From assembly GCA_002780175.1 (NCBI GenBank), contig PEVT01000008.1:1-37081 (forward strand): a DNA stretch of 37,081 nucleotides, in the 5' to 3' direction. Positions 1 to 37,081 of this stretch are shown piece by piece. The notes beneath the pieces are model-generated. The model was not told the DNA's origin, did no database searches, and saw only the letters and a list, made by a program, of their open reading frames with translations. This stretch comes from Candidatus Moranbacteria bacterium CG06_land_8_20_14_3_00_40_12 (lineage in GTDB: Bacteria; Patescibacteriota; Minisyncoccia; Moranbacterales; UBA2206). The number at the start of each line of letters is the position of its first letter. The first letter of the stretch is position 1. The translations under genes were made by a program, and so were the position numbers.

Positions 1-4
1 TAAT

Positions 5-197
5 CTGTAGACAAATCCCAAAACTAGGAGCCTTGGGGAAGAAACAGTGTCGAGGAATAGTCCAGCCGAAACCGAACTACCCGTATCTTGGCAAAAAAGT
101 TCCCAAAATTGATGACAAAAGATAGAAGCCACCAATTGTCTACAGTTTACTGCTAATCATCTGAAAAGGCTCTTGGTATAAGGCTTTTCAAAGATGA
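5..197 (-). ncRNA. Putative structured RNA or long leader (5' hairpin plus a multibranch domain)
   Basis: Helices (+ coordinates): 157-197 hairpin; 136-145 with 5-14 (perfect 10 bp); 128-135 with 109-116; 55-82 with a UUCG loop on the - strand; 17-37. Several stems need G-U pairs that form only on the - strand. It starts just downstream of a consensus promoter. Confidence 0.55.
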
Positions 198-203
198 CTC
201 GCC

Positions 204-232
204 ATACTAGCATAACTTCCAAAATTTGTCAA
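204..232 (-). promoter_or_regulatory. Sigma70 promoter TTGACA-N17-TAGTAT with extended TG
   Basis: tgtcaa at 227-232 is TTGACA on the - strand; atacta at 204-209 is TAGTAT; the spacer is 17 bp; TGn precedes the -10. Confidence 0.75.
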
Positions 233-236
233 ATTG

Positions 237-245
237 TGCTATTAT
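237..245 (+). promoter_or_regulatory. Extended -10 promoter (TGcTATTAT) for the ruvB block
   Basis: TG-C-TATTAT at 237-245, back to back with the - strand promoter. Confidence 0.5.
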
Positions 246-267
246 GAGCATACCCTGAAGAAACTAT

Positions 268-412
268 TGAAGAATATGAATTTTTGAGAAATTCCTGTTT
301 GAAAACTCGAATTTTCTCCAAAAATTTTCCAAGGCTGCCGTCGAGTGTGGGGAAATTTTTGGCCAGAAAATTCCGGGTTCGAGTTTAATTTCGAGAAAAT
401 TTATATTCTTCA
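268..412 (+). ncRNA. Long rod-like hairpin upstream of ruvB (leader RNA, sRNA or MITE)
   Basis: 268-284 pairs with 396-412 (17 bp, one G-U). Inner stems: aaactcgaa/ttcgagttt, ttttct/agaaaa, ccaaaaattttcc/gggaaatttttgg. Confidence 0.45.
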
Positions 413-441
413 GCTATTTATATAAAATAACCTCTTTTTTT

Positions 442-1497
442 ATGACCGTTATTGAATCCGAAGAAAAAAACTTATCCCCTTTAAAAACCGCTCTTTCCAA
501 AAGCGCCACGGCTGTAGATAAAAACTTAGATTTGACGCTGCGTCCGCAAAATTTTAAGGAATATATCGGCCAGGAAAAAATCAAAAAGAGTTTAGGCATT
601 CTTTTGGGCGCGGCTAAAAAAAGACAAGAACCGATTGAACACATTTTGCTTTATGGTCCGGCCGGATTGGGGAAAACCACGCTGGCTAACATTATCGCCA
701 AAGAAATGGGGGCTAACATCAAAACCACTTCCGGACCGGCCATTGAAAGAGTGGGAGATTTCGGTTCGATTCTGACTAATTTGCAAGACGGCGACATTTT
801 GTTTATTGACGAAATCCATCGGCTCAACAAATTGATTGAAGAAATTCTTTATCCGGCGATGGAAGATTTCAAACTGGATATTATTATCGGCAAAGGGCCG
901 TCCGCCCGGACCATCCAGCTGGACTTGCCCAAATTCACTTTGATCGGAGCCACCACTAAATTAGGCTCGCTTTCCAATCCTCTGCGCAATCGCTTCGGCG
1001 CCACTTACCGCCTGGATTTTTATCAAGACGCTGAAATCGAAAAAATACTTAACCGTTCCAGCCGGATTCTGGGCGTTGATATTGATCCTTCCGGCTTAAA
1101 AAAAATTTCCAGTTGCGCGCGCTGCACGCCCCGGGTGGCCAATCGCTTGCTCAAAAGAGTCCGGGATTTTTGCCAAATAAAAAACAAAAGGTCCGTTGAC
1201 AGCGCGGCGGCTTCGGAAGCGCTGGAAATGATCGATATAGATCACATCGGCCTGGAACAAGCCGACCGGGAAATTCTAAAAACCATCATTGAAAAATTCC
1301 AAGGCGGGCCGGTGGGCATCAACTCCATTGCCGCGGCTTCTTCGGAAGAAATTAAAACCATTGAAGATGTTTACGAGCCCTATCTGCTCCAGATCGGCTT
1401 TCTCAACCGGACTGCCAAAGGACGCGTCGCCACCCAAAAGGCTTACGAGCATCTGGGCTTATCCTTCCCGCATAAACAAGAACCTCTAACTTTATGA
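442..1497 (+). CDS. ruvB: Holliday junction branch migration helicase RuvB
   Basis: [12 protein letters not shown], Walker [36 protein letters not shown]. Confidence 0.98.
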
Positions 1498-1718
1498 TTC
1501 AGTCGGTTATTACAATTTTATACGGCATTATCGTCCTGTCTTATGTTTTAGTTTCGCTTTTTATCATTTATCATATTTTCAACTATTCTTTTAATTCGGG
1601 CTTTAAGTTTTTCTCCCTTCTTATTTTTACGCTGGTTTCCGCCAGTTTGTTAATCACCAACTTAATGTTTTTTTGGGCGATTAATTGGTCAGAAATATTT
1701 TCCAAAATCATTACCTGA
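1494..1718 (+). CDS. Small two-TM membrane protein
   Basis: 74 aa with two hydrophobic stretches; ATGA overlap with the ruvB stop. Confidence 0.7.
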
Positions 1719-1723
1719 ATTTT

Positions 1724-2278
1724 ATGCCTAATTACGAAAAATTTCATTTTTCCGGACAAAAAGCCAACGAACAAATTATACTGATGGTCCGGCGGCACTG
1801 GTTTAACATTTTAGAGCAGTTTTTTATCGTGTTTTTAATGATTTTGCTTCTCTTGGGCAGTTGGATAATCTTGCCCCTCTTTTTTCCCGGTGTCATCGCT
1901 TCTTCATTGAATGTTCTTTTTAATTTTCTGCGGAATCTTTTCGGCATGTTTGTTTGGATAACTTTTTTTCTCATCTGGATCGATTATTATTTTGATGTCT
2001 GGATTATTACCAATAAACGGGTGGTGAATATTGAACAAAAGGGGCTGTTCAACCGCCAAGTGAGCGAGTTGGAATTGGCGCGCATCCAGGACATTACCAC
2101 GGAAGTCACCGGCGTCATTCCGACGATGCTCAATTACGGCGATGTTTTCATTCAGACCGCGGGAGAAAATCCGCGCTTCATTTTCCGCCAGGTTTCCGAT
2201 CCTTACGGCATCAAAGACACTTTAATGAATTTGCAAAAGAAAAGGAATCGGGAAGAAGCCAAAAATTCCAGAATTTGA
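1724..2278 (+). CDS. Bacterial PH-domain (bPH_2/YdbS-like) membrane protein
   Basis: RRHW, two TM segments, ITNKRVVNIEQKGLFNR, IQDIT, NYGDVFIQTAG. Start moved from TTG 1685 to ATG 1724, just after the upstream stop. Confidence 0.85.
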   Translation: MPNYEKFHFSGQKANEQIILMVRRHWFNILEQFFIVFLMILLLLGSWIILPLFFPGVIASSLNVLFNFLRNLFGMFVWITFFLIWIDYYFDVWIITNKRVVNIEQKGLFNRQVSELELARIQDITTEVTGVIPTMLNYGDVFIQTAGENPRFIFRQVSDPYGIKDTLMNLQKKRNREEAKNSRI

Positions 2279-2313
2279 TATTTCCGCTAAATATGAAGAA
2301 ATAAAAAAATTTT

Positions 2314-4476
2314 GTGAAGAGGAGGGCAAAAATTTTATTTTTTTTGTTTTTAATCCTGCTTTTTTTGGGAGGATTTTTTGGTTTTAGAAAAAATGTTTTG
2401 GCTAGTGATGCTTGCAATAATCATATTATAATCAGCGAAATTTATGGCGGAGGGGGAAATAGTGGCGCTACTTATAAAAATGACTTCATTGAATTATATA
2501 ATCCTACAACATCGGATATTGTTATTGATGGTTGGTCGGTGCAATACAACACTTCAGCATCTTCTGGAAACTTTTTAATTACAAAGTTAGATACAAAACT
2601 AGAGAATAATATTATAAAAGCTGGCGAATATTATTTAATTCAAGAGGCAAGTGGTAGTAGCGGCGTTGATTTACCAACAACCGATGCCAAGGGCAATATA
2701 GCTATGTCAGCAACTGCTGGAAAAGTTGCATTAGTTGATAACGCAGAAAAGATATCTACTATGAACGATGAAAATGTTGTGGATTTTGTCGGATATGGAG
2801 GTGCGGCAAATGAATTCGAAGGATTAAAATCAGCTCCTTCTCCAAATAATACACAGAGTATAGCCAGAAAAAGCAGCGTCTGTTTGGACAGTAATAATAA
2901 TGGCACTGATTTTACCGCACAAGATCCAACCCCTGGTGGTGAAAATGAAAAAATAATACCCGTTTGCGTAGATAAAATTATTTTATCTGAAATATATCCT
3001 TTTACCGGTGAATTTGTAGAAGTGGAAAATATTGGAGCTGAAACATGCAATTTGGCTGGGTGGAAAATAAGTGATGAGAAAAATAGCCCGCATGCATTTC
3101 CCGTAAATTCCCCCATTGAACCCGGCGGATATGTTGCACTTATAAAGGATTTTAATTTAAATAGTACTAGTGCAGATTCGGCACAATTATTTAATCCGAC
3201 TAATAGCGAACCAGTTGAAATTCGTTCGTATAAAACCCCCGAAAATAATAAATCCTATAGCAATGAAAAATCTGATGTGTGGAAATGGACATCTAAATCA
3301 ACATCTGGATTGGAAAATGTTTTCGATGAAGAAACGCCACCAACCATACCACCAAAAGACAATGATTACGCTGGAAAAATAAAAATCAATGAGGTTTTTC
3401 CTGCGCCAAAAGACAAAAATGCCGGCAAAGAATTTGTGGAAATAATCAATATTTCCAACGAGAATATTAACCTTTCTGGAATGCGGATTGAAGATGAAAA
3501 AAATCATAAAGTTTATTTTACTGAAAAAATATTAGCGCCAGGAGAAATAACTTATCTCGAAGGAAATTTTGAATTGAATAATACTACTCCGGATACAGCT
3601 TTTTTAATTGATAAAGATGGCATTAAAGAAAACTCTATAGATTCAGTGACCTATGAAAAGTCCCAATATGATTACGCCTATGCTTTTGACGGCACAACTT
3701 GGCGCTGGAACAATCTGTTAACGCCTGGCGAAAAAAATGAATTCGAAAAAAAATTGAAAGTATCTATCGTTAAAATTAAGGCCAATCCCAAGGGAAAAGA
3801 CGCTGATTTGGAAGAAGTTTATCTCCAAAATAAATCCCAGAAAAAAATCAATTTGAAAACTTGGAGTCTTGCCACCGGTTCCAAAACTTTATACAATCAT
3901 CCAATCACGAAAAATTTTATCCTTAAGCCGGGAAAAACGAAAAAAATCACTCGCAAATATTCGCTTTTTACTTTGAACAATAAAAAAGGCGCCATTGAAC
4001 TGCGTTATCCCAACGGCGCGGTGGCTTCCCGTGTCAAATACGATAAGAAAAAGGAGTCCGTCAAAGACGATGAGGTTTATGAGCTCTCCGGAAAAGATTG
4101 GCAATGGAACGCCCCCGTTGAAGAAATTCCGCAAGAAGAAACCGCCCGGATGGAAAATATTTCTCCTTCTGAAGAAAATCCGGAAAATATTAATCCAGAA
4201 ATTGCACCAGAAATATCCGAGGAAGAAATCACTCTTAACCTTGGAAAGTATTCGGCGGAAAATAAATTAGCTTTGGCGGAAATGGGATTTTTACCTGCTT
4301 CAGAAGATTTTCTCCAAAGCCGGGAAGCTCCAGGCGTAGTGCTGGGCGCTTTTTCTGCTCGCGCTGAAGTCCGCAAATCCATAGAAATAAAGTCAACTAC
4401 TGTTTGGCAAAGGGCTATGCAAAAAAGCAATCGGTTTTTTAATTTTTTAATCAATCGACTTGTAAATTTAATTTAA
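2314..4476 (+). CDS. Exported multi-lamin-tail-domain (LTD) protein
   Basis: N-terminal signal/TM; repeated LTD starts (IIISEIY..DFIELYN, IILSEIYP..EFVEVEN, IKINEVFP..EFVEIIN, ANPKG..EEVYLQN); acidic linker and VLG motif near the C-terminus. Confidence 0.85.
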   Translation: MKRRAKILFFLFLILLFLGGFFGFRKNVLASDACNNHIIISEIYGGGGNSGATYKNDFIELYNPTTSDIVIDGWSVQYNTSASSGNFLITKLDTKLENNIIKAGEYYLIQEASGSSGVDLPTTDAKGNIAMSATAGKVALVDNAEKISTMNDENVVDFVGYGGAANEFEGLKSAPSPNNTQSIARKSSVCLDSNNNGTDFTAQDPTPGGENEKIIPVCVDKIILSEIYPFTGEFVEVENIGAETCNLAGWKISDEKNSPHAFPVNSPIEPGGYVALIKDFNLNSTSADSAQLFNPTNSEPVEIRSYKTPENNKSYSNEKSDVWKWTSKSTSGLENVFDEETPPTIPPKDNDYAGKIKINEVFPAPKDKNAGKEFVEIINISNENINLSGMRIEDEKNHKVYFTEKILAPGEITYLEGNFELNNTTPDTAFLIDKDGIKENSIDSVTYEKSQYDYAYAFDGTTWRWNNLLTPGEKNEFEKKLKVSIVKIKANPKGKDADLEEVYLQNKSQKKINLKTWSLATGSKTLYNHPITKNFILKPGKTKKITRKYSLFTLNNKKGAIELRYPNGAVASRVKYDKKKESVKDDEVYELSGKDWQWNAPVEEIPQEETARMENISPSEENPENINPEIAPEISEEEITLNLGKYSAENKLALAEMGFLPASEDFLQSREAPGVVLGAFSARAEVRKSIEIKSTTVWQRAMQKSNRFFNFLINRLVNLI

Positions 4477-4485
4477 ATATTTTCC

Positions 4486-4514
4486 TTGAAATAAAGGTCT
4501 TTAAATGATAACAT
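4486..4514 (+). promoter_or_regulatory. Sigma70 promoter TTGAAA-N17-TAACAT (extended TG) for yebC-ruvC
   Basis: TTGAAA 4486-4491, TG 4506-4507, TAACAT 4509-4514. Confidence 0.5.
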
Positions 4515-4526
4515 TGAAATGTAAAT

Positions 4527-4581
4527 TAGATTGCCACGCCCCTTTAGGGCTCGCCTACCTACCGGCAGGCAGGCAATGACA
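4527..4581. repeat. Half copy of the TGTCAT...ATGACA palindromic element with a nested CCTACCTACCGGCAGGCAGG
   Basis: tagattgccacg...ctcg[4554-4573]caatgaca, matching the right arms at 31616-31680 and 32228-32272. Confidence 0.8.
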
Positions 4582-4597
4582 AAATAGAAATATTCGA

Positions 4598-4613
4598 TCC
4601 GCCAGTTGGCGGA
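4598..4613. repeat. Short GC-rich palindrome TCCGCCA-GT-TGGCGGA
   Basis: Perfect 7-bp inverted arms; a related tccgccttagcgga lies at ~25732. Confidence 0.55.
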
Positions 4614-4635
4614 CTAAATTCACAATTCTAAAACT

Positions 4636-5358
4636 ATGTCCGGACATTCTCATTGGGCTGGGATCAAGCATCGCAAGGGAATCAATGACGCCAAAAAGGG
4701 CCAGATTTTTACCAAGCACGGAAAATTAATTTCCATCGCGGCGAAAAATGGCGGTAGCGGCGATCCGGATTCTAATTTCCAGTTACGGCTGGCGATTGAA
4801 AGAGCGCGTCAAGATAATATGCCCAAAGAAAATATTGAAAAAGCTATCAAAAGAGGTACCGGCGAAATCAAGGGTCAATCTGAAATTCAGGAAATTATTT
4901 ATGAAGGCTACGGTCCGGGACAAGTCGCCTTGCTCATTAAAACCGCCACGGACAATAAAAATCGCGCTTTAGGAGAGATCCGCACGATTTTAATGAAAGC
5001 CGGCGGTAAATTGGTGCCGGCAGGTTCGGTAAGTTTTCTGTTTAACTTAGTCGGTGGCCTGGAAATAGCCATTGAGGATGAAAAGAAGGCTCCGGAAATG
5101 GAAATGAAAATTATTGAAGCCGGAGCGGATGATATGGAACGGCTGGAAAACAGCTTTTTAGCCATAACCGGGGCTTCTGAACTGCAAAGAGTTAAATATC
5201 TTTTGGAAAAAAATAGCTTAAAAATTGAAGGCGGCGGTTTAATATATCTGCCCCGGCAAAAAATTCAACTTAACGAAAAAGATCAAGCCGCTTACGAAAA
5301 ACTTCTGGAAGAACTGGATAATCAGGAAGATGTGCAAGAAATATATGACAATTTGTAA
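4636..5358 (+). CDS. yebC: YebC/PmpR family protein
   Basis: MSGHSHWAGIKHRKG, YEGYGPG, TDNKNR, DVQEIYDN; adjacent to ruvC. Confidence 0.95.
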   Translation: MSGHSHWAGIKHRKGINDAKKGQIFTKHGKLISIAAKNGGSGDPDSNFQLRLAIERARQDNMPKENIEKAIKRGTGEIKGQSEIQEIIYEGYGPGQVALLIKTATDNKNRALGEIRTILMKAGGKLVPAGSVSFLFNLVGGLEIAIEDEKKAPEMEMKIIEAGADDMERLENSFLAITGASELQRVKYLLEKNSLKIEGGGLIYLPRQKIQLNEKDQAAYEKLLEELDNQEDVQEIYDNL

Positions 5359-5377
5359 AATAAAGTTTACAAATTGT

Positions 5378-5492
5378 AAATGTCAAAATCCAAATTTCCA
5401 ATGACAAATAAAGCTCCAAATCTAAAGTTCAAAATTTTTGACATTTAATCATTGGGATTTTATTGGAAATTTGTCATTTGTTATTTGAAATT
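5378..5492. repeat. Degenerate 7-bp-period repeat tract followed by its inverted copy
   Basis: aatgtca/aaatcca/aatttcc/aatgaca..., then tgacatt/taatcatt/tgtcatt/tgttatt/tgaaatt. Inverted repeats 5378-5388/5436-5446 and 5391-5402/5462-5473. Confidence 0.7.
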
Positions 5493-5521
5493 ATAAAACT
5501 GAACCTATTTATTAAAAGCCT

Positions 5522-6025
5522 ATGAAAGAAAAAATCAAAACATACCCCGCTAAAACACTCCGAGTTATCGGCATCGATCCCGGCACCGCCACGACCGGCT
5601 GGGCGGTAGTGGAAAAAAGACAGGATCGGCTTTTTCCTCTGGGCTTTGGTTTTATCCAGACCGCCAAAGAGAAGACTGAATCGGAAAGACTCCTGGAAAT
5701 CAGCCTGGATTTAGAAAAAATCATTGATAAATTCCAGCCGCAAGAATCGGCGACCGAAAGAATTTTCTTGTTTAAAAATCAAAAAACCGTCATTCAGATT
5801 GGACAGGCCAGAGGAGCGATCTTATTGACTTTAGAGAAAAAAAACGTTAAGCTTTGGAGTTATACTCCGCTCCAAATCAAGCAAGCGGTAACCGGCTACG
5901 GCAGAGCGGAAAAAAAACAAGTTCAATTTATGGTGAAAAAAATCCTTAATCTAAAGTCCACGCCCAAGCCGGACGATGTGGCCGATGCTTTAGCTATCGC
6001 CATCTGCCATCTCAATAATCGCTAA
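5522..6025 (+). CDS. ruvC: Crossover junction endodeoxyribonuclease RuvC
   Basis: IGIDPGTATTGW, ERIF, GQARG, KQAVTGYGRAEK, PDDVADALAIAICH. Confidence 0.97.
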   Translation: MKEKIKTYPAKTLRVIGIDPGTATTGWAVVEKRQDRLFPLGFGFIQTAKEKTESERLLEISLDLEKIIDKFQPQESATERIFLFKNQKTVIQIGQARGAILLTLEKKNVKLWSYTPLQIKQAVTGYGRAEKKQVQFMVKKILNLKSTPKPDDVADALAIAICHLNNR

Positions 6026-6060
6026 TTTTTATTCGGGCCCAAAGCCCGGCAATTAAAAAT

Positions 6061-6717
6061 ATGGAAAACGACATTCATCCTATTATCAGCTTTTTTATCC
6101 GGGAAGGCGTGCCCCTGAAAACGGTTATTCTGATTTTAATGCTGCCGCTTATCGCCACCCTTATCGCTCTTTTGCGGCAAGTCTTTGGCGTCAAGGCTTT
6201 TGGAATTTACACGCCCCTCATTATCACTTTCGCTTTTTTAGCCACTAATGGCATCCGTTATGGCATTTTCATCTTCGTGGCCGTAATATTGTCCGGAATG
6301 ATTATGCGCTTCGTATTGAAACCTTTCCGCCTGCTCTATCTGCCTCGCGTCGCCATCATGATTTCCGTCGTAGCCATGGTGATCTTAATTATGCTTACTT
6401 TGGGGGGTAGTTTAAAAAGAACAGGACTGGCCGCGGTTTCTATTTTCCCAATCCTTATTATGATCACCTTAGTGGAAAAATTCATTGCTGTCCAAATCGA
6501 AAAAGGCAATAAGATCGCTTTCAAATTGGCCTTGGAAACTTTAGTCATTTCGATTGCCGGCTACTATCTGGCCAGCTGGGAATTCTTGATAAAATTTCTG
6601 GCAATCTATCCCTGGACGATTCTTTTCACTTTGCCGATTAATGTGCTGTTAGGCAAGTGGACTGGATTGCGCGTCAGCGAATATTTAAGATTTCGAGAAA
6701 TAATCAAAAAATCTTAA
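6061..6717 (+). CDS. 7TM protein (7TM_transglut type, normally fused to an inactive transglutaminase), standalone
   Basis: LMLPLIATLIALLRQVFGVKAFGIYTP, LLYLPR, FPILIMITLVEK, LGKWTGLRVSEYLRF; sits next to an ATP-grasp gene. Confidence 0.85.
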   Translation: MENDIHPIISFFIREGVPLKTVILILMLPLIATLIALLRQVFGVKAFGIYTPLIITFAFLATNGIRYGIFIFVAVILSGMIMRFVLKPFRLLYLPRVAIMISVVAMVILIMLTLGGSLKRTGLAAVSIFPILIMITLVEKFIAVQIEKGNKIAFKLALETLVISIAGYYLASWEFLIKFLAIYPWTILFTLPINVLLGKWTGLRVSEYLRFREIIKKS

Positions 6718-6732
6718 TTTCTTTTTTGTTTT

Positions 6733-8217
6733 ATGTTTGAATTTTTCCAAAAAAGCCGTTCGGTGCTGGGAATGAATGCCCGCAATTTGGAGTTTATTCG
6801 CCCCCACAATCCCAAGCGCGCTAAGGAAATCGCCGACAACAAGTTGCTTTGCAAAAGCGTTTTGAAAAAGAATGGCATTTTTGTATCCGGGTTGATCGCC
6901 AAGATTAAAACGGCCACAGAGTTAGAGGCCTTTGATTGGCAAACCCTGCCCAATAGTTTTGCCCTCAAGCCTAACCGCGGTTTTGGCGGTGAAGGCATTA
7001 TCGTGGTTTACGGCAAGAAAAAACCTGCCCGCCCGTCTGCTTCGATGAGCGAAACACTGCGGGCAGGTAATGGCTTCGCCACAGGCGACGCGGGCGGGAA
7101 CCATAATGATGCCTGGATCAAAGCCGACGGATCTTTGATAACCATTGATGATTTGAAAAATCATATCCGCAATATTATTGACGGCTCTTTTTCGCTTTCT
7201 AATATTCCCGACATTGCTTTTTTTGAAGAACGGCTGCAACTGCTTAGATTTTTTAAGCCTTATACTTACAAAGGCATTCCGGATATCCGGGTGATTGTTT
7301 TTAACAAAGTTCCGGTGATGGCTATGTTGCGGCTGCCCACCAAGGAATCTTCCGGCAAAGCCAATCTCCAGCAAGGCGCCATCGGCGCCGGCATTGATAT
7401 GTCTTCCGGCACTACCACGACCGCCATCCAAGGCAAAAGTGGATTTATCGACACCGTTCCCGGAACCAGACTGCTTTTAAGCGGTCTCAAGATTCCCTAT
7501 TGGAAAGATATTCTGACCTTATCCGTTAAAGCCCAAGAAGTTTCCGGTTTGGGTTTTTTAGGCGTGGATATCGCCATTGATAAAGAAAGAGGTCCGATAA
7601 TTTTGGAAATTAACGCCTACCCCGGTCTCTCTATCCAACTTTGCAATAAAACCGGCCTCAAGGAGCGCCTGGAGCGTGTGAGGGGCCTTCAGATAAAAAC
7701 TGTCGAAAAGGGCGTGCGCGTCGGCATGGAACTTTTTGGAGGAGAAATTGAGGAAGAAATGGAAAATATTTCCGGCAAAAAAATAGTCGGGTCTTCGGAA
7801 AAGATAAAATTTACGCTCCCGGACGGAAAAGAAATCGAAGTTTTGGCCAAAATCGATACCGGAGCCTATTCGACCTCCATAGATATAGAATTAGCCAAAC
7901 AATTGGGTTTTGGACCAACTCTGGAAAGTTTTTCTCAAATTGACCTTTCCGCCTATAAGCTTCTACCGGAAAATGAAAGCTTGATAAAAAAAGATTTTTT
8001 GGAAAAACATAAGGAAAAAATTCCTTTCTTGGAAGATGTGGCGGTTATTTTTTCTTCCAGTGGTTCTTCGCTTAGGCCGGTAGTAAAAATAGAATTTAAA
8101 TTGGACAATGAAATTGTTTCTTCTTCAGCCAACATTACTGATCGGAAAAACTTGAAATATCCAGTCATCGTCGGTAAAAAAGATCTAAGAAAATTTTTAA
8201 TTGATGTGAACAAATGA
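6733..8217 (+). CDS. Alpha-L-glutamate ligase-like ATP-grasp fused to a C-terminal RimB-like retropepsin (DTG) protease
   Basis: LGMNARN, DNKL, KPNRGFGGEGI, PDIRVIV, AMLRLPT, ANLQQGA, GVDI, LEINAYPGLSIQ; then AKIDTGAYSTSID...RPVV...DR..LKYPVIVGK. Confidence 0.88.
   Translation: MFEFFQKSRSVLGMNARNLEFIRPHNPKRAKEIADNKLLCKSVLKKNGIFVSGLIAKIKTATELEAFDWQTLPNSFALKPNRGFGGEGIIVVYGKKKPARPSASMSETLRAGNGFATGDAGGNHNDAWIKADGSLITIDDLKNHIRNIIDGSFSLSNIPDIAFFEERLQLLRFFKPYTYKGIPDIRVIVFNKVPVMAMLRLPTKESSGKANLQQGAIGAGIDMSSGTTTTAIQGKSGFIDTVPGTRLLLSGLKIPYWKDILTLSVKAQEVSGLGFLGVDIAIDKERGPIILEINAYPGLSIQLCNKTGLKERLERVRGLQIKTVEKGVRVGMELFGGEIEEEMENISGKKIVGSSEKIKFTLPDGKEIEVLAKIDTGAYSTSIDIELAKQLGFGPTLESFSQIDLSAYKLLPENESLIKKDFLEKHKEKIPFLEDVAVIFSSSGSSLRPVVKIEFKLDNEIVSSSANITDRKNLKYPVIVGKKDLRKFLIDVNK
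7024..7098. repeat. In-frame 75-bp palindromic insertion in the ATP-grasp gene
   Basis: CCTGCCCGC (7024) has two complementary partners, GCGGGCAGG (7059-7067) and GCGGGCGGG (7090-7098). GC-rich, exactly 25 codons (PARPSASMSETLRAGNGFATGDAGG). Confidence 0.75.
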
Positions 8218-9170
8218 AAAGAGTTTTAATTTTATTTGGAAAATGCAATTGGACTAAAAGCCGGCCTTTTGATAATCCGGATTATATGTATTCTTATGAA
8301 TATTTTTACGATCTTTGCAGAAAAAATGGAGTGCAAATGTATCGCGCTTCATATCAATGGTATGATTACAAAAAACATATCTTTAAATATGCCTGGATAT
8401 TCCAAAGCAAGGGCGCTAATTGGAAAAGAGTTTATAATATTAAACCGGATTTAATCTACGACAAAACAAAAGCAGGGCTTGAGGTATATCATAAAAAGGA
8501 GTTGGTAGCTAAAAATTATGATTTTATTAATGATTTAAATTTTACTCGAATCATTGATGATAAGTTTATCACTGGCACTCTCTTCAATAAGTGGAGTAAA
8601 AAAAGTTGGTTTATAAAAAATTCACTTGAACTTAAAAAAATTCTTAGATTTTTATCATCAGAAAAAATCGTTATCAAGCCCAATAGCGAAAGCGGGGGAA
8701 ATGACATTCAAATTGTTAATAAGAAAGTAGCCTTAAAAAAGGCAGTCATTGATAGAGAGTATCTGGTCCAAGAATTTATTGATTCTTCCGGAGGTGTTCC
8801 GGGAGTCAGTCATTCTATGCACGATCTACGGCTAGTTTGCGTCAATAAAAAAATTATCTATTGCTATATCCGAGAACCTAAACAGGGAAGCTATTTGGCC
8901 AATCTGGCTCAGGGAGGATCTTTGATTATTGTTCCTATCAAAAAACTACCCGCTTCCTTGCGGCCGATAGTGGCCTATGCTAGTGATATTTTTAAAATTT
9001 TCAATCCCCGGATTTATTCTATCGACTTTATGTTTGATGAAAAAAGAAAACCTTGGATAGTCGAACTAAATTCGATGCCAGGACTTTATTTTACTCCTCA
9101 AGAAAAACCCTATATGGTAAAAATGTATAAAGAACTTATAGAAGTGTTTAAAAAAAGACTTGGTGTATAG
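8214..9170 (+). CDS. Second ATP-grasp ligase (RimK/GshB/YheCD-like)
   Basis: DDK, VIKP..ESGG, LVQEFID, HDLRL, ANLAQGG, SIDF, IVELNSMPG; ATGA overlap with the previous gene. Confidence 0.85.
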   Translation: MKRVLILFGKCNWTKSRPFDNPDYMYSYEYFYDLCRKNGVQMYRASYQWYDYKKHIFKYAWIFQSKGANWKRVYNIKPDLIYDKTKAGLEVYHKKELVAKNYDFINDLNFTRIIDDKFITGTLFNKWSKKSWFIKNSLELKKILRFLSSEKIVIKPNSESGGNDIQIVNKKVALKKAVIDREYLVQEFIDSSGGVPGVSHSMHDLRLVCVNKKIIYCYIREPKQGSYLANLAQGGSLIIVPIKKLPASLRPIVAYASDIFKIFNPRIYSIDFMFDEKRKPWIVELNSMPGLYFTPQEKPYMVKMYKELIEVFKKRLGV

Positions 9171-9172
9171 TT

Positions 9173-9818
9173 ATGCCTAAAAAAAGACATCTAACAAAAA
9201 AAAATTATAAATGCTGATGATTGGGGATTATCGCCTCTTTTTAATAAAGGAATTTTCGAATTGGCCAAGAGAGGCGTTGTTACCAGCACAACCGTAATGA
9301 TTAGAAAAAAATTTATAGAATCCGAAAAGCTTCTTTCTCTTAAAAATATTTCCATTGGACTTCATTTAGATTTATCGGAAAAATCTTCTTTAAAAGAAGT
9401 TGAAAATCAGTTAAAATTATTTGAAAAAAAATTCAAAAAAACTCCCTCCCACTTAGACGGCCACCGGCATTGCCATTTGTCTAAAAATAATCTTCTGCTG
9501 GTTTTAAAAATAGCTAAAAAATATAACTTGCCCATAAGATCTCGATTTCTGAAAGATAGAAAAAAAATAAAGAAATTTTGTTTAAAAACTCCTGGAAGCT
9601 TTATTAGCTGGCACCCCGATCGCCTCTCTATTTTAAAAGAGCGTCTAGCTAAAATAAAAACGGCTGCCGCCGAATTAGTCTGCCATCCGGGTTATTACGA
9701 TAAAAAATCAACCTATCCTTACAATCAAAAAAGGAAAAAAGAATTAAACTTTCTAAAAAGTCGCCAATTTAATATTTTACTAAAAAAATTTAAACCTATT
9801 AATTATAATGAACTTTGA
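9173..9818 (+). pseudogene. YdjC/ChbG-family carbohydrate deacetylase, frameshifted at an A9 tract
   Basis: ATG 9173 reads MPKKRHLTKK and is out of frame. Removing one A from 9196-9204 joins it to IINADDWG...GLHLDL...SHLDGHRH...ELVCHPG. Confidence 0.8.
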
Positions 9819-11134
9819 AGTGCCTCAATTTGAAGCTAAAAAGCCAGATCTAGAATCCTTGGATGATGTTTGGTATGAAAGACTTAAAAATTTGGCTGCT
9901 TTCATGGATTTTGAATATCTGTCAGGCAATAAAGAAGTTAGAGAATTGGAAAAACAAAAATTTTTAAGCAACAAGGTTAAAAACCCAAGCCTTGATTATC
10001 CGGAGATTGAAAAAATGAACTTTGCGCAAAAAGAAAGCGGCCTGCTGGATTTAAAAAAAGATATCCTGCAAAATGAAAGAAATGAGACCTTAAAGCAAGT
10101 TTACCGCTGGAAAATAAACGAAAAATTAGCTGAGCTTCGAATGTTGACTGCAACAAAAAATGGAAACGATCATCGAGTTTCTCATTATTCGAGATTTATC
10201 TATGGAAGTCCGGAAAAAGAAATTTATAATTATACTCTTTCTCAAATTAAAAAAATTGTAGATGAAAAAATTCTAAGTTCTGATTTCGAAATAAAAGCGG
10301 CGGTGGTAAAAATTAAAGAAACTTTACTACAAAATCTATCTTCAGAAACTTCTATTAGCGCCGAGGATTTTAAATCCAAATCAACCATACTAGCAGGGGA
10401 AGAAACTATGTATGGAGCAGAAGAAATAAAAACGGCTTTTGAAGCTGCCCTAGAAAAATACTGCCTTTTCGGCTGGAAAATAGTCATAGAAAAAGAAAAA
10501 ACTGGAGGCATAAGTACGAGCCAAGAAAAAAAAAGAAGTTTCCATTCCAGAAGAAAGAAGACTAAAAAAACTCGATCTTTAATCATTAATTGAACATGAA
10601 ATTGGAACTCACGCATTACAAAGAGAGAATGGGGAGAGGTCAAAATTAAAATTATTAGGCTTGGGATTAGATAGATCCTTAAGAGGCGAGGAGGGAGTTG
10701 CTACCTATCGAGAACAAAGAATTTTGGGGATGGAAGATTTTGCCGGACTAGACGGACATCTGGCAATTTCTTTAGCTTCTGGAATAAATGGTAAAAAAAG
10801 AAATTTTAGAGAGGTTTTTGAAATATTAAAAGCTTTCTATTTCATCTCTTCCAAGAAAGAAAAGTCTGAAGCTTTAAAATCGGCGGTTAATTCGGCCTGG
10901 GATCAATGCGTGAGAACTTTTCGAGGAACAACCTGCCAAACCCCCGGGGCTTGTTTAACTCGGGACATTGTCTATCGGGAAGGAAATATTGGCATCTGGA
11001 ATGTGGCAAAAAATAATCCGGCAGAAATTAAAAGGTTTTCGATTGGTAAATATGATCCCGCTAATCCAAGACATATTTGGATTCTTGAGCAATTGGGCAT
11101 AACAGATTCTGATTTGGATTCGCTTGAGAGATAA
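9808..11134 (+). pseudogene. DUF1704/MATCAP-like zinc carboxypeptidase, disrupted
   Basis: Split into 9808-10593 and 10661-11134. Removing one A from A9 10526-10534 gives EVSIPEERRLKKLDL*SLIEHEIGTHALQRENG...GEEGVA...RTFRG...RDIVYREG. An in-frame TAA remains at 10580-10582. Confidence 0.8.
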
Positions 11135-11165
11135 AATTAATCTCACTCATAATCCTCTTTATTTG

Positions 11166-11174
11166 TGCTATAAT
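11166..11174 (+). promoter_or_regulatory. Extended -10 promoter TGcTATAAT for the PBP gene
   Basis: Perfect TGnTATAAT ending 8 nt before ATG 11183. Confidence 0.65.
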
Positions 11175-11182
11175 AGCTCTAT

Positions 11183-13726
11183 ATGCCCTATTATAACATT
11201 TTTTCACCGCAAAAATCTCCTAATTTAAGCCCTGGAAAACGTCGGGAGTTTAAATTAAACTTCCCTTGGAAAAAAATCGGCAAAATCTTCGGAATTCTTT
11301 TTATCGGCGGTTTTTTGTTTGTCGCCGGAGTTTTTTTATATTTTGCCAAAGATCTGCCCAGCCCCGGAAAAATCAATACTCGTTTTATCGCCGAATCCAC
11401 TAAAATTTACGACCGCACGGGAGATCACATTCTCTATGATATTCACGGGGAAGAGAAAAGAACGCTTATTCCTTTAAATGAAATTCCCGACAGCATCAAA
11501 TACGCCACGATCGTGCTGGAAGATCAGGATTTTTACAACCACTACGGCATAAAATTCTCTTCCATTGTCCGCGCCCTGCTAAAAGATATTTTGCGCCGGG
11601 GAGTGGCTCAAGGCGGATCAACCATCACGCAACAATTCATTAAAAATTCAGTTCTTTCGCCCGAAAGAACGCTCCCGAGAAAAATTAAAGAAGTGATTCT
11701 GTCTTTGGAATTGGAACAAAAATTTTCCAAAGACGAGATTTTGGGCATGTATCTCAATGAAATTCCTTACGGCTCCAACGCTTACGGCGTCGAGGCGGCC
11801 GCCCTCACTTTTTTCGGCAAGCATGCCCGCGAACTAACTCTGGACGAAGCCGCGCTTTTAGCTTCTCTCCCTCAAGCGCCGAGTTTTTATTCGCCTTTCG
11901 GCTCCCATCCGGAAGAATTAAAAACGCGCCAGGAATTCACCTTGAACAAACTGGCTTCTTTAGGCTATATCACCCCGGAAGAGGCGCGAGAAGCTGTGGC
12001 TGTCAATGTTTTAACTAAAATCAATCCGCAGCAGGAAAATATTTCCGCCCCCCATTTCGTGATGTATGTTAAAGAATATCTGGAAAAAAATTACGGCCAA
12101 GCCTTGATTGAAAAAGGCGGCTTGAATGTTTATACCACCCTGGATTGGGAAAAACAACACCTGGCCGAACAAGCCGTGTGGGAAGGCGCGGAAAAAAATA
12201 CCAAGAATTATAACGCATCCAACGCTTCCCTGGTCGCTATGGATCCCAAAAGCGGACAAATTTTGGCGATGGTGGGATCCAAAGATTATTTCGACAAAAC
12301 AATCGACGGTCAGGTTAATGTCGCTATCCGCGAACGCCAGCCCGGTTCTTCTTTCAAGCCCTATGTTTATCTCACCGCTTTTAAAAAAGGCTACACGCCG
12401 GAAACTATCCTCTGGGATGTCGACACGGATTTTGAAACCGGAGCTGATAAAAAATACAATCCCAAAAATTATGATGGAAAAAACCGCGGTCCGCTAAAAA
12501 TGAAAGAGGCGCTGGCCATGTCGCTTAATGTTCCCGCGGTTAAAACTCTTTATTTGGCCGGAATAAAAAATTCCCTGAATACGGCTAAATCCATGGGCAT
12601 AACCTCCTTAACCGATCCTAATCGGGTGGGACTTTCTTTGGTTTTAGGCGGCGGTGAGATAAAATTATTAGACCATGTTAACGCTTTTTCAACTTTAGCG
12701 ACTGGCGGAATCTACCGGGAAAAAACCGCCATTTTAAAAATTCAGAATTCCGCCGGCAATGTTCTGGAAGAATTTAAAGCCAATCCGGGAGAGAGAGTAG
12801 TTGAAGAAAAATACGTGGCCATGCTGGATTACATCCTTTCGACTAATGATTTGCGCAAGCCGGTTTTTGGAGAAAACAGCCCCTTAAAATTTGAAAATCG
12901 CCCGGTTGCCGTTAAAACCGGAACCACGAATGAATGGCGAGATGGCTGGACGGTTGGTTACACGCCCGCCCTAACTGTCGGCGTTTGGGCCGGCAATAAT
13001 GATAATTCCCCCATGGCGCAGGGTGCCGATGGAGTTTTTGTCGCCGCTCCCATTTTTCGCAATTTCATGGATCAAGCCCTGAAAAATTCCAATATAGAAT
13101 CTTTCCCTAAATACGAAAAGGAAGAAACCGGCAAGCCGATACTTGACGGCACGCTGGAAATGAATGAAAAAATCAAGGTTTGCGAGATTTCCGACGACAA
13201 ATATTGTTTGGCCACCGATGCTTGTCCGGAAAGCACGCGCAAGGAAAAAAAGTTTTTTACGGGGCACGATACCCTGTGGTATGTGAAAAAAGACGATCCC
13301 CGCGGAGATACGCCTAAAAATCCGGAAGATGATCCGCAATTTAAAAATTGGGAAAAGGCCGCGCAAAAATGGGCCCAAAAAGAAAAAGATTTTTCTGATT
13401 CTCAAGCGCCAAAAGATGATTGCGAAGAAAGCGATTTCAAGGATTATTTGCCTTCTGTCAAAATTACCCATCCGGATGACGATGAAACCATTACCAGCTC
13501 GCCTTTTTCCATTAAAGCTTCTCTGAAGGCCGGTTACGGGCTTAAAAGCGCCGTATTATACATAAACGGCTCCAAAAAAGATACCCAGGATTCTTCGGAT
13601 TTTAGCTATAGTTATTCCGTGCCGGATAGTCAAAAAAATACTGATCTGGAAATTAAAATAGAAGTTTTGGACAAAAACGGCAATTCTACTTCTTCGTCTA
13701 TAGAAGTCACCACTAATATTCTTTAA
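11183..13726 (+). CDS. Class A penicillin-binding protein (transglycosylase plus transpeptidase, C-terminal Ig-like domain)
   Basis: N-terminal TM; EDQDFYNHYG, GGSTITQQ, RKIKE; transpeptidase motifs SSFK, SLN, KTG. Confidence 0.95.
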   Translation: MPYYNIFSPQKSPNLSPGKRREFKLNFPWKKIGKIFGILFIGGFLFVAGVFLYFAKDLPSPGKINTRFIAESTKIYDRTGDHILYDIHGEEKRTLIPLNEIPDSIKYATIVLEDQDFYNHYGIKFSSIVRALLKDILRRGVAQGGSTITQQFIKNSVLSPERTLPRKIKEVILSLELEQKFSKDEILGMYLNEIPYGSNAYGVEAAALTFFGKHARELTLDEAALLASLPQAPSFYSPFGSHPEELKTRQEFTLNKLASLGYITPEEAREAVAVNVLTKINPQQENISAPHFVMYVKEYLEKNYGQALIEKGGLNVYTTLDWEKQHLAEQAVWEGAEKNTKNYNASNASLVAMDPKSGQILAMVGSKDYFDKTIDGQVNVAIRERQPGSSFKPYVYLTAFKKGYTPETILWDVDTDFETGADKKYNPKNYDGKNRGPLKMKEALAMSLNVPAVKTLYLAGIKNSLNTAKSMGITSLTDPNRVGLSLVLGGGEIKLLDHVNAFSTLATGGIYREKTAILKIQNSAGNVLEEFKANPGERVVEEKYVAMLDYILSTNDLRKPVFGENSPLKFENRPVAVKTGTTNEWRDGWTVGYTPALTVGVWAGNNDNSPMAQGADGVFVAAPIFRNFMDQALKNSNIESFPKYEKEETGKPILDGTLEMNEKIKVCEISDDKYCLATDACPESTRKEKKFFTGHDTLWYVKKDDPRGDTPKNPEDDPQFKNWEKAAQKWAQKEKDFSDSQAPKDDCEESDFKDYLPSVKITHPDDDETITSSPFSIKASLKAGYGLKSAVLYINGSKKDTQDSSDFSYSYSVPDSQKNTDLEIKIEVLDKNGNSTSSSIEVTTNIL

Positions 13727-13742
13727 GAAAGGATTTTTAAAA

Positions 13743-13780
13743 ATGTGTCATCATCCTACGGCCGTAGATTGATGACACAT
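13743..13780. repeat. Minimal TGTCAT...ATGACA hairpin element
   Basis: atgtgtcatca (13743-13753) pairs with tgatgacacat (13770-13780), with an inner ctacg/cgtag stem. Confidence 0.6.
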
Positions 13781-13853
13781 CTAGTTGAAAATTTTATTAC
13801 GTAATTTTTACCCGCTCTTGGAGGGAAATATGTAATCATTATATCGCTATTTC

Positions 13854-13882
13854 AAAACCCGGCATTGAGCCGGGGTTTTTTT
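13854..13882. terminator. Intrinsic terminator, probably bidirectional, between convergent pbp and dciA
   Basis: aaaacccggc-attga-gccggggttttttt. Confidence 0.75.
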
Positions 13883-13890
13883 GGGGGGGG

Positions 13891-14175
13891 TTATTTAAAC
13901 TTAATTTCTTCTATTAAATTCCCGCCCAGCTTTTTGTTGATTTTTTTAATAATCTCTTTTTGCGTCAGTCGCAATTCGGAGGCCCAAGCCGAACTGGTAA
14001 ATTTTACAAAAATAGTTTTCTTTTGAAAATAATCCGGAATTAATTTATGAGCTCCTTGATTGCCGAACTCTTCCCTGATAACCTCGCGAAAAATATAAAA
14101 AGCGGTTTTTTCGTCTAAAACCGTTTTTTTAGGGAAAATATCTTTTTTTTGCAGAAGAACTCTTAGCGACTTCAT
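13891..14175 (-). CDS. dciA: DUF721/DciA-family helicase-loader-like protein
   Basis: 94 aa; IFVKFTSSAWASELRL...IIKKIN...IEEIKF pattern; downstream of dnaA-dnaN. Confidence 0.75.
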   Translation of the reverse strand: MKSLRVLLQKKDIFPKKTVLDEKTAFYIFREVIREEFGNQGAHKLIPDYFQKKTIFVKFTSSAWASELRLTQKEIIKKINKKLGGNLIEEIKFK

Positions 14176-15110
14176 TCTTTTTTCTTTAAATAACTAAAAA
14201 CGCTCTGCGCCGCAATCGCTCCTTCGGCGGCCGCGGTAATGATTTGGCGTAATTTATTGGATCCGGTGGTGATGTCGCCCGCCGCCCAAATTCCTTCGAT
14301 ATTCGTGGCGCCATCCGCGCTTATTTTAATATAGCCGCCTTCATCAACCGCCAAACCCAGATTCTGGATAAAATCCCCATCGGGATCGGCTCCCACTTCG
14401 ACAAAAAGACCGTCTATCAAAATTTCCAGCTGGCCCTTGATTTTTTTATCCAGTTTTATTTTTTCCACTTTTTCTTTTCCGCTAACCGCCAAAATGTTGG
14501 TGTTATAAATTATTTCTATTTTTTTATTTTCTTTTAATTGTTTTTTCCAATATTCTTCGGCGGGAAGTTCCGCTTTTCGATAAATTAAAAATACCTTGCC
14601 GGCCAATTGAGAAAGATGCACGGCGGCTCCGACCGCGCTGTTGCCTCCGCCCGCCACCGCTACGGTTTTATTTTTATAAAAAAATCCGTCGCAAGTGGCG
14701 CAATAAGAAACTCCTTTGCCCGCCAGTTCTTTCTCCCCGGAAATATTCAATTGCCGGCGCTTGGTGCCGGTGGCTAAGATAACGGCTCGGGCTAGAATAT
14801 TTTCTTTTTCCTGGATTTTTATTTCAAAAAGGCGCCGCGCTTTTATTTTTTTAATGGAGATTGCCCTGCCGATGATCATTCGGGGAGAATATTTTTTAGC
14901 ATGCTCTACCATTTTTTGAGAAAGATCGAAGCCGCTTAAGCCGGTTATTCCCGGATAATTGTCTATTTTATGGCTTTCCGAAATTAAGCCGCCCGGAACC
15001 ATTCCGATCACCGCGTGTTTTATTCCGTAGCGAGAGGCGTAAATAGAAGCCGAGAGCCCGGCTGGACCTGTTCCAATTATGGCCAAATCCCAAAATTTAT
15101 TTTCTTCCAT
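14172..15110 (-). CDS. trxB: Thioredoxin-disulfide reductase
   Basis: IIGTGPAG, GVSYCATCDG, GGGNSA, AAGD. Confidence 0.92.
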   Translation of the reverse strand: MEENKFWDLAIIGTGPAGLSASIYASRYGIKHAVIGMVPGGLISESHKIDNYPGITGLSGFDLSQKMVEHAKKYSPRMIIGRAISIKKIKARRLFEIKIQEKENILARAVILATGTKRRQLNISGEKELAGKGVSYCATCDGFFYKNKTVAVAGGGNSAVGAAVHLSQLAGKVFLIYRKAELPAEEYWKKQLKENKKIEIIYNTNILAVSGKEKVEKIKLDKKIKGQLEILIDGLFVEVGADPDGDFIQNLGLAVDEGGYIKISADGATNIEGIWAAGDITTGSNKLRQIITAAAEGAIAAQSVFSYLKKKE

Positions 15111-15181
15111 AAAAATTTTTACCCTGTTTATTTTGTTAAGTTTCCGTGAGCAGGCGTTTAAAATGCTTTTCCGGATGATTT

Positions 15182-16348
15182 TTAGTTTTTAATCGGCATA
15201 ATAATATAAATGTAATCTTCCCCGAGAGTTTCTTTTTCCATATTTACCTCTTTGAGCGCCGCCGGAGAAGAACCGCTGTTGATTAACAGGGCTATTCGCG
15301 GAGTATTTAAGGTGTTCAGGCCTTCCAGGAGATATTTGGAGTTAAAAATAATTTCTTGGGATGGTCCTGTTATTTCCAGCTTAAGCTCCGAGGAGTTTTC
15401 GCCTATTTCCACGCTTCTGGCTTCAAAAACAACTTTTTTTTCATCACTATTTATTTTTATGCCGACTTCTCCCGATCTTCCGGAGGTAAAAACACTGGCC
15501 ATTTTAACAACGCCTTGGATTAATTCTTTTTCTCCCTGAATTGTTGTTTTGAATTCTTTAGGAATAATATTTTTATATTCCGGATATTTTCCATTAATCA
15601 GGCGTGAAACAATTTTAATGCCTTCCAGGTCGAAAAAAATCTGGCTGTTTTCTATGGTTATCTTAATTGCGCCCTCTTCGGCTTCATTTTGAATAATTCG
15701 GGATAATTCCAGAAGCGTGGCGGAAGGAATAATAATATTATTTTTTGATTTAATAAACATTTCATAGGCTTCCTTGTTGATATTTTCATTGTTTAATTTT
15801 AACTGACTTTCAGCTAAACGGAAGCTGTCAGTAGCCGCTAAAAAAAATCCCTGCGGATTTAAAATCATATTAACACCAGTAAGCTCCTGCCGGGTTTCGT
15901 TGTAACCAACGCAGGTAATTATTTTAGTAATGGCTTTTTTAAAAATAAAACTGGGAATGTTAATTAAAAAATCAGAGGTTTTTTGCGGAATTAACGGGAA
16001 ATCATCGGCCGGCAAGCCTTTAATGGTGGCCTTAAAATACCCGCTTTTTATTTTTAAACTTTGATCAACCGCCTCCAGGGTGATATTATTCTCTCCTAAA
16101 GAAGGCAGATTAGCGATAAAATTTCCGATTAATTTGGCGGGGATGGTTATTTTTCCTTCTTTTTCTATTTTAGCGCTGATTTTAATTATTACTCCAATTT
16201 CCAAATTAGTCGCCGAGAGTTTAAATATTCCCTTTTCCGTTTCAAAGAGAATGTTATTTAAAATCGGCAAGGTGTTTTGTTTAGAAACCACTCTTTCTAA
16301 ATTAAAAATAGCCTTCTTGAATTTTTCCCGGGTGCAAATAAGTTTCAT
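15182..16348 (-). CDS. dnaN: DNA polymerase III beta sliding clamp
   Basis: TLPILNNI, ATNLE, ATDSFRL, SRLINGKYPEY, FNSKYL, IMP. Confidence 0.97.
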   Translation of the reverse strand: MKLICTREKFKKAIFNLERVVSKQNTLPILNNILFETEKGIFKLSATNLEIGVIIKISAKIEKEGKITIPAKLIGNFIANLPSLGENNITLEAVDQSLKIKSGYFKATIKGLPADDFPLIPQKTSDFLINIPSFIFKKAITKIITCVGYNETRQELTGVNMILNPQGFFLAATDSFRLAESQLKLNNENINKEAYEMFIKSKNNIIIPSATLLELSRIIQNEAEEGAIKITIENSQIFFDLEGIKIVSRLINGKYPEYKNIIPKEFKTTIQGEKELIQGVVKMASVFTSGRSGEVGIKINSDEKKVVFEARSVEIGENSSELKLEITGPSQEIIFNSKYLLEGLNTLNTPRIALLINSGSSPAALKEVNMEKETLGEDYIYIIMPIKN

Positions 16349-16602
16349 AAATATTAATTACTATTTTATTTAAATATATTTTTTTAATTATTATTTATTA
16401 GTTTTTTGTAAATAGTGGAAAAAAGCAACTAGGGTTTCATTTAAAACAAAAAATAAATAAATAAAGGGGGAATAATATATTTTTTAAAGAGGATTTTTTT
16501 AATAATATATTTTTTAGGAAAATAATTAACCGTTTAAATTTTAAAATGAGAGGGTTTTTGTCAGGGTTATTAAGTTTTTTTAAGAGATTTTTCCACAAAT
16601 TA
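16349..16602. other. Putative oriC/DUE between dnaA and dnaN
   Basis: Very AT-rich. DnaA-box-like TTTTCCACA at 16589-16597 and agtggaaaa at 16414-16422; 16-bp direct repeat at 16471-16486 and 16501-16516; TAA trio-like repeats on the - strand. Confidence 0.65.
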
Positions 16603-17979
16603 TCAACCAAGAGAATATAATTGTTTCTTTAAAATATCCATTTCTTTTATGAGTTTTTCGTTAAAAGTCAATTCTTTTTTTATTTTTTCAAAAGCGTAAA
16701 TAGCCGTAGTGTGATCTTTCCCTCCCAGACGCTCTCCGATTCCCGGATAAGAATAATTAAGCTCGCTTCTCATTAAATACATAACGATTTGGCGCGGCCG
16801 GACAATCTCTCTCTTGCGAATTTTTATCAATAAATCATCCGGCTTGATTTCATAAAAATCCGAAACAATCTTAATGATGTGCTTGTAAGTAATACTCCCC
16901 CTTTTACTGCTGGAAACTATTTCTGAAAGAAGCGCTGAAACGAATTTCAGGGTAATTTTTTCTTGAGTAAGCTGGGCGGAAGCGGAAACGCGATTTAGGG
17001 CTCCTTCTAACTCGCGGATATTGCTGGTAATATTGGAAGCGATAAATTCTAACGCCTCGTCTTCTATAATTAATCCTTCATTTAAAGCTTTTTTTCTTAA
17101 AATAGCCATGCGGGTTTCAAAATCAGCTTGGCCGATATCAGCAATCATCCCGCCTTCAAAACGGGAACGCAACCTTTCTTCCAAAGTGGGAATGGCCTTG
17201 GGCGGGCAATCACTGCTTAAAACAATCTGTTTGTTCAGCTGATAAAGAAAATTAAAGATATGGAAAAATTCTTCCTGGGTTTTCTCTTTTCCGGAAAGAA
17301 ACTGAATATCGTCAATGATTAGCAGATCAATTTTTTGATAAAGATCCTTAAACTCGCTCACCCTTTGATTTTTTATGGATTCAATTAAATCGCCGGTGAA
17401 TCTTTCCGAGGAAGTGTATCTTATTTTACAGTCCGGGTCTTTTTTAAACACTTCATTGCCGATAGATTGCAAGAGATGGGTTTTTCCCAGACCCACTCCT
17501 CCATAAATAAAAAGCGGGTTATAAATTTTTCCCAAGTTTTGGGAAACCACGTAGCAAGCGGCCCTGGCCAATTCGTTGCTTCCTCCGACGATAAAATTTT
17601 CAAAAGTGTATTTAGGATTAAGATTGTTTTTTTGATTGATGTCGAAATCTTTTAAAACGGTTTTTTGGGGAGACGGGACTTTGGGAGGAGGTAAAATAGC
17701 GTCTAATTTGTTTTCTTTAAAGCTGTTTTGATAGTTAGTAACAATAGAACAAGAAACTTCTTTGACATCGCTCTGAATATTGCGGAGCGCTCTAAGAATA
17801 TAGAGCTTATATTTGTTTTCCAGCCATTCTTTGGCAAAACCATTGGGAACTCCAATAAAAACCTTCCCGTCTTTATTGGATAAGATGGAAGTATTTTTAA
17901 ACCAAGTGATAAAATTAGCCTTAGAAATAGAAAGCTCTATTTCTCCCAGAACCGCTTGCCAAAGTTCTTCATTAGTCAT
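16603..17979 (-). CDS. dnaA: Chromosomal replication initiator DnaA
   Basis: LNPKYTFENF, NPLFIYGGVGLGKTHL, IDDIQF, RLRSRF, NIRELEGAL, RQIVMYL, DHTT. Confidence 0.99.
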   Translation of the reverse strand: MTNEELWQAVLGEIELSISKANFITWFKNTSILSNKDGKVFIGVPNGFAKEWLENKYKLYILRALRNIQSDVKEVSCSIVTNYQNSFKENKLDAILPPPKVPSPQKTVLKDFDINQKNNLNPKYTFENFIVGGSNELARAACYVVSQNLGKIYNPLFIYGGVGLGKTHLLQSIGNEVFKKDPDCKIRYTSSERFTGDLIESIKNQRVSEFKDLYQKIDLLIIDDIQFLSGKEKTQEEFFHIFNFLYQLNKQIVLSSDCPPKAIPTLEERLRSRFEGGMIADIGQADFETRMAILRKKALNEGLIIEDEALEFIASNITSNIRELEGALNRVSASAQLTQEKITLKFVSALLSEIVSSSKRGSITYKHIIKIVSDFYEIKPDDLLIKIRKREIVRPRQIVMYLMRSELNYSYPGIGERLGGKDHTTAIYAFEKIKKELTFNEKLIKEMDILKKQLYSLG

Positions 17980-18015
17980 ATGCGTTTTGTTTGAACCCCC
18001 TTTTACTGTTTAAGA

Positions 18016-18073
18016 AGTATAGCATAAAAAATAATTCACAGTCTAGAATGATTGGGGATAAAAATGTGGATAA
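18016..18073 (-). promoter_or_regulatory. dnaA promoter with a DnaA-box cluster
   Basis: TGcTATACT on the - strand at 18016-18024. Boxes: taattcaca 18032-18040, tggggataa 18053-18061, perfect TGTGGATAA 18065-18073. Confidence 0.7.
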
Positions 18074-18130
18074 ACTGTTTATTAAAAACAAAAAAACCAT
18101 TCTAAGTGTCTTTAAAAATCAAATTTTTAA

Positions 18131-18159
18131 TTGACTTAGTTTATGATAATTGATAAGAT
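18131..18159 (+). promoter_or_regulatory. rpmH promoter TTGACT-N17-TAAGAT (extended TG)
   Basis: TTGACT 18131-18136, TG 18151-18152, TAAGAT 18154-18159. Confidence 0.65.
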
Positions 18160-18204
18160 TTTAAATAGTTAGTTTAATTGGTAATTTTAAGGAAAACAAA
18201 TCCC

Positions 18205-18342
18205 ATGAGTCAAACCTATAAACCCAAAAAGTTGAAAAGAAAAAGAAAACATGGTTTTAAAAAAAGAAGTCAAACTAAAGACGGTCGCGAAGTAATGAAG
18301 CGCCGAAGAAGAAAGGGTCGGAAAAAAATCACCACGGTATAA
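18205..18342 (+). CDS. rpmH: 50S ribosomal protein L34 (not in the ORF track)
   Basis: Translated by hand: [45 protein letters not shown]. Confidence 0.96.
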
Positions 18343-18364
18343 ATCTGTTTAAAAATGCTTTTCA

Positions 18365-18778
18365 ATGCTCCCTTTTAACAACCGTTTATTTAAAAAAAGA
18401 GATTTCGCCAAAGTTCAGAAGATGGGCCGTTTTTTTAATTCCGACCAGATAAGCTTAAAAGTTTTAAAAAATGGCTTAGATGAAACCAGAATCGGTATTA
18501 TTGTCGGTAAAAAATTTTCCGTGAAAGCAGTAGAGCGAAACAATATGAAAAGAAAATTACGGGAAATTACCCGCCAGGAAATTAAGCAGATAAAAAAAGG
18601 CTGGGACGTGGTTATTATGGTTAAAGAAAGCCAAAATAAGGCAAGAACCAGCGAAACGTTAAAAGTAGCTATAAAAAAAATATTAAAAGAAGCCCAAATA
18701 ATTAATTACCTGTCTTCCGGCCCGCTCCGCCGAATCGAGGCGAGCAGGCAGGGCAAAAAAAAGAATGGTTATTTTTGA
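18365..18778 (+). CDS. rnpA: Ribonuclease P protein component with an extended C-terminus
   Basis: NRLFKKRDF, RIGIIVGKK, KAVERNNMKRKLRE; follows rpmH. Confidence 0.93.
   Translation: MLPFNNRLFKKRDFAKVQKMGRFFNSDQISLKVLKNGLDETRIGIIVGKKFSVKAVERNNMKRKLREITRQEIKQIKKGWDVVIMVKESQNKARTSETLKVAIKKILKEAQIINYLSSGPLRRIEASRQGKKKNGYF
18709..18752. repeat. Nested palindromic insertion at the 3' end of rnpA
   Basis: CCTGTCT...AGGCAGG arms around an inner gctccgcc/ggcgagc stem; a GC-rich patch in AT-rich sequence. Confidence 0.7.
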
Positions 18779-19544
18779 CCAATTTGTCTATATTCCCATC
18801 TATAATTTATTGGTTTTTGTGTATAATCTGCTTCCTTTTAAGGATTTCGGGGTAGCCATTATTGTAGTTACTTTGATAATCAAGTTTTTACTGATTCCTT
18901 TAAGCCGCAAGCAAATCGAATCCCAGAAGAAAATGACCGAATTACAACCTAAAATCAAAGAACTTCAGAAAAAATACAAAGATGACAAAGAAAAACAAAG
19001 TCGGGCGTTGATGGATCTTTATAAAACCCACAAATCCAATCCCTTTTCCGGCTGTTTGCCCATGATTGTCCAGCTGGTCTTTTTAATCGCTATTTATCGA
19101 GTTCTTTTTAATATTTCCCAGGCTAATTTAATGATAAATGGAAACATTCTTTATGATTTTATTAAAAATCCCGATCAAATAAACAAAATGTTTTTAGGTA
19201 TCATAGATCTTTCTACGGCGGTAAACCTGGGACACATCTCTTTTTCCGAAGCGCCAAAGATTATTTTAGTGCTTTTAGCGGCTCTTTCACAGTTTTTTCA
19301 GAGTAAAATGCTTATGGCTAAGCAAAAAACAGCTTCTAATTTTCCCAAGGATGATAAAATGGACTTTTCTCAAATAATGTCCAAACAAATGCTTTTTTTA
19401 GGACCGTTGCTGACTCTTTTTATCGGAGTGAAATTTCCCTCCGGCTTGGCTCTTTATTGGCTTGTTTCAACAATTTTTATGATTATTCAACAACATTTTT
19501 TGAAAAAAGAAAACGAAGCAATCCTTTTGCAAAAAGTTAAATAA
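18765..19544 (+). CDS. yidC: Membrane protein insertase YidC (short form)
   Basis: DFGVAII, LQPKIKELQKKYK, NPFSGCLP..VQ, GLALYW. Confidence 0.95.
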   Translation: MVIFDQFVYIPIYNLLVFVYNLLPFKDFGVAIIVVTLIIKFLLIPLSRKQIESQKKMTELQPKIKELQKKYKDDKEKQSRALMDLYKTHKSNPFSGCLPMIVQLVFLIAIYRVLFNISQANLMINGNILYDFIKNPDQINKMFLGIIDLSTAVNLGHISFSEAPKIILVLLAALSQFFQSKMLMAKQKTASNFPKDDKMDFSQIMSKQMLFLGPLLTLFIGVKFPSGLALYWLVSTIFMIIQQHFLKKENEAILLQKVK

Positions 19545-19559
19545 ACTATATTTTTTAAG

Positions 19560-20036
19560 ATGGAAGAATTAAAAATAGATGAAATTAAAGCGCTAATGAA
19601 GGAAGTTATTGAAAAAATGGGTTTTTCCTGCCAGGAAATAGAAATTAATCAACAAAAAAACCAGGAAGAGGAAATGTTTGTTGTTAATATTAAAACCCCG
19701 GATTCAAGCTTTCTGATTGGCCAATATGGAGCGAATTTACAATCATTGCAGCATCTAATGCGCGTTTTAACGCGGAAAAAGATTCAGGAAAGAATTAAGT
19801 TTATTTTAGACATTAATTCCTATCGAAAGAAAAAAAACGATGCGGTAGTTCGCTTAGCTAAAGAAGCGGCCGAACAAGCCCTAAGGGGAAAAAGAGCTAT
19901 TGTTATGCGTCCCATGTCTCCTTATGAAAGAAGGCTTATTCATATGGAATTTTCGGAAAATGACCAAATAAAAACAGAAAGCATTGGCGAAGGCGAAGAA
20001 AGAAAGGTTGTTATTAAGCCTCTAAATTTATTATAG
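19560..20036 (+). CDS. jag: Jag/KhpB (EloR)-like KH plus R3H RNA-binding protein, lacking Jag_N
   Basis: LIGQYGANLQSLQ, LDINSYR, PMSPYERRLIH, TESIGEGEERKVVI. Confidence 0.9.
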   Translation: MEELKIDEIKALMKEVIEKMGFSCQEIEINQQKNQEEEMFVVNIKTPDSSFLIGQYGANLQSLQHLMRVLTRKKIQERIKFILDINSYRKKKNDAVVRLAKEAAEQALRGKRAIVMRPMSPYERRLIHMEFSENDQIKTESIGEGEERKVVIKPLNLL

Positions 20037-20041
20037 CTCTT

Positions 20042-21490
20042 ATGGCGGAAATTGTCGGGAGAAAAATAGCTTTAAATGTTTTGGTTAATAGTTGCGCCAA
20101 GGTGCTCTCCACTGTCTTAGCGCTGGTTTCCGTGGGTTTTATCACGCGTTATTTGGGTGCGGAAGGTTTTGGCAACTACGCTACTGCCGTGGCTTTTCTT
20201 TCTCTTTTTTCGGCAATGGCCGATCTGGGCCTGTATAATATTGCTACCCGTGAAATCTCCCGTTTTGGAGCCGACGAGAAAAAAATAATGGGTAATGTTC
20301 TTTCTTTGAGAATTATCACTTCAACCACTGTTCTCGCCCTAACTCCGCTGATCATCTTTTTTTTACCTTATTCGCGAGAGATTAAAGAAGGGATTGTTAT
20401 CGTGGCGATGGCTTTTTTGTTTTCCTCCGGTTATCAATCATTAAACGGAATTTTTCAAAAAAATTTGGCGATGTATAAAGTAGCCATCGGAGAATTAACA
20501 GGAAAGGTGGTTCAAGTGGCTACAGTTATCCTGACGACTGTCAATAACTGGGGATTTGATTGGATAATTATGGCCATGTTGTTCAATATGGCGGTGAGCT
20601 TTGGGATTATTTTTTTCTGGTCCCGGAAATACATTAAAATAAAATTGCAATTTGATTTTACTTACTGGAGAGAATTTTTAACAGAGTCTTTGCCGATGGG
20701 AGCGGTAGCCATTATTTCTTTTGTGTATTTTAAGATGGATACTATTCTACTTTCTATCATGAAAAACGGAACAGAGGTGGGTATTTATAACGCAGCTTAT
20801 AAGGTTTTAGAAAATTCTACTTTTTTCCCGGCGCTTATTTGCGGATTAGTGTTGCCCATAATGTCGCGGGATATCTTTACGAATCGGAAAAGCTTTCAAA
20901 TAATTTCCGACCAAACTTTAAAATTTTTTATTCTCTTAATCGTTCCGCTCACAGTGGCGACCTTATTTCTGGCAGAAGGGATTATTGGTTTAATTGGCGG
21001 AGCGGGCTTTGCTGAATCGGCTCATGTGTTGAGAATCTTAATTTTTGCTTTAGCTTTAATATTTTTCGGGCACTTTTTTAATGCGATTTTAATCGTGGCT
21101 AACCTGCAAAAAAAATTAATGCTAGTTTTGTTGGCAGCCGCGGCGGTTAACATCTCTCTCAATTTTATAGCCATCCCCCGTTTCTCATATCTGGGCGCTG
21201 CTTATGTTTCAGTCGTGACAGAATTGTTGGTCGTTTTTTTGACCGCCTATCTGGTTATTGCCAAAGTAAAATATTATCCCCAAGTAGACAAGCTGGCTAA
21301 AATTCTTTTAGCCGGTCTGCTGATGAGCCTCTTCCTCTTTGTTTTTCGGGGAAAAAACTTTTTTATTTTAGCTTCCGCCAGTTTTTTAATATATTTTCTG
21401 GCTCTTTGGCTGTTGCGGGTAATAAAAAATTCGGAAATTATGAGCTTAATCAGCCGGAAAGGAGTGGAAGAATATGAAGAAACACCCTAA
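20042..21490 (+). CDS. Wzx-like polysaccharide flippase (MOP superfamily)
   Basis: Many TM segments; RYLGAEGFG, ADLGL, DTILLS, VGIYNAAY, IPRFSYLGAA. Confidence 0.9.
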   Translation: MAEIVGRKIALNVLVNSCAKVLSTVLALVSVGFITRYLGAEGFGNYATAVAFLSLFSAMADLGLYNIATREISRFGADEKKIMGNVLSLRIITSTTVLALTPLIIFFLPYSREIKEGIVIVAMAFLFSSGYQSLNGIFQKNLAMYKVAIGELTGKVVQVATVILTTVNNWGFDWIIMAMLFNMAVSFGIIFFWSRKYIKIKLQFDFTYWREFLTESLPMGAVAIISFVYFKMDTILLSIMKNGTEVGIYNAAYKVLENSTFFPALICGLVLPIMSRDIFTNRKSFQIISDQTLKFFILLIVPLTVATLFLAEGIIGLIGGAGFAESAHVLRILIFALALIFFGHFFNAILIVANLQKKLMLVLLAAAAVNISLNFIAIPRFSYLGAAYVSVVTELLVVFLTAYLVIAKVKYYPQVDKLAKILLAGLLMSLFLFVFRGKNFFILASASFLIYFLALWLLRVIKNSEIMSLISRKGVEEYEETP

Positions 21491-22337
21491 AGTTTTTATT
21501 ATTATCTTGAATTATAACGGACTGGATGTTCTTAAAAAATGTCTTACCAGCGTCTTTAAAATTGATTATTCAAATTTTGAAATTATTTTGGTGGATAATA
21601 ATTCCTCGGACGGTTCTTTGGAAATGGCTAAAACTAATTTTTCCAAAGCTATTTTTATAAAAAACGAAGAGAACCTGGGATTCGCGGCTGGTAATAATGT
21701 CGGGATTAAATTTGCCCTGGAAAGAGCGGCTGATTTCATTTTGCTTCTTAATAGCGATGTGGAAGTTGAAAAAAACTTTCTTACCCAATTGATGGATAAT
21801 GTGGCGGATAAGGAAGAAATCGGCTTGGCCAGCCCGGTTATTTTTGACGGTCAAACCAGGGAAATCTGGTTTTCCGGAGGACATATAAACTGGTGGAGAT
21901 TAAAAACGGTTCATGAAAAAAACATCCGGACTGAAAAAATTTTTAATTCCGGGTTTATTACCGGCTGCGCGATGCTGGTTCGAGCCGCGGTTTTTCAAAA
22001 AATCGGTCTTTTGGATGAAAGATTCTTTCTCTATTGGGAAGACGCCGATTTTAGTTTAAAATCAAAAAAAGCCGACTTTCAAAATGTAATCGTTTCTTCC
22101 AGTTGGATCTACCACTTTGAAAAAAGCCGGGAAAATCCGGAAAATAAAACTTATTGGCTGGTGGTTTCCGGATTGATTTTTTTCCAAAAAAATGCCGGCT
22201 TTTTCTTCAAGGTCTGGGGATTTTTTTACTTAAAAATGCGAAAAATAAAAAATTGGCTGGATGTTAAAATAAAAAAAGACCAGATTTCCTTAATGGTTCA
22301 AAAAGCTTATCGGGATTTTAAAAATGCCCAATTTTAA
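21474..22337 (+). CDS. Glycosyltransferase family 2 (rhamnosyltransferase-like)
   Basis: IILNYNG, VDNNSSDGS, NLGFAAGNN, LLNSD, GCAML, FFLYWEDAD. Confidence 0.92.
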   Translation: MKKHPKVFIIILNYNGLDVLKKCLTSVFKIDYSNFEIILVDNNSSDGSLEMAKTNFSKAIFIKNEENLGFAAGNNVGIKFALERAADFILLLNSDVEVEKNFLTQLMDNVADKEEIGLASPVIFDGQTREIWFSGGHINWWRLKTVHEKNIRTEKIFNSGFITGCAMLVRAAVFQKIGLLDERFFLYWEDADFSLKSKKADFQNVIVSSSWIYHFEKSRENPENKTYWLVVSGLIFFQKNAGFFFKVWGFFYLKMRKIKNWLDVKIKKDQISLMVQKAYRDFKNAQF

Positions 22338-23091
22338 AAAACTTTCCATAATCATTGTTAATTATCAAAGCGAATTGTATTTGCAAAAATGTCTCGCTTC
22401 TCTTTTTCGGTTTAATCCGGGAATAGATTTTGAAATAGTGGTTGTCAATAATGATGAAAAAGAAAAGTTGGAAAAAACAAAAGAAAAATTTCCTTCCGTA
22501 GTTTTGATTAATTCACCCCAAAATAACGGTTTTGGCGCGGCCTGCAATTTGGGAGTCCGGCACGCGAAGGGAGATTTATTATTTTTTTTGAATCCGGATA
22601 CGGAAGTTTTAAGCGATAATCTTTCGATACTTCTGGATAGATTTGTTGAAAACAAAAAAATTGGCGTTCTTGGGCCAAAATTAGTTACGATGGAAGGAAA
22701 GACACAGCCCTGGTGTGCCGGCAAAGATTTTAGTTTTTGGGAATTGATTAAAAATAACTTTGGGGTAATCGCGAGCAGGAAAATTTGGGAATCAGAAAAC
22801 GAAACTCAGGCAGATTGGGTGAGTGGAGCAGCGCTTTTTGTAAGACAGGAGTTGTTTGATAAAATTGGAGGTTTTGACGAAAAATTTTTTATGTATGGCG
22901 AAGATATAGATTTATGCCGGCGGATAAGAGAAGAAAAATACGAAGTAAGATTTTGTCCCCAAGCGTCTATTTTGCATTTGGGCGGAAAAAGCCAAAGAAA
23001 TTTTTTAGAGCAAAAGCGGCAATATTTTAAATCTTTATGTTATTATCTCAAAAAAACCGTGTTCAGAAAAAAACCATATGGAAATATCTAA
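22324..23091 (+). CDS. Glycosyltransferase family 2 (WbbL-like)
   Basis: SIIIVNY, NNGFGAACN, FLNPD, WVSGAAL, GGFDEKFFMYGEDID, HLGGKS. Confidence 0.92.
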   Translation: MPNFKKLSIIIVNYQSELYLQKCLASLFRFNPGIDFEIVVVNNDEKEKLEKTKEKFPSVVLINSPQNNGFGAACNLGVRHAKGDLLFFLNPDTEVLSDNLSILLDRFVENKKIGVLGPKLVTMEGKTQPWCAGKDFSFWELIKNNFGVIASRKIWESENETQADWVSGAALFVRQELFDKIGGFDEKFFMYGEDIDLCRRIREEKYEVRFCPQASILHLGGKSQRNFLEQKRQYFKSLCYYLKKTVFRKKPYGNI

Positions 23092-24352
23092 ACTCCTGTT
23101 TTTTTTAGCCTTTTACCTGCCTTTTCAAATCGCCCTTAATCCCGGCGAGGGTTTCGACTTGGCCTCTGTCCGGGTAATCATCATTATTTTATTTTTTCTT
23201 TGGGCGGCCAGGGGTCTTAAGGAAAAAAAGCTGATCTTTTCTTATAATAAGCAGACCTTATTGGTTATTTCCTTCCTTTTTTTAAGCCTTTTTTCGACAT
23301 TTTTTGCCAGCAACAGCGAGTGGTCGGCGCGAAAAATACTTTTTTTCTTTTCGGTCTTCCCGCTTTATTTTGTGGCGGCGAACGTTTTAGATAGCCAGGA
23401 TAAAATAATAAAAATAATTAAATATCTGGTGCTGGGCGGAAGTTTGGCGGCCTTTTTGGGGATAATCCAGTTTTTTGCGCAATTTATTTTTGGCCTTAAA
23501 GCGGTCTATGGTTTTTGGGCCGATTATTTGGTGGCGCCGTTTTTAGGGAAAACTTTTTCTCAAGCGGTGCTGCAAAATCCCAGCTGGCTGGTCAATATTT
23601 CCGGCGTTACTTATTTTCGCGCGACCGCCACTTTTCCCGATCCGCACATGTTTTCCTTCTTTCTGGGATTACTTCTCCCCCTAGCCTTGGCGTTGCTGAT
23701 AGTCAGCCCTAAAAAAATTTGGCCAAGTCTGGCTCTTTCGGTTTTACTTTTAGCCGATATCCTGACTTTTTCCCGGGGAGGCTATCTGGGACTGGGCGCG
23801 GCTTTGGTGATAGCGCCGGTTATTTTTTGGAAAAAAATCAGCCGGGATTATAAAAAAATAATTCTGGGCACGGCGGTTTTTTTGTTAATTTTTCTGGCGA
23901 TTCCCAATCCTTTTTCCTCTCGTTTTTTTTCTATTTTTAATTTGAAAGAAGGTTCTAATTCAGGCAGAATAGAAACCTGGAAACAAGCGGTAAAGGTTAT
24001 AGGAGAACATCCGGTTTGGGGGGTGGGCATTGGCAATTATCCTCTGGAAATAAAACCGACGGCGTCCTATCGCGAACCAATTTACGCGCATAATACGTAT
24101 TTGGATATTGCCGCTGATTCAGGTATAGCTAATGCTTTGATTTGGACAGGAATATCAATCATAGCGATAGTTAGTTTTTTTAAAAGATCCAAAGAGCATC
24201 TATTATTTTGGGGAGCGGGCTTAAGTTTAATTATTTTTTCCGTTCATTCTTTGGTGGAAACGGCGATTTTTTCTCCGGTAGTGCTGGCGCTTTTTTTGAT
24301 AATCTTGAGTTTTAATAATTGTCCGCCATCTTTAAATGAAAAAAGAAATTAA
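23078..24352 (+). CDS. O-antigen ligase/Wzy_C family membrane protein
   Basis: Polytopic; RATATFPDP, TFSRGG, SNSGRIETW, GVGIGNY, AHNTYL. Confidence 0.88.
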   Translation: MEISKLLFFLAFYLPFQIALNPGEGFDLASVRVIIIILFFLWAARGLKEKKLIFSYNKQTLLVISFLFLSLFSTFFASNSEWSARKILFFFSVFPLYFVAANVLDSQDKIIKIIKYLVLGGSLAAFLGIIQFFAQFIFGLKAVYGFWADYLVAPFLGKTFSQAVLQNPSWLVNISGVTYFRATATFPDPHMFSFFLGLLLPLALALLIVSPKKIWPSLALSVLLLADILTFSRGGYLGLGAALVIAPVIFWKKISRDYKKIILGTAVFLLIFLAIPNPFSSRFFSIFNLKEGSNSGRIETWKQAVKVIGEHPVWGVGIGNYPLEIKPTASYREPIYAHNTYLDIAADSGIANALIWTGISIIAIVSFFKRSKEHLLFWGAGLSLIIFSVHSLVETAIFSPVVLALFLIILSFNNCPPSLNEKRN

Positions 24353-25532
24353 ATCCATAATTAATCTGGAAAACCTGGTCGGAATTATTTTGGCCCTTTT
24401 GCCCTTGTATTTGATAAAATTTGTTTTTTGGGGGGTGCCTTTGAATTTTTTGGAAATAATGATTATTGGCGCTTTGAGCTGGTGGTTGGCGGAAAAGAGA
24501 TGGCGCCATCCGGACTGGAAAGATTTTTTAAAGAATAATAAGTTTTTTTTTATTTTAATCAGTCTGGTCTTTTTGGGCCTCTTTCTTTCCGTTTTTTTCA
24601 ATGACAATTTAAAAGCGGGATTGGGAATTATCAAAGGCTGGTTTATTTTTCCTCTCGCGTTGGCTCTGATGGCCGTAGATCTTTTTCGGGATAAAAAAAG
24701 CCGAGCCTTGGGTTTTTTTTACGGCAGCGCCGTGGGAGTGGCTTTTTTAGCCTTAGCAGGCTATTTTTTGGGTCAGATGACATACGACGGACGTTTGCGG
24801 GGAATCTTTAATTCTCCCAATTATCTGGCGATGTATCTTTCGCCAGCGATATTAATTGGTTTAACGCTGGCTCAAAATAAAAATGTAAAAATAAAAACTG
24901 AAAATTATAATTTAAGTATAAAAAGTTTTTATGGTTTAAGCTTGGTAATGATGTTAGGGGTTCTTTATTTGACTTATTCTTATGCGGCTTGGATAGCGCT
25001 GGCACTAACTATGGTAATAATTTTTATCTTAAACAAAAAATTTGCGGTGAAACTCGCCTTTTTAGTTTTATTGTTACTAGGCGCTTTATTTTATTTCCAG
25101 GCAGATAAAAGCAAATGGGCGGATTTTGTAAGTTTAAATGAAAGATCTTCCCTGGCTTCCCGCTCAATGATTTGGCAATCAGCCGGAAAGCTTATTCAAG
25201 ATAATCCTTTTTGGGGCGTCGGCTCGGGTAATTTTCAGGAAAAATATCTGGAATATCAAAAATATTTTCCTCCCTATCTGGAGTGGGCCGTCCCGCATCC
25301 GCATAACTTATATCTGGCTTTTTATTTATACGCGGGAATTACGGGTTTGCTGGCCTTCTTGCTGCTGATATTTTTATGGATGAAAAAAATTATTTTACAA
25401 AAAAAAGAGACAATAGCGATAATTGCGCTGGGAATAATAATTTATTTTCTGCTACACGGGTTAGTTGACACGACTTATTTTAAAAATGACCTCGCGGTAA
25501 TATTTTGGTTGGCTTTTTTCTTGCCTCTTTAA
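24336..25532 (+). CDS. O-antigen ligase/Wzy_C family membrane protein
   Basis: Polytopic; RLRGIFNSPNYLA, SRSMIW, GVGSGNF, HPHNLYL, HGLVD. Confidence 0.88.
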   Translation: MKKEIKSIINLENLVGIILALLPLYLIKFVFWGVPLNFLEIMIIGALSWWLAEKRWRHPDWKDFLKNNKFFFILISLVFLGLFLSVFFNDNLKAGLGIIKGWFIFPLALALMAVDLFRDKKSRALGFFYGSAVGVAFLALAGYFLGQMTYDGRLRGIFNSPNYLAMYLSPAILIGLTLAQNKNVKIKTENYNLSIKSFYGLSLVMMLGVLYLTYSYAAWIALALTMVIIFILNKKFAVKLAFLVLLLLGALFYFQADKSKWADFVSLNERSSLASRSMIWQSAGKLIQDNPFWGVGSGNFQEKYLEYQKYFPPYLEWAVPHPHNLYLAFYLYAGITGLLAFLLLIFLWMKKIILQKKETIAIIALGIIIYFLLHGLVDTTYFKNDLAVIFWLAFFLPL

Positions 25533-25540
25533 ATTTATCC

Positions 25541-25897
25541 CAACTTTTCTTTGCCGAAAGAAAAGTTGCAAAAGAACTCTCAGCCCGACTTCAGACTTAG
25601 ACGAATTCCAGCCTTATTCGCTAAAGCTCCTGATTTTTGCTCCGCAAAAAAGACTGCGGAGCTTTTTTACGCTCATTTCGGCTGAATTCGTTCCTAAGTC
25701 TTACGTTAAGGCTGAAATTATTTTAAACTTTTCCGCCTTAGCGGAGTAAAGCGCTATAAATTCGAGATGAAGCGAACGTAAAAACTTCTCTTTTAAGCGT
25801 TAGCAGCTTGAGAAGTTTTAGTGAGCGAGTCCGAATTTATCGCTTTACGAGCTGGGCGGGCTTTTCTTGGGCTACTTTCTTTTTAAAAAGAAAGTAG
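25541..25897. other. Highly structured intergenic element (MITE-like or ncRNA) between convergent operons
   Basis: Related terminal hairpins at 25541-25568 and 25872-25897, plus two long nested stems at 25580-25715 and 25746-25848. Confidence 0.7.
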
Positions 25898-25904
25898 AAA
25901 AAAA

Positions 25905-27044
25905 CTAAAGACTTATTTGATAAAGCTTTCCGTCAGTCCGGTTGGTAAAGAAAAGCAGGCTTTCATCAGGGCTTAAAAAGAGATTGGTCGCGTCGGCTTC
26001 AACGGTGATTTTTTTTAAATCAATCAAGCGGTTTTTTTCTCCGGTTAAAACATTGACTTTCCAGAAAGTGTCAGTCGTGTTGAATTGGCGGGAAAGATAA
26101 TCATTGGGTAAAATCGCGTTTTCCGGAATAGAGGCGGGCAGGGCGTAATAAACCGTCCGATTGTCCTTCGACCAGGCGCATTTGACGGTTAAGGTGGGAA
26201 TTTCCAGATTTTTGTATTCTCCTCCTTTGTCGTTCATAACAGCCAGCTGCATTTTTCCCCCGGTTCTTTCCACGGAATGGCTGGCGAGGATTAATCTGCC
26301 GTCCGGACTCCACAGAAAATCGGCGCCGAATTTTCCCTGAAAAATAGTTTTATTTTCTCCGGAAATAAGTGAAGCGGATTTAAGAGTGGATTCGTTGTAA
26401 GCGTCCGGATTGTTCCAAAAAGCAATCAGCCCGCTTTGCGGAATGCCGGCGGAAAAAACGGGAGTGAAATTCAAATCGGCGATTTTTTTCCAGTTGTTTC
26501 CGTCCGGATCGGAAAGATTAAGCGTGCGTTCTTTTTTAGCGGGGTCGAAATATTGGTACAGGATTTTATTGCTGTTTTGCCAAAAAATATCATCTATATT
26601 ATCGCCTAGAGCTGTTTCTTTCTGGGTAGAAAAATTAAAAAAAACAAAATTCCAGGTAGCCGGAGTCGGCTGTATCCTAAAAATAGCTTGATTTTTAGCG
26701 GGCGACCAAAGGATATCCGTCAGGCCCGGCAATTCTTTTTTAAGAATAAGATTTCTGACCTTGCCATCGAAAGAAATTTCATAAAATCCCTGATCTTTGG
26801 GTGAATAATATTTTAGAGCCGAACCGTCTTCGTTTAAAACAGGGGCGAAAACCGGCTCATCGGTTAAAAGAATCATTTTTTCCGAAGAAGAAAGCTTTTT
26901 TTCCGGAGATGATTTTGAATCTGAAGATGACGCGGGTGAATTTTTCGAAGCCGGCTTGAAAATAAGAATATAAATTCCTCCCAAAAATAAAAGCAGAGCC
27001 AGGCCCAGAGAAGAAAAAATAAATATTTTTTTCAGAGTAGACAT
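25905..27044 (-). CDS. Membrane-anchored TolB-like beta-propeller protein
   Basis: N-terminal TM, Ser-rich linker, repeated WSP/WSPDG/WSKD/LSPDE blades. Start placed at ATG 27044 (MSTLKK). Confidence 0.75.
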   Translation of the reverse strand: MSTLKKIFIFSSLGLALLLFLGGIYILIFKPASKNSPASSSDSKSSPEKKLSSSEKMILLTDEPVFAPVLNEDGSALKYYSPKDQGFYEISFDGKVRNLILKKELPGLTDILWSPAKNQAIFRIQPTPATWNFVFFNFSTQKETALGDNIDDIFWQNSNKILYQYFDPAKKERTLNLSDPDGNNWKKIADLNFTPVFSAGIPQSGLIAFWNNPDAYNESTLKSASLISGENKTIFQGKFGADFLWSPDGRLILASHSVERTGGKMQLAVMNDKGGEYKNLEIPTLTVKCAWSKDNRTVYYALPASIPENAILPNDYLSRQFNTTDTFWKVNVLTGEKNRLIDLKKITVEADATNLFLSPDESLLFFTNRTDGKLYQISL

Positions 27045-27049
27045 ATAAA

Positions 27050-27925
27050 TTAGTTGTCGCAACCGCAGCCGGGCACGCTGACATGGACATGATCGCCTTC
27101 ATCTTCAATGTAGCCGGCGCCGCAACTGGAAGCGGCGCTCATAATGGTTGCGTTGGAAGCGGAACTGCCTTGGTTGGAAAAATCCACCGCGCAGGATTTT
27201 CCAGGACTGCTCGTTCCTCCATAATGGCAGGAGCCCTTTTTATGAAAACAGCAATTAGTTTGTTTGGCGGGAACACCTGGGGATCCGGGAGTGCATTGAA
27301 CCCAGGTTGGATTTTTTTGATAACAATTAACTCCGCCATTGTTGTCAGAAATAGAGGATATTTGAATCGCGTCTCCCAGTTTTTTATGCATGCAATCCAA
27401 AAGAGCGTTGAGTTTATCGGAAGCATCTGCGCATTGTCCGGGAACCTGGCTTTTCATTAATTGGCAGGCGCTCTTTACAGCCGGCGGCAATTCCGCTGGA
27501 GGTCCGGGAATAGTGGGTGTTGTGGGAACCGCGGCGGCCATTTTAGCTTTTACCAGTTCCGGATTTATAGTATAGAGAATTAAATAAGCCAGGAGGGCTA
27601 AAATTAAGCCTATCAGGGCGTCGGTGATAAATCCCTTGGCTTTTTCCATGCTGGCGTTGTTGCCGCCGGAAGCGGCATACATATAGCCGCCGATGACAAT
27701 CATAATCAAAGCGCAAATGCCGACGGTCCAGATGCCGAATTTATAAAGATTGGAAACAAAAGTCGCGAAATCGTTGGTTGTTCCATAACCGGGGATAGGC
27801 TCCATCGGTTCGTAATCCAAATTGGGACCGGTTGTTTCGGCGGCGGAAACAATCAGGAGAGGAAAAATAAAAACAGACAGTAAAACCAGAAAGACGAGAA
27901 ATTTAACCTTAAAATTTTTAGTCAT
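27050..27925 (-). CDS. T4SS-type (VirB2/TrbC-like) pilin fused to a Cys-rich putative M15-like Zn peptidase domain
   Basis: Signal peptide; ALIMIVIGGYMYAASGGN...KAKGFITDALIGLILALLAYLILYTINP; Pro linker; SCH...AVDF...HVHVS with 12 Cys. Confidence 0.75.
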   Translation of the reverse strand: MTKNFKVKFLVFLVLLSVFIFPLLIVSAAETTGPNLDYEPMEPIPGYGTTNDFATFVSNLYKFGIWTVGICALIMIVIGGYMYAASGGNNASMEKAKGFITDALIGLILALLAYLILYTINPELVKAKMAAAVPTTPTIPGPPAELPPAVKSACQLMKSQVPGQCADASDKLNALLDCMHKKLGDAIQISSISDNNGGVNCYQKNPTWVQCTPGSPGVPAKQTNCCFHKKGSCHYGGTSSPGKSCAVDFSNQGSSASNATIMSAASSCGAGYIEDEGDHVHVSVPGCGCDN

Positions 27926-30863
27926 TTTTTTGAACTTGAGGAAATAAAGCGAAAAGGATCCAGATGGCGGCTAAAAGAACGAAAGCGGTAAGAACCAATC
28001 GGAAAAGAAAAGCGAAATAAGCCGGAACGCTGGAAATAAAACTGGCCAATATTCTGCCTTGGCCATTTTGGGCCGCTTCGGATTCATCAATGCTGTCAGC
28101 CAGGGTAAAATCAATTATTTGAGAAAGCGGTTGCTCGTAAAATTCGCCCAGAATTACGCCCCAATATTCGTTCAAAGCTTTTTTGGTGTTATTGTCTTGG
28201 GTGTAAATCCCCTCGGCTTTAAGCGAAAAGGAAGTTTCCATATTTTCAAAAGCCTTAAAAGACAAAGAACGATCCGTAGTTTCTAATTGGATATCATTCC
28301 AATACCAGGTTATGGGCAGATCCTCTTTAGCGGGAAAAGGAACCGAAGCGAAAGGAGCCAAGGCCAATTTAATGGTGGAATCGTCCAGCGCTAAAAATTC
28401 CGTCTGGCTGTAATCGGGCCATTCTTTGCCGTCTAAATCTATGTAATGGCCGAGAGTTTTAGGCTTGCTGGTGGATTCGTCCGCGGAAATAATTTTGAAA
28501 TCCGGTTCGGAAACCAGAAAAGTTTTGTTCAGGCTTATTTTAACGCCGGTTTTTTGATTGGTGGCGACGAGGCTTAAACTTAAAGTGGAGCCCTCAGGCG
28601 CCAGAACCGGAAAAAAAATCAAATTGCCTGGTTCGGTAAAATCAGAATCATATTTATAAGAAAGCGCTTGGCCGTTGAGCGTCCAAAGAAAGTCGTAATC
28701 TTCTCCGGAAGTAATGTTCGCTTTCACCGCCACGATTTCATCCGGAGCCACCGGGCAAATAGCGGCGTCCACCAGCTGTCCCCGGGAGCCGGCGTAAATT
28801 TGGCAAATTTCTTCATCTCCTTTGGCCAGAGTCAAGGAATCGTCAACCAGAGTATGGAAAACGGAAAGGTTGTTATTAAAAGAAGACAACGGAATGATGG
28901 CCTCCGCGTAACCCTTGCGGGTTCCCTCGCCGGCGCCGGAGGTGACTTTTTCCGACACGTTAAGTTTGACTTTAAGATATTTGGGCGCGTCGGAAAAATT
29001 AGCTTTAAATTTAAGATGGGGAATTCCCGCTCCCGTGGTTTGTTCCACTCCGATAAGCTGGCTTTTCAACAAAGGATCGCCCCATTCTTCTTCGGCGTCG
29101 GCCGAATCTCCCATATAAACGGTCCAAGCATAATGCAAAGATTCTTTTTTGGTGGAATTTTCAATCGTGGAAACAACGCTGATCCAATCGGCGTTATCGC
29201 CTTCATTGCTGGTGTCGTTGACCGGATTTTCCGGAGAATAAGAAAGGCTCACCTCTATTTTTTCGTTCTTGCCCCCGCTTTCGGAAGGCTTGAGCATATT
29301 TTCTAGCAAACACTTGTTGAAATAATCTTTGTTCATATTAAAAATAGTGTCCAGCTCTAACTCACTGGAATCAACAATCTCAATGGCGGAGTTGGTAATA
29401 GAGCAAAGAGCTGTTCCATCTTTCTTAAAATCATCAGTTGAGCCACAGCAAGATTGGTTTGTACCTAAGGCTACCTGATATTTTACATTGCTGTCCACTT
29501 GAGCTTGAGTAAAAAAATTTTCAGAAACCAAAGAGTGTGTGTCAATTTCATTGCAAACTGCCGCATCTGGCTTAAAATAATCTTTTGTTTCAGTCGTAAT
29601 TTTTGTGGTTGCGTTCCCTCCCGTCCCTCCCGTCCCTCCCGTCCCTCCTTCTCCCACATCTCCTCCAGTCCCTCCAGTCCCTCCAGTCCCTCCAGTTGCC
29701 GTTCCTGTTGCAGTAGCTATTCTTCGGGAAGCTAAGCTAATAGTTTCTGTTTTTATAAAATATTGATAGTCCCCTATAGTGTAACTGGAGGAAGGAGCTT
29801 GCTGGGCTTCAACCGGTTTTTGTTTAATCAAAGTTCGAGTAAATTCACAGCCATCCGGACAATCCGGCCAAGTAGTGGGATCGAGCTGGGTGCCATAATT
29901 TTTTCCCTCTCCCGGTTCATCAAAATGTTTTTCCAGAACTTTGCAAGTGTTATTGGGAATGGCCCACATTATTTTATAACTGGAATCTTCAAACAGAGTG
30001 GAATCGGCCGCGATGCCTTCCACGGCCACTCCCAGCCGATCTCCCGGTTGGTAGGTCCAGGAAAAATCCTTGGCGCCCAAGCCGGTGACATTCGCTTCGT
30101 CCGGATGGCCGGTTTCGGCGGTATCCGGGTCATCCGGATTGGTGCGCCAAAAATATTCCTCTCCCTTGCTGAAAGCGTTATCGCCGGTTGTATAGCCGGG
30201 CGCGTTGGGGAAAAGATGGAAGCAATCCTGGAATTGATAATCTTTGCCTAATTTAACATCGTAAAAAAAACAAAAATTATTTTTTTTCTTTTGGTCGTCG
30301 CCCCCATAGACGGATTTGTAGGCGCTTTCTCCGTCGGACTTGCCGTAATCGGCTTGCGCGTAATCAAAACCGCTGTTGGCGTAAGTCCGCATAGCCTTGA
30401 TTTTGAAATCTTCCACATCCACCTCGCCGTCTTTATTAAGGTCGCAGCGCGCTTTATTTTCCGCGTTCAAATTTTTTTCCTGGCAAATTTCCGGTTGCAA
30501 ATACCAAGTATAGTAAAGCGTTTCAGGCTGGTTGGCGAAATTGAGCGGCGTGGCCGTGGCGGTCGCTTTTTCTCCCGGCTTGGGATCGGTCGGGGTAAAA
30601 GTGACAGTGACTTGCGGATGAGGTTTTTTTAAACTGGCCACATTCAAATATTGGGCGTTTTCCGTGATCATCGCGTCGTCAATTCCGTATTTTTTAAAAA
30701 TACACATCACCGCTTTAGCGGGATCAATAAGGCCGAGTGCTTTGCATTTGATGTCTTCAAACGGACCCAGGCCGAATGCGGCTAAAGCGCTAGGGATGTT
30801 GAGCAGAGTAAAAAGCGCGATCAGGCAGAGGATTAAACGATTTTGAGGGGAAAATATACGCAT
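27918..30863 (-). CDS. Large exported protein with a C-terminal TM anchor (Ig-like, Ca-binding, Gly-rich insert)
   Basis: Signal peptide, DLNKDGEVDVED Ca-binding loop, TNPDDPDT, several YxW/F.WTLNG Ig-like strands, C-terminal TM. Confidence 0.75.
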   Translation of the reverse strand: MRIFSPQNRLILCLIALFTLLNIPSALAAFGLGPFEDIKCKALGLIDPAKAVMCIFKKYGIDDAMITENAQYLNVASLKKPHPQVTVTFTPTDPKPGEKATATATPLNFANQPETLYYTWYLQPEICQEKNLNAENKARCDLNKDGEVDVEDFKIKAMRTYANSGFDYAQADYGKSDGESAYKSVYGGDDQKKKNNFCFFYDVKLGKDYQFQDCFHLFPNAPGYTTGDNAFSKGEEYFWRTNPDDPDTAETGHPDEANVTGLGAKDFSWTYQPGDRLGVAVEGIAADSTLFEDSSYKIMWAIPNNTCKVLEKHFDEPGEGKNYGTQLDPTTWPDCPDGCEFTRTLIKQKPVEAQQAPSSSYTIGDYQYFIKTETISLASRRIATATGTATGGTGGTGGTGGDVGEGGTGGTGGTGGNATTKITTETKDYFKPDAAVCNEIDTHSLVSENFFTQAQVDSNVKYQVALGTNQSCCGSTDDFKKDGTALCSITNSAIEIVDSSELELDTIFNMNKDYFNKCLLENMLKPSESGGKNEKIEVSLSYSPENPVNDTSNEGDNADWISVVSTIENSTKKESLHYAWTVYMGDSADAEEEWGDPLLKSQLIGVEQTTGAGIPHLKFKANFSDAPKYLKVKLNVSEKVTSGAGEGTRKGYAEAIIPLSSFNNNLSVFHTLVDDSLTLAKGDEEICQIYAGSRGQLVDAAICPVAPDEIVAVKANITSGEDYDFLWTLNGQALSYKYDSDFTEPGNLIFFPVLAPEGSTLSLSLVATNQKTGVKISLNKTFLVSEPDFKIISADESTSKPKTLGHYIDLDGKEWPDYSQTEFLALDDSTIKLALAPFASVPFPAKEDLPITWYWNDIQLETTDRSLSFKAFENMETSFSLKAEGIYTQDNNTKKALNEYWGVILGEFYEQPLSQIIDFTLADSIDESEAAQNGQGRILASFISSVPAYFAFLFRLVLTAFVLLAAIWILFALFPQVQKND
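29615..29700 (-). repeat. 9-bp coding tandem repeats encoding (GGT)n
   Basis: ccctcccgt x3 and cctccagtc x3-4, translating as TGGTGGTGGTGGDVGEGGTGGTGGTGG. Confidence 0.85.
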
Positions 30864-30866
30864 AAA

Positions 30867-31526
30867 TTATGGAGTAAGAAAAATTATGCAAGCGTCCAAA
30901 AGAATCAAAAAAATAAGGCCAGGCAGATAGGAAAAAAAGAAAGAGCGGCTTTTGTAGGCGGCCAGTCCGCCGAAAAGCGAAAGGATCACCATAGGCAAAG
31001 TTTCAAAAAAATAAGAGCTGTAAACCAGAAGCGGAAAAAGAAAGACCGTGGACTGGATTAGAATGGACCAGACGCCCAGTCTTTCCCGCAAAACGGAAAG
31101 CAGGAACCCTTTGAAAAAAATTTCTTGCGCCAAAAAGAGCAGATTGACCAAAACCAATTCGTAGAGCAAAAAATAACCGAAGCTCGCTCTGGCGAAAACG
31201 GGAGAGGCGTAAACTTTGTCAAATTCAGTATAGCGGATAAGGAGGAAAAAAAGAACTGCTAAAAAAACAAATAGCGCTCCTCCCCAGAGTAATCCGGCCT
31301 TCTTGTCTCCCCAGCCGATGCCGAAATCGCGGATATTTTTTTGCAGTACCAGTTTGACGTATAACCAAGGAACAATCAGGAGAAAAAAAATGTTTTTGGT
31401 TAAATTTTGCGAATAGTCGTCCGCCGGAAAATAATAAACCATAAAAAAGCAAAAAATCGCCACCAGAAAACTTAAAAATGTTTCTTTCCACTGCTCCAGT
31501 GCTTGCTTTTCGATATTTAAGTACAT
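30867..31526 (-). CDS. CPBP/CAAX (Abi) intramembrane protease-like protein with degenerate motifs
   Basis: Polytopic; RDFGIG, QEIFFKG (normally EExxFRG), YKSRS; the FxxxH and HxxxN histidines are not evident. Confidence 0.7.
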   Translation of the reverse strand: MYLNIEKQALEQWKETFLSFLVAIFCFFMVYYFPADDYSQNLTKNIFFLLIVPWLYVKLVLQKNIRDFGIGWGDKKAGLLWGGALFVFLAVLFFLLIRYTEFDKVYASPVFARASFGYFLLYELVLVNLLFLAQEIFFKGFLLSVLRERLGVWSILIQSTVFLFPLLVYSSYFFETLPMVILSLFGGLAAYKSRSFFFSYLPGLIFLILLDACIIFLTP

Positions 31527-31550
31527 AATTATTTGGATATTTTATGTGAA

Positions 31551-31680
31551 TGTCATCCCGAGCACCCGTTATACGGGCATAAACTCCGTCGAGGGATCTA
31601 CTTTAAAATTAGAATTAGATTGCCACAGTTGTTCCGAGGCGGAACTCCCTCGCCTGCCTGCCGGCAGGCAGGCAATGACA
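31551..31680. repeat. TGTCAT...ATGACA palindromic element with nested insertions
   Basis: tgtcatccc...gggatcta...tagattgc...gcaatgaca; contains gttccgaggcggaac and the perfect palindrome CCTGCCTGCCGGCAGGCAGG (31653-31672). Confidence 0.85.
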
Positions 31681-31688
31681 AAATTGAT

Positions 31689-32153
31689 TTAAGCCGGCGT
31701 TGCGGCCATTTTTTCTTCCTTATCAGCCAGCATCCTTTCCTGAAGCGTCAGATAAAAAACCAAAGCTACCGTCAAAGTTTCAATGGGGAAAAAATTCAAT
31801 CCGAAAAACATTTCCACGGCTGATCCGGCAACCAAGGTCCCGTATCTTTTCGCGAGAGCTTTCGCCATTCTTTGAGCGCTTTTCCTTTTTCCTCCCGATC
31901 CGGTAATAAACATAATCATTCCGATAATAAAGGAAACCCCGAAAGTGACCAATGTGCCGATGACCGGCAGCGAGCCCAAGCCCACAAAATCCGAGATGTC
32001 TTTAAACAGGGCGAAACATAAAGCGATGCCGTAAAGCCAATCCATAAAAGGGTCGAAATATTTCATCAAGGAAATGACAGCGAAAGTATCCTTGATTTTT
32101 TGCGCGTTTGTTCGAGGCGCGCGGGATTGAGTTGTATCGGAAATAGCGGGCAT
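31689..32153 (-). CDS. Hypothetical membrane protein in the T4SS-like locus
   Basis: 154 aa with about three hydrophobic segments; co-oriented with virB4. Confidence 0.7.
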   Translation of the reverse strand: MPAISDTTQSRAPRTNAQKIKDTFAVISLMKYFDPFMDWLYGIALCFALFKDISDFVGLGSLPVIGTLVTFGVSFIIGMIMFITGSGGKRKSAQRMAKALAKRYGTLVAGSAVEMFFGLNFFPIETLTVALVFYLTLQERMLADKEEKMAATPA

Positions 32154-32181
32154 AGTTTTTATTAAATAATAATACCAAGTA

Positions 32182-32272
32182 TGTCATTCCGAGCGTAGCG
32201 TAGCGAAGCTGAGGAATCTAATTTAATTAGATTGCCGCGGTCGTTCCGAGGCGGAACTCCCTCGCAATGACA
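32182..32272. repeat. TGTCAT...ATGACA palindromic element
   Basis: tgtcattcc...ggaatctaa...ttagattgc...ctcgcaatgaca. Confidence 0.85.
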
Positions 32273-32287
32273 ATTTTTCAAATATTT

Positions 32288-34123
32288 TTAAGCTTCTTCT
32301 TCTTCAGCCAGTTCTTTTTTAGCTTGTTCGATCTCCGCGATTTGCGAAGGATCGGTGGTGATAATCTGGTCTTCGCTGTAAGAAGCCACTACTTTGATGG
32401 CGACATGCTTGGTGCCGGCGAAAAAAATTCCCTCCCCGACATTGCTTTCCAACAGCAGAAATTTTTCCTGGTCGGTGAGGTAAAAGGTTTCCGTGATGAC
32501 ATCGATGGCGGCCGGCGACTGTTTAAGCAGGATCTGAATGGAAGAGTTGGTGACAATCGGCTTGCCGAAGCGGCTCGACAAAAAATCGTTCACATCCTGG
32601 GTAATCGTCGTGAGTCCGGTGTAATACTTGCGGCATCTTTTGGCGATGCCGAAAAGAAAAGAAGCGGCATCGTCGTATTTCATCATCACCCAGGCTTCGT
32701 CAACCAGGACGATTCTTTTGCGGATATTGGTGCGCATTTCATTCCAGATGAATTGCAAAACGACATACATGGCGACGGGGCGCATTTCCTCTTCCATGTC
32801 GCGAATATTAAAAACCACCATCGGGTTATTAATATCCAGGTTGGTGACATTATTGAGAAATCCGGAAAAAATGCCTTCGGTGTATTTTTCCAGCCGGATC
32901 GCCAAATCTTCCCCGCCTTCCATATTGCGCAGCACCTGGTAAAGATCGGACATGGTGGGAAAATCTTCTTTTTTCAAAGCGTTTAAATCAGCTTGGGCGG
33001 TGATGTCTTTAATATCGTAAGTTTCCCGGATGGAACGGTCTAAAATAGAATCTTCTTCCGGCGTGATATTGCCCAGCATCAAATGCAAAAGTCCGATAAG
33101 TCCGGCGATATTATTGCGCATAACATCTACCGGGTCTTCGTCTTCGCCGACTTTGGGCAGGTCAAAAGGGTTCAGATGATTTTTGGAATTTAAGGAAATT
33201 TTAAAGAAGGTTCCGCCGACCGTGTCGCACAGATGCTTGTATTCGTTTTCCGGATCGATAATAATAACTTCGGTTCCCACCATCAAGGAGCGCAAAACTT
33301 CCAGTTTAACCAGATAACTTTTGCCGGCGCCGGATTTGGCGAAAACGACCATATTGCCGTTTTCCATGTTGAAACGATCAAAAATTATCAAACTGTTGTT
33401 ATGGCGATTGATGCCGTAAAGAATCCCTTCTTCACTGGAAAGATTGGAAGAAACAAAAGGAAAAGTGGTGGACAAAGGAGAAGAATCCATGCTGGTGCCG
33501 ACATTCAGCTCGTCATTGGCCAAAGGCAAGGAGGAATTAAAGCCCTGCTCGGTTTTAAAAATGGCCGGTTTGGTGTAAACCAACTGGGCTTCCAGAATGG
33601 CCATAATGGCTTTCACCTGCTTGTCCAACTCTTTTTCCTCTTGCGCGTAAATGGTTATGTATAAGCCGAAGCGGAAAAATTTTTCCGTCCCCTGCTGGAG
33701 CTTGTCGCGCAATTCATCGATGTCGCGCATCGCGGTTTCCAAAACCGGATCGCGCACCATGCCGCGCGCTTCTTCAATGTGAATTTGCGACTGGACCTGG
33801 GTGGCGGTTTTGCGCAGGTTTTTGAGGATGGTGTTGGTGTCGATGGGATGGATGAACATGGAAATATCCATCGGCATATCAATATTGATGATCGGCGAAA
33901 ACCAATTGCTGTGCAGGTAGCGGGGATAGGTAATGACAAAAATAGTTTGCGCCAAAGTTTCGCCCACGCGGATATAGCGGGAAGTGATTTTAATGGCGGA
34001 AGGCGCGATCAGATCCTGCAGCTTGGAGAGGCCTTCCTGGTAATATCTCTCGCTTAAAAGCACCTCGTCGGTCGGCAACGGTTCGGATTTAGGCTCTTTA
34101 TTTTTTTTCAAAAAATCCAGCAT
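32288..34123 (-). CDS. virB4: VirB4/TraC-like type IV secretion ATPase
   Basis: YGIN, FDRF, Walker A AKSGAGKS, IIIDPENEY, NPFD, Walker B LVDEAW, RKY..TITQ. The likely start is ATG 34123; ATG 34177 lies inside the repeat element. Confidence 0.9.
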   Translation of the reverse strand: MLDFLKKNKEPKSEPLPTDEVLLSERYYQEGLSKLQDLIAPSAIKITSRYIRVGETLAQTIFVITYPRYLHSNWFSPIINIDMPMDISMFIHPIDTNTILKNLRKTATQVQSQIHIEEARGMVRDPVLETAMRDIDELRDKLQQGTEKFFRFGLYITIYAQEEKELDKQVKAIMAILEAQLVYTKPAIFKTEQGFNSSLPLANDELNVGTSMDSSPLSTTFPFVSSNLSSEEGILYGINRHNNSLIIFDRFNMENGNMVVFAKSGAGKSYLVKLEVLRSLMVGTEVIIIDPENEYKHLCDTVGGTFFKISLNSKNHLNPFDLPKVGEDEDPVDVMRNNIAGLIGLLHLMLGNITPEEDSILDRSIRETYDIKDITAQADLNALKKEDFPTMSDLYQVLRNMEGGEDLAIRLEKYTEGIFSGFLNNVTNLDINNPMVVFNIRDMEEEMRPVAMYVVLQFIWNEMRTNIRKRIVLVDEAWVMMKYDDAASFLFGIAKRCRKYYTGLTTITQDVNDFLSSRFGKPIVTNSSIQILLKQSPAAIDVITETFYLTDQEKFLLLESNVGEGIFFAGTKHVAIKVVASYSEDQIITTDPSQIAEIEQAKKELAEEEEA

Positions 34124-34171
34124 AGGTAGTTTTTTTAGATTAGTCAAAATTATTTGTAATTTCTTTGAGAG

Positions 34172-34260
34172 TGTCATTCCGGGCTTGTCGAGCCTGCCTG
34201 CCGGTAGGCAGGGAATCTAATAAATTAGATCCTCACGTCGCTTCGCTCCTCAGGATGACA
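34172..34260. repeat. TGTCAT...ATGACA palindromic element with a nested CCTGCCTGCCGGTAGGCAGG
   Basis: tgtcattcc...gaatctaa..ttagatcct...aggatgaca; palindrome at 34193-34212. Confidence 0.85.
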
Positions 34261-34272
34261 TTGTAAACAATG

Positions 34273-34959
34273 TCACTTTAAATCCAAATTGCGCGTGTCT
34301 TCCAGTTCCGTTAAATTGAAAACATTGGAATTGTAGGAATTATACAGCAATTCAATGAGCTCTTTGGTTTTAAGCGGAACCATTTTCAAGCCGATGCCGG
34401 AAAGACTGGCGATAATATGGTTCATGCGCTGAAAAAGCTGATTGCGGCAGGTTTCAAAAAGCTCCCGTTTATCCATAATGCTTTTTCTGGGATTAAGCAA
34501 GGTGCTAAAACTGTCGAATATTCCCTTTTCCCGGTTTTCAATGGAAGAAAAGGGAATGATGATGTAAAAATTTTTGTCCATAATATTGGAAACCGAAACC
34601 AGATGCTGGATAAAATTTTTATATTCGGAAATCTGGAAGCGCAGCAGCTCGCTGGGCTGGTCTTTTTCCTTGCGTTCGATGAAATCCAGATATTTTTCAA
34701 TGTTGATCTTGCGAGAATTAATCAGGATTTGCAGGGGGAAATCCAGGGAGTTGAGGAAATTTTTATACTGGTTGATAATGGCTTCCTGCTCCTGGGTTGA
34801 TTTTAAATCGTAATTAATGGCGGAAACGCTTAAAACTCCGCGCAAAGTTCCGTTTTTCAGCACGATGGCGTCATCCTTGACTTCCGCCACGTCCATAAAT
34901 TGCTGGCTGGTGGATTTAGAGCTCGTTTTGGTTATTTTTTGGGAGTTTAATATTTCCAT
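34273..34959 (-). CDS. VirB4-associated protein (TraC/TrsD N-terminal-like)
   Basis: STSQQF..V.EVKDD, INYDLKSTQEQEAI, FLNSLDFPLQI; lies between prgI and virB4. Confidence 0.65.
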   Translation of the reverse strand: MEILNSQKITKTSSKSTSQQFMDVAEVKDDAIVLKNGTLRGVLSVSAINYDLKSTQEQEAIINQYKNFLNSLDFPLQILINSRKINIEKYLDFIERKEKDQPSELLRFQISEYKNFIQHLVSVSNIMDKNFYIIIPFSSIENREKGIFDSFSTLLNPRKSIMDKRELFETCRNQLFQRMNHIIASLSGIGLKMVPLKTKELIELLYNSYNSNVFNLTELEDTRNLDLK

Positions 34960-35366
34960 GTGGTTGTGGAACTATCCAATAAGCTGGAAATTTCCTGAAT
35001 TTTATCTTGATTAAGGGCTTTTTTCCGGATGTTTTCGCCCGTTTCCGGTTTTTTAATCTTCATTTTTTTGAGAGCCATTTTGAGCTGGTTGTCTCTTTTC
35101 CAGACGTAAATTTTGGGGCGCACTCCGAAAAAAACCATCGAAATGAGGAAGCTTAAAAAAGACCGGCCGTTGGGGCGGTAAAAAGCGAAAGCGCCGAAAA
35201 AAGCGACGGTCAGAAGGCCGGCAATCACAAAAGAAGTAAAATCCAGCAGATTCCAGAGAACCAACAGAATACCGCCGGCGCAAAACAGCCAGCCTAATTG
35301 TTTAGCCGTGAGCGGGCCGACGATTTTATCTTCGGTGTCGATAAATTGGGGAACATTGTGCATCAT
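34947..35366 (-). CDS. PrgI-family (VirB3-like) membrane protein
   Basis: VPQFIDTEDKIVGPLTAKQ, two TM segments, RPKIYVW. The first 24 aa of the ORF-track version are translated repeat element. Confidence 0.88.
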   Translation of the reverse strand: MMHNVPQFIDTEDKIVGPLTAKQLGWLFCAGGILLVLWNLLDFTSFVIAGLLTVAFFGAFAFYRPNGRSFLSFLISMVFFGVRPKIYVWKRDNQLKMALKKMKIKKPETGENIRKKALNQDKIQEISSLLDSSTTTWKY

Positions 35367-35374
35367 ATAGTCGT

Positions 35375-35451
35375 TGTCATTCCCGTGAAAACGGGAATCC
35401 AGAAAACTTATTAATTTATTTACTGGATCCCGCATCAAGTGCGGGATGACA
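35375..35451. repeat. TGTCAT...ATGACA palindromic element (dRS3/RPE-like ATTCCC-N8-GGGAAT)
   Basis: tgtcattcccgtgaaaacgggaatccag...ctggatcccgcatcaagtgcgggatgaca. Confidence 0.85.
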
Positions 35452-35461
35452 GTATTTTACA

Positions 35462-35470
35462 ATTATAACA
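35462..35470 (-). promoter_or_regulatory. Extended -10 promoter TGtTATAAT for the prgI-virB4 operon
   Basis: attataaca at 35462-35470 is TGTTATAAT on the - strand. Confidence 0.6.
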
Positions 35471-35575
35471 CACTTATCCCATTGCAACTCACTGTAAATT
35501 AAATGAAAATTATTAAATTAATTTCAAACGACTGTTTTTTCAGGGTTTAGCATGTCAGTTAATTGCGATGGGAGA

Positions 35576-36808
35576 TTACTGATTTATATTTTTTAAATCC
35601 ACGACATTTTTCGTTGAACCTTGAGGCGTAGTCGGATATCCGGGCAATCTCCAGAGATCGGATTTGTTCGGAGCATTCGGCGGTAAATTTTTAACCGGAG
35701 CGGCGGGAGCAAAAGTTTTTTCTTCGGGCAATCTCCAGGGACTGGATTTGATCGGAGTATTCGGCGGCGGATTTTTAGCCGGAGCGGCCGCCGGAGTTTT
35801 TTCATTAGAGATTTTCCATAAATCCGATTTGTCCCGCGAAACGGGCTGGATGTCCCTGTTTTCAGCCGGAATTTTGACTGGCAAAGCGGGCGCGGCCGGC
35901 GCGAGGTTTTTTTCGTAAGGCATTTTCTGGCGGTAGGAAAACCGCAGGGCATTGATATTTTTTTGTTCTTCTTTGGGAACGGCCGCCGGACGAAATTGGT
36001 CAGTGAGATTTTTCGGCAAGTTGTTTTCATTAACGGGTTTGTCCGCCGAAGCTATGTTCCTGGCATTGCTGGTGGAAAAAACTACCTGTTTCATTCTCTT
36101 ATTAACGGCAATCGGGGAATTTTCATCGAAAGATTTGAGTAAATAAGATAATTTTTGCTTTTCCGGATCGGGTAAATTTTTGGCGTTGGCTCCCTGGAAA
36201 AGATATTGGGAACGAGCCATGGATTCGTGCTTTTCATAGCCCAGATTGAAAGTATAATCCGCCAGCCAATTCTTAATCGACGGCCGGACGGGATAAGGAA
36301 AATTCCGCAGACTGATTTTACTGGAAGTGACCAACTGTTCCCCCACTTCCGGATAAATCCGCAAAGCTTCGGAAAGCGGCAAATTTATTAAACTTGCTTG
36401 AGCGGCTTTTTCATAAGAATCGTCGTCAATAATCCGTTCTTTAATAACTTGAAAAATTTGCCTGGCTTTGGCTAAATCAATGTTCATTTCTTTGGCCAGC
36501 GTAAAAGGAAAATCTTCCAACTTCAACTCGCCGAAATAATAACTGCGAATGGCGCGAGAGATATCTGCTATTTGTAAAAGTTGTAAACCAAATTTTTCCC
36601 CAACTTCTAAAATTTTTGAACCTATTGCATATGAAAAAAACTTGTCTTTTATTTCCTCTGGTAATAAATTGATCTTCTCTAAAATATTTTCAAATTGGTC
36701 ATCCGTTTCATTATCTGGATTTTTTTCCGAAGAAACCAAGAAGAGTATAGAGCAACGGTTTATTTTTATTTTTTCATCAAGGTCGGAAAATTTTATTTTT
36801 TCTATCAT
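35576..36808 (-). CDS. Hypothetical protein with Pro-rich C-terminal repeats and an NVVDLK tail
   Basis: 410-aa ORF; about 2.3 copies of a 27-28-aa repeat (KSxxWxx...PAKNxPPNxP). Confidence 0.75.
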   Translation of the reverse strand: MIEKIKFSDLDEKIKINRCSILFLVSSEKNPDNETDDQFENILEKINLLPEEIKDKFFSYAIGSKILEVGEKFGLQLLQIADISRAIRSYYFGELKLEDFPFTLAKEMNIDLAKARQIFQVIKERIIDDDSYEKAAQASLINLPLSEALRIYPEVGEQLVTSSKISLRNFPYPVRPSIKNWLADYTFNLGYEKHESMARSQYLFQGANAKNLPDPEKQKLSYLLKSFDENSPIAVNKRMKQVVFSTSNARNIASADKPVNENNLPKNLTDQFRPAAVPKEEQKNINALRFSYRQKMPYEKNLAPAAPALPVKIPAENRDIQPVSRDKSDLWKISNEKTPAAAPAKNPPPNTPIKSSPWRLPEEKTFAPAAPVKNLPPNAPNKSDLWRLPGYPTTPQGSTKNVVDLKNINQ

Positions 36809-36816
36809 CTTTTTGT

Positions 36817-37080
36817 TTATATTATTCCACCACTTCTTAATGCGTTTATATTTTTTCTGTTATAACTTGATTGCCCCTTTGCTATATCTTTTTTGGCATC
36901 ATCAGCCAATCCGGCAAACATTCTTCTTGTTGCTCTTTTTATATCAGGCGTTGCTGTGTCCAAGATGTCACCCCAATATTGGCTCTTAATGTCTTCTGGG
37001 TTTAATTTTTTCATTTCATTTTCTGCTATTTTAGATTTTGCCATGTTATCGGTAATTGTGCTTAGTGGACGGCTAGTTTT
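36817..37080 (-). CDS. C-terminal part of a gene truncated by the window edge
   Basis: The frame stays open upstream of ATG 37044 to the window end (KTSRPLSTITDNMAK...). Confidence 0.6.
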   Translation of the reverse strand, partial: KTSRPLSTITDNMAKSKIAENEMKKLNPEDIKSQYWGDILDTATPDIKRATRRMFAGLADDAKKDIAKGQSSYNRKNINALRSGGII

Positions 37081-37081
37081 G

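Follow-up and report, generated by a model that had tools for sequence, protein, structure and literature searches.

A probable Moranbacteria relative of the Rlo/Rim amidoligase-peptidase family with an intact membrane protein, ligase and protease core and two broken accessory genes

What does a tiny groundwater bacterium do with a conserved set of genes for a membrane protein, a peptide ligase and a protease, related to the Pseudomonas stress system Rlo? The question arises from positions 6061-11134 of the window, the whole stretch of 37,081 nucleotides analysed from Candidatus Moranbacteria bacterium CG06_land_8_20_14_3_00_40_12. This region holds five tightly packed reading frames, all co-directional on the forward strand: 15 nt separate the 7TM gene from the ligase::retropepsin fusion gene, the latter overlaps the gene of a second ATP-grasp ligase (AG2) by 4 nt (8214-8217), 2 nt lie between the AG2 stop codon and the ATG at 9173, and the YdjC and MATCAP-like frames overlap by 11 nt (9808-9818). 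A first-pass annotation had proposed five coupled genes; their packing and overlaps stand, but only three of the five (7TM, fusion and AG2) are intact, YdjC and the MATCAP-like gene being broken. We consider it likely, with a probability of roughly 0.55, that the locus represents the Rlo/Rim amidoligase-peptidase family in its Patescibacteria (Moranbacteria) form, predicted to make and cut acidic peptides at the membrane. The features discussed below are the following:

4636-5358: YebC, upstream, beside RuvC
5522-6025, + strand: RuvC (PF02075), conserved neighbour upstream of the 7TM gene
6061-6717, + strand: RloB-like 7TM membrane protein, 218 aa (PF14402)
6733-8217, + strand: fusion protein, 494 aa, with RloC-like ATP-grasp (residues ~1-340) and RimB/RloA-like retropepsin (~345-494) parts
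7606-7620, + strand: ATP-grasp Mg/ATP motif E292-I-N294-A-Y296, from ortholog comparison
7855-7866, + strand: DTGA aspartic-protease motif, residues 375-378 of the fusion
8214-9170, + strand: AG2, RimK/LysX/GshB-type ATP-grasp ligase, 318 aa, from Pfam and fold matches
9173-9818, + strand: island-type YdjC deacetylase gene (PF04794), 5' end disrupted (pseudogene or slippage-dependent)
9196-9204, + strand: A9 homopolymer; with A8 the YdjC frame and the ATG at 9173 would be in register
9808-11134, + strand: MATCAP-like (PF08014/QEGLA-related) metallocarboxypeptidase pseudogene, from collinearity with homologues
10526-10534, + strand: A9 homopolymer that shifts the frame of the MATCAP-like gene; with A8 the translation regains ...SQEKKEVSIP...
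10580-10582, + strand: in-frame TAA, four codons 5' of the HEIGTH codons, at a position filled by A, K, Q or R in homologues
10595-10612, + strand: HEIGTH (HExxxH) metal-binding motif, followed by the GEEG third-ligand motif at 10685-10696
11183-13726, + strand: PBP1A, class A penicillin-binding protein (PF00912 and PF00905), conserved downstream border of the variable island
13858-13874: terminator-like hairpin

Pfam and NCBIfam profile searches upheld the domain calls made at first pass (7TM, two ATP-grasp enzymes, a DTG protease, YdjC and a MATCAP-like peptidase). The membrane protein matches 7TM_transglut (PF14402, E 1.6e-27, 97 bits), and the RloB model NF052267 aligns to it at model positions 312-507 of 508 only; it is the 7TM module of RloB devoid of the transglutaminase-like domain. 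Its C-terminal tail (residues 199-218) contains six K/R and two D/E, a balance that suggests a cytoplasmic location. The fusion protein matches ATPgrasp_ST (PF14397, E 8.5e-62) and TIGR02291 (E 2.1e-76, yet with 256.9 bits, below the curated cut-off of 314.2), its residues 384-493 match the Zn_protease family PF05618 (E 1.2e-10), and its C-terminal part matches RloA-type structures (PDB 9g58/9g59). All 53 orthologs share D279, E292 and N294 of the ATP-grasp part, as well as D375, G377 and A378 of the DTGA motif, with S in place of T376 in a single one. At position 296, 52 of the 53 orthologs and all six closest database homologues carry Arg, and Tyr (TAC) is seen here only; since Tyr296 replaces a near-universal Arg, the activity of this ligase may be altered. 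On the protease side, K373, R448 and R471 are the aligned counterparts of RloA K46, R114 and R137, which contact poly-Glu; the substitutions R114A and R137A affected the in-vitro activity of RloA most strongly and failed to complement, according to excerpts of Lormand et al. (mBio 2025, PMC12239564). Judging from these retained residues, the poly-Glu protease likeness proposed earlier appears sound. AG2 has weaker domain matches (PF14397 2e-11, RimK 7.2e-10, TTL 9.6e-10), a predicted model with pLDDT 92.2 whose top folds are GshB, ArgX/LysX, RimK and Ddl (E 1e-13 to 1e-15), and D271, E284 and N286 invariant in 37 sequences.

The earlier annotation had staked its reading on co-occurrence of the genes in other genomes, and this is what we found: in all 40 relatives the 7TM gene lies directly upstream of, and adjacent to, the fusion gene, and an extra ATP-grasp gene follows the fusion in all 39 assessable ones. 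The fusion gene is present in 41/41 genomes of the order sample and in 98/301 of the phylum sample, the YebC-RuvC-7TM-fusion synteny is kept in most relatives, and the genome contains no other PF05618 or RimK-like genes beyond this locus. The dN/dS values of 7TM (0.038, against a same-genus genome), fusion (0.055-0.061) and AG2 (0.088), compared with 0.054-0.070 for YebC, RuvC and PBP1A, are rough because dS exceeds 1 in these comparisons; the 7TM and fusion pair is under strong purifying selection. Between this pair and PBP1A lies a swappable cassette made mainly of extra ATP-grasp ligases. Among the island ORFs of the 40 relatives (104 of 107 scanned), 68 are ATP-grasp, and the remainder belong to GT1 (five, plus one weak), GT2 (two), GNAT (five), Mur-ligase-like (three), YdjC (two), MATCAP or DUF3541 families, or to no family. 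The 71 island ligases form 15 clusters, of which that of AG2 is the commonest (24 members at 22 loci). GC content is 0.30-0.36 in AG2 (0.33), YdjC and the MATCAP-like gene, lower than in the genome (0.40) and in the core (0.43-0.44), and we regard the downstream cassette as laterally exchanged. With glycosyltransferases, GNATs, Mur-type ligases and a sugar deacetylase in the island, a sugar- or wall-linked product fits as well as a peptide.

The first-pass annotation considered the 7TM/ligase/protease trio poorly characterised, a view now superseded: the three genes make up rloABC, an operon of Pseudomonas aeruginosa in which deletion of rloB or rloC rescues a triple rloA protease mutant (PMC12239564, excerpts), so that the ligase and the 7TM protein appear to make something that the protease must cut. 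Both systems combine a 7TM_transglut protein, an ATPgrasp_ST/TIGR02291-type ligase and a PF05618 retropepsin with DTGA, and the K/R/R poly-Glu contact residues are conserved. In contrast with the secreted RloA described in those excerpts, the Moranbacteria protease is joined to the ligase C-terminus and lacks a signal peptide; since the 7TM protein also lacks the inactive transglutaminase domain, the compartment logic differs from that of Rlo. The Moranbacteria locus further has additional ligases, joined in relatives by YdjC and MATCAP-like genes, and its host is a monoderm-like CPR bacterium, whereas 96% of RloB hits are in Proteobacteria, as the same excerpts report. The core consists of two genes, encoding a seven-helix membrane protein and a cytoplasmic ligase/retropepsin polypeptide (RloC-type plus RimB/RloA-type). 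The chemistry of their product, what the 7TM protein does and the sequence in which the steps run are inferred. The fusion ligase would build an alpha-linked, acidic, Glu-rich chain, free or carrier-bound, on the cytoplasmic side of the membrane; the retropepsin domain, which would have to dimerize, would cut it internally; AG2 might add a further residue; and the 7TM protein might anchor the enzyme or hand the product on towards the envelope. Trimming of the chain from its C-terminus would, in relatives, fall to the MATCAP-like enzyme.

The link between ligases and this carboxypeptidase family is real, as the genes co-occur and ligase::MATCAP fusions exist elsewhere. The MATCAP-like gene is found in 29 relatives, in 19 of them within the island and, at a contig edge, next to PBP1A in two others; it adjoins the island-type YdjC gene in seven of the 29, and the order 7TM–fusion–ligase(s)–YdjC–MATCAP-like–PBP1A is intact in five other genomes. 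In other Patescibacteria families, single-polypeptide ATPgrasp_ST::MATCAP fusions lie directly beside 7TM_transglut proteins at three of three loci examined. In the window, a 157-aa fragment matches PF08014 at E 2.3e-5 with 24 bits, below the cut-off of 27 bits, and TIGR02421 (QEGLA) matches over 183 aa (E 1.1e-10); intact orthologs reach 93-102 bits with PF08014. The H, E, H and EG of the motifs are invariant in 27 homologues and align with the HEIGTH/EEG of human MATCAP, for which their roles are described (PMC10499314, excerpts). A PDB profile search with the 27 homologues retrieved human MATCAP as the only match (E 4.4e-17), and the top five folds for the predicted model of an intact ortholog are all human MATCAP chains, with a TM-score of just 0.49-0.58 on the target. 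MATCAP/TMCP1 (KIAA0895L) is a tubulin carboxypeptidase, and enzymes of this group are also deglutamylases that remove polyglutamylation (PMC10499314, excerpts), acting opposite the TTL/TTLL ligases. The bacterial genes share HExxxH, EEG and PF08014 and are likewise paired with ATP-grasp amino-acid ligases; they differ in that there is no tubulin, the partner ligases are of RimK/RloC rather than TTL type, and the window's copy is a pseudogene. The ligase/carboxypeptidase logic put forward earlier thus survives in island linkage and domain fusions, but the carboxypeptidase arm is dead in this genome.

Other functions have to be weighed against the making and cutting of an acidic peptide. The ligases could amidate a cell-wall precursor or a glycopolymer, for instance adding side-chain amino acids to the peptidoglycan stem peptide or to an amino-sugar freed by YdjC, with the 7TM protein as scaffold or flippase, the MATCAP-like enzyme trimming the stem and no free peptide built. 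Such envelope tailoring is in our estimation possible though unlikely. Wherever a relative's contig extends far enough, a class A PBP closes the island, the scanned island ORFs include the sugar- and wall-related families counted above, PF14397 is named 'sugar-transfer associated ATP-grasp', the AG2 fold is as close to Ddl and GshB as to RimK, and P. aeruginosa Rlo mutants have osmotic, ampicillin and cell-shape phenotypes (PMC12239564, excerpts). However, PBP1A adjacency may be mere conserved gene order, since YebC and RuvC are equally syntenic upstream; the wall is universal, yet the accessory genes vary between genomes; the retropepsin retains its poly-Glu-binding K/R/R set; and in other lineages the ligase is joined to a domain from a family of protein/peptide carboxypeptidases. 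That a single specific protein is reversibly tagged at its C-terminus, either RimK/S6-like or on the 7TM protein's own tail, seems decidedly improbable. This reading draws on RimK, which puts Glu on S6, and RimB, which takes it off (PMC12239564, excerpts), on protein C-termini as substrates of MATCAP enzymes (PMC10499314, excerpts) and on the ligase::MATCAP fusions. The locus does resemble RimK-RimB(-RimA) in pairing a cytoplasmic ATP-grasp ligase with a cytoplasmic retropepsin of the kind that cuts poly-alpha-Glu, and AG2 matches the RimK fold and Pfam model; by contrast, the RimK equivalog NF007764 gives 19 bits, its cut-off being 331, the membrane partner is always present, and ligase and protease are a single polypeptide. 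No obvious Glu-ended acceptor was found among S6 and 54 Moranbacterales 7TM tails: S6 ends in ...KELLNI, which gives no support to the target suggested at first pass, and none of the 54 tails, which end in ...RFREIIKK[S/M/L], is Glu-ended. We continue to favour a Moranbacteria form of the Rlo/Rim family that acts on acidic peptides.

Its accessory genes carry three lesions. YdjC matches PF04794 (E 2.5e-23, 83.7 bits) and, with a score below the cut-off, the chitin disaccharide deacetylase model NF002559 (E 1e-28). In the frame that encodes its N-terminal motif IINADDWG, a stop codon (TAA, 9192-9194) takes the place of the Met of homologues, and downstream of this codon the frame offers no ATG, GTG or TTG until the TTG at 9261, past the motif; the sole ATG (9173) sits in a different frame. 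All invariant D/H residues are still present. Like YdjC/ChbG carbohydrate deacetylases, the island type belongs to PF04794 and keeps the D-D and His residues, but it is a short subtype (~208-215 aa) without profile positions 65-100, detected in 16 of 151 genomes, and the window's copy lacks a start; orthologs of 208 aa are intact in two genomes (G027 and G011). A canonical YdjC paralogue, distinct from the island type, is intact in the same genome on contig C15. The MATCAP-like gene is in two pieces (9808-10593 and 10661-11134), and collinearity with intact homologues of 434-461 aa needs read-through of one frameshift and one stop.

On balance, we interpret both genes as recently inactivated, by A8-to-A9 slippage in each and by a nonsense codon in the MATCAP-like gene. 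That all five genes are functional as a full writer/eraser set, the A9 runs being sequencing or assembly errors or corrected by slippage, is very improbable. Each frameshift does lie in an A9 run, with A9 to A8 mending both, and the catalytic motifs are complete in YdjC and the MATCAP-like gene; polymerase slippage rescues poly-A frameshifts in reduced endosymbiont genomes. Against this, slippage cannot mend the TAA at 10580-10582, and Logan contigs from three other samples show no differences and no gaps over 9100-10970, with both A9 runs and the TAA identical, so that the lesions are not an artefact of a single assembly; this comparison is at contig level with a depth of ~4-7, where minority variants would stay invisible. 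Moreover, a same-genus genome (G001) lacks YdjC and MATCAP-like genes between AG2 and PBP1A, which fits lineage loss, and the MATCAP-like gene is broken in two further genomes (G160 and G092). We give equally little credence to phase variation, in which the poly-A tracts would be reversible on/off switches of the trimming or deacetylating arm within the population. The genome (815 kb) has 40 A/T runs of at least nine, and two of them, both A9, fall within 1.4 kb in accessory genes, one just past a start codon; yet no length variant occurs across four assemblies (contigs conceal minor alleles), the nonsense codon would make a MATCAP-like switch pointless, and the A-run at the MATCAP-like frameshift site is at most seven long in the 13 intact orthologs examined. 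Because the eraser and YdjC are inactivated, the five-gene writer/eraser system as first drawn is not operating here; with its exopeptidase arm and YdjC lost, the system would work in this genome with ligases and endopeptidase only.

The cluster lies about 4 kb from dnaN-dnaA, within a run of plus-strand frames from ruvB to the gene of a class A PBP (PBP1A). Pfam and NCBIfam searches bore out the domain calls of the first-pass annotation for all five genes; its picture of a five-gene set held for these calls but not for the intactness of the YdjC and MATCAP-like genes, both of which are broken.

Plus-strand genes from ruvB to PBP1A, with domain matches
442-1497, plus strand: RuvB, first frame of the run
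between RuvB and YebC, plus strand: LTD-domain protein
4636-5358, plus strand: YebC, upstream of RuvC
5522-6025, plus strand: RuvC, directly preceding the cluster
6061-6717, plus strand: 7TM_transglut protein, 218 aa (E 1.6e-27; RloB model matched in the C-terminal 7TM half only)
6733-8217, plus strand: fusion protein, an ATPgrasp_ST/TIGR02291-like ligase (E 8.5e-62 and 2.1e-76) with a C-terminal PF05618 retropepsin-like domain (E 1.2e-10)
8214-9170, plus strand: AG2, the second ATP-grasp ligase (Pfam matches)
9261-9818, plus strand: YdjC match (E 2.5e-23)
10661-11134, plus strand: MATCAP/QEGLA match (E 2.3e-5 and 1.1e-10)
11183-13726, plus strand: class A PBP (PBP1A), following the cluster

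A promoter/terminator scan revealed no clear internal promoter or terminator signals in the cluster; the only features to stand out were a promoter-like site (11124-11153) ahead of PBP1A and a hairpin downstream of it.

The 7TM and fusion genes form a conserved core. All 41 genomes of the order sample, including all 37 high-quality ones, gave a match to the fusion protein, which argues for an important role in this genome-reduced order. A 7TM ortholog lies directly upstream of the fusion gene in each of 40 relatives; ORF calling located it in 38, and tblastn in the other two, the gene being masked there by an antisense ORF. Across the phylum sample, a fusion-like protein occurs in 98 of 301 genomes, all-or-none by family. 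Fusion matches made up 4457 of 8000 scored candidates in the protein database; PF14397 and PF05618 occur together in 115 of the best 120, and the named ones among these 120 are Moranbacteria or Patescibacteria. The 53 fusion orthologs compared all share D375, G377, and A378 in the protease part and D279, E292, and N294 in the ATP-grasp part; T376 is conserved in 52 of them and replaced by Ser in one. Measured against the same-genus genome G001, dN/dS was 0.038 for the 7TM gene, 0.055-0.061 for the fusion gene, and 0.088 for AG2, with 0.054-0.070 for YebC, RuvC, and PBP1A, all of them rough values because dS exceeds 1. Residue 296 of the fusion protein (7618-7620) is Tyr (TAC), within the E-I-N-A-Y-P-G ATP-grasp motif; this position is Arg in 52 of the 53 orthologs and in six of the six closest database homologues. 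The G001 contig breaks exactly at this position and so offers no comparison. The N-terminal part of the ligase also carries an insertion of about 25 residues, KKPARPSASMSETLRAGNGFATGDAGG... (window 7024-7101, residues about 98-123), missing from most of the 464-470-aa orthologs and found in a few (e.g., P0012; shorter in P0002).

The association of ATP-grasp, 7TM-transglutaminase, and protease genes was reportedly first predicted by Iyer et al. in 2009 (Mol Biosyst 5:1636). Our cluster is a variant, found in Patescibacteria (CPR), of this known, mechanistically unsolved kind of system; full-text literature searches found no papers on the CPR variant. The trio of 7TM_transglut, ATPgrasp_ST, and PF05618 proteins corresponds to the rloABC operon described in Pseudomonas aeruginosa (PMC12239564). 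The RloA proteases are reported there to be retropepsins that are secreted and cleave runs of at least eight Glu, and deletion of rloB or rloC rescues the loss of all three RloA proteases; therefore, on that account, the ligase and the 7TM protein would make something that the protease must process. The same source describes effects of Rlo in Pseudomonas on osmotic tolerance, antibiotic sensitivity, biofilm, and cell shape, and gives the Rlo product and the roles of RloB and RloC as still unknown (PMC12239564).

As in Rlo, the 7TM, ligase, and protease functions are encoded together in the window. Whereas RloB consists of an inactive transglutaminase domain plus 7TM, the window protein corresponds to the 7TM half only, and the RloB model NF052267 matches it at positions 312-507 of 508 (74.9 bits against a cut-off of 900). 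RloA is secreted with a signal peptide, whereas the window retropepsin, as the C-terminal domain of a ligase, has none. It matches the RloA1-3 and RimB models weakly (26-31 bits for the RloA equivalog models, against cut-offs of 210-280) and keeps the DTGA motif together with three basic residues, K373, R448, and R471, that align with the RloA poly-Glu contacts K46, R114, and R137; R448 and R471 are invariant in 51 sequences. The ligase part reaches 209 bits against PF14397 (cut-off 31.4) and 256.9 bits against TIGR02291 (hypothetical-equivalog cut-off 314.2), and judged by these scores it is a member of the RloC-type family, not an equivalog. Both window ligases score only 19 bits against the RimK equivalog NF007764 (cut-off 331), and the cluster holds the only PF05618 and RimK-like genes of the genome. 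The 7TM protein is acidic at its N-terminus and ends in a conserved basic tail, GKWTGLR-SEY-RFR-IIKK, which should be cytoplasmic according to the positive-inside rule and is thus a plausible candidate docking site. The CPR form, with its bare 7TM protein and a single polypeptide for ligase and protease, is the simpler one, and its reconstitution may be easier.

The 40 nearest relatives share the order YebC-RuvC-7TM-fusion-[1 to 5 genes]-PBP1A, and the genes between fusion and PBP1A form a variable cassette, or island, downstream of the core. Our survey covered 104 of its 107 ORFs, excluding a 72-aa ORF, a 95-aa antisense ORF, and a 548-aa opposite-strand ORF.

Families encoded by the 104 cassette ORFs
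ATP-grasp ligases: 68, with one or more in each of the 39 assessable relatives
GT1: 5, plus 1 weak
GT2: 2
GT8 (weak): 1
GNAT: 5
Mur-ligase-like: 3
YdjC: 2
MATCAP: 3
DUF3541: 1, plus 1 fused to a ligase
Aminoacyl-tRNA synthetase: 1
No family: 12

These 68 ligases, two of the no-family ORFs (included by BLAST similarity), and the AG2 of the window give 71 sequences. Clustering them at 38% identity or more yields 15 clusters, the largest of which (24 members from 22 loci) includes AG2. The AG2 model (pLDDT 92.2) has the standard three-domain ATP-grasp architecture, with the D...E-x-N metal/ATP site present (D271, E284, and N286, all invariant), and its closest folds are GshB, ArgX/LysX, RimK, and Ddl (E 1e-13 to 1e-15, TM about 0.65). 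We rejected a TTL (PF03133) identity for AG2 in favor of these RimK/LysX/GshB/Ddl folds; the Pfam match is local (residues 267-309), and there are no TTL/TTLL structures among the fold matches listed. GC content is low in AG2 (0.33), YdjC (0.30), and the MATCAP-like gene (0.36) relative to the genome (0.40) and the flanking core genes (0.43-0.44), which fits lateral exchange of the cassette. Three relatives (loci L042, L050, and L065, in genomes G027, G004, and G031) carry island ORFs of 606-651 aa without Pfam match just before PBP1A.

Neither of the last two genes of the window cluster is intact. Intact orthologs of the YdjC gene encode 208-aa proteins that start M-[RK]-K-L-[IT]-I-[NT]-A-D-D, and the same frame in the window reads TAA-Q-K-K-I-I-N-A-D-D, with no ATG, GTG, or TTG before the TTG at 9261, already past the D-D motif. 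The sole ATG (9173) sits in another frame that stops after 14 codons, and eight instead of nine A at 9196-9204 would carry it into the YdjC frame. Although deprived of an in-frame start upstream of the DD motif, this frame still scores 83.7 bits against PF04794 and keeps the conserved Asp and His residues. It belongs to the island type, the short one of two YdjC subtypes in the order, which lacks profile positions 65-100 and occurs in 16 of 151 genomes; the canonical long type is found elsewhere in most genomes of the order and is intact in that of the window (a 243-aa frame on another contig, C15:892-1542).

The MATCAP-like gene likewise lacks an uninterrupted coding sequence. Two frames, of 261 aa (from 9808) and 157 aa (from 10661), are collinear with the intact 434-461-aa homologues only across two lesions. 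One is a frameshift in a run of nine A at 10526-10534, where eight A would give ...SQEKKEVSIP..., against ...SQDKKEVFIP... in homologues. The other is a TAA stop in the same frame at 10580-10582, which precedes the HEIGTH codons by four; homologues have A, K, Q, or R at this position, so a single substitution in AAA or CAA would account for it. Both the HExxxH and EEG motifs are encoded in the window, and the fragment scores 24 bits against PF08014 (cut-off 27), compared with 93-102 bits for intact orthologs. TIGR02421 exceeded its cut-off in none of the 151 genomes and had no matches in 14 control genomes. We judged the fold on an intact ortholog from the relative G121, not on the broken copy of the window: its model (pLDDT 91.3) has chains of human MATCAP, the tubulin C-terminal carboxypeptidase, as its top five Foldseek matches (E 4e-6 to 2e-5, TM 0.49-0.58 on target). 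Human MATCAP is also the sole PDB match (E 4.4e-17) of a profile built from 27 MATCAP-like sequences, in an alignment where the HEIGTH and EEG motifs coincide. MATCAP/TMCP enzymes are described as using HExxxH plus EEG and as also removing polyglutamylation (PMC10499314).

The genome contains only 40 A/T runs of at least nine (4.9 per 100 kb; 460 of at least eight), and two of them fall inside these 1.4 kb. At the MATCAP-like site, A-runs are at most seven long in the 13 intact orthologs that the count covers, out of 22. A third such run in the window, at 24543-24551, falls within the second Wzy_C frame and leaves it unbroken. Logan contigs from three other groundwater/aquifer samples (X12, X13, and X14) cover 9100-10970 without any difference or gap, so the lesions belong to the organism and not to one assembly; these contigs have a depth of 4-7, at which minority alleles may be hidden, and the last 160 bases of the MATCAP-like gene are without contig cover in some runs. 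Since the catalytic motifs of both genes are all still present, their inactivation looks recent. Both genes are absent from G001, which has only a GNAT fragment between AG2 and PBP1A, and MATCAP-like genes are interrupted in two other relatives (G160 and G092). The window adds an example of MATCAP-like and YdjC genes decaying through homopolymer slippage beside a core that remains constrained: in this genome both arms, carboxypeptidase and YdjC, appear dispensable, and the core is still under strong selection.

The intact copies in relatives, together with gene fusions, indicate that the MATCAP-like/YdjC part is linked to the ligases, though sporadic. A QEGLA/MATCAP-like gene occurs in 30 of the 151 genomes of the order. 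The expectation that these genes co-occur elsewhere proved right: among 29 relatives with the MATCAP-like gene, 19 have it in the island with the fusion gene, two directly before PBP1A at a contig edge, and eight elsewhere, one of these adjoining two ATP-grasp genes. The YdjC gene adjoins it in seven relatives, and the order 7TM, fusion, ligase(s), YdjC, MATCAP-like, PBP1A is intact in five genomes (G121, G053, G074, G147, and G156). The MATCAP-like gene is present in 9 of 16 genomes with an island YdjC against 21 of 135 others, counts that are not phylogenetically independent. Three loci from other Patescibacteria families encode proteins of 784-800 aa in which a full MATCAP domain (PF08014 E 3e-43 to 3e-47) is joined to the ligase; these proteins adjoin PKD-7TM_transglut proteins. 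The 7TM_transglut partner of the ligase::MATCAP fusions (loci L109, L110, and L111, from other Patescibacteria families) has an N-terminal PKD domain in place of a transglutaminase-like domain. Such repeated linkage and fusion gives the human MATCAP family a bacterial context and offers a testable class of substrate, acidic tails made by the ligase.

Because of the RloA findings, the alignment of the three basic contact residues, and the deglutamylation known for MATCAP, we consider that the core most likely makes and cuts an acidic alpha-linked chain in the cytoplasm, in association with the membrane. The cassette ligases would add further residues to this chain, and the MATCAP-like enzyme, where present, would trim it from its C-terminus. 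No acceptor ending in Glu is evident among the proteins inspected: none of 54 Moranbacterales 7TM orthologs has Glu at the end of its tail, and ribosomal protein S6, which had been put forward as an acceptor, ends ...KELLNI in the genome of the window and thus has no Glu tail. The glycosyltransferases, GNATs, Mur-type ligases, and YdjC of the cassette, together with its constant PBP1A neighbor, are about equally compatible with a wall- or sugar-linked product, an alternative that we regard as rather unlikely. The acidic-chain reading can be extended into a wider one, to which we give low odds, where a membrane-associated 'amino-acid tail code' would operate in many Patescibacteria: a variable acidic chain would be written by ATP-grasp ligases, both RloC-type and accessory, then cut internally by a retropepsin and trimmed at its end by a MATCAP-type carboxypeptidase. 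The eukaryotic tubulin-trimming family would then have begun as a partner of RimK-like ligases in bacteria, and the window would represent a natural knock-out in progress, its exopeptidase and deacetylase just lost and its ligase, with the unique Arg296Tyr, perhaps shifted to compensate.

Other features of the window include a protein of 720 aa (2314-4476) in which a hydrophobic N-terminal segment is combined with repeats of the lamin-tail domain (PF00932, E 1.1e-50), DciA (13891-14175), and a replication-origin neighborhood (15182-20036) where dnaN (15182-16348) and dnaA (16603-17979), both on the minus strand, are followed by a 385-nt gap and by three plus-strand genes: rnpA, yidC, and one of R3H/Jag-like type. 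A polysaccharide gene set (20042-25532) encodes a Polysacc_synt flippase, two GT2 glycosyltransferases, and two tandem Wzy_C (O-antigen-ligase-like) proteins. It is followed by a minus-strand run of nine genes (25905-36808), eight of them without Pfam match at E 1e-10 and the exception being a TraG/VirB4-like P-loop ATPase (32288-34177); this run may be a type IV secretion or pilus-like block.
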